In this document: positions 1-64,000 of the stretch, piece by piece
Numbering within the stretch: position 1 is the first letter of the stretch
Layout of the letters: the number at the start of each line of letters is the position of its first letter
NCBI RefSeq assembly: GCF_037392515.1
Contig: NC_090294.1
Coordinates: forward strand, 7,457,870-7,521,869
Direction of reading: 5' to 3'
Source of the DNA: Haliotis asinina
Lineage: Eukaryota
Length of the DNA stretch: 64,000 bases
The notes under the pieces: model-generated
The model's database searches: none
What the model was told of the DNA's origin: nothing
The model's input: only the letters and a program-made list of their open reading frames with translations
Made by a program: the position numbers and the translations under genes

Positions 1-1092
1 CCGCTACAAATCTCATAAGTAGGTCTGTTGCAAGTTGGAACATGCGCAGTTTCGTCTACATCATTTGGCTTCTGGCCTCCCACGAGTTCAAGTTTCTCTT
101 GTCGCTTACCTGATTTCTGATTTACCGCGGTTGACATCTGTTCCCTGTGTCTCCACCTTTTAGGCGTTTGATAAAGAGTTCCGCACATCTTTTACATGAA
201 ATATTTCCACCTTCCCCAGTGTAATATTCCTGAAATAAATAGATTACTTTCTTTTATACCTGTTTAGTTTATTGAATGTATATTAAAAGTATATTAAAAG
301 TGAGGTATGCAGGTCAGTTTGTAATTTTGGCGTTTGATTGGGGTAGGAGTTACTGGCAGAACTCTTACTGGCGTTTTTGTCATTGTGAAAATGAACAAGA
401 TATTTTTCTCATGTTTTATTGGAAGATGCCCAAATTGCACTAAATATTTGTAGGAACTCCTCCATTTTATCTATGAAGTAAAATTTGCCATCATGGAGAT
501 TTCAGTTTAGTTAAAACACACATGTTAAATAGGAAAGTGACATTTAAAGGAGTTTTTACCTTCATATTGTTGTGCAACTTGAAACTTGGGGTATATATTG
601 ACCTCTGAGCAAATGCAAATAGATTCATTCCTCTAAAACAGTAAAAGGCATCAAACTCAAACCCAATATTATCATGCAGTGATAGGCTTTCTGAAGTTTA
701 ACTTAAGGGTATACTTGTTGACATCAAGTATGAATTATACTTGTGTGGTGTGTCTCAGACAAAAATCAATAGTAAGAATCAAGTTTACTGCTGAATATTG
801 GGATTACATACTTCTCTTTGTAAATGTTTTGGGCATCACCAGAGTGGCACTCATTTAAGTGGTAATTAGACCATGTTGCCAGAGAGATTGTTCGATGGAG
901 CGATTCAGTCAGTTTAGCTTATGTATTGCTATTTATGACAAATTCAGTATTTGCAAGTAAATATATCTCCAGTGAAACTTCATTTTTTGGGTCTGCTGCT
1001 GTTAAATTTCAATCTTAAGACCTCTGACATCTTTCCATAAGATAAGTTATATGGTGTGAACCCCAACGTTTGCATTTTTTAAAAGTTGAAAC

Positions 1093-1189
1093 ATGCCTGA
1101 CAAACTTGCTGCCTTTTTACAGGCTCCTATGTCAGCAATGGGTGGTTCGGATGGTGAACCAGCTTTGAAGAAGATGAAGGTTGAAAGAG
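1093..1189 (+). CDS. PUF60: PUF60-like splicing factor, putative first coding exon (MPDKLAAFLQAPMSAMGGSDGEPALKKMKVER, donor GT at 1190)
   Basis: ATG ORF ends at a good donor (agag|gtatgc). Its phase (1) matches the phase required by the next recognised exon at 4669. There is no homology support for this N-terminus itself. Confidence 0.4.
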
Positions 1190-4100
1190 GTATGCATTGT
1201 ATTTCGTTTCTGGAGCCTGCTTTGGTTAGATGGAGCTACAGTTGGAATACTATGGGAATGTCATCCTGTCTGCACTGTAGCAAAGTTTACCCAAAAAGCT
1301 GCAACTTGGTTTTCTCAGTAATTGATATGTATGTTGCATGTTATGTCCTTGAATATATTTCAACAAGAAGAGAAACATCTGCTTTGTAAACAGGCTTGTT
1401 TGCAAATATTTTCTGTAATATTTATGTAATGTGTGGCAATAGAGAAAGACATTTTGAAATCACACATCATTACTCATGGATCAAAAGTGTGGAATAGGTT
1501 GATAAACCTGTGCTTTTGCCTGTACTTTATCTTCTATATTTTCAGTTAACCTGATTCCAAGATTGTCACAAGTTTCCAAGGTGTAGCTTGTAGGATGTAT
1601 TTATACACTTAAAAGAATACTGCGAAAGGAGTTGTTACTTGAAGTGCTTGCATGAGTTTGTACCAATAAGGAAGTATTGAAACATCTGAAGTTCACCTGT
1701 TAAAATATTAATTGTTGGCATGACTACTAGGGAATCTGTTTAATTTACATGCGACAATACCGTTGATCATTTACTGTTTCCCGTATTCCTTGGTGTTAGT
1801 TTAGTTGTTTTCTTATAACGAAAGAAATTAAATCATGAATTGTAACTGTTGTTACATTTCATACCATCACAAATTTGCTTGCATGACAAAACCTTACAGA
1901 ACCTGAAAAAAGTGTAATGTTCAGTAATGGTATTTTAGAATGTAGTTTATTTTGTGTGGTGTGCAGTTTTCATGAGCGACAACAGCTAAACTCCATGCTC
2001 TTCCTGTGTTTTATATGATCCTCAGGATGCCAAGAAGTACTCAAAGGGAGACTACTCTGCCTGCGTCCAGGATAACTTGCAATAGACAGAGAAGCATTAC
2101 TGATCATGATGTGTATCGGTTTTACATGTTAATATCAACAGTGTATTGAAGTTACTAGGAATTTTGTGCTAATATCTCTATATATTTCCACAAACCCAAA
2201 GGTGCTTTTTAGACTTTATAAGTACCCTTTATGTGTATTTACAATATCAGAAAAAAATGCTGGGCACATTTTCACATGTTGAAATACATCAAAGACTGCT
2301 TTCTTGTCTGTCAACTTTTTGAATACTATGAATTGTTGTCCCAGTGACATATGCCTCTTTCTCTCCATGTATTTTCAGCGTCAGAAATATTGATGTAAGA
2401 AAATGGGGGACCTGAGAATTCCATCTTCATGATAACTGCTGACTCGTACTGAGTAGCGACTACATGCCGGAATCTACTGTCGATGGCCATCAGCATCATT
2501 TTCAATAAACTTGCAGCTTCTTTGTTTTATCTAATCACCAAACCTACAAAATTTCTGCACAAATTTACCAAAACCTAAAGGTGCATAATTAGCATCACCT
2601 GATGCATAATTTAACAAATAAGTTGTTTTTGTTTTCCAAAAATGTTTGAAATTTTGAATATGGTATGAAATTAATGATCAGTAGACATATGTTATTAGGC
2701 AGCCCGAAATTGCGAAGTAGGCAGTGATCTAATGCTGTCCCTTTCTCTGTCTCTGTGTTTTCAACAGGAGCGTGTGGACATTATACAGTGGCTGTCTCCG
2801 CGTGAAACATGTCTGATGAGCTGCAAGGCCATCCGATTGGCTATGAAACGGTTACATCAAGTACAATAACAAGTTGTTTTTGTTAGGTTCTCAATTGGCA
2901 ACCGTCAAGGTTTACTGTGTATGTTTAATAATGAAAATGGGGTACAACTATTTCTGTGAAAAAAGACTGTTGGTTTGGTTGCTTGAACTAGTGAAATGTT
3001 TTGCAAGCAGATTATCGTCAGGTTTCCTTAGTCTTAAGTATTTTGTATAACACTGTAATTGAGGACATTTTAAGAAAGTTCCCACAATTTGCGTTAAATG
3101 TTGTTTAGTATTGTAGAAATTCAGATTGTATGGGGTACACTTAAAATGTTCTCAGTTTCAGATACTATTCATTGAGATTTGATTGACGTCATCCAATGCA
3201 ATCAACTAGATTTGTTTGTATATGTAGAAGCGATTATTATTTTATTTTACAGATTAAAGGCAAGATTCTGAACTACCAACTGTGTTATCATCCTTGCCCA
3301 AGTGTTATTAAATGGGTGTTATGCAATGCAGCCACTCAACCTATACATTGTTACCTTAAGTAACTTGTTGAGAATATTTTCTTTGTTGCTTCGTGTTCTG
3401 CAACTGTATCTTATATTTGTGTACTGCAGGCATGTTGGTTGGTGTGTGTATACACATAGACACATTGGCATGGCATTTTGTATTATCTTGAAGTGGTACT
3501 GGTTTTGGAGGCATAAGACATTTCAATTCAACATGTTTTTCCTATCTTATTATTTGCCAGATCAAGGTCTGTATTGATTCTGTTGGGAGTTAGGTAATTA
3601 GGGTTGCTGTTGTCTTTGTTGGGGTTATTCTTCAGAAATTTATTGTGGAACTTTTTGTTGTGAACATTTTGTGGTATGAACTTGTCTTAAGTCTGGTCTG
3701 TGTCATACTTTAGCTTCATATATTCTTGAAGTCTTCTTTTTTTGGGGTATGTAAAACCTTCTGGACCTTGTTTCCAGTACATTATGCAGTTACTATGCAG
3801 AATGTAAATGTTCAGACTGTTCATTGCACATGCTGTGTAATGAAAAATGGAATTCGAAGTTGGTGGTAGTTATGGCCTCAGTGTTACAGCTACACAGTGT
3901 TTCATGTCAGGACCCAGGCAGCATTTGTGAATTAATATGGGCAGATTGAATTTTGTCACTGATTTGCATCAATGTTAATTGAGTGGCATATTTTTGATTC
4001 AGTGTGTAGGAATCTGTTGGTGTTACTTGACTTAGTGCTGGTTTCTTATAGGGCTGTAGGTCCTTGAATGCCAAACTCTTGTTTTCTGTTCCAGGCGAGA

Positions 4101-4668
4101 CGTTCAGTTCCAGATGATGTGCAAAGCAGCTAGAAGACTCCTATTTGCCAATTACTAATGATTTCTTTCTCTTCTGTTTCTATGTTTTTCATACTGGTTT
4201 AGAAGCACTAAGTGTCGTCACCTATGAGCCAGGTTAATGACAGCTTCTGTCCCTGAGCAGGTCCCTCAGCCCACTAGTAGGGCAAAAACAGAGGCCTAAC
4301 ATACACAACGTTAACTGCGGTAAACATGTTTATGTGAAGTACAGCCTTTTCATCAAATTGTCACTTGTTTCTGGGTTTTAACCTTGTCTACCTCTTACAC
4401 CTTGGTTTTGTCAGGAAGCCATCTTGTCTGTCTTTACACATAGCATTCAAATTTGCTGCTCATGGGCTTTCAAAGATAGAAACTGGATTTGATTTAAGAG
4501 CTTGAGTGTACTGGATCGGGTGAAATTTGGATTTAGTGTGAAGTTACTATTAGTCGTGATGAGTTTGAAATTTCTGCTGGAATCATTGAAGCCAGGTTTG
4601 TTGGTAAGACAGGCAAAGATTGGCTTTAAGTTATTGACCTTGGCTTATTAGTATACTTATTGCCACAG

Positions 4669-4871
4669 ATGATGATGAGCTGTTTGCTCCTCAAGCAGAC
4701 CAGACAGGTACTGTTCTGGAGGGTCCAGGTGCAAAGAGGGAGATGAAACCATTCACCCTGCCTAAATTAGGATCTTCACAACAAGATTCCATAGCAAGAG
4801 CCAAGAAGTATGCAATGGAGCAAAGCATTAAGAGTGTTCTTGTCAAACAGACAATAGCTCATCAACAACAG
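4669..4871 (+). CDS. PUF60: PUF60-like exon (…[46 protein letters not shown])
   Basis: Acceptor ccacag|at, donor cag|gtaaga. The [23 protein letters not shown] block is near-identical to the vertebrate PUF60 N-terminal region. Confidence 0.8.
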
Positions 4872-5308
4872 GTAAGAAGCTGCTTCCTTGAGCTCGTTCT
4901 GAATATTGGTACAAAAGCTAACAAATTTATCTTGTACATCAGACCGATGTCAGAGGAGTAGTAGTCTTCGTAAGAGGCGATGGACAGGAAGTGTCCATCC
5001 ACAACTAGGTTGATGGATTCAATATTTTCACCTTAGACTGTTGCTCATAGATGTTGAGAGAACTTGCAGAGTTTTGTGCAGTATTGCAGAATTTTGTCTT
5101 GTTTGTCATAACAGTCAAGAAATAACACAGAATGAATGATTTTGTTCGATCATGCATTGGGCTGCTTTGATGATAGTTGTCACTTACAGAAAATGTTGGT
5201 TTGAGACATTGAGAGTAATAGCCTTTTCCTGTGTCATTTTTTATATAATTAAGTATTAATGACCTCCTCTTGTTACGAAAGTGTGACAGTGTTCAATTTT
5301 GTTTTCAG

Positions 5309-5367
5309 CAAATGCAGAATTTCCAGAACACTGTTCAAAGACAACAAGCTTTAGCACTAATGTGCAG
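5309..5367 (+). CDS. PUF60: PUF60-like exon (QMQNFQNTVQRQQALALMC-R)
   Basis: Acceptor ttttcag|ca, donor ag|gtatga. It aligns to PUF60 QRQRALAIMCR, and its phase joins cleanly to the next exon (MCR-IYVGS). Confidence 0.75.
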
Positions 5368-5670
5368 GTATGAATTTTCTTCACTGTACAGAGTTCACTA
5401 CAGTACAAAAAGCCGTTTATACTCTGAACAACTCTGAAGTGAGGGTGTTTTAATTTTGTCTTTCAAGATTGATACTCATGTTTGTAGGTCACAATGTTAG
5501 GCAGTGCTTGAAGTTGCAACTTCATCTGAAGTTCAAACTTTGAATTCACACACTCTTGTCTCTGTTTGATAAAACAAAAATTTCTTAATGCCACACCCAA
5601 GGATAGAAGATATATTTGTGTTATGCATATAAAATCTGTCCAAGCCTTAACATCTATCATCTTTTTACAG

Positions 5671-5884
5671 GATATATGTTGGCAGCATTAACTTCGAGAT
5701 AAAAGAGGACACCATCAAGCAAGCTTTTCTTCCATTCGGCCCCATCAAAAGCGTCAATCTGTCATGGGACCCTATCACAAACAAACACAAGGGATTCGCA
5801 TTTATCGAATACGACGTTCCAGAAGCGGCCCAACTAGCCTTAGAGCAGATGAATGGCGTTATGATTGGAGGCCGCAACATCAAG
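5671..5884 (+). CDS. PUF60: PUF60-like exon, RRM1 ([72 protein letters not shown])
   Basis: Acceptor ttacag|g, donor aag|gtggct. About 70% identical to human PUF60 RRM1 ([72 protein letters not shown]). Confidence 0.9.
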
Positions 5885-7272
5885 GTGGCTTGATATTTGA
5901 CCGTGATACTTTATATTCTCTTAGAAGGACATACCCTATGGTTTAGTTTGGCACTTTGATGAAATTATTTCATGCGTTTGCACATCAGATCTAGATTAAG
6001 TGTTGTCAAATGTAGAGCAATATAATTTTTAACCTTTTGGGAATGTTTTCTTGAGGCTCAGTTATCATTTGGAGAAATGATTTGCAAACACATGATGTAG
6101 TCACACAAAGACGCAGATTTCTAAATTCATTGACATGTAGCTTTGTTGCTTTTTGAATTTGTGAGGCGCTTATGAGTTTTATAAACATTAAGCTTGATTT
6201 GTGAAGAAAGGAAATCGAGTAAGTATATTGATACATGTGTAAATATCCTGCATTCCCTCAGACATTATTTATAAAGGTTTCTCATTGTTTTTAGAATAGT
6301 TTGATTAATCTGCATCTTTGTACCTGCTTTCAAGACCATCAAAAAGATTAAATGTTTACAATGAACTTGGCATACGGTCACTGCTTCTTATACACATTTG
6401 TGTGTGGTTTTTTTTTCAATTTTGATAAGTGAAAAAAAACGTGTCTTGAAGGCTACCTTTCTGGGTATGTCCTCTTAAGATGAATAATTCAAGCAAACAA
6501 TTATGATTATTTTGTTATATCACTATCCAGCTGATTCTTCACTAGACTGTTCTTTTGTGTTTTCTTACCCATAGTTCTGACAAGTAAAATGATAGAAAAT
6601 GAAATATTTTGAAGGACTATATTTGGTTCTCTAATCACGATGTATGCTAATCTACCATAAACCATGCTCTCGAATTTATTATCTTTACATGCGATAATAT
6701 TAGACCTGAAGCTGTCCAAAGACGAAGAGCGCCAAGAGATTTGGCTGAAGGGAGGTAACTCTATGTATTAGCCAGCTGACACTTATGGGTGGAATGCCCT
6801 GGGTGTAGTGTTTCTGAAAAAAAACAAGTACATACAGGCTTTTTTTATTTTAAAACCGATAAAACACCTTAAAACAAGAATTAGTTCATTGTAGAGCTTG
6901 TTTTACTAATTATTTGTGTTGTTATAGCCTCCCAATCTTCAGGGTTTTCTTAATATACCCTGGTACATGTTTAAGTTAATAATGCAAGTATATTAAACAA
7001 TAGATTTTTGTAGTAAAAAGTATTTAGACTAAAATACAATGTTTTCATCCATTCATTCATCATGAACATAAATGTTTTCACTACAACAGAGTATTGCTGT
7101 AGGACGCTCTCCTAGCCTTTGTCGATTTGATGTTTGCACACCGTCATAATGTATAACAATTCTAAATGCTGAACTAATAAGTCGTTTATTAGATTGATTT
7201 GTTGTTGGAAGGTGTGCACCTTCAGTTAAGGATGCTTTGATGCTAATAGTTATTTTGTGTACATTGTTTCAG

Positions 7273-7400
7273 GTGGGACGCCCAAGCAATATGCCACAAG
7301 CTCAACCAATCATTGAACAGTTAGCAGCAGAAGCCAAGAATTATAATAGGATATATGTAGCATCAATACACAGTGATTTATCTGAATCTGACATCCAAAG
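7273..7400 (+). CDS. PUF60: PUF60-like exon ([43 protein letters not shown])
   Basis: Acceptor tttcag|gt, donor aag|gtaggt. Matches PUF60 [43 protein letters not shown]. Confidence 0.9.
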
Positions 7401-7889
7401 GTAGGTTGTTTGCAGAACCCTGATATTGCAGGTTTGAAACATTTCTCTTACATTGCTGCATGGTGATAGGTTTTACTATGAACTTTTATATGTGATCCAA
7501 GATCTCATGGTTGAGAACTGGAGTTTGCGTGATGGGTTGTATTTAGGCATTGAATCAAGGTTATTCATTGTTATGACCGCTATGTAAATACTTTGTGTGT
7601 AATAATGTACATGGTAACTTACAGTTTGAGAAATTAAATAAGTAATGTCCATCAACATAAATAGAAGTAGGTCCTGCCCACTAATCAATGGCATGATGTC
7701 TTTCTCAATATCAGAAAAAAAACCCCATTCTTTACATTGAACTGATTCATTTTAGCTAATTTGTTTCACTGAATTGTCCTAATTTCTTTTTTCAAAGTGA
7801 GACTTGATATCTGTGAAGTTGAGGGAATCCTGCAACATTGCTGTTCGGATGAGAGAATGTTAAGATTTAATTGCCTGTTTGTGTTCCAG

Positions 7890-7961
7890 TGTATTTGAAG
7901 CTTTTGGTCGTATTCAATCATGTAAACTAGCCCTAGATGGATCCAAACCAGGAAAACACAA
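7890..7961 (+). CDS. PUF60: PUF60-like exon, RRM2 part (VFEAFGRIQSCKLALDGSKPGKHK)
   Basis: Acceptor ttccag|t, donor aa|gtgagt. Matches PUF60 [24 protein letters not shown]. Confidence 0.85.
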
Positions 7962-8208
7962 GTGAGTATCAACTGTTTATTCTGGAGGCGAAATATATTG
8001 TTGCAAGGAGAACATATACACACTTTTTATGCTGCTTTTCTAATAGTTTTGTTTTTTAGAAGACAGCATTTCTTGGTATGCAGAAATGGTTTGTTAAAGT
8101 ATTATAACAGACCAAAGAAGTTAGGTCAGATGGAAGTCTTGAATGATATGCTTGCATGCTGTACCATTTTCACGGAAACCTGTATTTATTCAATTCTGTC
8201 TTTGTCAG

Positions 8209-8311
8209 AGGTTATGGCTTTATCGAGTATGACACCCCCCAAGCAGCTCAAGATGCAGTTTCCTCGATGAATCTGTTTGATCTTGGTGGCCAGTTTCTCA
8301 GAGTCGGCAGG
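8209..8311 (+). CDS. PUF60: PUF60-like exon, RRM2 part ([34 protein letters not shown])
   Basis: Acceptor ttgtcag|ag, donor agg|gtaaga. Matches PUF60 [34 protein letters not shown]. Confidence 0.9.
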
Positions 8312-8450
8312 GTAAGACATTTAATTTTAAACCTTGTTGAATATTTTAAAAAGAGACGGTTGACGATGTTGTGATATTTTGATTGTGTGATGAGAATTGA
8401 TATTAAAAGATGGGTCAAACTTTAAAAAAGAAGTGTTGTCTTTGGTTCAG

Positions 8451-8582
8451 GCCATCACTCCCCCAGATGCACTACAGGCACCATCAGGCCCAGGAAGCAT
8501 GCCCACTGCTGCTGCTGTTGCTGCTGCAGCTGTCACGGCAAAGATCACCGCATTAGATGCACAGCAGGCAGCAGTTAACCTG
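8451..8582 (+). CDS. PUF60: PUF60-like exon, Ala/Pro-rich linker ([44 protein letters not shown])
   Basis: Acceptor ggttcag|gcc, donor ctg|gtaagt. Matches PUF60 AVTPPMPLLTP…[25 protein letters not shown]. Confidence 0.85.
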
Positions 8583-8789
8583 GTAAGTTGTCTTTGTCTT
8601 GTCTCTCTCAGCCAGCTTTCTAGGGAACTTCACTCTTTACAGGTTTTGTGATGATGGTTGGTGTTTAAATATTTAACATGTTGACATTGATAATGAGATA
8701 TTGCATAATCATTATAAAAGGTGATCACTGCTTGTCAAGTTAATGTTAAACAGTTGTTTTGATAATGCCTTATTCATGTCTTGTTTCAG

Positions 8790-9015
8790 GCACCACCAGG
8801 TCTAGCCATGCCGACAACTCTAGGTAATGGTGTGGGGTCACCTGATGTGAATAGAAGTGGAGTGATACCCCCAGCTGGACTGGCCATGCCAACTGCTTTG
8901 GGACAGGCACCAGTTTTGTCTGCTCCCACACAGATTGCCCCACCCACAGTTATCAGTATGCCCTCAGTTGCTAGCATTCCTGCTCCGCCACCACCAGCAC
9001 CAAGTAATCCTCATG
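8790..9015 (+). CDS. PUF60: PUF60-like exon, Pro-rich linker with internal PPGLAMPTTLG / PPAGLAMPTALG repeat
   Basis: Acceptor tgtttcag|g, donor catg|gtaagt. The phase links to the neighbouring exons, and the sequence is compositionally like the PUF60 G/P/A linker. Confidence 0.75.
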
Positions 9016-9325
9016 GTAAGTTGTTGGCCACTGGAGTGTTTGTACTCTCGGATCTGTGACTCTCTGGCCACTGTCATAAATCTGGCTTTAAGCAACAAAC
9101 GAACCTTGTCCAATATCCCATGGCTATGAAATGTTAATGGTGGTATTTATGTAAATTTATCCTTATCTGGTATTCTGTGGGTGTAACCAAAGGTTGTCAT
9201 GTAGTAGGAGAGAGACTAGGTTTCTGATGGTCCATGCCTCAGATGCAGTCCTTATGTATCAAAGATGTACCCATAGGTTTATGTGGGTCAAGTGACTTTA
9301 ATTGGTGTCTTCCTCTGCTTTCCAG

Positions 9326-9522
9326 CTACAGCAGCATCTGTTGCATCAGCCCTGTCAGCAATGGCACCGGATGGGAAGGATGCAAAGAATGGAAAGAAGG
9401 ATGGGAAGCAAAATAAGTTGGATGATGAATCCAGTCAGAGTCTTGCTCAGCAAGAGAACATGAAGATCAGCGGCAGTAATGCCCGTCATATGGTCATGCA
9501 GAAACTGATGAGAGCACCTCAG
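9326..9522 (+). CDS. PUF60: PUF60-like exon (…[30 protein letters not shown])
   Basis: Acceptor ctttccag|ct, donor cag|gtaccc. Matches PUF60 [25 protein letters not shown]. Confidence 0.85.
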
Positions 9523-9759
9523 GTACCCCTACATGTTTACCTGGCTGTAGTTCAGATAATGTCACATGTTTTCTCTACCAAATTGAAACTAACAGTGAAC
9601 ATTCTTTGGTTGTTTTGAAGATACTTTGTCACAGATACCCTTTTGTTTTGTAAGCTTTAGTGAGAAATTTACAGGGTTTATCTTTTGGTCCATGGTGCTT
9701 CAGATGTTGATGTTTTTGCAGTGGTACTGATAGTGTAACTAATAATTATGTATGTGCAG

Positions 9760-9949
9760 GCACGTGTGATGGTGCTTAGGAACATGGTTGGCCCTGAAGA
9801 CCTTGATGATGAGCTGGAGACTGAAGTGACGGAGGAGTGTGGCAAGTTTGGAGTTGTTAACCGAGTTATCATCTATCAGGAGAAACAGAGTGAAGAGGAG
9901 GATGCTGAGATTGTTGTCAAGATATTTGTGGAATTCACAGCTCAGGATG
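9760..9949 (+). CDS. PUF60: PUF60-like exon, UHM/RRM3 ([64 protein letters not shown])
   Basis: Acceptor tgtgcag|gc, donor atg|gtaaga. Very close to PUF60 [58 protein letters not shown]. Confidence 0.9.
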
Positions 9950-10260
9950 GTAAGATTTTTAATTAAGTGAAAAAAGCATGCAGTTTATTTACAACTTATT
10001 TATTTTACTACTCTGGCAGAATTTTATGAATTCTTTGTAAAAACAAATTGACAAGAACTGAATTGTCACAGACTAATGTCGCCAAATTTGAAATGCAAGT
10101 ATTTCCTATACGTTTATATGTACACCCATTTGCACCGACTTTTTCAGAAGTATTCCAAATGGAACTTAGTAAAGTGATGGCTATGCAAGTTATCGCAAGT
10201 TGCCTGTACATGTGTTTTAAAAACTTACAGAATAAATTAGCCACTGAAATATTGTTTCAG

Positions 10261-10370
10261 GTCTAGAACGTGCCATTCAGTCCCTCAATGGACGATTCTT
10301 TGGTGGGAGAATTGTGAGAGCAGAGAAGTATGATCCTGACATGTTTGAAGCACAAGATCTGTCAGGTTGA
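10261..10370 (+). CDS. PUF60: PUF60-like terminal coding exon (LERAIQSLNGRFFGGRIVRAEKYDPDMFEAQDLSG*; stop TGA 10368-10370)
   Basis: Acceptor ttgtttcag|gt. Matches the PUF60 C-terminus [29 protein letters not shown]. An AATAAA lies ~960 bp downstream at ~11334. Confidence 0.9.
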
Positions 10371-12379
10371 AAACGCAAGTCAAGGATAAAGAACAACCTG
10401 AGAAAAAGAAACATTGTAGTGCTGGCATGGTGGACGGTATCAATCTGTTATACTTAAGTCAGTATACCAAAGTGTTCCCAAATACTGGTTGGATGGTGTC
10501 TGTATGCACTGTCAGGTGGATATCACAGCGCGAGCTGTTCCAGAAATATTACCAGAAAGTGTCTCACCTCTGAGTGTGTTTGCTGACCAATGTGATCATT
10601 CAAACTGAGGGAAAGTCTGTTATTTGAATGTGGAAATAGTTGACAATGACCCTGTCCTATTAATGCCACCACGCTACAAAAACTAAATCTAGGAAAAGGT
10701 GCTTCTTTTGAGAACATGAAAATTTGACCAGAAGCAACAAGTCACTTAAGATGAGATGCACGAATGCCTGCAGCCTTGTTCTGAACAACTTGTGATCCAG
10801 TGAATATTTGTTTCATGGTATTTTGTTCATTGTGCGATTTGCCATTTCGTGTGAAAGAAATGTATGAATGTGGTATAGTTGAGTTGAATGTTGCCTGAGA
10901 AGGAAACTGACGTAAGATCATGTACCAAGTGTAAATAATGTATATGAAAAGAAATAGTAAGATTGCATTTGAGGTTTTGCTTAGCTTGAACTTATCAAAA
11001 TCTTAAGAGTGAAAAAATCTTTAAGGCTATGTCCAGCTGCTTGAGAATGAAATTCGGAGTGGTCATATAAATCTTGAGGAATCATGTAGATATTTTTAAG
11101 GTACATTGGATTCTCGCCATGATGACCTCAAAACATCTACATGTTAAGTCCGTGGCTCACAATTTGTTACATTTGTAATGTCAAAGCATTGTTTTGTTCT
11201 GTCAAGGAATCGTATTTTATCTTGAGTACATCCGTTCAGTAAGTGTGAAAGGTTCATATCGTTGACATGTGTAAGTACATATTTTAGAAAATGTCCAAAG
11301 TTGTAAAATATGTTGATATTGAAATTTTGTAAATAAACAGTGATGCAAACCTATATTTGACTTTTGCCTATCTTGAATGAGACTGACCATCAGCCTTGAA
11401 ATGAGTGGTTAAGAAAAATCTCAGTTTTCTCTCCCTTTTAGGGAAAATGTATGGTAAATGAGACTGGTATATTTTGGGTATCCTCTCTGTGTAGGGGTGG
11501 GGGTGGGTGGGGAAAAGGACTATGGGCTTCGTTTCTCCGGAGTACAACAGGAAATTTTTCAGTGCCCTTTCAGAAAGCTTGGCTCAAATGAGGCAGAACC
11601 GCAAGTGGAAATTTGCAATTTGGAAATATTTGGCAGTTTTATATTTCCCGGTTTCAAGGGCAACCAAATGACACACCACTGGCATTTGTTTTTGTCTCTT
11701 TTACCTTGAAAACTATGTAGGAATCAACATTAAAAGGTCGCTCTATGCAGTAAACAAGTAGTTGCCTTAAAAAGTTGGTTTCAAAGTCATTTGATGCAGT
11801 CCGTGAAAACAGTAAAATGTGTCCACGAAGTGCATGCATGCTTCAAGTGATGCACTTGATCTACACTGTCGGGAGAGCTTATCACCTGACTGATTGCAGA
11901 TCTATTTAAAGCAACATTACGAAGTTGGCATAAATGTACTTCAGTGGCCTATAAAAGAACATTTTCAAAGCATGCGTTCTGGTGTCCAGCGCCGTCATAC
12001 TACTGGATTAAAGCGGAAAGCGACGTAAAACTAATTCACCCACTGCGATGCATAAGAGTGCAAAACCAAAGAGTACTGTCCATTTTCAACAGTTTTCCTG
12101 AATACCATCCTAACCCATCTTTGCAGCTTTCTTTTTGGACCTAATGGAAGTAGCTAGATGTGTTCCTAGAGTGATACAGTGCCTCTCGAATATGTTCCAG
12201 AAACACGTTCAAATAATTCTGTTAATGAAGACAAAGGTTCGCCACAGTTCTCAAGTCAAAGCTTAGTGAAATAATCTTCAAAACCATGCATATGTTGGTG
12301 ACACAACCGAAAACAGTTAACATCTCCCAGCCACGGGTCTGATAACCATGAAGATATCGAGGTGCAAAAGGTCTTCTGC

Positions 12380-12490
12380 AACGCATGCTTGTCATGTAAG
12401 GCGACTAACCGGATTTGGGTGGTCAGGCTCACTGACTTGGTTGACACGTCAAAGATTCCCGATTGCTCCGATCGATGCTCATGCTGTTCA
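12380..12490 (+). mobile_element. SINE family A fragment
   Basis: Contains ggcgactaaccggatttgggtggtcaggctcactgacttggttgacac, which is shared with the multicopy SINE-A elements at 17.4, 20.3, 28.2, 40.8 and 44.1 kb. Confidence 0.45.
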
Positions 12491-12949
12491 TCACTTTCTA
12501 TATTCGAGTTATAAATTGTGTCATAATAATTTATTCTCTTTGGGACTGACACGCCATTGCGGAAACAATAAAGGAAAATCATAATTTGAATGGATCGCGT
12601 GAGCGAATTTCGTGACGTGCGTGATACTGACAATAGTAATTCTCACGACTGACAACGTTATCACTTGAAGTATTTTCACCGGGAAATGATCGACTTGTGG
12701 TATGGTTGTGTTCATCTAGGCGAGGCCACTCGCTTCTCTCAAAACTATCCGTCTCCACCAGAACCAGCATGGTATTGACCTGAAACAGTCTTCATTTCTG
12801 AGGAGTATCCATGTTAATATGTGTCATCCCAAGCGGGACTGAACTATGAAGCCGGCATTTACGCACATGACTAACTTGCAAGCGTCCGTTAACAACTGAA
12901 TCCAACCGTCAACACAACCACGTACCACTGACCTTTCGATTAAAGTATG

Positions 12950-13380
12950 CATCCATGTCGCAACGATCCGTCTATTTAACAACCAAATTTTCTGGTTACC
13001 ACGATCATTCAACAACCTAAACACAGTTCGTCATCCGTCGAAAACGATCATTCATCTATCAAACATTCATGCAACCGTCTAACCACGATCATTCACCATT
13101 GATACATCACCTGACCACGATAATTCAACCATCCTACCACCCTCATTCATATATCTACCACGATAATTCAACCATCCTACCACTCTCATTCATATATCTA
13201 CCACGGTAATTGGACCATCCTACCACGATCATTCAACCATATAATACGATCATTCAACAATTGAACCACGCTGATTCGACCATCTTACCACGATAATTTA
13301 ACCATCTAAACACGATCATTCAACCATTAAACCACTATAATTCAACCATCCTACCACAATCATTCATGTCGATTTACCCA
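12950..13380. repeat. Degenerate tandem repeat (~25-30 bp unit, ccacgatcattcaaccatcctacc)
   Basis: Visible head-to-tail periodicity with many variant copies. Confidence 0.6.
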
Positions 13381-13988
13381 GCTAACCCAATCCAGTTGAT
13401 CGCCTGTTTCAACCAGCCGATGTATCCGCAGTTAATAGTCTATTGTGTCTTCATGCTACAAGGGTAATAACCCTGGACAATAATGACTTTGTTCAGAAAA
13501 GACGTCATCTCTTATATCACATGTTGTCACACTAGCTCTCTCGACCATAAAAGTTATTGGTCAGGGTAGCTAATGTCAGTTTCGTGGCACTATTAGTGGT
13601 TAAACTGAGGTTCGGATTGCCTAATATCCATATACCCAAGAACCGCCATGGACGAAATAAACCGACGAACAAAGGACAATGCTGCATATGTCGTAACTAT
13701 TTACAGTGGGCAATTCAGCAGTTACCTACTCGTATTGCCATTTTGAAACCCTCTCCACACCCGCCGGGTCCGTCGAGGGTCGCTTAGTGATGATTAGGAC
13801 GACCTTGATTCACAACTGTCCATATCACATTCATGCTATAACACACATTCATACATTGGGATTATTTTAACCACAACTTCAACACAAGACAGGATGGGCT
13901 CGTCCCATAACAGGACATTGAGTTACGGCAAGTCACTTTGGTCGATTGCATGAGCGGATCCACGAATTTTGAAAGGAATTCGTTATTG

Positions 13989-15640
13989 TATGTCAGTGAG
14001 CTAGCACTATAGAACCAATTTATATACTATTCCAAAGAATCCAAGGAGCACCTAGGTTTCCTATGATACAGAGAACACATTTGATGGGATGAGAGCTAGT
14101 TTTATTGGGGGTTATGATGAATTCATTGCAGAAACTGAATCACAAGAATTCAGATCGAACAGATGTAGTGCATTGACACAATGCGATAGATACCGTGATA
14201 GGGGTCGCTTGCAAAAGTCACAGGAACTAGAGTTCTTTAGTACCGCACATGTCCCTTTCTGCTCCCAGTGCAGGCAAGACACCGTCGTCTCATCGATGCA
14301 ACAAGATTCCCCAGTGTCTTAATAGCTTAATATCTAACCACCCTTGTTGCAGGAATTACATCAACTGTGCAGCATTTTCAGACATTGGATATTTGATCTT
14401 TATACGTTGCCTTTACATGTCCCACAAGTGTTCAATGGGCTCCAGATCGGGTGAATAGGCCAGCCACTGCACAGTGTTAGCCTTGTTTTGTTGCCTGAAG
14501 TCAAATGACAACTCTCCCTCGGTGTGGTCGTGCGTTATCGTCCTGCAAAATGGCAGCTTGTCCAAAGGCGTTTAGGGCTGGAATAACAGTCGGTTGACAA
14601 ATCCCATCCCGATACCTCATGCCAGTCGGGTTTTCTTTGATGTGATGCAAAGGAGTGCTGTGACCATTGCCGAAGGTCAAACCCCCGCCCTTCCCACGCC
14701 CTCCTAACGTTTACGTCAGAACACCTTTCACCCGGATGTCTGCGTACATGAATACGGCCATCACTGTACTGCAAACAAGATATAGACTCGTCAGTGAAGA
14801 GAACATTGTTCCACTGGCGCCTATCCTAACGCATATGGCGTCTGGCCCAAGTTAAACGGTTGACTCTGTGATGCGGAAGCAGTAGTGGACGTACAGTTTG
14901 ATGTCGCGACCTTACATTCCTCTCAGGCAGACGGACCTTGATGATCTGATCAGAGACACTGACGTTGTATGCATTTCGGAGGAGACTTCTAAAGGCGTTT
15001 GCAGTGACAGTTCTTTGTCGTAAGGATATGATGCCGATGAATCTGTCGTAGCGACAAGTTGTTCGTGGGCGACGTTGTTTACGGACTTCGCCGGTAGTTT
15101 TGAAATGAACCCATTGTCTGTGAATAACCGAGGGTGAAGCATTAAGTTTTCTCGATGCCTCAGGTATGGTAGTACACCACCCCCCCTCCCCCCAATCCAC
15201 CCAATAGCTCTCCCCCTGTCAGCAATGCTGAGGCGGTGGCGCTGAGGCGTGGTTTTCAACATGTGATTGATCTGTGTTTCAAACGTTGCTTACAGGGGAA
15301 ATTTGTGCATGCTGTTCAGGGCGATTTCCACTATCACATGCACAGGCAGATTTGGGTGCATTCAAGAGAATACGACCGATGGAAACCTCCACCTACAGTT
15401 CACAATTGTGTAAAATGTGTAGTTTCCAAATTCAAATCCTTCAAAATTCTAGTGGTTTATCGTTCCAACACAACGTGACATTTAAACTATTACCAGTTGT
15501 CAATTTTTTATTTTTCACCCAATCTCTGTAAACTTTCCAGCATATTAGCTAAAAGCATCGGACAAAATATAAAATATTACTACTGTTCCTTGGATTCTTC
15601 AGAGTAGTATATCTAGGCTAGTACAAACAGCTACACATAC
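13989..15640 (-). mobile_element. Tc1/mariner-superfamily DNA transposon, pseudogenised
   Basis: Imperfect TIRs: left ~13990-14050 (…atatactattccaaagaatccaaggagca) and right ~15584-15640 (tgttccttggattcttcagagtagtatatc…). They enclose a minus-strand Tc1-type transposase. Confidence 0.75.
14240..15262 (-). pseudogene. Tc1-like transposase with frameshifts
   Basis: Minus-strand ORF pieces 14912-15262, 14826-15200 and 14535-14774 carry N-terminal HTH-like blocks (LSIADRGRAIGW…, …VIHRQWVHFKTTGEVRKQRRPRTT…RVNRLTWARRHM). They also carry catalytic-core blocks (QYSDGRIHVRRHPGERCSDVNV… and LAYSPDLEPIEHLW in the minus-strand translation of ~14404-14481). These segments sit in at least three different frames. 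Confidence 0.8.
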
Positions 15641-17360
15641 ACACGCATGCACGTCGTCAGATGGCGAAATAATAGTCTTACCTCACCTATCTTATAACAT
15701 CATTCGCCTATGGACAAGAGCTACCAGCAGTTCGGATATCTTAAACACGAGTTAAATTACATTTGCGTCGCCATTCGATTGTCCGCTCGCTCCATTACCT
15801 TTTCTGGAATGGAGCGATGATTACCAGTTTCAGTTGTAAAACCTTGATATTTCATACGCTTTGTCTTACATTTGGCTAATAAAAGTACAAATACTTTGAA
15901 TGTACTCAAAGTAGGGCAACATCCTCGTAGCCCTCCAATCCTTAAAAATATGGGAGCTTTTCTGACATTACCCTCTACATATGGTCTCAGTCGTTAAGGG
16001 TTTCACCACAACATACAGACTATGTATTATAGCAGCAAATAGTATCGCTTCTTCCGTATAGGAAATGTAGATATTCGCTATGATTCTGAAAAACAACAGG
16101 GAATACGTCCTATCTAAGATATACTAACATGTCAAAGAATAAAATAATGTTCCTATGTTACTTTGAATAACCACAAGGCATACTGTAGTGTCAAGTGCTC
16201 AGTATATCCTACCGACAAGTGCTTTTAACGCTGACAAATGACCCCACGCAGTATAAAATAACGTGTAGAAATAACGTCAAGGACAAACGAAATGTCACAT
16301 TTGCCTGGTGACGAATACTGGGAGGGAAAGGTAGATGTGACATGATGATGTCTCCGATATGGATTATGTCAAGGTAACGAGGAACCTGCTCCACAGTGTT
16401 GGAGGCAATAAAACGTACGGTGTAGCAGGGAGAAACCTTTACTTGAAATATTTTTAACCAACTGACGCACGTCTTGACAAATATATGTAAACTATCTTTG
16501 AAACCAACCAAGAAATTATAAATGAAAAAACTTCGTCAAATAAGGAGATCCATAAAAGCTTTCCAGCTATCAACGCGAGGTCTCTGGGGGAAAGGTGTTT
16601 TAGTCAGAACAACAGACTAACGACTAGTCTCTGTAATGACCATATTTCACAGAAATAATGCTCACATTAAAAAAAGCAGAATGTTATGAAAAGGAGCCCT
16701 GAGACATTCCCTTGAAGCATTCCCTTGTAATCAAGACTTGCCACATTTTCGAGACTTGCATGGGCTTTCTTGGATATATCTGCTTGAAGGTCTGCATGAC
16801 AGACTATCAGACCATAATCTCGCGGCAAATATGAATTCCTATCCTTGGATGGAAGGGAATCTATAGAGCTACGATCATTTTATTACTTTTATCAGTTGTG
16901 TCATTTTATCGGGTCTTCCAAGAGAGATTGTTAACAATTCAAAACGTTTCAATGCAATTGAAAGTTTAGGAGTAAGACATGTACGTATAATTCAGAAAAT
17001 GTTCCCAGTTATGTCAATTATGAATGTTCATGTAATGTCAAGTAATTGTAAATACACAATTTTGATCAGCTGGATACTAATCAGCGTGACCATTACAAGT
17101 AAGCCTGGTGTATTGTTTATAATCTATTGAGAACAATAAGACCTTGGTCGATTGTGAGAGCCATCGAACGCAGTTCATGTAATTATCTGTCTGACAGTTC
17201 ATGAAACACATTACTTTGCCTACTGCCAAGCCTTCTCTGCAGTGCTAAAGCCTTAAATGAAACAAGTCTAAATGTGCTCAGGTTCTGGTCTCCCTGTGGC
17301 TCCGTTTCAGTTAAAATGGGTTTGTTTGTTACCATCAGAATTGTAGATATTCAGACTGAT

Positions 17361-17572
17361 GGAATGAGTAGTTTTACGCCGCACTCAACGCTATTCCACC
17401 TAAATGGCTGCGGTTTGTAAATAATCGAGTTTGGACCAGACAATACAGTGGTCAACAGCATGAACATCCATCTGAGCATTTGGGAATCAATGACATGTGT
17501 CAACCAAGTCGGCGAGCCTGACCACCCGATCCCGTTAGTCGCCTCTCACGACAAGCATAGTCACCTTTTATG
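17361..17572 (-). mobile_element. SINE family A copy, interrupted by the nested MULE insertion (remainder at 19981-20040)
   Basis: (GAGT)n-like start, then tttacgccgcactcaacgctattccacctaaatggctgcggtttgtaaataatcgagt…gcgagcctgaccacccgatcccgttagtcgcctc. It is collinear with the 20293-20570 copy. Continuity resumes at 19981 (tttatggcaagcatgggttgctgaagg…). Confidence 0.7.
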
Positions 17573-17939
17573 ACGGTGTCGGCCCGGGAGAGCTACTTTT
17601 TAAATTAGCGTAGTTCCGGGAAAGCTATTTTCTCCAACACAAGATTGTACCGCCAAAGCTACTTAACTGAATAAACACTGTGATCAGCTAACCCTAACAA
17701 TTACCGATTAATGGAAAAAACGACCCCTGTGATTTTCTCTCTTTTAATGCGATTTGTTTCCTATTAGGATCACAGAGTATAGCATCCAAATGTGTGATGT
17801 TTACAATTTTGACGAGAACTACATCCTCATCCAACTCACATCTACTCATGTTTGTCAGTTTCCTATCTCTCATTATATATATTTATCTGATGGGGCTATA
17901 CCTTCAGTCATCATGTACTCTGTGAAGACAAACATGTTA

Positions 17940-18985
17940 TAGACAGAGACACAGGACTGTTCCCAGACTGCCTGCTTCCAGGCCTGAGATTCATCTTGAG
18001 GACAAGTGGGCTGAGACAGAAGCTGGCGAGAGATTCCTTCATCGGATAAGCAACGACATCCTCCTCTTCACCACAGACAAGAACATGTAGATCCTGTGTG
18101 GCGCAGATACAATATGTTGTGACGGAACATTCTTTGCTGCACCTCGTCTCTTCGACCAGATATATACAATTCAAGCCCAGTTCCAAGGACACATGTTTCC
18201 CCCTAGTGTATGGACTGCTACCAGATAGGCAGGAGACAACTTACTCTGCTGTGTTCGAGTACCGTCATCAGTTGGCTGAGACCCTGAACTTGCATTTCAG
18301 TCCTCCTGTTGTTCAGCTGGATTTTGAGTTGGCAGCCAATAATGCAGTAAGATCGGCTTTCCCCCCAACAACCCATCTTTTTCCATTATTGTCAGTGCCT
18401 TTGGAGGAGAGTCCAGAAAGAGAACCTCGTCAACGACTACAAGGAGGACGATGATGTGCGGAGGATAGTACGTCGAGCTGCTGCTCTTCCCCTTGACAAA
18501 GTAGATAATATTTGGTTAGAATGTATTGCTGACAGCCCCGATGACCTCAAAGTGCGATCATTCATGGATTATGTGACTGCTTCGTAGGTGGAGGGTAACC
18601 GGTTTTCCCCATTGGTGTGGAACCATTTCGGAAACGATGGACCAAGGACAAATAACCACCCAGAAGGGTTCCATCACAAACTTAATCAGTAAGCCAGAAA
18701 GAGTCATGCCAATATTTTTGAAGTCGTTGGAGTTTTCCAAAGGGAGCATTCAGTGAGCGAAGTGTCCTGTGCCCGACTAACATCCTACCCTAGTGCTTCA
18801 CAGAGGAAACGCCGCTACCGGCGGATAGACAGTCGTCTTAGATCCCTGAGTCAAGATCTACGGAGCCAGGACATAGCTGATATGAAATATGTTGACTGTG
18901 TATCTGAACTGTTAAAACTGGAGCGATGTGAGGATTACAATGATGAAATGGCAGTAACTGCTTACAGGAATATTTTTGTGTAAAC
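17940..18985 (+). pseudogene. MULE/MuDR-superfamily DDE transposase remnant with frameshifts and stops
   Basis: Frame pieces …ILCGADTICCDGTFFAAPRLFDQIYTIQAQFQGHMFPLVYGLLPDRQETTYSAVFEYRHQLAETLNLHFSPPVVQLDFELAANNAVRSAFP… give D…D…E spacing. Downstream in another frame lies …VWNHFGNDGPRTNNHPEGFHHKLNQ…, the RTNNxxE motif typical of MULE-family transposases. Confidence 0.55.
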
Positions 18986-19084
18986 TTACATTTTACATGT
19001 ATATACATTTATTTCATTTAATATATGGCAAGCAAAACCGAACAAATTAAATATGGTGAGTACGGTAACTTAGTTTTTTATTGC

Positions 19085-19925
19085 CTTCATTCCCGGTAAA
19101 GCTACATCTCCGTAATCACAAACCGTGACGCACCCCATCCTCTATGACCGGTAAAGCTACACCTCCGTAATCACATACCGTGACGCACCCCATCCTCTAT
19201 GACCGGTAAAGCTACATCTCCGTAATCACATACCGTGACGCACCCCATCCTCTATGACCGGTAAAGCTACATCTCCGTAATCACATACCGTGACGCACCC
19301 CATCCTCTATGACCGGTAAAGCTACATCTCCGTAGTCACATACCGTGACGCACCCCATCCTCTATGACCGGTAAAGCTACATCTCCGTAATCACATACCG
19401 TGACGCACCCCATCCTCTATGACCGGTAAAGCTACATCTCCGTAATCACATACCGTGACGCACCCCATCCTCTATGACCGGTAAAGCTACATCTCCGTAA
19501 TCACATACCGTGACGCACCCCATCCTCTATGACCGGTAAAGCTACATCTCCGTAATCACATACCGTGGCGCACCCCATCCTCTATGACCGGTAAAGCTAC
19601 ATCTCCGTAATCACATACCGTGGCGCACCCCATCCTCTATGACCGGTAAAGCTACATCTCCGTAATCACAAACCGTGGCGCACCCCATCCTCTATGACCG
19701 GTAAAGCTACACCTCCGTAATCACAAACCGTGACGCACCCCATCCTCTATGACCGGTAAAGCTACATCTCCGTAATCACAAACCGTGACGCACCCCATCC
19801 TCTATGACCGGTAAAGCTACATCTCCGTAATCACATACCGTGAGGCACCCCATCCTCTATGACCGGTAAAGCTACACCTCCGTAATCACAAACCGTGAGG
19901 CACCCCATCCTCTATGACCGGTAAA
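19085..19925. repeat. 55-bp minisatellite, ~15 units (unit ccggtaaagctacatctccgtaatcacataccgtgacgcaccccatcctctatga)
   Basis: Near-perfect head-to-tail copies with only a/t and a/g variants. The unit contains ccggtaaagctac, which resembles the MULE TIR core cccgggaaagctac. Confidence 0.9.
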
Positions 19926-20292
19926 GCTACCCCTACTTTCCTCTTTATAATTAAGAAAGTAGCTTTCCCGGCCCATAACATTTATGGCAAGCATGGGTTG
20001 CTGAAGGCCTATTCTACCCCGCATCTTCACGGGTCAGATATTCAAAGGCTAGGTATGAGTCTATTCATGTAATATCATACAAGGACGTTATTTCTTGTGC
20101 TGATGGGCAAACAAAGCAAGTACGCCTCTGAGAGATGTTTTAGGTTACGGACTATGAACACATTTGACAGTATTTTACGTGTTCACCAGAACATGTTTGA
20201 AAATCCCGTGTAGAGAATTCAATATACCGACCTCTGGAACAACCAAATAACTTTTTAAGTTCATAACCTCACTTACATTCATATAAACTGGT

Positions 20293-20570
20293 AGTGAGTG
20301 AGTGAGTATAGTTTCAAGCCGCACTCAGCAATATTCCAGCTATATGGCGGCGGTCTGTAAATAATCGAGTCTGGACCAGACAATACAGTGACCAACAACA
20401 TAAGCATCGATCTGCGCAGCTGGGAACCGATGACATATGTCAACCAAGTCAGCGAGCCTGACCACCCGATCCCATTAGTCGCCTCTTACGACAAGCATAG
20501 TCGCCTTTTATGGCAAGCATGGGTTGGTGAAGTCCTCTTCTACCCCGGGAACTTCATGGGTCTACAGATT
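20293..20570 (-). mobile_element. SINE family A, full-length-looking copy
   Basis: (gagt)n gtatagtttcaagccgcactcagcaatattccagctatatggcggcggtctgtaaataatcgagtctggaccagacaatacagtg … gcgagcctgaccacccgatcccattagtcgcctcttacgacaagcat … ggttggtgaag. The same consensus recurs at least 6 times in the window. Confidence 0.75.
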
Positions 20571-22839
20571 AACAAGTAAACCATATGCACTGACTGAATA
20601 TATGGCGGGCAGAGCGGAATGAGTTTGACTAGGAACAAGGAACATTAGAGAATGAATCTGCAATCCGAGATCGGTGTACAGTGTGTTTCCGATAGCGATA
20701 ACCAGGATTGTCATGAGGAACATGAAACAATGGAAGTTTAGACTTTTTTGAATCTTATGTAAAACTATGTCTTCTTCGTGGCTACATAAAACTCTCTGAA
20801 AGCTTCACTGAAGCCTTGAATGTCGTAAACTTGACCAAACGCGTTCCGTGCAAGAGTGGTAAGACGTTGTTTCAAATCTTGGTAAAAAGAGCCTGATCGA
20901 ATGTGTGTAAATTTTTGTGAAATATAAACACGAAAGGCTTGATACTGTTGGAATATTATGCGGCATAAAAGGGAGATTAAGCACTGGGAACCCAATCATT
21001 GGTAGAGTTAGGTCAGTAAGCAGAGAATGTGTCATTGAGTAGGAGAATACAATGCACAATACACATTTTCAACATACATATACTGGACAAAAATAGTTAG
21101 GGATATATGTAAATTTTGAAATTATGAATAATGATCTGTTTATTCATTGACACACTGATGAAATAGCCATCATAAAATTACAAATTTCCTTAAGCTATTT
21201 TGTTCTGTATATTTACGCTTCTATTCCCCTGTAATCTAGTGATAACTGAATAATGTTTTGCTGTAATAAATGATCTATAGCATGGGGATGCCGGAGATAT
21301 GGTTGTTACTGCTTATTGGAGTTACCCCATCTCCATAGAAATGTCTAACTTAACTGGGCATTGATGACAATGGTGTTTATAGGTGAAATGTACTATGAAT
21401 CACATTGGCTGCTCAACTTGTGTGTCGCCGTGTCCATTTTCCCCATGTACATATTATGATACAGTCGGATTATTTGACAGGGTGAATATGCTCGCTGGTG
21501 AGGCGAACTAGACAGTAAGAGCCAAGGTAATCTAACACATGCATATGCTTTTGACAGTTACAAATAAACCCATATAAGTTGAAAAGGGAGACCCAGTTTG
21601 CTGGGACAGTCAGGGGAACTTGAGGAAATCTGGACTTGCGTCATTTAGGTTAGCAATGCAGGGAGGGCTTGACATTAGGGGCAGTGATGTGTTTCAGGGA
21701 CTGTGAGGCTGACTAGTATCAAGGCTGTCCCTCAGTCATGTTCAGGCGCCTGTGTCTCCCGTCCCGGCCCGTGTCGCTCACAATGACCCTCTTTCACCAT
21801 CTGGGAACGCGACCATCATGTCGCCTGTTTGTGTATGTAACTGGACACCAGCGCAGATTCAGGAAGTCGGTGTTTGGAACAATTTGTACTGCCGTGCAGG
21901 TTGTGATGGGAACGTGTGGTTTGACACTTATCGCAGTAACTGTTTTATACCACAAATCGATCTTCCTTGAAAATGTTTTTTAACAACCTACCTACATTAC
22001 AGCAAGTCGCATATGTGCTCCTTATGAAATGTTCACTCAAATAAATAATTCATGAACACGAATCAAATGCTCAGTTTAATTAAAGAATTGATGAATTAAA
22101 TGCTCTATACTCATATGTGGCACCGTATATTATACTGGTTGGTACCAAGAGGTTATCAATCTGCTAAAAACCCAGCGCAGTTCAATGTTGATATTTATAT
22201 ATTACCAAGCAGTGTTTGTGGTTTTAAAGACCAATAAATGCTAGGTATTCGAGGTGCAAGGTGCAAGCAACAACTGTTTGTCAATTAACCTGGCTCTTAA
22301 TTATTCGAGGGGTATGGAAAAATAGATTCAAATATTTTTCATGAAATCGGATGCACGTTTTAACCTATTACTTCTTGGTATGCGAACGATCATGGTGTGT
22401 ATCCGTCTGAATCTTGCTAGATGATCTTAGCTGATTAGATCACGAGAAGAATTGAGAGTAATCATGGTAGTAATCCTCCTTCAGTTCCTCCAAATTAAAC
22501 AAATAGATTCATTACGTGGGTTCCATCATTGTCTATCTCGAATATATGTAGACAGTATTTTTACGAGCCAAGACTCGCGCCTCTTTGGTAATAAGCACTA
22601 TCGCGTGGGCTCAATAAGAGCAAGATACGTTAACTCCAAGTACAAAGATACTGCTTGAAATAAACCTCAATAAGTGAATACAAAACACATGGCTGATTGA
22701 AACGGCGGCACCATGGTCTTGTTTGGTAAATATTGTGTGTCCTTGGGGCATTTCTGCACATCACGTGTTCATCACGTGTACTGGTACTGTTCACTGGATC
22801 AGTGAATTCAGTCAGTGTTGACTGTAGACAGAGCCTGGG

Positions 22840-23230
22840 ATGACTATTGTTTCATACTGTCACAATAACTATTCATATTACTACATGTCATCATGTCATC
22901 ATGTCACTACCGTTGTGTATACTGGTGGTTTCACATTGTCATGATAACTATATATATCTTACTATGAAGGTGTATGACGTCATGGTTTCACATTGTAACA
23001 ATATCTGTTTATATCGCTATAAACATGTACAGTGCCATATCAGTTTACAACGGCCGTGTATGATAAATAACTCGTTGTGGTTCCACAGTCACAGTTACTA
23101 TATGTACTACTATAACGATTTTTGACATCGTGGTTTCATACTGTCACCATAACTATTTAAAATTCTATAAATTCGTTTGACACCATACCATTTTACTACA
23201 TCTCTGTATTGTAAGTAACTCTTCGTGGCT
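22840..23230. repeat. Degenerate ~75-bp minisatellite (…cgtggtttcacattgtcacaataactat…)
   Basis: Repeated blocks of catcatgtcatcatgtca followed by ggtttcaca(c/t)tgtcac(a/c)ataactat at regular spacing. Confidence 0.5.
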
Positions 23231-24060
23231 TATCTAAGTTAGGCAAAATCAGTCAGATAAGGCACTCTCAGTTTATCGGTTAACGACCACGCTCAAGAAT
23301 CGTTCTTTGGCAGGAAGTTACTGACCGATAAGGGCAGTTCCTCAGTTCTTTGTTCACACATAGAGAGACTTCGCTTAAACATTTATCGACTATTAAGTTT
23401 GTGGTGGCCCAGCACTGCCACGGTCTTTCGCATGGGAGAGTTCACTTTCAACATCACTGAAACTAGGTCAGAGAAACAAAACAATACTGCGGGATTTGTG
23501 TCAAGCACAGAGTTCACGACAGCTGATTTCTTGTAAGGAGGTGAGTAACTGTTTTGTGCTTTGAAATTGAAAATATTAGTGTTCTACTTTATGTCAAAAC
23601 ATTCTGGGAACCTTTCATGAGGCCGTTCTTATGACAATGCTCTGATGTGATGTACAAAGTTAATGCCTGGGTAAACACTCTCCTGGGTCCGAGTTGAATG
23701 ACATATTATTTGCACTTTTCTAAAGAATCAGGACATTTGTCTTGTATTGGATTATGGAACATATATCTAAATAGAAAACGGAGTTCGCTGACCTTTACGT
23801 GTTTTGCAAATTGTTCTATCAGTGGTTATTGAACAAACATTCACCATGTTCAAAAACTTGTGTTTGTTATTGTTTCTTCGTATTTTACCCATGTTCGTCA
23901 CTGTGATTGCTGCTCACTCCGGGTTATGTTTGTAGTGTTACTACAACATTGAATTAGATGTAAGATCCAAGAACACTTAACTTTGGTGTACGGATACATT
24001 AACTACTCAATGTGGTTTATCTGGTTCGGTTTTGGAGGCGATACGCTATTCTTAAAAAGT

Positions 24061-24110
24061 CAATGTGTGTGTGTATGTATGTGTATGTGTGCATATGTGT
24101 GTGCTACAGC
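24061..24110. repeat. (TG)n / (TGTA)n microsatellite
   Basis: gtgtgtgtgtatgtatgtgtatgtgtgcatatgtgtgtg. Confidence 0.8.
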
Positions 24111-25176
24111 GTGTTTAATAGAATCCACATACGGATGATTACTTCCATATTTAAGATATGTATTATTTAAATTGTAAATACTTTTGCATATAGAATATGG
24201 GGAATATTTCATCAACAAAGTTGACATGCACACAGTTTACTGGGGCCGCCTTGCTAAAAAGCGTATTGAATAGGAGAATCACGTTTGCATTTTCTTATAC
24301 TGAAATAAGTAACAATTAGTGGTTTTGTTTACAGTCAAAGGGACAGTCACAGTTATGCTGACATTGCTTTTATTTCAGCGTTGATCATCAATCCTTCTGC
24401 ACCATGTGTATATCATTTATACAAACCATTTCCTTTTAAGGACAATGACCATAATGGTACGAAAAAAAAAGCAATTCTTCTAACAACCATGAATTGTATA
24501 TATTTGTTATGGAAGGTGGACATGGGAAAATGTTGACAGATTTGTATGACAAGGTTTCAGCTTGTGTTAGAATAGGTATTTCTAAAACTGAAATTTTCAC
24601 GACATCAAAGGGAGTACGGCAAGGATGTATGCTAAGCCCTGCGTTATTGACCGAGAAGACGAAATGAAGAAATGTCTTCTGCGAGGAGTGTAAGTCTGAG
24701 GTGTACTGAATGGTTTTATGTTGCTCTTATTTTATAATGAAGTACATTTAACTTAATGACACTACGATTGGTTTTCAAAGAACACTAGATGTGCTAATAC
24801 GCATTGTTATAAATAACCCAGAAGAAGTTATGTATAACTGCTTTTAGTGATGGTTGATGTCAACAAAAACATGTAGATGTAAACAGTATCCCACTATAAA
24901 TGTTTAGGAATTGCCTTCACATTTGGTCTAAACCCAGAGACTTCATTTCCTCTTATCTTACAAAAGGATTATCCAAATATGTCTCTGAATATAGGAGTCG
25001 GGGTAACACTTGTGCAAATAGGTTTTCTACAGTTTGTGTTTCTTTGAGAGTCATGTTTAGGAGTTGATGAATCAGATAAGGACAAACTGTATGGATGAAC
25101 AACATTTTATTCGGATTTTGGTGAAGGTGAGGTGAGGGTGAGGTGATGGTTAGGTGATGGTGAGTGAGTGAGTGAG

Positions 25177-25450
25177 TTAATGTTTAACGTCACATCGGCA
25201 GTATTGCAGCCATATCGTGACGAGAACATTCTTGAAAAAAGGAATTGATGCATGTGATAAAAGATTCTGTCGACGAAGGACTAGAATATCACAATAAGAA
25301 ATAAAACTGTCGTGAAAAGTTAAAACTAATATCACTATTCAGACAATACGATATAAAAAAAAGGCTATAGATCGCCAACAACTGAAGGTAGATCACCATA
25401 CTAGAGGCCATGGGGACCTCACTTCTGCTACCTGCATGGTCCGTGAGGTG
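25177..25450 (+). mobile_element. SINE-like short repeat family B
   Basis: Head gagtgagttaatgtttaacgtcacatcggcagtattgcagccatatcgtgacgagaac and body …ctgtcgacgaaggactagaatatcacaataagaaataaaact…gaaaagttaaaact…ccatactagaggccatggggacct. The same are found at 41693-41960 and 46563-46990 (the 60601-60660 copy shows the head only). Orientation is assigned arbitrarily. Confidence 0.6.
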
Positions 25451-27589
25451 ATGGACCGTGTTGTACAACGCTGTGTCTTGTGTGGACTTGTGTGGGCGTT
25501 CTAGTAAGCTGGTTGGGCATTTCTTGGTCTTTCTGCAGGGTGTAGACTCTGACTTGGGAGTGGAACCAGACATGTCAAGGATGATGCTGGCCCGTTTCCT
25601 GTCGGTTGTACTGGGGCAATGTTGATGTCTGTCCTCCTTGGCGTCTCTTTTTGTTTCTCATCATCGGTGATGTTAGGCGTTTGTCCTGCGGTTTCTGTGG
25701 AGAGGTTTAGTTTGACAGCGAACTGTTACAATTTTAACATTTTGTTTCATAGAAAACCTGCAATCCCGATCTCCATGTTACTAATGCTAAACGTCAAAAT
25801 ACAATCAATATGAAATAACCAAACACCGCATGTATTTGAATAATACCGCATCTGCATAAGACATGTCTGTTACATTCCGTGTATACACTCACTTTAAAAG
25901 TCACCCTGGCATTTTTCTCCTCACAGAGCGGGAATAAGAAATGCACACCGAACATGACGTTCATGGACTTTAAGTGACAGCATTGAGATGGGCTTTATAA
26001 TCTCTGTATAATATATTTGATCAGATAACTAATATTCCGTGTACACTATTGTCATAGTGTACGGTCCCGGCTGACCTGTTTAATCTCTTTCTGGGAAATT
26101 TGACATCTGGTGCGACCGCCTACTTTCAGTAGCCAATACTGATTATCATAGCTATTTTGCTCTTTACTCCAAATCAACTCGTTGTATTGGATAATAAAGA
26201 CGACGATCGAGGATGTAATTTATTCATGAAAAACTGTTATTTGATATTATTAGTTACCTTGACATAATATGAGTGCAACATATATGTTCATCCCTCGTAG
26301 GCCTTCCGCTAAACAGCATTTGTTGCTAATTAAAACAACATAATAGAATGCAGTGAAAAGCAAAGATATTCCTATTCTGTATCTCCTCTGAAACATATAC
26401 ATTTATGCAAATAGATTTGGATGCTTTATATCACTTGAACAAATGTTGAACTGATACGTGAACTGAATCGTCACATCCGAGATTGCATGTGGAACTACAG
26501 CCCCTAAAGTTGTATATTATATTGTTAACATTTACAAACTCGTGTACCCAAATCAAAAGATCAGTCGACGTACTTCGAAAAAATCATACTCCACTTAATC
26601 TATGGAGGACATTGACAGAAGTCACGAAAGAAACTAATATAGACGGGACGCACGAAGACGTCGAAGATATAGGTAATATTAACGGTTCTTTTTTGTTTGT
26701 TAATCCTGTGTATAGTATATTTCTGTCAGCATTGTAATATGGACATGACGGTGGCCTGTAAACAGCAAGTCTTAGCCAATGTATAAGCGTCTGTTATCCA
26801 GTGGAGCCACTAACGATATCGCTTTACGTTTGCACACAGGGAATAGCCTCTAGGGAACGATAGCTTTAGTTAAGATTCTCACCTGTTTCACAAACGCTCT
26901 GGTTTTAAGTTTTGGATGGGCCGTCATAGTGAGGGCTCTTCAGAAAACAAAAGATAATGGAATATGAAGAGATATAATAGCTTTTTGTTTTCAGTATTAT
27001 ATATTCTTGATAAGAGTTCGATACTCACCATCATGTTAGAGAGAGTTAGTTGCTAGCTAAAATATAAGAAACGAGTGGTTGTTTATCTAGTACCACAGAG
27101 AGCTAGTGAATTATTCCAGTATTCAAGAGAGTTGGTTAGTTGTTACTTAATAAAGAGGGGTTTTGCATATTATGTAGAGAGATTGTTAATTGTGTTAGTG
27201 TTGATTGCTTACTTTATCGTTGATGGAGATTAGTAATAATGGATCACAAGGGACAGTTATTGTGTAATAATATTTTCATATGTATGAAACAATATTGACT
27301 TCCTTTATCATATCAGTGAGCTGACTGTCAACTGTTTCATTATAAAAATACCGGACCTACAATAGTCCACGTTTTTAAGTAGCTACACAGCCAAACTGAT
27401 TCCAATATTAAAAGGTTTTTCACTGTTTATCTGTAAGAAACGAAACCCGGACACATACTATTATGTAAATGCAATCAGTCATGCCATTATTGCCTCCTGT
27501 TATATGCACAGTCCGGTATCGTGTTTAGACACACATGACACTTTCGAGTCATGTGCAAGTATTGTGGATACAGTGGGTGCAGTAAACAA

Positions 27590-27720
27590 TACCTTTTCAC
27601 GTCTTTGAAACTTCTTTATTGCAATGGGTGCGACGTTTCGATGTTATCACACTCGATGTGATAACGATGTTAGTACCTACACCAAAACATCACATCCATT
27701 GCAATAAAGAAGTTGACTGT
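27590..27720. repeat. Nested palindrome / hairpin: 17-bp perfect inverted repeat (cttctttattgcaatgg … ccattgcaataaagaag) enclosing a second palindrome (gttatcacactcgatgtgataac)
   Basis: Read directly from the sequence. It could be a MITE-like foldback or a structural element. Confidence 0.6.
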
Positions 27721-27980
27721 ACATAGAACTTGGTTTTCCTTCAGTACCTTTCCAAGTTGAAATATGCAATACTACGAGAATGCTTATGTGGACTTACGTA
27801 TGAAAGAATTTATTGATTGTAAACTGTTTATGATCGTGTTGCTATTGAATGGAGAAACAACTGGGTCCGTAGTGTTTTTAAAACGGTAGTGCTATACGTG
27901 ACACTACTCCACTTGCTACCAATGTGTCAGGCAATACCATTTCACATGTTTCAGAGGTCAGCCTATGTTATCCGATCGTC

Positions 27981-28127
27981 ATGACTGGAAAGGAACGAGT
28001 CAAAAATTGCCAAGAGCTGGGTATTGACAGAGAGGCAGAGAAGCTGGCTGAGAAAGAGGATGAACCACTGTACTATACTCTGACTCAAAACCCGCCGTGT
28101 ATGATAACGTTGAGTGCTGCCTTGCAG
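27981..28127 (+). CDS. SLC23-family (SVCT / nucleobase-ascorbate transporter-like) first coding exon (MTGKERVKNCQELGIDREAEKLAEKEDEPLYYTLTQNPPCMITLSAALQ)
   Basis: The exon begins at acceptor 27953-54 (tttcag|ag) with ATG at 27981, and the donor is cag|gtatgt at 28128. EPLYYTLTQNPPCMITLSAALQ aligns to SVCT [21 protein letters not shown]. The phase-0 end matches the next exon at 41523. A paralogous copy of the exon lies at 63679. Confidence 0.7.
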
Positions 28128-28159
28128 GTATGTGGTCTTGTTGAAATCATCATCAGTCG

Positions 28160-28435
28160 ATGGTTGGGTGGGTTGTTGTTTGACACGGAGCAATGTTCCA
28201 GTTATATGACGGCGGTCTGTAAGAATCGAGTCTGGAACAAACAACCCAGTAATCAAAAGCATAAGCATCGATCTACGCAACTGGGATAAGATGACATGTG
28301 CCAACGGGTTAACGAAATCAGCGAGCCTGACCACCCGATCCCGTTAGCCGCCTCTTACGACGAGCAAAGTCGATTTCTTGTGGCAAGCATGGGTTGCTGA
28401 AGGCCTATTCTACCCCGGACCTTCACGTATCTCAG
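28160..28435 (-). mobile_element. SINE family A copy (intronic)
   Basis: ttccagttatatgacggcggtctgtaagaatcgagtctggaacaaac…gcgagcctgaccacccgatcccgttagccgcctcttacgacgagcaaag…ggcaagcatgggttgctgaaggcctattctaccccggacc. Confidence 0.7.
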
Positions 28436-29210
28436 GGCATGACGTGATATAAGGGTCAAAGTGGTGTGTTGGATAAGGATGGGTAACTGAAGACCAATTC
28501 TAACCCGAATCTTTACGGGTCCATTAATTATCACTCACTGAAAAAAAATAACACCAAACTTTAAATTCGTGCAGATGCCTGAACGATATCAGGTGGTGTG
28601 GCTGTGTAACGTTGCTCAATGTGAGTCATCGTGTACGACAACAGATTATAATATCGACGTCTCTGGCGTCCCAGATCGGTTTTATAGAGCACCGCGATGT
28701 AAGTATTTTGATGTTGTTAATACAAGGACACAGAACTGATACTCGTATCAACAGGGTTTATTGTATATACACCTTAGGAGGGTGTCCTCTCACTTAGCCA
28801 GATTCCGTCAAAACAGGTCTCTCACATAGAGTAGGAGTTGGCTTAGGGTTAGTGTTTGACAACACTTAGTCCAGATGAACCATAATCTGTATCAACACTC
28901 AGTGAGATTAGTTCAACGTGTATTAAAGTGAGACACATGTACATTGAAATGATATTATTTGAATTTTGGGGGGAGGATTTCAGGAAATGCTCAATTAGTG
29001 ATATTAGAGACATTCTTTCAACTAGTTCAAGATTATTTATGTAAAAATAATTATAATTCCTTGCACCAAAATTTAGGGCTCTGGTTTCAAAAAGATGCAA
29101 ATTGGGCTGCACAGATAAATTCTATACTTGTTTCGCCAAAGATAAATTGTTGAAGGAGTTAGGAATACTAATTATTCAGAAAGATCATTTTCACCCAGTA
29201 CTACTGAGTA

Positions 29211-29560
29211 GGGAAAAATTAATCTGTCATACACAGACAAGAGCATTCCTGAACCAAACAAAAGCATTCCTTAGGAGCACAAAAAAAATTCCTTAAGGAG
29301 CGTAGGAGCAGCCTTAGGGGTCAAAAGAAATTCCTATAGGAGCGTAGGAGCAACCGTAGGGGTCAAAAGAAATTCCTATAGGAGCGTAGGAGCAACCTTA
29401 GGGGTCAAAGGAAATTCCTATAGGAACGTAGGAGCAACCTTAGGGGTCAAAAGAAATTATTATATGTGCTCCCAGGTGCATACAGGTTCGCTATCTCACA
29501 TTCCATAGGTGTCACATTTAGACAATACACATTTCTTCTATACAATATCAAATTCTTATA
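29211..29560. repeat. Polinton left TIR with 4 copies of a ~42-bp subterminal repeat (ccttaggggtcaaaagaaattcctataggagcgtaggagcaa)
   Basis: Reverse-complement match to 39620-39830, and the tandem copies at 29267-29452 are visible. Confidence 0.8.
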
Positions 29561-32402
29561 GTTTTCTTTGTTTTATATTATAAACAAATATAAACTATTC
29601 AAGTTGTTTTACACTCCATTTAATCATGTTCACTTCAAAACAGTTTTACATGTAGACAAGAGACACGTAATTATGCGGTGAAAGGGTTAATCGCACTTAT
29701 TCACCACATGCGACAAACTCTCCAGTGTACACTCGAACACCATGTTTACATAACAATAAAATGTAGGTCGCCTCATCCCGCTTCGCGTTTCATACACAGT
29801 ATAGTTATAATCTACCTCCCTAGTAGTGCATGAAATTCAAACACAAAGTACTAGTATACTACAACAGTGAGTTGAATTCAAGTCATAATGTAGGATATCT
29901 CGTCTTGCATACTCATACTTAGAACAGTTTACTAGAACAGTGAGGTAAATTCAGCATTAATCATTCAGTTTGATTTACACTCCTAGTCGTGCTTATTTAA
30001 CACAGCCAAGTACATTCAAACCCCATGCTGTCATCACATGCTTTCATAACGTATATAATGAAAATCGCTTTGTCACTCATACAGAGTATCGTTATATAAT
30101 GTTTGCTTGCTAGCAGTTCAAACATCCATTTTTAGAACTCTTAAACTGGGTCAGCTGACTCTATGTATATATTTTTCAAAAGTAGACTGCAAAGTAAATA
30201 GGGTCTATGCGATACAGGGAGTGAATTGAAAGAAGTGTAAATATCCGATAATTACTGAACCGAAAACGATACTTGCAAAGTCCTTGACATTGATAAAAAG
30301 TTCATCACTTTTAGTTACTGCTTTCATAGAAAAGAAAACAAATGATTGTTGCTTAATAAACATATTATAATTTTACCCACATTGAATGCAAACATAGGCA
30401 TGACAAATCCAGCATCAATACCAAAAATCTCATTCTCTTTATCCAATCAATCCAGTCACTGCAGATCAAATCCCTTTTCGTGGACGAACAAGTATGTACT
30501 TGTAGAAAAACAATCAGATAAAAGATAATAGCAGTTATGTTGTTTTACTCAACTAAAAACCACAGTGACAAGAGAAAGAGAGATTCATCAGCTTGTGTGA
30601 ACCAGCAGGCAATGTCAGCTTGGTATTGAAATGTTATCATAAAGTATACAAGCTTATGATAACGTATCCTGTTAACTTAATGTTCACATGACTATTATAA
30701 TGAAACAACCATAACTGAGAGATGATATAACAAAATGTAGAAAGTAGAAACCCTTTTGTTCTTCCCATCTTTAACAGAAAAATCGTCCTCCTGATGGGAA
30801 ACATCCATCTCCTCCTCCTGATGAGAACATTCCATTCCCTCCTCCTCATGGGAACATCCACGTCCCTCCTTCTCCTCCTCCTCCTAATAGACACACCAAC
30901 TCCCTCCTCTCTTGATGGGAACATCCACGTCCCTCCTTCTCCTCCTCCTCCTAACAGACACACCAACTCCCTCCTCTCTTGGTGGGAACATCCACCCTCT
31001 ACACACTTACATATGCATACTCTGAGGACTGAAGTAAACCTAAGTCTTTAAAGGTCACATGCAACCAAAACATCAAACATAATTAAACATATTTATCACT
31101 TATTCATGACATATAATATACATTGCTGCTTTTAAAAAAACGAATAAACAAAATTATAAGCGTACAATCGCGATTCAAAAGTGCAATATTTTGTACTTGG
31201 GCTTACTTCCCCCGAAACTAAGCCCTCGGGAGACCGAACCCAGTCGTAGCGGGTGGATCTGCACTCAAGTGTAACGACGGCTTCCGATTGGCTGTTTCAT
31301 TTGCTGATATGCTGAGGGTTCATTGTGTGTACAGAAAGATGATCTGTTTGATGGGCATTTTAGAACTTCTTCTATTGTACTTGATGCGTCGTTTCAGTAT
31401 GGATTCATATACTGTACATATACTGTCAAACAAAACATCATATACACTAAAAGAAGTTGTTATCCATGAAGAATGTATATTGAGATGTTAGGTTTTGAAA
31501 ATACATGTTCTCTGAATTTGAGCTCGATCCAATAAAAAATCATCTCAGTAGAGATGGCAAACTACTGCGTGGCTGGAATCTGTCATTCGTCCAACTACAA
31601 AGCAGGACTTGAAACTGACAAGAGTTTGCACCAGGTTCCGTCAGATCCACTCATCCGAAAAAAATGAATGTAGTTTGTTTGCAACCCACAGGCATAAGCA
31701 CATGTCATGTGTATCAGACCTGCCTAATTACATAATGTGGCAGAGACGGGAGTCGGATGCACGAGTCATACATCAGTTTATTTTCTTAATGTCGTATTGT
31801 CTGATAGGTGTTAAGTTCAAATTGCACGTGGTCAGTGATTGAAGCTGTGTACTGCATGTTGTCTTTAGCAGACAGGCAGGCAGACATATAGGTGTGAATA
31901 AACCAGACACTGAGCTTTCTCTGAGAGACTGCTTACCACAATCAACATGTTTTTTTACGTAACGAGTAGATTATTTACTTGTTTTTGTACACAACCAAGA
32001 TTAGTCTAATGCTCACAACCTCAGACTCCGGACATGCATACTGTTTCAAGCTCCGCGAACTTATTCACTGCACATGCGGTATGGACGCAGCGCAGCACAG
32101 CTGTTGCTCACTGGTATCTAGCAAAGAAACAGTTTTATGCTTTCCTGCTTAGAGAAAGGACATATTGTTGAACCATGAGGACAAATTCAACAAATGATAT
32201 ACTTGGACCTATATCATCACAGAGAAGAGCAAAATCATGTAAAAGAGCATCACTGATGAAAAGAAAAGACAATTTAATCTACAAGAAAAAGAAGAGGAAC
32301 ATGAGAGGCAAGATAGGAACAAAGCCTCCACAGAAAATACAGCACGAGCCAAAACTAAATTGAAATGAGCTCAACCAAAATTGATACATAACTAGATGGT
32401 TA

Positions 32403-32645
32403 GTGGGTATAAAAGACTGCTTCATACTCAAATACCTGCTCATTTCTACCATGGAAATGATCACCTGTCCTGAATGTGGTGAGACATTTACAAGAACCGA
32501 TAACCTACGGAGACATCTGAAGCAATTTCATAGGTCAACACAATTCTTAACTCCTCCGCCTACTCCTAATGGCAGCATAAACACTCCTCCTCCTGATCAG
32601 AACACTCAGCCTCCTCCTCCCCCTAAGAATGTATGCTCACAGTAA
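32403..32645 (+). CDS. Small ORF with a C2H2-type zinc-finger-like motif (CPECGETFTRTDNLRRHLKQFH) and a Pro-rich tail, inside the Polinton
   Basis: Cys2-His2 spacing is visible in the translation. Its function and authenticity are unknown. Confidence 0.3.
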   Translation: MGIKDCFILKYLLISTMEMITCPECGETFTRTDNLRRHLKQFHRSTQFLTPPPTPNGSINTPPPDQNTQPPPPPKNVCSQ

Positions 32646-32649
32646 AAGA

Positions 32650-33350
32650 AAGAATTCAAATTTGTAATTCCTTCAAATGTTCTTGTTGTTGGACCAAGCT
32701 GTTGTGGGAAATCAATGTTCACATATCATCTTCTACGAGATGGTTGGATTGAACCTCCCCCAGATCGTGTTGTTTGGTGTTATATGCAATGGCAACCCTT
32801 ATATCTATAACTATTTTTGAACAACTACCCCAAAAAGTTACTTTTGTCAAAGACCTACCCTATGATATCACTGATGAAAACTACTTTGATGCAAATTTGG
32901 GGAATGTTTTGGTATTGGACGATTTTTTTGGGTCAATCAAATGTTGACAAGAAAATATCTAAACTGTTCACTCAAACTTCTCATCATAAGAATTATGATT
33001 CTTCTTCTTGTTTGCAAGAGGACGAGAATCCAGAGACATTGCACTGGACGCTCATTATGTCACCCTGTTTTATTCACCAATTGACAAACAACAAATTAAA
33101 CTTTTTGCTCGTACAATCTTTCCTGAAAATATGGATTACTATTTGTCTATGTATGAAAAGATTACAGAAAAGCCATATGGTCAGCTTGTCATTGATTTAA
33201 AACATACCACAAAAGACAGGGACCGACTGCATGTGAACATCATTAAAGAAACAGATGAGGGAGCAAATGCTCAGTGTGAACGTGAACAGCCTAGGAAGCA
33301 GATCATTGTCAGTCTCAGTCAGCAAAACAAGAGCCTCATTTGATAAACCT
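32650..33350 (+). pseudogene. Polinton packaging ATPase (FtsK/HerA-A32/IVa2-like), frameshifted
   Basis: Walker A (VLVVGPSCCGKSMFTY) and Walker B (NVLVLDDFFG) are present. A C-terminal block …YVTLFYSPIDKQQIKLFARTIFPENMDYYLSMYEKITEKPYGQLVIDLKHTTKDRDRLHVNI… is also present. The pieces lie in at least two frames. Confidence 0.65.
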
Positions 33351-34559
33351 GTCCAGACAAGCAGCAAAACTGAAGAACATAGCAGAGCTGATCATTACCC
33401 CAATACAGAAACAGATTCAGACACGGATAGCGATACAGGTCCTTTCACTGTGGCTATTGCTTGTGATGACTGTGGAGTGTTGATGGATAATGTAATAGAT
33501 CTGCAGAACCACATCAAGACCTGGTGTCCTGTCAAAAACCATAAAGCAGTTAGGAAACGAACCAAATGGTCTGAAATCAAGAATGTCAGTGATGATGATG
33601 ACTGTGGGAAAATCAATTGACTAGCAGTCTAAACAGCTATATAGAATACACCCAATACTTTAAACAGGCCCCTCTGTTTCAAACGCTTCTAGACAGCCTA
33701 GAAGAAATGAATCCATCATCCAAAGTAAGATCAAATTCTTTCTTAAACCGAAAATGAAAGAGATAATGACTCGTATAGATATGCCGGACATGGAGAGTGA
33801 TGCTGAATCTGACATGGTTACACAGGAAGAACAGGAGGATGGTGATGATGACCAGAGTGAGCAAGAATGAAATGTATACGTGTTCAGGCTATTTTCTTTG
33901 TCAGTTGAATCCATGACATTGAAGGAGGAAGATGCAACCTAAACCTAGATCCAGTTTGATTCACATTTTGAAAAACATTCATAGCCGGAAATGGGGTCAT
34001 GTTAGACAAAGGATAAAGAAGATTTCACTCTATTTGAGTGGACTTGTAAAGCTGGGACCTCCTGGAGTGACATCATTACGATTTTATGACACAATTGCTA
34101 TTTGTACATGTTCATGTAATCAATGATTTTGTGTCTTTGGAAATCTATAAATATGCTTCATGTCAAGGTTTCAATAAAGTTTGAATGCAAGCTCTCCTTA
34201 TTTGTTTGTTTATCTTCTGTCAGGGTGTGTGTGCCCAACTCATTCTTTTTATCAATAATGAATTGAATTACACCCTCACCAACTAATGTATAGAAGAACA
34301 TAAAACAAACGCTAGACTTCAACCAAACTAATCTTTTATTTCTTTTTAAAAAACCTTTCTGTATATGTATACGATAATTGATACTTACATAAATACTTGT
34401 TGTCACATGGTTACACACTATGTATTATACTCAACCCATACACAAAGGCTAACAGTATTTAGAATAACAACAAATATATTAAGACATGACATAACAATCA
34501 ACAACATTAATAAAACTCCATCTTGATTTCAATTTGTTTTGTTATCTTGAGGTGCACCA

Positions 34560-34901
34560 ACCATCTATATGTAATCACAATGAGGAGACAACCTAAAATG
34601 TTGTCATGGGATCATCTTCTGGTATCCACTATGATGCACGAAGTTTACACTTGAAGCAGTACACTTTATCAGATTGTCCTGTATAAATAAATCCTGCTTC
34701 AGCCATGGATTTAGGTGACTGTTTCATCTGAATAGGCCAAGTCTTGAACGAAGCCAGTCTATCAGTAAACGTTTGTCCAAACTGTTTGGTAAAGGGAGAT
34801 ATTTCAACACAGTCAGCCACCACTTCATCATTAAGAAAATGTCCACACACATCCATGTTAGTAGATGTTTTCATGTCCAACCCCAGTTGAAAAATGATCA
34901 A
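34560..34901 (-). pseudogene. Decayed BIR (baculoviral IAP repeat) domain ORF inside the Polinton
   Basis: DRLASFKTWPIQMKQSPKSMAEAGFIYTGQSDKVYCFKCKL matches the BIR consensus R-L-x-T/S-F-x-x-WP…AGFYY-G-x-x-D-x-V-x-CF-x-C. The domain is cut by an in-frame stop, and the remainder (…WIPEDDPMTTF) is recognisable after the stop. Confidence 0.6.
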
Positions 34902-34923
34902 AGGTATGGCCTCAACTTTGGTT

Positions 34924-35310
34924 TTATTGAGTCAAGTACCCTATACATGACTCATCACTGAATATTGAAGTTCTCAAACGAGCATAATTTTCCATTGTAA
35001 ATGGGCTAACATCAATAAGTAAATAGCCATATCTTTTGACATCTATCATTTGACCAGGAAATTCTTTGCTGACAGGCTCAGCTAGGCCGTCAAACAGTTC
35101 CGATTTATTGCCTTTCAGATACATTGCAGTCCAATGTCGACCTTGTTTGCCTCTCACATCGGTATTAACAATAAGCCCAACACCTCTCATCAACATTGGA
35201 GATGTAAGCATAGGTAAAGTGTCTCTAGCATACACTCCTAAGACATGGTTTCTAAGCACAGGATCACACTGAATAGCACATAACAATTCAGTAGCTTTCA
35301 TCTTCTTCAC
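34924..35310 (-). CDS. Adenain-like (adenovirus-type / Ulp1-like) cysteine protease ORF of the Polinton, possibly chimeric at its C-terminus
   Basis: GVGLIVNTDVRGKQGRHWTAMYL…SELFDGL aligns to adenain AIVNTAGRETGGVHWMAF…YLFEPFG (catalytic His and Glu/Asp region). The C-terminal 30 aa resemble the ATPase C-terminus encoded on + at ~33150-33240. Confidence 0.5.
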   Translation of the reverse strand: MKKMKATELLCAIQCDPVLRNHVLGVYARDTLPMLTSPMLMRGVGLIVNTDVRGKQGRHWTAMYLKGNKSELFDGLAEPVSKEFPGQMIDVKRYGYLLIDVSPFTMENYARLRTSIFSDESCIGYLTQ

Positions 35311-35417
35311 TTGACATACACATTCCTGGCTTGGTCAATTTCTATGAGCGAGGTCCTTTCAGTCATGACAACACAACTCAGTGTTTTGGTTAAGGCAGCA
35401 TTGAACTGAATTTCTAG

Positions 35418-36810
35418 TCATACATTTCCCCGTCTTCCTAGACTGAGATGTTCAGTCCCAGTTTCATTCAGTTCGAACACAAAAAGGGCACTTCCCAGTA
35501 AACATACTTTTCTGCTGATGAAGTTCCCTTTACTTTCTCTCTTTACATTCTCACCATCAAATAGATTCAGATAGGTATCAACATCATCTGCACTGGATGC
35601 TCTCCCTGGACGACTGACACCATTTACATTCAGAGTAACCTTTTTGATCATACTCGACTGAAAGTTGTATGGGTTCTTCTGCAAAGAATCTGACATACTG
35701 CTGCTCTCAACAAACGCAACTGTGTATCGATGGGCAACAGGATTTGGGACATTCTCAATGGTAAATGATTCAGTAGGTACAGGAATAGTGGTAGATTTGA
35801 CTTCTGTGTTCACATAGGGATACAGTACATTGTTTGGTTTCCCGTTTGTTTTTTCTTAAAAAAATGTGTTATGAGCCAGAATTAAAGCTGGGTTCACTTT
35901 CAAATAATACACTTTAAGTGTTGCATCTAAAAGGCTTATTTTGTATGTAGTATTAGCAACTCCACTCATGAGACAAAACTGGGGATCTGTTCTATACAAG
36001 GTTACATTCAATTTTACTCCATTAATCAAATGTCGATCAATATTGAAAACATCTTCAAACAAATTCCCAACCATTGTCAACTCTTGACTTTTGACAATGA
36101 AGTCTCCACGTTTCAACAATCCTTGATTACCACCAGTAACAGCATCAGTTGATTCAATGTCGTCATTGTCTTCACCTGTATCTTATAGAACAAGTATGAT
36201 GTTAACTGAGAACTCTTGGCATCTGTTCCATAATTCAACAATGTCTTGAACATGCTTCTATAGGGATAGTGATTATTTACACTCGATACCAAATGATTTC
36301 GTAGGGAAACCGAAAGTTGGGAGAACAGCGACTGTAAAAACAAGTTGACAGTTCCCACCTCCTCATTCTCAGCCAGTGAAGATGATTTAGCATCATCATG
36401 CACCACTTTAAGTTTCACATGTAGTCTTGTTCTCTTCAAATCAATGTACTCACTACCCTATTTAGGGATAGCAAATTCCAATGGTGACGAGTCACTGATT
36501 TGGCTTAATGGACGTACATCGTTGAAATAGAACGCCTCTGTGGTCATTGCATAACTAGGAAGCGAAACAATGGAGTAAGAATCTGGGAGATATTCCGAAA
36601 AGTTGTCCCATTGTGTTAACTGAAAATATCGTTTCCTGCAACAGGTGTGCGCTTCAAACCTTTAACTGTCTTAGAGGCAGTAGTGTCTGTCTGATGTATC
36701 CTCTTGGAAGTGATGATCTGTTATCTTGCAGTTCTTTTTAAAGACGTGCGACGTCTCTCTTTGACATCTGCTTTCTCTACTCTGCTCTGCGTCTCTGATG
36801 ACATTTGCAA
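35418..36810 (-). pseudogene. Capsid-like / unknown Polinton ORF (~460 aa) broken by stops and a frameshift
   Basis: Collinear minus-strand ORF pieces (36808→36440 with 2 stops, then 36439-36113, 36119-35856, 35813-35418) lie between the integrase and the protease, where Polintons usually carry capsid genes. I cannot recall a diagnostic motif for them. Confidence 0.3.
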
Positions 36811-36875
36811 TACGTCTCAATACGTTAACTGAGCATCTCCTACCAATGAACTATCACACAAGTTGCACAGTATGT

Positions 36876-48420: not shown

Positions 48421-48807
48421 CTGGTGCTAGTGAAGGCGGCAATATTACTTATACGCATTTGATATTGTGAAAAAGTGACAAATATTATGAAAATTACAAT
48501 AGATGTCATAAAAGATAATAAAAATGGTCACAAAAATCTTAATCGCTTCTTCATGTCTGACTAATTGCATAACAGGTGGATTGGTTCATTTCGCTCATAG
48601 GTAACAGCCTTCCAAAATGTGTTCACTCAACTGTGTAATTAGAATTTGTGGAGTGTCTAACTAATGGGATGTCTCACTAATGGGAGGGCACCAAGAATAA
48701 CGTGTCAGTAGTGGTACAAGCCAAACCAAAACATTTCGGAAAACCTGGCAACTGAAACAGAATTGAATCAACATATCTTGTTTCAATGGGATTGTGATGT
48801 GTTGCAG

Positions 48808-48989
48808 CTGTCTGGCAGCTTGATGGCCGCCTCAATGTTGGAAATTCTAATAGGTTCCACTGGGTTAGTTGGAGTCCTTCTTCGCTACATCGGGCCAATC
48901 ACAGTGGCTCCTACCATTGCCCTCATTGGGATCTCTTTGTACAAGATTCCAATAGCCCAGTCCAGACCTTCGTGGGGAATTTCTTTCGG
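48808..48989 (+). CDS. SLC23-family exon (LQLSGSLMAASMLEILIGSTGLVGVLLRYIGPITVAPTIALIGISLYKIPIAQSRPSWGISF-G)
   Basis: Acceptor gtgttgcag|ctg (phase 0; the alternative acceptor at 48759-60 would add NQHILFQWDCDV but breaks phase). Donor tcgg|gtttgt. Aligns to SVCT [59 protein letters not shown]. Confidence 0.75.
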
Positions 48990-49538
48990 GTTTGTATGCA
49001 GATTGTATATGACTTAAAATTTCATGAAAAAGATTTTTATTACACGTTCTTATTACACATATCTGTATATGAAGGTACTCTCGTAGACAAATTTTGAATA
49101 CACCGCTTCAACAAAACGTAATGTTTTGGGGACATCGAAACACGTCCAGCTGAATTTCGCCGTAAGCTGAGTGTTTAAAGTCCTTTTCGAAGAATGCAAT
49201 ATAGTGATATCCATAGTTTAATTTTGTGGAGGATTCAGCAAACATTTCAATATTGTCTGTTAATTGACTCAAACAATTCATGCACTGTAAACTTCCGGTG
49301 ATGAGCTGTTTAGTCAGGGCTTGGATTCCATCAATCACAATGAATCTGATGTAACATTTTATATGTATGACTGGGTTGAAGGTTTGTGTAGTACCGACCG
49401 CCGTCGGAGTGCTTTGTGAGGCATTAATTAACAGTCACGTGGCAAGGCAGTTGCTGCTGTAACTTCAGTTTCATCGTTGCTGCATGAGTAAAGTACAGGT
49501 ACATTTCACCCATGGTTGCCCAATGTTTCTTGTTTCAG

Positions 49539-49653
49539 AGGAATAGCTCTGCTTCTCATCTTCATCCTGTACATTCCACATATAAAAATTCCACTTCCGA
49601 GGTGGGGAAAGAAGAAAGAACGAAGCTATCTCCCGATATTTGAACTCTTCCCG
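49539..49653 (+). CDS. SLC23-family exon (G-GIALLLIFILYIPHIKIPLPRWGKKKERSYLPIFELFP)
   Basis: Acceptor tgtttcag|ag, donor ccg|gtatga. Aligns to SVCT [45 protein letters not shown]. Confidence 0.85.
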
Positions 49654-49816
49654 GTATGATGATGGGGTTTATCTTGTGTATTAAAGCTAAGAGTCTATTG
49701 AAAACGCAGAGCAAATGTATCTTACAAATACCATAACCAAAGAACGCCATCATAATTATATATGTAGAAAAAATTCATTCATTTCATGACTGGATATAGG
49801 TTGTGACACCTTGCAG

Positions 49817-49973
49817 GTTTTGTTGAGCATACTTGTGATGTGGGCTATCTCCGCCGTCCTCACCGTCACAAACGTCTTCCCCGACGACCCTGATGACATC
49901 CGCTACAAGGCCAGGACCGACGTGAAGTTGTCGCTTGTAGAGCTCACACCATGGTTCTCTATTCCGTATCCAG
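49817..49973 (+). CDS. SLC23-family exon (VLLSILVMWAISAVLTVTNVFPDDPDDIRYKARTDVKLSLVELTPWFSIPYP-G)
   Basis: Acceptor ccttgcag|gtt, donor ccag|gtaaag. Aligns to SVCT [52 protein letters not shown]. Confidence 0.9.
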
Positions 49974-50331
49974 GTAAAGCCCTCCGTATCAATGTTTAGT
50001 AAGACATTGTCTGGATGTAGGTTGGCGGCACAGTCGGCGAGATAAGTCACGTGTTTGTTGACAGTCATAATGTTCACAGATTTCTGCGGAATTGATCTTC
50101 TTGTCACGTAAATTTTGCACTGTTATTGCCGGATAATGTTGAATGTGGATTTATTTCTCCTGAAAACACGACATCCTTTACCTTTCCCTGCTTTGCACAC
50201 ATACGTACGCACGTATGTACGTATGCACGTATGCAAACACACAGAGCGGCGCATGCACACCATTGCACATGCATCCAACGAAAGTTAAAAGTCCTCTTTG
50301 CCGTCTTCGAGCTTTTGACTGTGTCTTGCAG

Positions 50332-50585
50332 GTCAGTTTGGATTGCCATCATTCAGCGTAGCAGTTTTTGTTGGATTCCTGTCTGCCTTTTGCGCATCCA
50401 TGATCGAATCTGTAGGTGACTATTTTGCCACCGCGAAAGCATGTCAGATCGCCCCTCCGCCTGATCACGCCGTCAACAGAGGCATCTTAATGGAAGGTCT
50501 GTGTGGACTCCTTGGCGGAGCGATTGGTACAGGGCATGCCACGACGTCATACAGTGGAAATATCGCAGCGATATCTGTCTCTAAG
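50332..50585 (+). CDS. SLC23-family exon with the signature motif (…SAFCASMIESVGDYFATAKACQIAPPPDHAVNRGILMEGLCGLLGGAIGTGHATTSYSGNIAAISVSK)
   Basis: Acceptor tcttgcag|gtc, donor aag|gttaat. Near-identical in pattern to SVCT [68 protein letters not shown]. Confidence 0.9.
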
Positions 50586-51055
50586 GTTAATGTTCTGTCC
50601 ATAAGAGTTGGTAATTAGTAAACATCTAGTATAAGTCCGAAATATGTAGACATAAACACATGTACTTTGATATATATACGTTGTTTATATAGTTGCAGTT
50701 TATTAAGTAACCATCGGAAAATTGAATGGAAATTATGATATAGAGCTGAGGTGATTTCCCAGTTAGTAGATAAGTATTGAAAGATTATTCTTGGCAGAGT
50801 TAATTCACATTCAGATCTATGGGAATGTCTCTTATGCTGACTCACTTATGGTCAACTGTTGTATGTTGTTTGTGTAAAGTACGAACAATCCTGGTTCAAG
50901 TTACAGTAGCATATGTCCTCCAGGAGTGCTTGGTAAGTCTACTTTAATACCGCTTGCAATACGAAGTCTTTCCCAGATATTAATATAACTGTTGATGATA
51001 AGATGAAATGAATTGTCTAAGGCAGAGCATGACTTTTATCCTCCTTATTTTCCAG

Positions 51056-51329
51056 ACGGCTAGTCGATTCGTTATGCTGTGCAACGGTTTCATCCTTATA
51101 TTGATGTCAGTTTTCGGTAAATTTGGTGCTGCCATAGCAACTGTTCCGGACCCGACTCTTGCTGGCTCGATGGTCGTCCTCAGTGGAATGCTTGTGTCTA
51201 TTGGTTTGTCTACCCTCCGCCATGTCAACATGGACTCGTCCAGAAATATGACAATACTTGGGGTGTCATTATTCTGTGGAATATTCCTGCCTGAGTGGGT
51301 GGACAGACACAGTGACTTCATTAATACAG
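51056..51329 (+). CDS. SLC23-family exon (TASRFVMLCNGFILILMSVFGKFGAAIATVPDPTLAGSMVVLSGMLVSIGLSTLRHVNMDSSRNMTILGVSLFCGIFLPEWVDRHSDFINT-G)
   Basis: Acceptor ttttccag|acg, donor acag|gtatat. Aligns to SVCT [82 protein letters not shown]. Confidence 0.9.
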
Positions 51330-51746
51330 GTATATTTATATGTTCCCTGGTGATCAATAGCTCATGGATAGATGGACATAATACAGTAATGTCTATACAG
51401 CAATTCAAGTTTTTTCTATTTTTTCTAATATCAACACAGACACATTCAGATGAAAATATTGTGTTTTCTGGAAGAGGTCTGGTCAAGCAGCATTCAACAG
51501 TACGGTGTCTTCCTCTCATGTTTTGGCAAATATTTAACACCTTTTCTGAATTCGGGGGTATTGTGTAACATACTTCTGGGCAAATACTAACTGACACGTT
51601 TAGAGCAAAACGGAATATTCGTTAATATGCAGTATTATACCTAGCATAATGACAACGTAATTAGCCACCACTAATTACACGTATCCCATGTTACACGAAA
51701 CTGCACAAAGCGAGGAGTTTTGTCCAACTACTTTCCCTTTGGACAG

Positions 51747-51842
51747 GAGTTGCTGAAGTTGATGGCGTGCTGAAAGTGGCCTTTGGAACACCCATGTTTG
51801 TTGGTGGTCTCATATCCATAGTCCTCGACACCACAGTTCATG
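51747..51842 (+). CDS. SLC23-family exon (G-VAEVDGVLKVAFGTPMFVGGLISIVLDTTVH-G)
   Basis: Acceptor ggacag|gag, donor catg|gtatga. Aligns to SVCT [33 protein letters not shown]. Confidence 0.85.
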
Positions 51843-52642
51843 GTATGAATGTTGTTTTGTTTATTGCACATGCATCTAGTTATTACAAAACTGACTTGAT
51901 AGTCAGAGTGGGTAACCAGAACTTTGGTTATGTAGGAATAACCATTATTTTCTAATGTCGACTGAAATTCCTGAAGTGATTCATTTAAACCAAGCCGCAA
52001 TTCCACATTTTTGTAATTTAGTAATGTGCACATCGCAGTGGACTCAACATACTATCTCTATTTTGAAAGGCTTCAAAGTGTTATCTTCATTCGACCATTG
52101 ACCATACTGAAGGTTGACTAATACGCGACCTGTTACTATCTGAGTGAAATCAGATGTGTAGTAGTTTTCTGTTAGATGATTGGCTTAAAACCAATTCAAC
52201 CACTTCAAGTCTTGACTTTTAATTTTCTCCTCACTCATTGTTTTCAACTGTGAGTTTCAGACATGACCTTTATTCTTGGAAATAGTCTATAATAACTATA
52301 AGCACACAATTAGAATGCCAAAGGTGTCAGCAACGTTCGCTAAACACATGCCCGAGTGGGCTAACTGTAATGTCATTAAAGTAACACGATCTTTAAGAGT
52401 CATTGCATCACGACCAGATGTCATCACGACTCGAAGAAGTCATCAGGGTTTAACTGCCATTGAGCATGAATCGGTTTGAACAGGGTCAGATAGAGTGATT
52501 CGACTGACTGACTGAACTTCGAACCTCAGTGCTCATTTTGTTCAACCTGTGGTCGCCGTTCAGTCCTCGTGGCAGGCATCGGACAGTAATGACTACGACG
52601 TAAATCACACTAAACATTTCATCAAGGTTCTTCTACTTTCAG

Positions 52643-52902
52643 GAACACCGGAAGAAAGGGGTCTTATAAGTTGGCGGAAAATCAAAAGTGTGTCAGAAGA
52701 CAATCACGAGAAGGGAGATAAATCTAATAGTATATCCGTCCAGGATGCATATGAATGGTGTTTCCTGCCACGTATCTACCACAGGCTTCCATTCATTTCC
52801 AAATTGCCATTTATGCCTTCATTGTCAGAATATCCTCAATCGAACCACCAAGTTCCAGAAGTTGTGCCGCTAAGCAATTCCAGGGATGTAGTTATGGTTT
52901 GA
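52643..52902 (+). CDS. SLC23-family terminal coding exon (G-TPEERGLISWRKIKSVSEDNHEKGDKSNSISVQDAYEWCFLPRIYHRLPFISKLPFMPSLSEYPQSNHQVPEVVPLSNSRDVVMV*; stop TGA 52900-52902)
   Basis: Acceptor ctactttcag|ga. Aligns to the SVCT C-terminus [52 protein letters not shown]. Confidence 0.85.
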
Positions 52903-52924
52903 TCATCGCAAACATCAAATAAGG

Positions 52925-53095
52925 GATATAAGGACTGGTGTGGTTACGTCTAATGGTTAAAAGGTCCGCTCATCACGCTGAAGACCCGGGTTCGATTCCA
53001 CACATAATTACAATGTGTGAAGCTCATTTCTGGTGTCCCTTGACATGATATTGCTGGAATAATGCAAAAGCGTCGAAAAACAACATTCACCCACG
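52925..53095 (+). mobile_element. SINE family C copy (tRNA-related head plus conserved tail module)
   Basis: …ggttaaaaggtccgctcatcacgctgaagacccgggttcgattccacacata…atgtgtgaagctcatttctggtgtcccttgacatgatattgctggaataatgcaaaagcgtcgaaaaacaacattcaccc. Confidence 0.6.
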
Positions 53096-54420
53096 CTTCG
53101 AAGCTCTATGTCATGACTTCTCATATGTGTGCTTTCACATACTGGTATTATCCTTGCGGTTGTCTATTCAGACTGGACGATGTCAGAACCTTCCTGCTGT
53201 ATGTGTTGTTCTCAAATTTTGACTGTTCAGTTGTTCAATAAACAGGAATTACATACCATACGTTTCAGTTTGTAAGCTGTTTGGTGTTTCTCTCGGTGGA
53301 GCTACATCGTAAAGTGGTTCAGGGAACAAAAGGTTCTTTTCATACTGGTATTGTTGTCATGTCAACCATCATTAACATTTGATATGTAGTTAATCTTCCC
53401 TACTGCCCAGCTGCAAATCTTCAACTTTGGAAGAACTACAGAGTCTCCTGTTATACAGCTATTTACCTACTGATGTTAGATGCACAGAAGCAGTCAAAAA
53501 CATTATCAAAACATTCGATGACTTAGGCCGATGACTGGACAATAATGTCCAGTATTTAATATGTGTATAGCAGTGGTTGCCCCTTTTAAACACAGGGCAT
53601 CTCGCTACGTAATACACACAATGAGAGAACGGGAATCTTTCACCCTAAGTCACGTTTTCACCTTCCTGGTGTCACACTAAATTTATACTTTGAGTGAGGT
53701 CTAAGGCAGCAGAAGTGAGGTGAAAGCGCTTAATAATAGGGTGTAGTCCCGTTCTGACATTGTCTATACTATTTACCGGGACCCCAACATTGAGAATATG
53801 ATTGGTATTAATGGCACTGAGCACTCAGCAATCAATGCCATTGAAGCATTTTACGTGCGTTACACTACGTTCTAAACACACAAAATTTTCCTTCGCAGAA
53901 ATATCATGAAATGTAGCTTTTTCCAACAAGACCGTCTCTTAGATCTGATAAATAACATTATGTTAACTTTGTTCTGTAACTTAATCATGTATTTAAATTA
54001 TTGCATAATTGTTTGGGATGTGTAGATGCTACCATAACGCGTTTCTTTCACCCGTGCGTGTGCACGTCCATGCACGTCTACGCACATTGTATGTGCAGTT
54101 TGCTTGTGCGGTCTTGTATTTAGCTTTATATTGTCCAGTTATCCTTGAGGTGGACACACGACCAGGGGCTGAGATAACGCTACAAGGTTTTGGTGCATTA
54201 GTACCTATCCAGACCACCTTTGAAGCTGTGTATTTGCTTCAATTACTTAAACTGTAAATTTGAAAACAAGCATACACCGTTTAAATTTCAGTAACATGCG
54301 CAGATATATATGCATGAACAATTTGAATAACCAAAAACTACTTTTAATCTCGAATGAACTACAAAATGTAAGCATACACTCCACGATTCAATTTTTTTAG
54401 CCCTTTTCCCCTACTCACAT

Positions 54421-54610
54421 TTGTCGAGTGAGTGAGTGAGTGAGTGAGTGAGTGGATTAAGTTTTACGCCGCTTTTAGCAATATTCCAGCAATATCACGG
54501 CGGGGGACACCAGAAAATGGGCTTCACACATTGTACCCATGTGGGGAATCGAACCCGGGTCTTCGGCGTGACGAGCGAACGCCTTAACCACTACGCTACC
54601 CCACCGCCCC
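54421..54610 (-). mobile_element. SINE family C copy with a (GAGT)n / (CACT)n terminal microsatellite
   Basis: Minus-strand reading: gggggcggtggggtagcgtagtggttaaggcgttcgctcgtcacgccgaagacccgggttcgattccccacatgggtacaatgtgtgaagcccattttctggtgtcccccgccgtgatattgctggaatattgctaaaagcggcgtaaaac(ttaatccactcactcactcactcactcactcactcg). Confidence 0.65.
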
Positions 54611-56699
54611 CACATTTGTCGAAATAACTGACAACGGGTTGAAGGAAAGTGATTGATCTCGTGACGTAATTACATATAAACGTATAGGCTTGCAAGCCCA
54701 TGTCGGTAGACATTCAATGAAGTCATAGGAATCGTGATGTCATTTGTGAAGATATCACAATGTGAACCCAATGTAACAAATAGAAGAGCATTCTGTAGAT
54801 AGGTAGGAAGGTTTTGTAGTAGTCCTACAGTAAATACCGTGTCCTTCAGAACTGTTAAACAACCCGGGGAAAGGTGATAAAACAGGTACAGAAAACAAGG
54901 ACTTCTTTTGTATGACCGTCGGTTTTATAGAATAAAGTAGAATAGAGTAGAGCAAAACACGGGGGGATCTAAAATTATTGAGTGAGGATACCATGGGATA
55001 CACGGATTTACAAAATAGGACAACTATACATCTCCTTGACGTTTGATCTATGTGCTCAAAAACCGGCATTTCACCTCCAGAAAAGCATTTCATCTTCTGG
55101 CATTAGTTCTTATATGTACAGCTACTCACATGAAAAAGATCTAAACGTTTGAAACGAATATATATGTTTGTTGTACATGTGCTTATATGACAATCATTAC
55201 AGTGTCTTTCACACAGTTCACAATATTTAGGAACGTTTTGCTCGAGAATTTATTCGCGCTGTAAGACTTCTCACTATAAAGGATAAACATACATCAAACA
55301 ATATCACCTATGTACAGCAAAGGTGGGTTTAGCAGCATCTAGACATATCCTCACCTCCTAACTTAGTTTCACATAGACTTGAGTAGCCCATGGTGCAGTT
55401 TCAGTTTCATTAAGTTAATAACTATTTTACGCCATGAGGATTTACATGGAAACTTTCCAGTTTCCAGATAGTCACTAACATATTTAAAAAGATAGCATGG
55501 TTTGTGGAAGCGTGACACATATACAATGTGGCGCTGTTGTTCATTTTGAAATGTGGCCAACTCGACACAGAGTAAATCTATTGCATAGTCTACAAAGAAA
55601 TGTAGTCTACATTTATCTATGTAGCCAACCACAATCAAGGTTCCCAGCACAGAAGCAGATGAGAAACGTATGCCAAAGTCCTGGGTACATGTTTGCGTGC
55701 TTTCGACCAATTCATAGTCTTTACCATGCCGAATAGGTAAACGTTCACATCCACAGAAATTTGTGGCGAGTATCATCCACCTCCATATCTTTTACACAGT
55801 TCTTTGCTGTTACGCCGAGACTCTTTAGGGAATTTTCAGATTCTCGTTCTTTATGACAATATGCGTACAGTCTAGATTTGGAGGATAATCAGAAGAAATC
55901 AAGATACCTCTTTATTTGACACTACCATTTCCTGCAACGTCTGATTCGTCAAATGTGTAAGAATAATCATCTTGGCCTGTCTTAGATTTATGGAATATAA
56001 TGCAAGTACTCTTGAACCGTTACACGCATGCCACCACTTACAATCACCACTTACACACAGTGTCAAGTGACGACTGGAGATCTTTGGAAGTAGACGTGTG
56101 TGTAGTGTCATCATCCAATAAAATACAGGGGCTATCAACACCGTATACGTGAATACCAGAATAACTAGATTTGGTACAGGAGCTACCTTTTATACTCATT
56201 TCATATAATTTTGACCATATGCGGTGGAACGCCCTTACGGTATCAATAAAAGCAGTATATATCCCTGAATCTCTGTTTAAGTAATTAGGTACGCGTTCAT
56301 TTAAAGTAAACACTTAAGCCGTTGCTCAATGTTCTTTCTAAAGCCAAACAGGAAATGTTGCTATGTACTATTGCACCCAGGGTTCTAGCGTAGCGAGAAT
56401 TACTTTCTCAAACGTTCTCCAAAAACAAGATGTTAAAATTATTCCTCTATTCTGTATATATGGTGTTTATGACCATGTTTTGCCTTTTTGCCTTTACATG
56501 CTGGAATAACTAATAATAAAATTGAAAAGTGCAGTTATTACATCTATGATGCTGTCAGTGGCATAGATTTTAGATGTTCGTTGTGTGCATAACCAGAGCC
56601 TGGTGATCTTTTTTATTGAGATTAGTAATGTGACCCTTCACTTCATCTATTTCAGCACAATCACACAAAGCATCGTCTCAGGATATATATGTATGGCAT

Positions 56700-57900
56700 A
56701 AACGGACACAAGAAATGTGTAAACGTGTGTCCAGTGGTCAACATTCAGTTAGCACTGACTATCTTAACGGCATGTACTCGTCCTGTGGTAAACATTCAGT
56801 TAGTACTGACTATCATAACGGCATGTACTCGTCCTGTGGTAAACATTCAGTTAGTACTGACTATCTTAACGGCATGTACTCGTCCTGTGGTAAACATTCA
56901 GTTAGTACTGACTATCTTAACGGCATGTACTCGTCCTATGGTACACATTCAGTTAGTACTGACTATCTTAACGGCACGTACTCGTCCTGTGGTCAACATT
57001 CAGTTAGTACTATCTTAACGCCACGTACTCGTCCTGTGGTAAACATTCAGTTAGTACTGACTATCTTAACGGCATGTACTCGCCCTGTGGTAAACATTCA
57101 GTTAGTACTATCTTAACGCCACGTACTCGTCCTGTGGTAAACATTCAGTTAGTACTGACTATCTTAACGGCATGTACTCGTCCAGTGGTCAACATTCAGT
57201 TAGCACTGACTATCTTAACGGCATGTACTCGTCCAGTGGTCAACATTCAGTTAGTACTGACTATCTTAACGGCATGTACTCGTCCAGTGGTCAACATTCA
57301 GTTAGTACTATCTTAACGCCACGTACTCGTCCTGTGGTAAACATTCAGTTAGTACTGACAATCCTAACGGCATGTACTCGTCCTGTGGTCAACATTCAGT
57401 TAGCACTGACTATCTTAACGGCATGTACTCGTCCAGTGGTCAACATTCAGTTAGCACTGACTATCTTAACGGCATGTACTCGTCCAGTGGTCAACATTCA
57501 GTTAGCACTATCTTAACGGCATGTACTCGTCCTGTGGTCAACATTCAGTTAGTACTGACAATCCTAACGGCATGTACTCGTCCAGTGGTCAACATTCAGT
57601 TAGCACTGACTATCTTAACGGCATGTACTCGTCCAGTGGTCACCATTCAGTTAGCACTATCTTAACGGCATGTACTCGCCCTGTGGTAAACATTCAGTTA
57701 GTACTATCTTAACGGCATGTACTCGTCCAGTGGTAAACATTCATTTAGCTCTGAGTATCTTAACGGCATGTACCCGTCCTGTGGTAAACATTCAGTTAGC
57801 ACTGACTATCGTAACGGCATGTACTCGTCCTGTGGTAAACATTCAGTTAGTACTGACTATCTTAACGGCATGTACTCGTCCTGTCGTAAACATTCAGTTT
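56700..57900. repeat. 51-bp satellite, ~24 units including 42-bp short variants (unit cattcagttagtactgactatcttaacggcatgtactcgtcctgtggtaaa)
   Basis: Near-identical head-to-tail copies. The overlapping + ORFs in the six-frame track (56689-57918) are periodic artefacts of the 51 = 3x17 unit. Confidence 0.9.
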
Positions 57901-60600
57901 TGTAGGGTTAGTTCTTAGAGATTGAGTGAGTGTAGTTTTAGGCCACACTCATTAATAACCCAGCTGTATGGCTAAGTTAGCACTGACTATCGTAAAGGTA
58001 AGTTGGGGCAGCAGGATGTCGCTATCCTTGATCAACCCGCCACATGCACTGAGACTCATCACACTGGTCGTAAGCGTGTTTTAATCGCTAATCTTTGTTG
58101 GCAATCAAAATGGAATACACAAGCCACAAACAATGTACATGATACACCGCTGATCATATCTGATAACCAGATGTTCCACGTCAAAGTCAATCTACCATGT
58201 AACATATACGTTTGGACTGCACGGATACTTGATTGATAAGAGAAACTAATTTCGAACATCATTTCACACAAGTTTATAGCCACACGATTTTATCATTTTT
58301 GAAAGATATTGATCTTTATGACAAGAGTTAACTTTAGCCAGTTTGTTATTTTTTAGCATCACTGATAATTTATATTGTCTTTGATATTGGTTGATTTTCA
58401 GTTAGTAATTAATAGTTACTGCTTCTCGGTGCGAATAGCTGGAAATTCGATTCTTCAAAGGCATTTCGATGTTGGTGCAGTAATGTCAGACAAATCTGCA
58501 TAACAAGTTCTGGATGTATTTCACAACGTTTTATTCCACAGCATTTTCTTGACGAAGGGGCAAGAATTAGCCCAGAAACGCTGTGAAAAATAAATCAAGA
58601 AGTTGTTATCAATAAGGTTTCTCTTGTATTAGCCAGAACGTTGGTGACACAGCGTAAAGCAATATTCGTTTATTCATTTATATAAAGATCTGAAACACAT
58701 ATGACAATTTCAATCTTAAGATGTAATGACATCATAAATGATATCGAAAAGTACCTTTAAAGACAACGACGCACACGGGGATGTCTTGTTAATCGCATGG
58801 AGTGACATGTGTAGGTTAATTCACCATCATCAAGCGAAGGGTGACTACAACCAGATGATGAAAAGTGTGTGAGGAGAAGCAGTAGAAAACACTGGCCACA
58901 GGTAATAGACAACCGCACAAGTCGTGAAGCCTATATACAGAAAGGTCAAAATGAAAATACGGTGATTTGGATGCTCAATGGTGAGTTCACTGGCAGAATG
59001 AATAGCGTGAGTAACTCTGCTGATGATACGTGTGATTCTCTTGATCTCTGTTTGCCATGAGGCAAATAACGTCTGTAGATAGCATCTTCTTATCTTTTGC
59101 AACGATCGGCATCGTTGGTGATTAAATAATTCAGCAAACAACATTATGGATGGTAATTTTTATTGCACAACTATATGCTTCGTGCTTTACTCACCAAACA
59201 ACATAGAACACACAAATAATTTATTGTATCAATCAATGTATCTCATCCCGTGCAAATCTGCTGTACTGGAAAAAAAGTAACTAGATGATCACCTTTATTT
59301 TCAGGGCTAATTCCCTTAGGCCATATTTGATCAAATATTTCAAAAGGATTTCAAGACATGAACCAAGCAAATGTTTCAAAAGCGGATAGTGAATATTTTT
59401 AGTCACCGTTGTTCTACCATGAACTTGCACAAGGGCAATGGAGGTCCTGTAATCAGATTTCTTCTTCTCTTCTCCAGTTTTTTTCTGATATATTTGAAAC
59501 TCTGGGATATGATTTAACGAAGAGGGATGCCTGGCCAGAGTGTCACCAGGGTTTATTCGCAATGGCATCTTCATCAGTTAATAAATTATCATCGCCTTTG
59601 AGATGGCGAAAAATAGATTTTGAACCTGTGAATTCTTCGGCTATAGGATATATTTTTATGACGACCAGATTCTATAAATAAGTTAAGGTTGTTGCAACGG
59701 AATCTGGTACATTCTTATACTAAATATGATAAGGTTGGATGTCACCATGTAAGGTACTTTTCAACATCATGAAGAAATTTAAACAGTTTGTAGTTGCAAC
59801 ATTTTGAGTTATCTTGTGGGGGTAATGCCAGTCCTGAATTGGATTATCTCTCAGTTGTTGCTGAAATTCCGATATGAAAAGATCAATGTCTCCCACTTCG
59901 GGATGCTTCCACTCTTGTCCAAATCCCAGTTTACAGAGCATACTATTAATCTCAGAAACATAAGTATAACGACCTGTATTAGAGATGAAGGTTCCAGATG
60001 GATATGTCTGCACCAGAATTTCATAGTTTTTGCCATATAAATTATCCGTACTTCGTTTTACATTCTCTTCGAAAAAAGCCATATTATCCAAGAGCCATAT
60101 TATTCGGTGTAGTTTTGCTCAGTCCAGGAACATATCGCAGAATTAAATGTTTCTATGATGTTCTGTGTTGTCCCCACCCCCCATTTCTGCTCTATAGAAC
60201 AGTATAGGAACCCCTGTACTGTTGTACAACACAAGAAGATCACAATAGATGCCTTACCAAAATTATACTCCTATTCATAGACGGTAATGTTGCATTTCTT
60301 TTTTTTTCTCATTTGCTTGAGATGCAGAGCAATTCAATGCTATGGTCCACGAAAGTTTAGACGTGAATATAATTCCCAGATACCTGTTATGGTTTACAAC
60401 CCTTATTCCTCCCCCGTTAAAATATCACTTTTCAACGTTTAGGGCTCCTTATGAAGGTTCTCCAGATGAACATTTAGAATAAAGTTAAGGTAGATGCCTG
60501 CCATCTATTCTATTTTTTCCTTTCGCTTTTTTTGACGAACTGACTAAGGCTGGCTGTTTGGTAACTGTTTCATTGTACCTAAGGCTGATTCGCAGTCTTA

Positions 60601-60660
60601 GTGAGTGAGTTAATATTTAACGTCACATGGGCAATATCTCAGCCACATCGTGACGAAAAC
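60601..60660 (+). mobile_element. SINE-like family B head immediately 5' of the 60-bp satellite
   Basis: gtgagtgagttaatatttaacgtcacatgggcaatatctcagccacatcgtgacgaaaac matches the heads at 25177 and 46563. Confidence 0.6.
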
Positions 60661-62470
60661 AATTCATAAAATAAAAAAAGAAATATTTGCAGTCTGAGAA
60701 GCTGAAGAAGACTGTGACTGTTGACGGAGGTTGAGTGATTGGGGCTTTCATGGAGAAGCTGAAGAAAACTATGACTGTTGACGGAGGTTGAGTGATTGGG
60801 GCTTTCATGGAGAAGCTGAAGAAGACTGTGACTGTTGACGGAGGTTGAGTGATTGGGGCTTTCATGGAGAAGCTGAAGAAGACTGTGACTGTTGACGGAG
60901 GTTGAGTGATTGGGGTTTTCATGGAGAAGCTGAAGAAGACTGTGACTGTTGACGGAGGTTGAGTGATTGGGGCTTTCATGGAGAAGTTGAAGAAGACTGT
61001 GACTGTTGACGGAGGTTGAGTGATTGGGGCTTTCATGGAGAAGCTGAAGAAGACTGTGACTGTTGACGGAGGTTGAGTGATTGGGGCTTTCATGGAGAAG
61101 TTGAAGAAGACTGTGACTGTTGACGGAGGTTGAGTGATTGGGGCTTTCATGGAGAAGCTGAAGAAGACTGTGACTGTTGACGGAGGTTGAGTGATTGGGG
61201 CTTTCATGGAGAAGCTGAAGAAGACTGTGACTGTTGACGGAGGTTGAGTGATTGGGGCTTTCATGGAGAAGCTGAAGAAGACTGTGACTGTTGACGGAGG
61301 TTGAGTGATTGGGGTTTTCATGGAGAAGCTGAAGAAGACTGTGACTGTTGACGGAGGTTGAGTGATTGGGGTTTTCATGGAGAAGCTGAAGAAGACTGTG
61401 ACTGTTGACGGAGGTTGAGTGATTGGGGCTTTCATGGAGAAGCTGAAGAAGACTGTGACTGTTGACGGAGGTTGAGTGATTGGGGTTTTCATGGAGAAGT
61501 TGAAGAAGACTGTGACTGTTGACGGAGGTTGAGTGATTGGGGTTTTCATGGAGAAGCTGAAGAAGAGTCTGACTGTGACTGTTGACGGAGATTGAGTGAT
61601 TGGGGCTTTCATGGAGAAGCTGAAGAAGACTGTGACTGTTGACGGAGGTTGAGTGATTGGGGCTTTCATGGAGAAGCTGAAGAAGACTGTGACTGTTGAC
61701 GGAGGTTGAGTGATTGGGGCTTTCATGGAGAAGTTGAAGAAGACTGTGACTGTTGACGGAGGTTGAGTGATTGGGGCTTTCATGGAGAAGCTGAAGAAGA
61801 CTGTGACTGTTGACGGAGGTTGAGTGATTGGGGCTTTCATGGAGAAGTTGAAGAAGACTGTGACTGTTGACGGAGGTTGAGTGATTGGGGCTTTCATGGA
61901 GAAGCTGAAGAAGACTGTGACTGTTGACGGAGGTTGAGTGATTGGGGCTTTCATGGAGAAGCTGAAGAAGACTGTGACTGTTGACGGAGGTTGAGTGATT
62001 GGGGCTTTCATGGAGAAGCTGAAGAAGACTGTGACTGTTGACGGAGGTTGAGTGATTGGGGTTTTCATGGAGAAGCTGAAGAAGACTGTGACTGTTGACG
62101 GAGGTTGAGTGATTGGGGTTTTCATGGAGAAGCTGAAGAAGACTGTGACTGTTGACGGAGGTTGAGTGATTGGGGCTTTCATGGAGAAGCTGAAGAAGAC
62201 TGTGACTGTTGACGGAGGTTGAGTGATTGGGGTTTTCATGGAGAAGCTGAAGAAGACTGTGACTGTTGACGGAGGTTGAGTGATTGGGGTTTTCATGGAG
62301 AAGCTGAAGAAGACTGTGACTGTTGACGGAGGTTGAGTGATTGGGGTTTTCATGGAGAAGCTGAAGAAGACTGTGACTGTTGACGGAGGTTGAGTGATTG
62401 GGGCTTTCATGGAGAAGCTGAAGAAGACTGTGACTGTTGACGGAGGTTGAGTGATTGGGGCTTTCATGGA
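60660..62470. repeat. 60-bp satellite, ~30 units (unit gagaagctgaagaagactgtgactgttgacggaggttgagtgattggggctttcatg)
   Basis: A highly homogeneous array with c/t and g/t variants. It generates a 614-aa minus-strand periodic ORF ((MKAPITQPPSTVTVFFSFS)n), which is most likely an artefact of the 60 = 3x20 periodicity. Confidence 0.9.
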
Positions 62471-63678
62471 GAAGCTGAAACGTGTTCCTCCGACATGATC
62501 CTAGTCAAATCAGTCTGACATGCCATACAGGACGTTGTCACGGTTATATATACGAAAAATATAGGGTATTCAGTGGAGTTGAGATCTGTTTTTGGAACAC
62601 TTATTCAGCATCAAAGTATGAAATGTTGTTTTTTCACACTTGATCTTCATGATTATAAAAATCTCCCTTAATACAGGACAGGACCTAGATGAAGATGGAT
62701 TTGGACCATCGCAGTTTGCAAATTTATGATCTTTTTCACAGTCCACATACTTAAGGCAATATTGTGAGCCGTGACCGAACTTCTGATATTTGTAACATCC
62801 AAATGGAAATAGTCGGCTTTAAGTGATTGTGAACCTTTTTTATTCGGGAGATGTTTCGATACAGATCCTTGAACGTAGGGAAAGCTGTTTATTTTGTGTA
62901 ACATTACATACAGTTGATTATGTACTTGATAATTATCACTCTTGGTAATGAGGTCTTTAATAGTCATTTAAAAGATATACACATAAGGAGGAGAGTTTTC
63001 TTATGGATATCAACTTCTTTATTGTGAGGAACACTTAATAAGAAGTGTTCGTTATAATAAAGAAGTCGACATCCATAAAAACCAATCTTCCTTATAATGC
63101 TTGGTTTTAACTCATGGTCTGCTACAAGGTTATGAAGAAGGTACAAGTCCACATCCGATGATTTCGACCTTAAACACATTTTCCCCTATTATAAAGGCAA
63201 CCTGGATACACACTCTCCTGTAAATGCAGACAGTCATGCCACAGTCATGTTAATGTTAAAGTGACAGTACGATCGTGAATTTCGTCATAAGCAAACTGCC
63301 TATACCGGTACTCTGTTAAAACCGGCAGTTTTATTTGGTCCCGAGTGATGCCGGTATTGACAGAGCACACTGCATTACCATCTGTTACATGCAACAGGGC
63401 TTTCAAAAATAACGCTTGCAACTGTCACATATCTATGTTTTTTCAGTCATGTAACAGTAATGTGAAGGTGTCAGTGCATCGGATGCAGTAAACAGATATC
63501 TTTGCCATAAAGTCACTTTAATAACGGGCTTAATCATGATAGTGCATTGGTTAAAGATTAACATTATGTGTGGTTGTATTCCACCTGTTGCCAATGTATC
63601 AGACAATATAACTTATGATTCACAAAAGGCACAAGAAATGTTCACGCAGTTTCAGACGTCTGCTGTTAGACTACCGTT

Positions 63679-63825
63679 ATGGCTGGCAAGGAACGAGTCA
63701 AAATTGACCAGGAGCTCGGTATTGACAGAAAGGCAGAGAATGTGACTGAGAAGGGAGATGAACCACTGCACTATACCCTGACTCAAAACCCCCCGTGTGT
63801 CATAATGTTGAGTGCTGGCTTACAG
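63679..63825 (+). CDS. First coding exon of a second, tandemly duplicated SLC23-family gene (MAGKERVKIDQELGIDRKAENVTEKGDEPLHYTLTQNPPCVIMLSAGLQ); the rest of that gene lies beyond the window
   Basis: It shares ~75% amino-acid identity with the exon at 27981-28127. A conserved tttcag acceptor lies ~25 nt upstream of the ATG (exon start 63656), and the donor cag|gtattt is at 63826. Confidence 0.65.
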
Positions 63826-64000
63826 GTATTTGTTCTGGTTGAAATCATACTCAGCTCTAAAAATGCATGAAACTTAAAATTCGTTTGGGCCGAATGCCAG
63901 AAAAGTAAATTATAACTTTCCACTGTTTTTGTGGAACACGTAGCACATCGTAGCATACGTGTATTGTTAATGTATGGCTAGATGTGAAGGGATGGTGTAA

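Follow-up and report, generated by a model that had tools for sequence, protein, structure and literature searches.

A dead non-autonomous FLYWCH-type MULE in Haliotis asinina with a minisatellite probably built on its 3′ subterminal motif

Here we describe an insertion in a 64-kb window of the Haliotis asinina genome (the whole stretch of DNA analysed, 64,000 nucleotides of contig NC_090294.1; coordinates are window positions). The best explanation for this locus, in which we have considerable confidence, is a dead, non-autonomous Haliotis MULE of the FLYWCH type that carries a tandem array built on its 3′ subterminal motif and grown mostly at the locus. The whole element, which is decayed, occupies positions 17575–19979 on the forward strand (2405 bp), as delimited by its target-site duplications (TSDs) and by termini common to three related elements, L001 from H. 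rubra, L013 from H. rufescens and L003 from H. cracherodii. The features listed in a first-pass annotation are all confirmed to be present in the sequence, and chance explains none of them. The 2.4-kb insertion reported there is real, and its exact limits have been corrected to those given here.

Insertion site and element ends

The element interrupts a copy of an interspersed, SINE-like host repeat of ~270 bp. The sequences on either side of the element (17354–17574 and 19980–20036) are 75–94% identical to five further copies of that repeat within the window. The left part of the interrupted copy spans 17354–17565 (forward strand; 75–87% identity to the five other copies, aligned) and the right part 19989–20036 (forward strand; 80–94% identity to the 3′ parts of other copies). 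The dispersed, multi-copy character of the repeat is seen in six copies of about 200–270 bp each, at 75–87% identity and on both strands of the 64-kb window. SINE heads typically derive from a pol III small RNA (tRNA, 5S or 7SL). ARAGORN, run on the whole window, detected no tRNA-like sequence and thus no such head in the repeat, which is compatible with a SINE because Haliotis SINEs with LINE-derived heads exist (PMC4758252); published Haliotis SINEs include HalSINE1, Hdi MESC and LP-SINEs. A search of positions 17000–20700 against Rfam gave no match in or around the element.

Four of the other copies span the insertion site. Their uninterrupted target context is CATAGTCACC-TTTTATGGC-AAGCATGGG, which aligns exactly in one copy and with 1–3 changes in three. 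The consensus 9-mer TTTTATGGC is single in each of the four and is duplicated around the element, as TTTTATGAC on the left (17566–17574) and ATTTATGGC on the right (19980–19988; both unstranded), both placed by alignment with the site-spanning copies. Each TSD copy has one base changed relative to the consensus, and left and right differ at two of nine positions. The matching flanks and the single 9-mer at uninterrupted sites bear out the earlier proposal that a repeat copy had been split by the insertion. The canonical MULE TSD is 9 bp long, and that of this element may be 10 bp instead of 9 bp; published MULE TSDs range from 8 to 11 bp (PMC6446971).

An inverted-repeat search identified arms at 17581–17607 and 19948–19974 (27 nt, 85% complementary), with a local alignment score of 34 versus a mean of 10.5 and a maximum of 23 for shuffled sequences; none of 5,000 shuffles reached 34. 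The outermost six bases, GGTGTC on the left and CATAAC on the right, are imperfectly inverted and are the element's own. The left terminal inverted repeat (TIR), composed of the terminal hexamer GGTGTC and the 27-nt arm, covers 17575–17607 on the forward strand; the right TIR, composed of the other 27-nt arm and the terminal ...CATAAC, covers 19948–19979 on the reverse strand. The TIRs of ~19 bp proposed at first form the core of this inverted repeat and were too short by comparison with the 27-nt arms and six terminal bases.

Both inverted termini, looked for in other copies, recur among Haliotis elements of the same clade, namely L001, L013 and L003. The left terminus (GGTGTCGGCCCGGGA; GGTGTC(G/C)G(C/G)CCGGGA across elements) is common to H. 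rubra L001 and H. rufescens L013, and the right terminus (CCCGGCCCATAAC; ...CCCGGCCCA(T/C)AAC across elements) to H. rufescens L013 (CCCGGCCCACAAC) and H. cracherodii L003 (GGCCCATAAC). L013 is itself flanked by a 9-bp TSD, CAAAAAAAC / CAAATAAAC, with eight of nine positions matching. The flanks of L001 match at six of nine positions in the best 9-bp register, which is unclean; because it has no clean 9-bp TSD, L001 serves as evidence for conservation of terminus and architecture alone.

Transposase remnant and superfamily

A transposase pseudogene with a MULE DDE domain and without the N-terminal FLYWCH DNA-binding domain of its full-length relatives lies at ~17923–18926 on the forward strand, as mapped by Pfam, tblastn, alignment and an N-terminal profile. 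It scores 34.5 bits against the Pfam MULE family PF10551, above the gathering cut-off of 27.6 bits, and is spread over three frames with three in-frame stops and at least two frameshifts, giving at least five breaks in the open reading frame (ORF). The remnants are thus frameshifted and of MULE type, as first annotated. The best relative is the H. asinina protein P0001 (87% identity, E 1e-185). PF10551 is found in all 35 database relatives, and FLYWCH (PF04500) also in 16 of the 35, including most of the longer ones; the FLYWCH domain of the full-length relative P0003 scores 44.4 bits. In the alignment of the remnant with its relatives, the DDE columns D62, D128 and E243 are invariant.

Because of the PF10551 score, the similarity to P0001 and the 35 relatives, the invariant D/D/E and the 9-bp TSD, assignment of the insertion to the MULEs is supported. 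A DNA transposon of another superfamily (hAT, P or similar), or a host gene fragment, would be the alternative. Nothing was found in favour of either, and short animal-MULE TIRs could superficially resemble those of other superfamilies; however, the sole Pfam match is MULE and exceeds its cut-off, every relative is a MULE or FLYWCH-MULE, TIRs and a TSD are present, and that TSD is 9 bp rather than 8 bp long. With the remnant classed as MULE and not as hAT or P, we consider this alternative effectively refuted and its probability negligible.

Homology to the N-termini of the relatives begins at profile position 114, and ~113–130 N-terminal residues are gone. Upstream of ~17923, neither a Pfam scan nor a profile of the relatives' N-termini gave a match, FLYWCH included. 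Further transposase homology suspected by eye in another frame (ORF 17754–17942) was rejected, being unsupported by the same profile. When the remnant, P0001 and P0003 were scanned against Pfam, the domains returned were MULE, alone or together with FLYWCH; a PHD finger was not among them. The element is a non-autonomous deletion derivative, with the termini of its family kept and a functional transposase no longer encoded.

Subterminal motifs and minisatellite

The inner core of the TIR, CCGGGA(A/G)AGCTAC, recurs subterminally at both ends of the element. On the left, three direct CCGG(G)A(A/G)AGCTA(C/T) motifs are located at 17584–17596, 17616–17628 and 17650–17662 (forward strand, span 17584–17662), at +9, +41 and +75 from the left end. 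On the right, an inverted copy stops 8 nt from the element end, and a direct site at 19918–19930 (forward strand) lies 61 nt from the 3′ end, the same distance as in L013, L003 and L001. This direct site is also the last motif of the array. With up to two mismatches allowed, the 64-kb window contains 20 copies of the motif CCGGGAAAGCTAC, all of them inside the element.

The minisatellite extends over 19093–19930 on the forward strand and consists of 15.2 copies of a 55-bp unit (TRF score 1578, 98% matches), in line with the 15 copies counted in the first-pass annotation. Each unit is made up of a 13-nt motif, CCGGTAAAGCTAC (R), and a 42-nt spacer (S), and the motif is present at both array ends, which gives the structure (R+S)x15+R. 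The presence in the unit of a TIR-core-like sequence, also noted previously, holds, with 12 of the 13 motif positions identical to the TIR core. Only 17 nt separate the array end from the right TIR arm, placing the minisatellite before the 3′ TIR.

The mean pairwise difference between units is 2.8% (97–98% alike), adjacent units are closer to each other than non-adjacent ones, and the central units are near-identical. The observed/expected CpG ratio is 1.26 in the array versus 0.60 in the remaining element. Five positions of the array are variant, none of them by a change from CpG to TpG or CpA. Because the units are alike and the array is CpG-rich relative to the rest, whereas the TSDs differ at two of nine positions and the ORF is broken at least five times, the array appears to be younger than the element or to have been homogenized later.

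Minisatellites with 50–57-bp units are common in the window. Flanking inverted repeats were looked for at the other two large minisatellites and none was found; embedding in a transposable element is therefore no general property of the window's arrays. Beyond the window, look-ups of exact proteins (P0001, P0002 and the longest ORF of the element) returned no further copy of the subfamily, and a scan of viral contigs for the 55-bp unit gave no match. In metagenomes, a scan for pairs of the motif at a spacing of 30–60 bp retrieved unrelated 22-bp tandem repeats of human-gut bacteria and nothing else.

Related elements and the origin of the array

The subterminal architecture is conserved in the related Haliotis elements. 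Left-end motifs are found at +9, +41 and +76 in L013 and at +9 and +41 in L001, and the direct motif is 61 nt from the 3′ end in L013 (6014 of 6075), L003 (6383 of 6444) and L001 (7463 of 7524). The 3′ end is arranged as R-S-R in L013 and L003, with the copies 43 bp apart, and as a single R in L001. The 3′ ends of all three are intact, and none of the three carries an array.

The derivation of the minisatellite from the subterminal repeat is well supported by these sequence comparisons, since the motif matches at 12 of 13 positions, is confined to the element within the window, sets the phase of the array and ends it at the 61-nt position, and since array-free relatives with R-S-R or R exist. 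The last array motif coincides with the direct-motif position of three array-free relatives, which upholds the initial suggestion that a subterminal repeat had expanded. The 42-nt spacer adds nothing to this: no comparison with the spacer between the L013 motifs, with the 3′ tail and 3′ UTR or with the 5′ subterminal region of the element itself was significant, and the motif alone aligned. As shuffles reached the observed scores in 701 of 5,000, 2,492 of 5,000 and 190 of 1,000 cases, we claim no spacer homology; only the 13-nt motif, together with where it lies, is taken to show homology between array and TIR.

The 13-mer could also be shared with the TIR by chance, the array being a minisatellite of unrelated origin or a second nested insertion. 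The spacer, for which no significant similarity was found elsewhere in the element or in its relatives, would fit such an origin, as would the frequency of minisatellites of 50–57-bp units in the window and the chance appearance of the same 13-mer in an unrelated bacterial repeat. However, we calculate a probability of roughly 5e-5 for a 12/13 match within a 55-bp unit by chance, and a coincidence would also have to account for the motif setting the array phase at both ends, for its last copy at the conserved 61 nt from the end and for its confinement to the element within the window; moreover, an inverted-repeat search revealed no separate TIRs or TSD around the array. We judge such an origin very improbable.

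Given a subterminal origin, the array may already have been in the element when it transposed, as a family-level feature like those of Rehavkus and aphid Phantom elements. An old array can stay homogeneous by concerted evolution, but no array is present in L001, L013 or L003, all of which have intact 3′ ends, and the units are 97–98% alike with no CpG decay at any of the five variant positions, whereas the remaining element is visibly decayed. Earlier presence is possible, though we think it rather unlikely, and expansion probably took place at the present locus.

In the history that we favour, the element entered the SINE-like repeat by cut-and-paste insertion, producing the 9-bp TSD. The repeated motif is a putative transposase-binding site, probably contacted through the FLYWCH finger; as FLYWCH has been lost from this copy, it would have been moved only by a transposase acting in trans from a full-length relative. 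Two direct motifs around a spacer (R-S-R), the arrangement kept in L013 and L003, were presumably present at the 3′ end of the ancestor. R+S would then have been duplicated through replication slippage or unequal exchange involving both motif copies, and further unequal exchange would have expanded and homogenized the tract to (R+S)x15+R. This growth would have been mostly post-insertion, at the present locus.

The site layout (+9, +41 and +75 on the left; inverted 8 nt and direct 61 nt from the right end) is common to several Haliotis sub-lineages. Across them, the motif keeps the same 5′ half, CCGGGAA, and varies in its 3′ half (GCTAC, GTCGAC, GGCGA): the L003 lineage, whose transposase has a single stop, has CCGGGAAGGCGA, and sister lineages have CCGGGAAAGCTAC and CCGGGAAGTCGAC. 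The shared layout and the lineage-specific motif halves could speculatively be taken as a co-evolving recognition code for FLYWCH sites, with the 16-site array acting as a transposase sink or mobilization enhancer and not as neutral debris; we would put little weight on that idea.

Comparison with known systems

The element type is already known, and minisatellites before the 3′ TIR have been reported in Phantom and Rehavkus. Phantom-type MULEs, including Muta1 of Aedes aegypti, have a DDE triad and a Pfam MULE domain as here, where FLYWCH is found in the relatives (PMC6446971, PMC5225508); members of Phantom may have no finger, FLYWCH or SWIM, and the Phantom clade is group 20, separate from the MULE-Mollusca and MULE-Cg groups (PMC6446971). 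The TSD is 8–10 bp in the Phantom type and 9 bp here. The TIR motif is repeated subterminally in both, with non-autonomous derivatives of variable repeat number, as documented for Muta1 (PMC5225508), and aphid Phantom-type members likewise have a minisatellite after the ORF. By contrast, the present host is a gastropod mollusc, absent from the host list of the group in PMC6446971, and the present copy is without FLYWCH; the likeness is drawn from domains, TSD and motif. The TIRs are ~33 nt here versus 145 bp in Muta1, and the motifs are spaced 32–34 bp apart, unlike the packed 12-bp repeats with 3–4-bp linkers of the Phantom type. Rehavkus (Repbase; PMC6446971) shares the 9-bp TSD and the minisatellite immediately before the 3′ TIR, but has a PHD finger, whereas FLYWCH, and by Pfam no PHD, is found in the relatives here.

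Tandem arrays in non-autonomous DNA elements of molluscs are also seen in DTC84 of Donax trunculus (PMC3879986) and in the Helentron arrays of Crassostrea gigas (PMC7492417). In those cases the array is a regular feature of its family and is carried by a Helentron or by a MITE whose superfamily is unknown, whereas the present array lies in a MULE that has a recognizable transposase remnant and array-free relatives with the precursor site in single copy. A review (PMC6947457) describes how minisatellites arise when slippage or unequal exchange takes place between short direct repeats that flank a sequence. The (R+S)n+R form, with R-S-R kept in a relative, resembles that model (Haber and Louis 1998, per PMC6947457), except that the repeats are 13-nt presumptive transposase-binding motifs instead of arbitrary 5–10-bp repeats. 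The locus illustrates in a natural setting how two copies of a subterminal transposon repeat can seed a minisatellite between them, and does so neatly because the unexpanded precursor arrangement persists in relatives; it leaves current views of transposons and tandem repeats unchallenged. For annotation, it defines the ends, TSD and subterminal site layout of an abalone clade of FLYWCH-type MULEs; mollusc MULEs in published surveys are given without TIR or TSD data (PMC6446971, Table 1).

A second transposase remnant in the window

A second, heavily decayed and independent FLYWCH-MULE transposase remnant is located at 47094–48367 on the forward strand (tblastn E-values down to 3.5e-25). Its stitched FLYWCH remnant covers profile positions 1–62 of 62 and scores 16.9 bits (E 0.007), below the cut-off. 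Its termini could not be recognized, as neither an inverted repeat nor a GCCCGGGA terminus lies nearby, and no nucleotide similarity to the first remnant was found. The decayed second copy announced in the first-pass annotation is therefore real; its membership of the same family in a narrow sense did not hold, given that lack of nucleotide similarity and an amino-acid identity of 28% between the two (E 4e-22). By sequence, it represents a distant FLYWCH-MULE lineage of the same clade and not the lineage of the first element.

Insertion site and host repeat

Interspersed and tandem repeats are abundant in the window. The sequences flanking the element (17354–17574 and 19980–20036) are similar to five other copies in the window of an interspersed repeat of approximately 270 bp. 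When the copies are aligned, the other four that extend across the site carry the uninterrupted sequence ...CATAGTCACC TTTTATGGC AAGCATGGG..., one exactly and three with small changes. The 9-mer is single in each of these copies and double at the element, where the left copy (TTTTATGAC; 17566–17574) and the right copy (ATTTATGGC; 19980–19988) are each one base off the consensus and enclose an insert of 2,405 bp (17575–19979). The C preceding the 9-mer matches too, so the TSD is 9 or possibly 10 bp long. The coordinates and split points of the first-pass annotation are correct to within a few bases.

The host repeat is short, dispersed and multi-copy. No tRNA-like head was detected in it by ARAGORN or Rfam; several kinds of Haliotis SINEs are known from the literature, among them some whose heads derive from LINEs (PMC4824008, PMC4758252), and a SINE identity is plausible. 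Of note, an 11-mer, TATGGCAAGCA, is identical in the 3′ non-coding region of the MULE (19024–19034) and in the host repeat just right of the insertion (19985–19995); with a rough chance expectation of ~0.07, this may be coincidence.

The element is a 5′-deleted MULE

The coding remnant (approximately 17923–18926, + strand) is spread over three reading frames and is interrupted by three in-frame stops and two or more frameshifts. Its best database relative is P0001, an H. asinina 'uncharacterized protein' (87% identity, E 1e-185). The other close relatives are mostly from Haliotis species, which identifies the window as abalone nuclear DNA, and more distant ones come from other molluscs. The stitched remnant scores 34.5 bits against the Pfam MULE domain PF10551 (cut-off 27.6 bits), which is present in all 35 relatives. 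The alignment shows no variation in the catalytic D, D and E columns, whose codons are kept in the remnant. Published MULE TSDs are 8–11 bp long (PMC6446971). The MULE-type transposase proposed at first pass is thus borne out by the MULE-domain DDE transposase, the 9-bp TSD and the TIRs, which together assign the element to the MULE superfamily and not to hAT or P.

An N-terminal FLYWCH finger (PF04500) occurs in 16 of the 35 relatives, among them most of the longer proteins (up to 542 residues), and was confirmed in P0003, another protein relative; judged by these sequences, it points to a probable place among the Phantom-type animal MULEs. Homology of the window remnant is detectable only from position 114 of a profile built on the relatives' N termini, and the 350 bp that separate the remnant from the left end contain no FLYWCH-like sequence. 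The element is therefore derived from a 5′-deleted form without the presumed DNA-binding domain, and we infer that it was mobile only with transposase supplied in trans. P0001 itself is an intact 335-residue ORF without FLYWCH, whose start (MYRQRH...) coincides with the onset of homology in the window copy (17929–17945); either H. asinina has the same 5′-deleted subfamily, or its gene model simply begins at the first internal ATG.

Termini shared with other Haliotis elements

The inverted repeat of the element is 27 nt long (17581–17607 versus 19948–19974), with 85% complementarity and an alignment score of 34, a value reached in none of 5,000 shuffles (mean 10.5, maximum 23). The six outermost bases, outside this repeat, are less well inverted (GGTGTC left, CATAAC right); they are part of the element, because the same ends are found at three loci with ~52% identical transposases. 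The H. rubra element (L001) starts with GGTGTCCGCCCGGGA and has perfect 22-bp TIRs. The H. rufescens element (L013) starts with GGTGTCGGGCCGGGA and ends with ...CCCGGCCCACAAC, and its flanks, CAAAAAAAC and CAAATAAAC, form a 9-bp TSD with eight of the nine positions identical. The H. cracherodii element (L003) ends with ...GGCCCATAAC, as does the window element. At the level of the clade, the termini reported in the first-pass annotation therefore recur in other copies.

L013 is another 5′-deleted derivative, independent of the window element. L003, the left end of which is lost or displaced, carries a FLYWCH and MULE transposase ORF that is full-length and nearly intact, broken by only one in-frame stop (4785–6176 of JAJLRC010000004.1), and is a candidate near-autonomous relative. 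L001 also contains two copies of another repeat family (3914–3928 and 12125–12139) that start with GGTGTTCGTCCGG(G/A)AGATTATC, resembling the MULE left terminus; in one of them a 20-bp × 3.2 tandem repeat follows.

A motif at fixed subterminal positions

The 13-mer CCGGGAAAGCTAC (up to two mismatches) is found 20 times in the 64 kb of the window, without exception inside the element: three direct copies lie at +9, +41 and +75 nt from the left end, sixteen further direct copies belong to the array, and a single inverted copy stops 8 nt short of the right end. These offsets are conserved, with direct copies at +9, +41 and +76 in L013 and at +9 and +41 in L001, and in both the inverted copy stops at the same 8-nt distance from the right end. 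L003, its left end lost, has the same right-end spacing as the other three elements. All four share a direct motif whose start lies 61 nt from the right end (window 19918, L013 6014, L003 6383, L001 7463). Across the sub-lineages the motif is constant in its 5′ half (CCGGGAA) only, and the 3′ half varies (GCTAC, GTCGAC or GGCGA).

In Muta1 there are nine subterminal repeats of 12 bp, a number that varies among derivatives (PMC5225508). The inner-TIR repeats at fixed subterminal positions resemble the transposase-binding sites of characterised elements such as Muta1 and, by analogy, would be bound by transposase. The 13-mer CCGGTAAAGCTAC was also seen inside a 22-bp tandem repeat of gut bacteria (human-gut metagenome contigs L004–L012); kinship was rejected, as the bacterial repeat is unrelated and the match is due to chance.

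Origin and timing of the minisatellite

The minisatellite (19093–19930) has a period of 55 bp, with 15.2 copies and 98% matches in TRF. Each unit consists of the motif (R; CCGGTAAAGCTAC) and a 42-nt spacer (S). The first base of the array is the start of a motif and the surplus 0.2 unit is exactly one motif, so the array has the form (R+S)×15+R, its final R coinciding with the conserved direct motif that starts 61 nt from the end. L001 has one direct motif (R), and L013 and L003 have two, 43 bp apart (R-S-R), with no tandem array in any of the three; these relatives show unexpanded states of the array.

According to the standard model, a minisatellite is born when two short direct repeats undergo slippage or unequal exchange that doubles one repeat together with the spacer; later unequal exchange enlarges the array (PMC6947457). 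Here, two direct R copies would have allowed duplication of R+S by either process, and further unequal exchange would have produced the array. The R and R-S-R states, together with the (R+S)×15+R form of the array, are the pattern that the model predicts, so that growth from a subterminal, presumptively transposase-binding repeat, as proposed at first pass, is well supported. No significant similarity was found between the spacer and either the spacers of the relatives or the 5′ subterminal region; the case for a subterminal origin lies in the motif, in how it is phased within the array and in where it is placed.

The array units differ by 2.8% on average; neighbours are most alike and the six central units are almost identical. 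Observed/expected CpG is 1.26 in the array, compared with 0.60 in the rest of the element (17575–19092) and 0.63 in the window; the array has five variant positions, none of them a CpG-to-TpG or CpG-to-CpA change. Elsewhere the insertion clearly shows its age: the two TSD copies disagree at two of nine positions, and the ORF has five or more breaks. Expansion or homogenisation of the array therefore came well after insertion, most simply at this locus. Alternatively, a shorter array might already have been on board when the element moved, as has been reported for Rehavkus and aphid Phantom elements (PMC6446971); we consider this possible but rather unlikely.

The element is thus real and its first reading essentially correct. 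Animal FLYWCH MULEs, 9-bp TSDs, subterminal TIR-core repeats, deletion derivatives and a minisatellite before the 3′ TIR were known already, and tandem arrays within mollusc DNA transposons have precedent (PMC3879986, PMC7492417). What is locally new is that the ends and site architecture of this abalone MULE clade are now defined, and that R and R-S-R precursor states are preserved alongside the expanded array.

Second remnant and other tandem arrays

A second FLYWCH-MULE pseudogene lies at 47094–48367 (+ strand; tblastn E down to 3.5e-25). Its stitched N terminus spans the whole FLYWCH profile at a sub-threshold 16.9 bits. It had been taken for a second decayed copy of the same transposase family; it is real and of the same clade, but not of the same family in the narrow sense, having 28% identity to the first copy (E 4e-22) and no nucleotide similarity to it. 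No recognisable termini were found there.

At 60696–62479 lies a 57-bp × 31 minisatellite (97% matches) with no inverted repeat across it. Its unit length is divisible by three, and a 614-residue ORF with a 19-residue repeat (MKAPITQPPSTVTVFFSFS) stays open on the − strand (60623–62467); this may be either a coding exon made of repeats or simply a unit that happens to lack stops. A 51-bp × 23 array at 56729–57899, with no flanking inverted repeats, has higher-order periods of 149 and 200 bp. Short tandem arrays at 13114–13366 (periods 22/43/65), 29280–29458 (42) and 30786–30995 (27/67 bp) indicate that the region is generally minisatellite-rich.

Follow-up and report, generated by a model that had tools for sequence, protein, structure and literature searches.

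A decayed single-BIR gene carried by a Polinton/Maverick copy in Haliotis asinina, and its intact counterparts in related elements

The Polinton copy in the window

The stretch of DNA analysed here, which we call the window, is 64,000 nucleotides of the Haliotis asinina contig NC_090294.1 (assembly GCF_037392515.1, positions 7,457,870 to 7,521,869). At about 29212-39829 it holds a decayed copy of a Polinton/Maverick element, bounded by TIRs and lacking PolB, and it is this copy that carries the BIR gene of interest. The left TIR (29212..29554) was recognised from inverted-repeat pairs and also matches the TIR of a copy in H. rubra; within it, at 29280-29458, a 42-bp subrepeat occurs 4.3 times. 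The right TIR is at 39635..39829 and is defined by inverted-repeat pairs I4 and I6-I12, from sequence and alignment. The two arms, of about 200-340 bp, are 84-92% complementary, and the unit that they bracket is about 10.6 kb long, with the BIR gene 4.7-5.3 kb inside both TIRs. No 6-bp TSD was found at the inferred ends of the element, where the flanks differ (TGAGTAG on the left and TTTGGAA on the right), and the termini may be eroded or misplaced.

The element genes were located by tblastn of the window with proteins from an intact relative. On the minus strand they are in the order integrase, two small ORFs, capsid, protease N-terminus, ATPase C-terminus and BIR, and stops or frameshifts are present in every element gene mapped on that strand. 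At the integrase-proximal end of the element are two ORFs of 136 and 144 aa (38497..39350, minus strand) that are conserved in the H. rubra copy (L007), with 79% and 63-67% identity by tblastn to positions 3116-3493 and 2699-3062 of that copy. The integrase pseudogene (37064..38195, minus strand) is of the rve plus chromodomain type and has six stops and a frameshift; its tblastn match to the integrase of an intact H. rufescens element (L001) has E=5e-89. It is followed at 36619..37064 (minus strand) by the remnants of p125 and p145, recognised by comparison with the relatives, in all of which these small conserved ORFs lie between the integrase and capsid genes; we infer that p145 is a candidate minor capsid protein. 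The major capsid pseudogene (35310..36601, minus strand), with three stops and one frameshift, is of the double jelly-roll, "F54H12.2-like" kind with a 433-aa product, and shares 88-89% of its residues with proteins from H. rubra and H. asinina (89% for the H. asinina capsid protein P0046). In DNA it agrees with the copy in H. rubra (L007) at 85-90% identity.

Between the capsid pseudogene and the BIR gene is a chimeric protease/ATPase ORF, assigned by comparison with the relatives to 34927..35301 on the minus strand within an open ORF of 128 aa (34924..35310). Residues 4-84 correspond to protease residues 1-81, with 83% identity to the H. rubra copy, and the remainder is the last 45-59 or so residues of the packaging ATPase, the respective matches being at 35301-35069 and 35103-34927. 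It is thus an in-frame fusion: about 0.9 kb has been deleted internally, and with it the region of the protease Cys nucleophile and the Walker A and B motifs of the ATPase. The preliminary description had the BIR next to a protease ORF: there is an adjoining ORF, but it is this deletion fusion and not a protease. A reading based on ORFs alone would mistake the fusion at 34924-35310 (minus strand) for an intact small protease.

With regard to classification, an rve integrase, a double jelly-roll major capsid protein, an adenain-like protease with an FtsK/A32-like ATPase (in the window only as the fused halves) and TIRs are all found in the window copy, and the protein-primed family B polymerase, which is missing from it, is present in relatives. 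Pfam scans of the decayed protease, capsid and ATPase ORFs of the window gave nothing usable, and the classification is therefore taken from the intact relatives. In the H. rufescens element PolB matches DNA_pol_B_2 (PF03175, E=2.3e-21), the integrase matches PF00665 (rve, 33.3 bits) and PF00385 (Chromo, 30.2 bits), both above cut-off, the protease matches Peptidase_C5 with 25.1 bits (cut-off 21.3), and the ATPase matches Pox_A32 with 21.3 bits, slightly below the cut-off of 22.8. PolB of the H. rubra copy is on the reverse strand. In one of the environmental contigs discussed below (L023) the PolB slot is taken by a 755-aa ORF that is labelled by its position and an Endonuclease_7 match. Where we call such elements adintovirus-like, the term describes gene content only and is not a clade placement.

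Homology to the relatives stops about 5 bp past the stop codon of the BIR gene, and by homology comparison the interior segment at 29555..34523 is unlike the p154/p196/PolB region of the family. No tblastn match to PolB was obtained anywhere in the window, and p154 and p196 are also missing from this copy. The window copy is an old, non-autonomous, rearranged and deletion-derived element that is no longer functional. Within the same TIR pair, and in the orientation opposite to the BIR gene, there is a second packaging ATPase (32661-33286, plus strand), frameshifted but nearly full-length, which is 27-42% identical to ATPases of Polintons of other clades and only 28-34% identical to those of the family to which the window element belongs. 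It has ORFs of C2H2 zinc-finger type on either side (32403-32645 and 33255-33620, plus strand), and the whole segment (32403-33620) looks like a fragment of another Polinton lineage that has replaced the p154/p196/PolB region.

Several other features of the window can be recorded here. There are two large minisatellites, one at 60696-62479 with 31 copies of a 57-bp unit at 97% identity, which gives rise to a spurious minus-strand ORF of 614 aa, and the other at 56729-57899 with 23 copies of a 51-bp unit. A short dispersed repeat, probably a SINE or MITE family, is found around the region at 20299-20571, 28308-28371, 40818-40990 and 44031-44297, in copies of 87-175 nt with 87-93% identity and in both orientations. 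Overlapping ORFs at 14826-15262 (minus strand) resemble by eye a fragment of a Tc1/mariner-type transposase.

The BIR pseudogene

The BIR gene is at 34856..34529 on the minus strand and is a pseudogenised, intronless, BIR-only gene, as defined by Pfam and by DNA alignment to relatives. Its start ATG is at 34856-34854 and the native stop of the family, TGA, at 34531-34529, and the predicted product of about 109 aa has a leader beginning MDVCGHF, a BIR core and a short tail. The extent of 34560-34901 first given for it was wrong, and the recognition of a BIR core was correct. The stop-masked ORF 34629..34901 (minus strand) matches the Pfam BIR profile PF00653 at E=5.1e-17 and 62.6 bits, for which the curated gathering cut-off is 22.9 bits, and covers profile positions 1-57 of 70; this is far beyond chance. 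No second BIR was found in the 64-kb window by tblastn or with the family HMM.

The minus-strand translation of 34480-34910 reads MDVCGHFLNDEVVADCVEISPFTKQFGQTFTDRLASFKTWPIQMKQSPKSMAEAGFIYTGQSDKVYCFKCKLRAS*WIPEDDPMTTF*. For the anatomy of the gene we aligned the window DNA with two relatives, L002 (the gene for P0001) and L007 of H. rubra. P0001, which is intact and 109 aa long, is the nearest relative of the window BIR, with 89% amino acid and 81.6% nucleotide identity. There are three lesions, all on the minus strand. The first (34629..34631, from the alignment with both relatives) is a change of CAG to a premature TAG stop between Cys2 and the conserved Trp, at a site occupied in intact relatives by CAG (Gln) or another sense codon. 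The second is a 2-bp deletion (TG) between bases 34602 and 34603, where the alignment has GAC--AACAT in the window against GACTGAACAT; it shifts the frame between PMT and EH, immediately 5' of the zinc-ligand His. The third, at 34565..34567, is again CAG to TAG (CAG in L002), and falls in the shifted frame past CDYI. Beyond the deletion this frame reads HFRLSPHCDYI*MVGAPQDNKTN*.

Of the zinc ligands, Cys1 (34658-34656) and Cys2 (34649-34647) share one frame, and the His (34600-34598) and the last Cys (34579-34577) are still encoded in the other, so that the C-x2-C-x16-H-x6-C pattern cannot be read in a single frame, with the TAG and the 2-bp deletion intervening. The domain had been described as decayed after DDPMTTF, and that is not the case: the remainder is frameshifted, and at the DNA level the BIR domain is full-length. 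The gene belongs to the BIR family proper, with PF00653 present in all its homologues, and the window copy is a pseudogene of it. The two stops and the deletion confirm that this copy is dead, as had been proposed, and in itself it is functionally unimportant.

BIR genes in related elements

The relatives come from H. rufescens, H. rubra and the vent snail Gigantopelta aegis, together with metagenome and Logan contigs, one of which is from a marine biofilm metagenome (SAMN08714628; PMC6355793). The order common to intact relatives is integrase, two small ORFs, double jelly-roll capsid, adenain-like protease, A32-like ATPase, BIR and p154. In the H. rufescens element (L001, GCA_023055435.1) all ORFs are open, and the full order is PolB, two 209-aa paralogues, integrase, p145, p125, the 433-aa protein, protease, ATPase, BIR, p154 and p196, with 777 aa of PolB inside the locus and the ORF running off its 5' end. 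The BIR gene is on the same strand as the integrase, capsid and protease genes, in a slot between the packaging ATPase and the conserved 154-aa ORF.

The synteny of protease, ATPase, BIR and p154 is seen in L001, L005, L007 and L008, and L005 has all four, the last as a p154-like gene, in succession on a single strand. In the short contigs L006 and L002/L003 the ATPase is followed by the BIR and then by the next gene, and L004 is like these except for an extra 169-aa ORF 5' of the BIR. The copies from H. rubra (L007) and G. aegis (L008) were retrieved by starting from the capsid protein, a choice that is unbiased for presence of a BIR, and both have an intact BIR directly 3' of the ATPase. It had been suggested that the BIR is cargo of the Polinton, and this is borne out by its position inside the TIRs and by the intact genes in the same slot of other copies, with the zinc ligands retained in H. 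rufescens, H. rubra, G. aegis and L002-L006. The G. aegis locus also has a second, more distant BIR at 876-1370 (minus strand, HMM E=9e-15), about 11 kb upstream of the BIR of the element.

Five small single-BIR proteins are 59-89% identical to the window BIR, and all begin MDVCG. Each of the seven BIR ORFs from the same clade is open, and the C-x2-C-x16-H-x6-C ligands are kept in all eight intact relatives compared (those seven and one from the second clade described below), with 28 invariant columns. Pairwise Nei-Gojobori dN/dS is 0.09-0.22 for all pairs with unsaturated dS. The value for the window copy against L002 is 0.14 at dS=0.47, which indicates that most of the divergence took place under constraint and that the window copy died recently relative to the split. 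These data support the view that the BIR is a regular and selectively maintained passenger gene of a Polinton/Maverick family of abalone and other marine invertebrates.

A family profile search gave 42 small BIR proteins of 75-186 aa. One subgroup begins MDRVW, at 45-51% identity, and its genes lie in Polintons that look complete (L011 and L023-L032). These belong to a second clade of elements, with a capsid protein about 40% identical, in which a related BIR-only gene is immediately upstream of the integrase and a p154-like ORF directly follows the ATPase. The clade 2 BIR genes are at 7764-8030 and 16840-17295 of L011 and at 1482-1838 of L023. L011 has two inverted copies of the element, tail-to-tail with the ATPase ends facing each other and the BIR and integrase ends outermost. 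The contigs L023-L032, of up to 13 kb and with all ORFs open, recur across many Logan runs, and the L023-type contig is found again in many sequencing runs of the SRR269483xx/4xx series. No BIR was found within 10 kb on either side of the capsid gene in the relatives from the sea star Patiria (L009) and the coral Porites (L010) at HMM E≤1, and the gene is thus dispensable for this type of element. The BIR is an accessory gene of some lineages and occupies two different slots.

When P0001 is the only query, per-domain scores of the small Polinton-type BIRs range over 70-160 bits, whereas the best single domains of multi-BIR cellular IAPs, drawn from an exhaustive HMMER search with P0001, reach at most 70. 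These scores are compatible with a single early acquisition of a BIR and later relocation, though they do not establish it. The exhaustive search gave 7,932 matches, and the best 150 are mostly multi-BIR proteins, which are favoured by summed scores, so that the ranking says little on the origin of the BIR. A scan of IMG/VR gave no Polinton-like viral contigs; its matches (L012-L022), at 35-44% identity, were all IAPs of large DNA viruses. One of the viral genomes, IMGVR_UViG_2595698905_000001 (211,518 bp; L021/L022), has two BIR gene copies that are 42% identical to the Polinton BIR, a similarity at the generic BIR level only. No bivalve members of the Polinton BIR family were found in our searches.

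Origin and putative role of the BIR protein

Taking these observations together, we consider it highly probable that 34856..34529 (minus strand) is a dead, RING-less, single-BIR accessory gene of a gastropod-associated Polinton lineage, and that the product was of viral IAP type. The family protein has a leader of about 30 residues, one canonical BIR and a short tail. The BIR-only proteins are 103-118 aa and have no RING, which implies that they have no E3 activity; a RING (PF13920) was found only in one distant relative, P0154. Comparison with PDB gave generic BIR matches (E about 1e-14 to 1e-10) to NAIP BIR2/3, cIAP1, ML-IAP, DIAP1 BIR2, XIAP and survivin.

The anti-apoptotic role and the binding partners are proposed by analogy. 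BIR proteins of baculoviruses, entomopoxviruses, iridoviruses, ASFV and malacoherpesviruses have an established behaviour in cell death, and it is on this basis that we suggest the same for the Polinton protein. It would most likely act as a viral-type IAP, with a zinc-stabilised BIR fold that would bind caspases and/or IAP antagonists, or some other partner in death or immune signalling. Cell death would then be delayed while the element replicates by means of its protein-primed PolB and assembles capsids.

The first alternative to weigh is that we see part of a host IAP gene, either one exon or a processed pseudogene, beside a Polinton insertion or interrupted by it, as the preliminary description had allowed. 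RefSeq does call the Haliotis homologues host IAPs ("death-associated inhibitor of apoptosis 1-like" and "BIRC5.2-A-like"), and molluscs have large IAP families (PMC7831173). However the gene lies deep inside both TIRs and runs without an intron from its own ATG to its own stop, and its slot between ATPase and p154 is shared by elements of three named gastropods and several environmental contigs. The RefSeq models P0004, P0126 and P0015 are themselves fusions of the BIR with p154 or the capsid protein of the element, and larger cellular IAPs are absent among the close matches. The synteny, the integrity of the ORFs and the purifying selection lead us to reject this scenario, which we give almost no weight. 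Related to it is the suggestion that a host IAP had been captured. Host genes are known to end up as cargo in Polintons (Widen et al. 2023, as cited in PMC11131425), and the window copy is rearranged directly downstream of the BIR, so that one could think of a recent transduplication of host DNA peculiar to this copy, as accidental and functionless cargo. That is very improbable given that an intact BIR is in the same position in elements that are divergent (BIR down to 59% and capsid protein to about 50% identity), with the low dN/dS ratios given above, and that host proteins are never closer than Polinton-borne BIRs. We reject a capture specific to this copy because of the intact BIR in the same slot across divergent elements; the BIR is an old component of the lineage under purifying selection, and what falls away from the capture proposal is that it was recent. 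It could also be argued that the intact gastropod copies are host-domesticated genes in which selection serves the host, as they are annotated as genes in RefSeq and a dN/dS well below 1 cannot alone tell who benefits. This too we regard as unlikely in the extreme or nearly so, since PolB, integrase, capsid, protease and ATPase genes are also open around the intact BIRs of L001 and L023, the BIR is present in many copies and in environmental contigs, and in the window it decays together with the remainder of its element.

A conserved Polinton gene need not be an inhibitor of apoptosis, and the product might instead be a type-I-like module that binds adaptors and rewires signalling of the innate-immune or NF-kB type, or a survivin-like factor in mitosis or in chromatin tethering of the element. 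The single BIR without RING and the survivin-like size would fit such a role, and in PDB survivin matches about as well as the BIRs of XIAP or cIAP. In the gastropod clade Leu is aligned with the NAIP BIR2 Trp that we take to correspond to XIAP W323 in the groove for IAP-binding motifs. Leu or Val at the XIAP W323 position occurs in type I BIRs, which bind signalling adaptors and not caspases or Smac. The partner in the gastropod clade may thus be neither a caspase nor an IBM protein, and from sequence a type-I-like, adaptor-binding role may apply there. Against a non-apoptotic role, the Trp is kept in clade 2 and in the intermediate small BIR proteins, the acidic residue of the W-x-P-E-D-D-P segment (WIPEDDP), presumably equivalent to XIAP E314, which with the Trp marks the groove of type II BIRs, is retained, and there is no C-terminal coiled coil of the survivin type. 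To our knowledge all virus-encoded BIR proteins studied to date are tied to cell-death control. We think a non-apoptotic function rather unlikely, though it deserves serious consideration, and prefer the viral-type IAP.

IAPs in elements of this kind are already known. IAP and Bcl2 homologues have been reported in adintoviruses (Starrett et al. 2021, Virus Evolution, PMC8502044), and an IAP is annotated in leafhopper adintoviruses (2026 preprint, bioRxiv 10.64898/2026.07.28.741253). Those elements likewise combine PolB, rve integrase, double jelly-roll capsid, adenain and FtsK/A32 ATPase with an accessory BIR/IAP homologue, but the reports are brief (a single sentence, a figure legend or a figure in a supplement) and deal mainly with arthropod and vertebrate elements. 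In contrast the lineage described here is one of gastropods and marine invertebrates, its capsid protein is "F54H12.2-like", its BIR-only gene keeps a fixed slot after the ATPase (before the integrase in clade 2), and constraint is documented. The new details are thus the occurrence in gastropods, the constancy of the slots and the evidence for constraint. A coral polintovirus study and a 2024 survey of double jelly-roll viruses do not mention IAP or BIR, and our literature search found no paper linking Polintons with BIR in molluscs.

There are parallels in other systems. The IAPs of baculoviruses, entomopoxviruses and iridoviruses (Op-IAP/Cp-IAP type) are also virus-encoded BIR proteins with a presumed role in cell survival, at 35-44% identity, but usually have two BIRs and a C-terminal RING E3 and are in genomes above 100 kb, whereas the Polinton protein has a single BIR in about 109 aa, no RING, and is in an integrating element of 13-20 kb. 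RING-less or single-BIR architecture occurs in DNA viruses in ASFV A224L and the BIR proteins of mollusc herpesviruses, which belong to another virus class and have only generic BIR similarity to the Polinton BIR. Survivin (BIRC5) and cellular BIR-only proteins are likewise small, RING-less and single-BIR, and one Polinton BIR homologue is annotated "BIRC5.2-A-like"; however the Polinton protein is only about 35-40% identical to survivin, lacks the coiled coil, and is encoded without introns in a mobile element. The Burro elements, giant Gypsy-like retroelements of planarians, carry BIR and BCL2-like motifs (Arkhipova & Yushenova 2019, PMC6431247), and are thus also mobile elements with an apoptosis-regulator domain, but they are LTR retroelements with the BIR inside a giant polyprotein, whereas in the DNA virus-like Polinton the BIR has a small gene to itself.

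The conservation of a death-regulator gene argues that Polintons of the BIR-bearing kind behave as viruses, as a virus must keep its host cell alive during replication and a passive transposon need not. The finding also bears on host genomes. In the abalone RefSeq annotation, Polinton BIRs are named as host IAPs and spliced to neighbouring element ORFs, either p154 or capsid (P0004, P0126, P0015). In the hard clam there is a clade of 49 IAPs, of which 42 are intronless and single-BIR, with enrichment of DNA transposons around IAPs, and the intronless IAPs have been interpreted as due to retroposition (PMC7831173); dispersed and intronless IAPs are also reported in G. aegis, among other species (2026 survey, PMC13159474). 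Mollusc IAP counts, and the accounts of "expansion" built on them, may be partly inflated by Polinton copies. More broadly, and as a tentative proposal that we think possible but would not bet on, BIR-only genes may be old, monophyletic and widespread in marine-invertebrate Polintons, with Polinton amplification explaining part of the expansions of intronless single-BIR genes in molluscs. If so, Polintons would serve to carry apoptosis regulators into the genomes of their hosts.

Follow-up and report, generated by a model that had tools for sequence, protein, structure and literature searches.

Analysis of a 64-kb stretch of Haliotis asinina DNA (contig NC_090294.1; hereafter the window, meaning the whole of the DNA analyzed) found at positions 60696..62479 a tandem array that is probably a locus-specific, evolutionarily young minisatellite of the VNTR type, lying between tandem SLC23-like genes and described here at one locus of one genome. 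It is an ordinary minisatellite, of a class already known. TRF gives a period of 57, a score of 3388, 31.2 copies and 97% matches; the array, to which no strand is assigned, comprises 31 full monomers and an 11-nt partial one. An earlier note on this DNA, prepared from the letters alone, had described a 60-bp satellite at 60601-62470. The tandem array stands, but its period is 57 bp, the value that the 19-residue peptide given in that same note implies, and the array proper begins at 60696 rather than at 60601. The consensus of the unit is GAGAAGCTGAAGAAGACTGTGACTGTTGACGGAGGTTGAGTGATTGGGGCTTTCATG. Its plus strand is G-rich (22 G, 15 T, 14 A, 6 C), the GC skew of the array is +0.39, and the unit has small internal repeats (GACTGT GACTGT and GAAG..GAAGAAG). 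Compared with each other, the monomers show a mean pairwise divergence of 1.54%. The junctions of the array with its non-repetitive flanks are abrupt.

Every row of the monomer table is 57 bp long save one. Monomer 16 (61551..61613), at 63 bp, carries a 6-bp insertion (GAAGA-GTCTGA-CTGTGACTG) and one substitution. Written as a string of monomer variants, the array reads ABACADADAACCACEFAADADAACCACCCAA. The block ADADAACCAC appears twice in this string, as monomers 5-14 (60924..61493) and again as monomers 18-27 (61671..62240), with monomer 16 sitting between the two copies. Shifted against itself by 13 monomers, the string agrees in 67% of variant states (permutation p=0.0006). Such repetition of a block of about ten monomers within an array is a signature of unequal exchange, and the block at the 13-monomer offset would be the visible trace of one such event. 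The array itself probably began when 57 bp of anonymous sequence were duplicated, with growth and homogeneity then kept up by replication slippage and by unequal exchange between sister chromatids or homologues.

Classical minisatellites, or VNTRs, have units of 10-100 bp in arrays of 0.5-30 kb. The array agrees with them in its head-to-tail copies of a 57-bp unit and its size of 1.8 kb, and it is also alike in very high identity between monomers, G-rich strand asymmetry, block duplication, abrupt junctions, and an intergenic site. The low divergence and the offset-13 block are what concerted evolution through unequal exchange leaves behind. The defining population trait of the class is copy-number polymorphism, and this array is known here from one haplotype. 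No monomer-like sequence was found outside the array in the 64-kb window (best E=0.82), and neither the left nor the right flank has a BLAST match to the unit that would make it a degenerate monomer. A DNA transposon or MITE acting as carrier would leave terminal inverted repeats or longer direct repeats on either side of the array, but none exceeded the level of shuffles. Scanned for exact occurrences of 35-mer and 22-mer cores of the unit, two metagenome contig sets and the viral contigs yielded 0 matches.

The locus is intergenic, between two plus-strand SLC23-like transporter genes. The putative first coding exon of the downstream gene (nucleobase/ascorbate permease family) was placed by paralogy at 63679..63825 on the plus strand, its ATG 1.2 kb from the end of the array. 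The translation is 75.5% identical over 49 residues to that of a paralogous exon at 27981-28127 (E=4e-22), and nucleotide paralogy between 63649-63854 and 27948-28156 is 82%. The last exon of the upstream SLC23-like paralogue, at 51008-51568, matches the Pfam family Xan_ur_permease (2.8e-18). A PDB sequence search with the SLC23-like exon peptide found no match.

Immediately to the left of the array, at 60599..60688 on the minus strand, BLAST, nhmmer and RNA folding identify a 5'-truncated retrocopy of a SINE/LINE-type 3' end. Two other copies in the window of the repeat that the earlier note calls SINE-B resemble positions 60600-60675, the one at 25167-25240 with 85.5% identity and the one at 46576-46634 with 89.8%, and nhmmer with a model of the tail scores the fragment on the minus strand at E=2.7e-16. 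The fragment contains a conserved stem-loop tail module (about 60597-60660) that ends in (ACTC)2.5 at 60601-60610, with an A/T-rich stretch ahead of it on the minus strand; SINE body and head are absent. As RNA, the tail folds into a stem-loop with a minimum free energy of -17 kcal/mol (z=-2.74). Identity to SINE-B runs at 85-90% over the tail but breaks off abruptly at 60660-60675, dropping to background, as would be expected of a truncated copy rather than of a decayed full element. That note had placed a SINE-B head directly before the array. The adjacency is confirmed, with 85-90% identity to other copies, but the fragment ends 20-35 nt short of the first monomer, and its orientation had been misread: what stands there is a SINE 3' tail in reverse complement.

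The orientation follows from a complete tRNA-type SINE at 54426-54610 on the minus strand, since that element carries the same module at its 3' end. Perfect A and B boxes (TAGCGTAGTGG and GGTTCGATTCC, on the minus strand) stand at its right end; the element also has a 12-bp target-site duplication (cacatttgtcga) and, at its left end, the shared tail module with (GAGT)n, which is (ACTC)n on the minus strand. It also has a weak Rfam tRNA match on the minus strand (18 bits, E=0.27, below the gathering score). The tail beside the array is thus homologous to the 3' end of complete pol III SINEs with A and B boxes and duplications. The tail module occurs in about 13 copies across at least three SINE families of the window, and its stem changes between families in a compensatory way (CGTCAC/GTGACG versus CGCCG/CGGCG). 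When RNAalifold is applied to nine tails, a 1-nt shift between the families limits the prediction to an inner stem of 4 bp. Rfam at gathering thresholds and ARAGORN found nothing in the whole window. Rfam at an E-value threshold found nothing in SINE-B copy c3, so the head of SINE-B is not demonstrably tRNA-like. With its stem-loop and the short terminal tandem repeats after it, (ACTC)n, the array-side fragment resembles SINE/LINE 3' tails of the stringent type (UnaL2/UnaSINE1 type); it differs in being a copy 5'-truncated to about 90 nt. Mollusc SINE tails are treated in PMC4758252. We also considered SINE-B copy c1, 2.5 kb upstream of one SLC23-like gene, and the array-side tail, 3 kb upstream of the other, as paralogues dating from the gene duplication. 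This was rejected because detectable paralogy reaches no farther than 63193 / 27438 and the left flanks have nothing in common.

Comparison of the junction regions for their longest common substring yielded a candidate target-site duplication, GCAGTCT, with its left copy at 60592..60598 and its right copy at 60689..60695, directly before the first monomer. It is only 7 bp long and brackets the 90-bp tail fragment. Shuffled sequence reached it in 114/5000 trials, and in 53/5000 when the comparison was limited to the last 12 nt (p ~0.01-0.02). These junctions suggest that the tail reached the array edge as a retrocopy in its own right: an unrelated minus-strand copy would have been inserted by target-primed reverse transcription at the left edge of the array, duplicating GCAGTCT. 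If the tail was inserted independently, a tail-less allele would read ...GATTCGCAGTCTGAGAAGCTG... uninterrupted. The junction motif has a third copy, CAGTCTGA, at 62510..62517, 30 nt past the right end of the array and not significant alone. This copy also allows the tail plus array, or the array plus 31 nt, to be viewed as one insert.

SINE fragments lie near other arrays as well. Each of the three large arrays in the window (units of 55, 51 and 57 bp) has a SINE fragment at most 50 nt from an edge, and the adjacency exceeds random placement with P=0.01-0.02, as computed for two arrays and for tails only. At the 51-bp array, a truncated tail (57917-57974) lies inside the last monomer, which it interrupts with its 3' end facing the array; monomer sequence resumes at 57975-57998. 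Such tails therefore do insert into pre-existing arrays. The SINE neighbor of the 55-bp array is a head fragment. The 51-bp array, whose unit length is likewise a multiple of three, also gives a 133-residue open reading frame. The adjacency of arrays to SINE fragments may be more than pure coincidence. A general non-independence of minisatellite arrays and SINEs in this genome we nonetheless hold to be doubtful. One reading of it is that arrays, or breaks in arrays, could attract truncated retrocopies; the other is that SINE/LINE 3' ends could nucleate or carry VNTRs.

Of the alternatives to an ordinary minisatellite with a separately inserted tail, the first joins the two into one composite non-LTR retroelement on the minus strand, either a 5'-truncated LINE or an SVA-like SINE with a 3' VNTR. 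We consider this unlikely. The array and the tail do share a strand, with the array on the 5' side and a gap of only 20-35 nt between them, which recalls SVA-type composites (SINE-R / VNTR / Alu-like), where a VNTR stands beside a retroposon 3' module on the same strand, and the contact of SINE fragments with all three large arrays points the same way. Arrays borne by transposable elements are known in molluscs, namely satellite DNA associated with Helitrons or Helentrons, whose junctions often include fragments of such elements (PMC5139131), as the junction of this array does. The target-site duplication of the composite would be CAGTCT(T/G)A, at 60593-60600 and 62510-62517, flanking the tail, the array and 30 nt more. 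However, this direct repeat (CAGTCTtA against CAGTCTGA) is short and imperfect, matching at 7/8 positions, and is not significant over search windows of realistic width: in a direct-repeat test on wider flanks, 216/500 shuffles scored at least as high as the real sequence. The better repeat, exact over 7 bp, brackets the tail alone. Moreover, neither the unit nor either flank has a second copy in the 64-kb window, to the right of the array, where the 5' end should be, there is no SINE head, promoter module or other repeat, and the other arrays differ in geometry. The locus thus departs from SVA and Helitron carriers, showing within the window no dispersed copies, conserved flanking modules or 5' module, and no detected terminal inverted repeats or Helitron-like ends.

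The earlier note had proposed that the array came from part of the interior of a SINE-B, amplified in tandem; the SINE-B would have been inserted at this site, and the tail would be the remnant of this parent element. Such an origin is improbable. SINE-derived satellites and minisatellites are documented. In the limpet Patella caerulea, the satellite PcH-sat derives from Nin-SINE, with 118 of the 179 bp of its unit homologous (PMC11121367), and minisatellites derived from Alu and B1 have been reviewed (PMC6947457). The present array is like these in adjoining SINE-type sequence, with the tail in a collinear position, but where PcH-sat is clearly SINE-homologous over most of its unit, the best match here is 11/13 nt. 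The unit had been said to resemble ctgtcgacgaaggac, and 11 of 13 positions do match; that level, though, is the chance level. The 13-nt match covers 23% of the unit and is equalled or beaten by 147-166/500 shuffled units (about 30%), and BLAST of the unit against the masked window gave nothing at E<0.8. There is accordingly no significant similarity over a substantial part of the unit, as a SINE-derived satellite would have. The match, to CTGTCGACGAAGG, also lies at roughly the right distance from the tail, but its position is uninformative, because with a period of 57 any SINE position falls within 28 nt of collinear.

The spacer and first monomer together aligned to the SINE-B body no better than shuffles, which did as well in 230/1000 and 434/1000 trials, although the positive control, copy c1 against copy c2, was clear (0/1000). 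At maximum sensitivity, the SINE-B profile HMM matches the tail at 60600-60669 and nothing beyond it, and identity falls from 85-90% in the tail straight to background. The occurrence of the 8-bp CAGTCTGA on either side of the array plus 31 nt invites a reconstruction in which the array lies inside a SINE-B copy; when the array and the 31 nt were deleted, profile homology was still not extended. The right flank shows a weak collinear pairwise similarity to the body of copy c3 (9/500 shuffles), uncorroborated by BLAST or HMM, neither of which matches the right flank to SINE-B. By these comparisons, seeding of the array by a SINE is unsupported.

The minus strand of the array holds a 614-residue open reading frame, (MKAPITQPPSTVTVFFSFS)n, at 60623..62467. 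Both its presence and its periodic character agree with the earlier note, and so does our reading of it as a non-coding by-product of a unit length divisible by three, liable to be miscalled as a mucin-like gene. The stop-free stretch, 60626-62500, opens just after a TAG, 33 nt upstream of the first ATG, and the frame ends inside the SINE tail. A second minus-strand frame, 60642..62504, is stop-free for 621 codons and reads (HESPNHSTSVNSHSLLQLL)n, a unit without a start codon. Two of the three minus-strand frames are thus open across the array, owing to a unit length divisible by three and to the scarcity of G on the minus strand, and both are bounded by the array edges (array +/- 75 nt). Random 57-mers have at least one open frame in 87-97% of cases. 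Substitution types number four non-synonymous to one synonymous in the 614-residue frame and 3:2 in the second; these counts are small, and the ratios in both frames appear compatible with neutrality.

Searches with the 614-residue translation brought out no coherent protein family. It has no Pfam match. A word-indexed protein search found nothing, and the same search was also blank for the genuine Xan_ur_permease exon and for the SLC23-like first exon, so the null result is to be read against a database in which this lineage seems poorly represented. Exhaustive phmmer returned singleton, mutually unrelated tandem-repeat proteins with different units from unrelated sources. These matches suggest that public protein sets already contain similar singleton repeat proteins, some of them possibly minisatellite translations. 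Taken on the sequence, the evidence supports viewing the 614-codon frame as a side effect of repeat length, not as a gene.

That the frame is instead a genuine exon of a repetitive Pro/Thr/Ser-rich protein, mucin-like or shell-matrix-like, is extremely improbable. It is three times as long as the next open reading frame in the window, P, T and S make up 47% of its residues, each monomer provides a polypyrimidine-CAG motif on the minus strand (read from the sequence), and the only indel in the array, 6 bp long, keeps the frame. Molluscs, moreover, have many lineage-specific repetitive proteins. Yet the second frame is equally open, and the first opens and closes where the TAG and the SINE tail happen to stand; no signal peptide or recognizable flanking exon was found, and nearby minus-strand frames lack Pfam matches. 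The in-frame indel is an ascertainment effect, because without it the frame would have gone unnoticed. The four-to-one excess of non-synonymous substitution types and the want of a coherent family of homologs count against an exon as well, as does the position of the region between two plus-strand genes, 1.2 kb upstream of one of them.

As a minisatellite lying 1.2 kb upstream of a transporter gene, the array could find use as a polymorphic marker. For annotation it is a warning: when the unit length of a tandem array is divisible by three, the result can be a 600-codon "gene" of a kind that may be called by ab initio predictors. The analysis also corrects the orientation of a SINE module that is common in this genome. 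Repeated contact of arrays with SINE fragments offers a modest lead; if SINE/LINE 3' ends do nucleate or carry VNTRs, the 57-bp array with its tail would be a mollusc analogue of the SVA-type composite.

We consider it quite likely that the tandem repeat near the right end of the window is a young minisatellite of an ordinary kind, confined to this locus, that an unrelated, truncated SINE tail was inserted at the edge of the array, and that the open reading frame of the array is accidental. Tandem Repeats Finder places the array at 60696-62479 (score 3388), counting 31.2 copies of period 57 with 97% matches and without indels; a unit of 60 bp had been proposed in an earlier note on this DNA, whose own 19-aa peptide already implied 57. 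Cut in register, the array consists of 31 full monomers and an 11-nt partial. Thirty of the 31 are exactly 57 bp long, and monomer 16 (61551-61613) has 63 bp through a 6-bp insertion. The monomers differ pairwise by a mean of 1.54%. Of the five substitution types, two occur in more than one monomer, both of them plus-strand C>T changes, at position 7 (five monomers) and position 50 (ten monomers); the other three are each seen once. Coded by monomer variant, the array is ABACADADAACCACEFAADADAACCACCCAA, in which the block ADADAACCAC occupies monomers 5-14 and again monomers 18-27. At an offset of 13 monomers 67% of the states match (permutation p=0.0006), against 20-38% at the other offsets tested, except offset 17 (50%, p=0.09). 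The repeated block is the footprint of unequal exchange within the array, which is the ordinary route by which such arrays expand and remain uniform.

At 1.5% divergence, the monomers are far more uniform than the neighboring gene duplication (82% identity) or the copies of SINE-B, a SINE-like family in the window (73-90%), and this comparison of sequences indicates that homogenization is recent or ongoing. A search for terminal inverted repeats around the array found none. Its unit size, tandem register, homogeneity, internal signature of unequal exchange and abrupt junctions are those of a minisatellite; SVA-like composite elements, in contrast, have dispersed copies and a 5' module, and the array, which lacks such a module, is not assignable to them.

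A periodic reading frame of 614 codons does exist on one strand, as the earlier note had claimed (minus strand, 60623-62467); the next longest ORF in the window has a third of its length. The same note took it for a by-product of a unit length divisible by three, and that view holds. C makes up only 6 of the 57 unit positions on the plus strand; two of the three minus-strand frames lack a stop in the unit, giving stop-free runs of 625 and 621 codons that both start and finish within 75 nt of the array. In the ORF frame, the run begins directly behind a TAG, 33 nt before the first ATG, and ends within the SINE tail. At least one of six frames stays open in 97% of composition-matched shuffled units and in 87% of random 57-mers at window composition. 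Read in the ORF frame, four of the five substitution types change the amino acid, a Pfam search of the ORF gave no match, and a second array in the window with a unit divisible by three, of 51 bp, likewise yields an ORF, of 133 aa (56715-57116). The ORF therefore carries no evidential weight for coding, and the analysis demonstrated none of the features that define a gene for a repetitive protein.

An exhaustive phmmer search of 1.84 billion representative proteins with the ORF returned 113 matches (best E=7e-28). The best are tandem-repeat proteins with units quite unlike its own (HPIKQTIKDHMAIKAPSTG, AMAHPITQIVDFTITHVSK, SGPGVHPVSTVGVFWSG), together with one LRR-like protein; the top matches that were looked up are all singleton clusters, the sole named one being a 'hypothetical protein' of a stick insect. 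Our reading is that periodicity probably inflates these scores, a weak match per unit being multiplied by the number of units, and that no family is indicated. A word-indexed protein database returned nothing, either for the ORF or for two other exon queries from the window, one of them a genuine permease exon, so this lineage is probably under-represented there and the silence of the database is weak evidence. Four of the singleton 'proteins' in public sets (P0001, P0004, P0008, P0012), one of them annotated as a stick-insect hypothetical protein, repeat a unit of 17-19 aa perfectly in tandem and have the look of translated minisatellites, the annotation artifact of which the earlier note had warned.

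Left of the array, the segment 60600-60675 shares 85.5% identity with 25167-25240 and 89.8% with 46576-46634, in SINE-B copies c1 (25161-25445) and c2 (46569-46790); a third copy of this family of about 270 bp, c3, lies at 41689-41955. A complete tRNA-derived SINE of the minus strand, at 54426-54610 (54414-54624 overall), reveals how the fragment is oriented; this SINE is flanked by a target-site duplication of 12 bp, cacatttgtcga. At the right end of the SINE are perfect minus-strand A and B boxes for RNA polymerase III (TAGCGTAGTGG and GGTTCGATTCC), and on that strand Rfam gives a weak tRNA match (18 bits, E=0.27, under the family gathering score); at its left end, (GAGT)n precedes the module of about 55 nt that it has in common with the fragment beside the array. 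Because the box end lies right and the module left, the module must be the 3' tail, ending on the element's own strand in a terminal repeat, here (ACTC)7; the fragment is thus a tail and not the SINE-B "head" it had been called. On the minus strand the array is followed by an A/T-rich spacer of 20-35 nt, the tail and (ACTC)2.5, and the fragment has neither the body nor the head of a SINE. A profile of the tail module finds 10 copies in the 64-kb window at E <1e-10 and 14 at E <0.02, in at least three SINE families. The copy beside the array folds as a stem-loop (-17 kcal/mol, z=-2.7), and the stem differs compensatorily between families (CGTCAC...GTGACG vs CGCCG...CGGCG). A stem-loop with a terminal repeat is the architecture of LINE-dependent SINE tails (terminology of PMC4758252); the terminal repeat of one SINE-B copy, (CACCT)n, is one described for Haliotis SINEs (PMC4758252) and, like the SINE types as a whole, hints at a mollusc, perhaps a vetigastropod.

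That the array was seeded from an internal SINE-B segment, as had been suggested, is not borne out. Aligned to the SINE-B copies, the unit shows no similarity above that of shuffles: the resemblance of CTGTTGACGGAGG to CTGTCGACGAAGG, 11/13 over 23% of the unit, is equalled or exceeded by 147-166 of 500 shuffled units. For the 92 nt past the tail (spacer and first monomer) compared with the post-tail bodies of c1 and c2, dinucleotide shuffles do as well in 230/1000 and 434/1000 cases, while in the positive control, c1 against c2, no shuffle reached the score. With all filters off, a profile HMM of c1-c3 matches 60600-60669 alone (E=1.4e-17), and in silico deletion of the array does not extend the match. 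Past the tail, SINE-B homology thus sinks from 85-90% to background level over a few bases, the picture expected of a truncated copy rather than of a decayed full-length one. BLAST of the right flank of the array within the window gave no match; pairwise, the score of this flank against the c3 body is reached by 9 of 500 shuffles, and the profile HMM did not corroborate it. The array units of the window do not match its SINE sequences. A documented gastropod SINE-derived satellite has a 118-bp match in its 179-bp unit (PMC11121367), whereas the 57-bp unit offers 13 nt. We do not class the array as a SINE-derived satellite, since homology of the unit to a SINE, central to that class, was not found.

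The 90-bp tail fragment is flanked by a direct repeat, GCAGTCT (60592-60598 and 60689-60695; extended contexts TCGCAGTCTTA and TTGCAGTCTGA), of a length found at such junctions in 1-2% of shuffles. In the simplest reading, a 5'-truncated retrocopy would have inserted right beside the first monomer, making a 7-bp target-site duplication. The window holds a precedent: at 57917-57974 a 5'-truncated minus-strand tail breaks the last monomer of the 51-bp array, which continues at 57975-57998, and is clearly a later insertion into a pre-existing array. A further copy of CAGTCTGA at 62510-62517, 30 nt past the right end of the 57-bp array, permits two other readings, in which the insert is either the tail, array and 30 nt as a single composite or the array plus 31 nt; no repeat this short, GCAGTCT included, is decisive. 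The motif CAGTCT(G/T)A stands between unique DNA and tail (60593-60600), between tail and array (60690-60697) and past the array (62510-62517). Its recurrence could reflect a preferred endonuclease target struck twice, or coincidence. AGTCTGA also marks the 6-bp insertion in monomer 16 (61566-61572).

The window is eukaryotic in character (34-47% GC; eight ORFs of at least 130 aa in 64 kb). On the plus strand, the ORF 51008-51568 has a Pfam match to the C-terminal portion of Xan_ur_permease (E=2.8e-18), and the putative first coding exon of a downstream SLC23-like transporter gene (63679-63825, plus strand) has 75.5% protein identity to its paralogue at 27981-28127 (plus strand). The array accordingly lies between two SLC23-like genes in tandem and ends 1.2 kb short of the ATG of the second. 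Nucleotide paralogy (82%) is limited to the exon and its close surroundings, plus one block, 63193-63241 vs 27438-27486, which precedes each exon by about 490-540 bp and may be a common promoter element. Between array and downstream gene, a near-palindrome at 62998-63081 (39-nt arms, 85% complementary, 6-nt loop) could represent a small hairpin of MITE type. A 42-bp array (29280-29458, 4.3 copies) lies some 1.2 kb past the first coding exon of the upstream gene; a further 1.5-unit copy with 88% identity lies 10 kb off on the opposite strand (39724-39788), so this unit belongs to a dispersed repeat.

The other large arrays are a 55-bp array at 19093-19930 (15 copies, 98% identity) and the 51-bp array at 56729-57899, or to 57998 with the resumed monomer (about 23 copies, 90% identity, higher-order periods of 149 and 200 bp). 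Fifty nt from the right edge of the former lies a head-only SINE fragment (19981-20035) that shares 87.5% identity with the right end of a SINE at 20289-20562; such a piece is the reverse of the usual 5' truncation. Each of the three large arrays is thus bordered by a SINE fragment at most about 50 nt from one edge, in a window of which SINE fragments make up only 4.5%. Under random placement of tails alone, at least two arrays lie so near in 1-2% of simulations (P=0.01-0.02, a post hoc figure from a single window). In molluscs, satellite DNA adjoining transposable-element fragments has been described before (PMC5139131). This contact in three of three arrays is the only finding that leaves room for a more interesting reading: the adjacency may reflect insertion preference or break repair at arrays.
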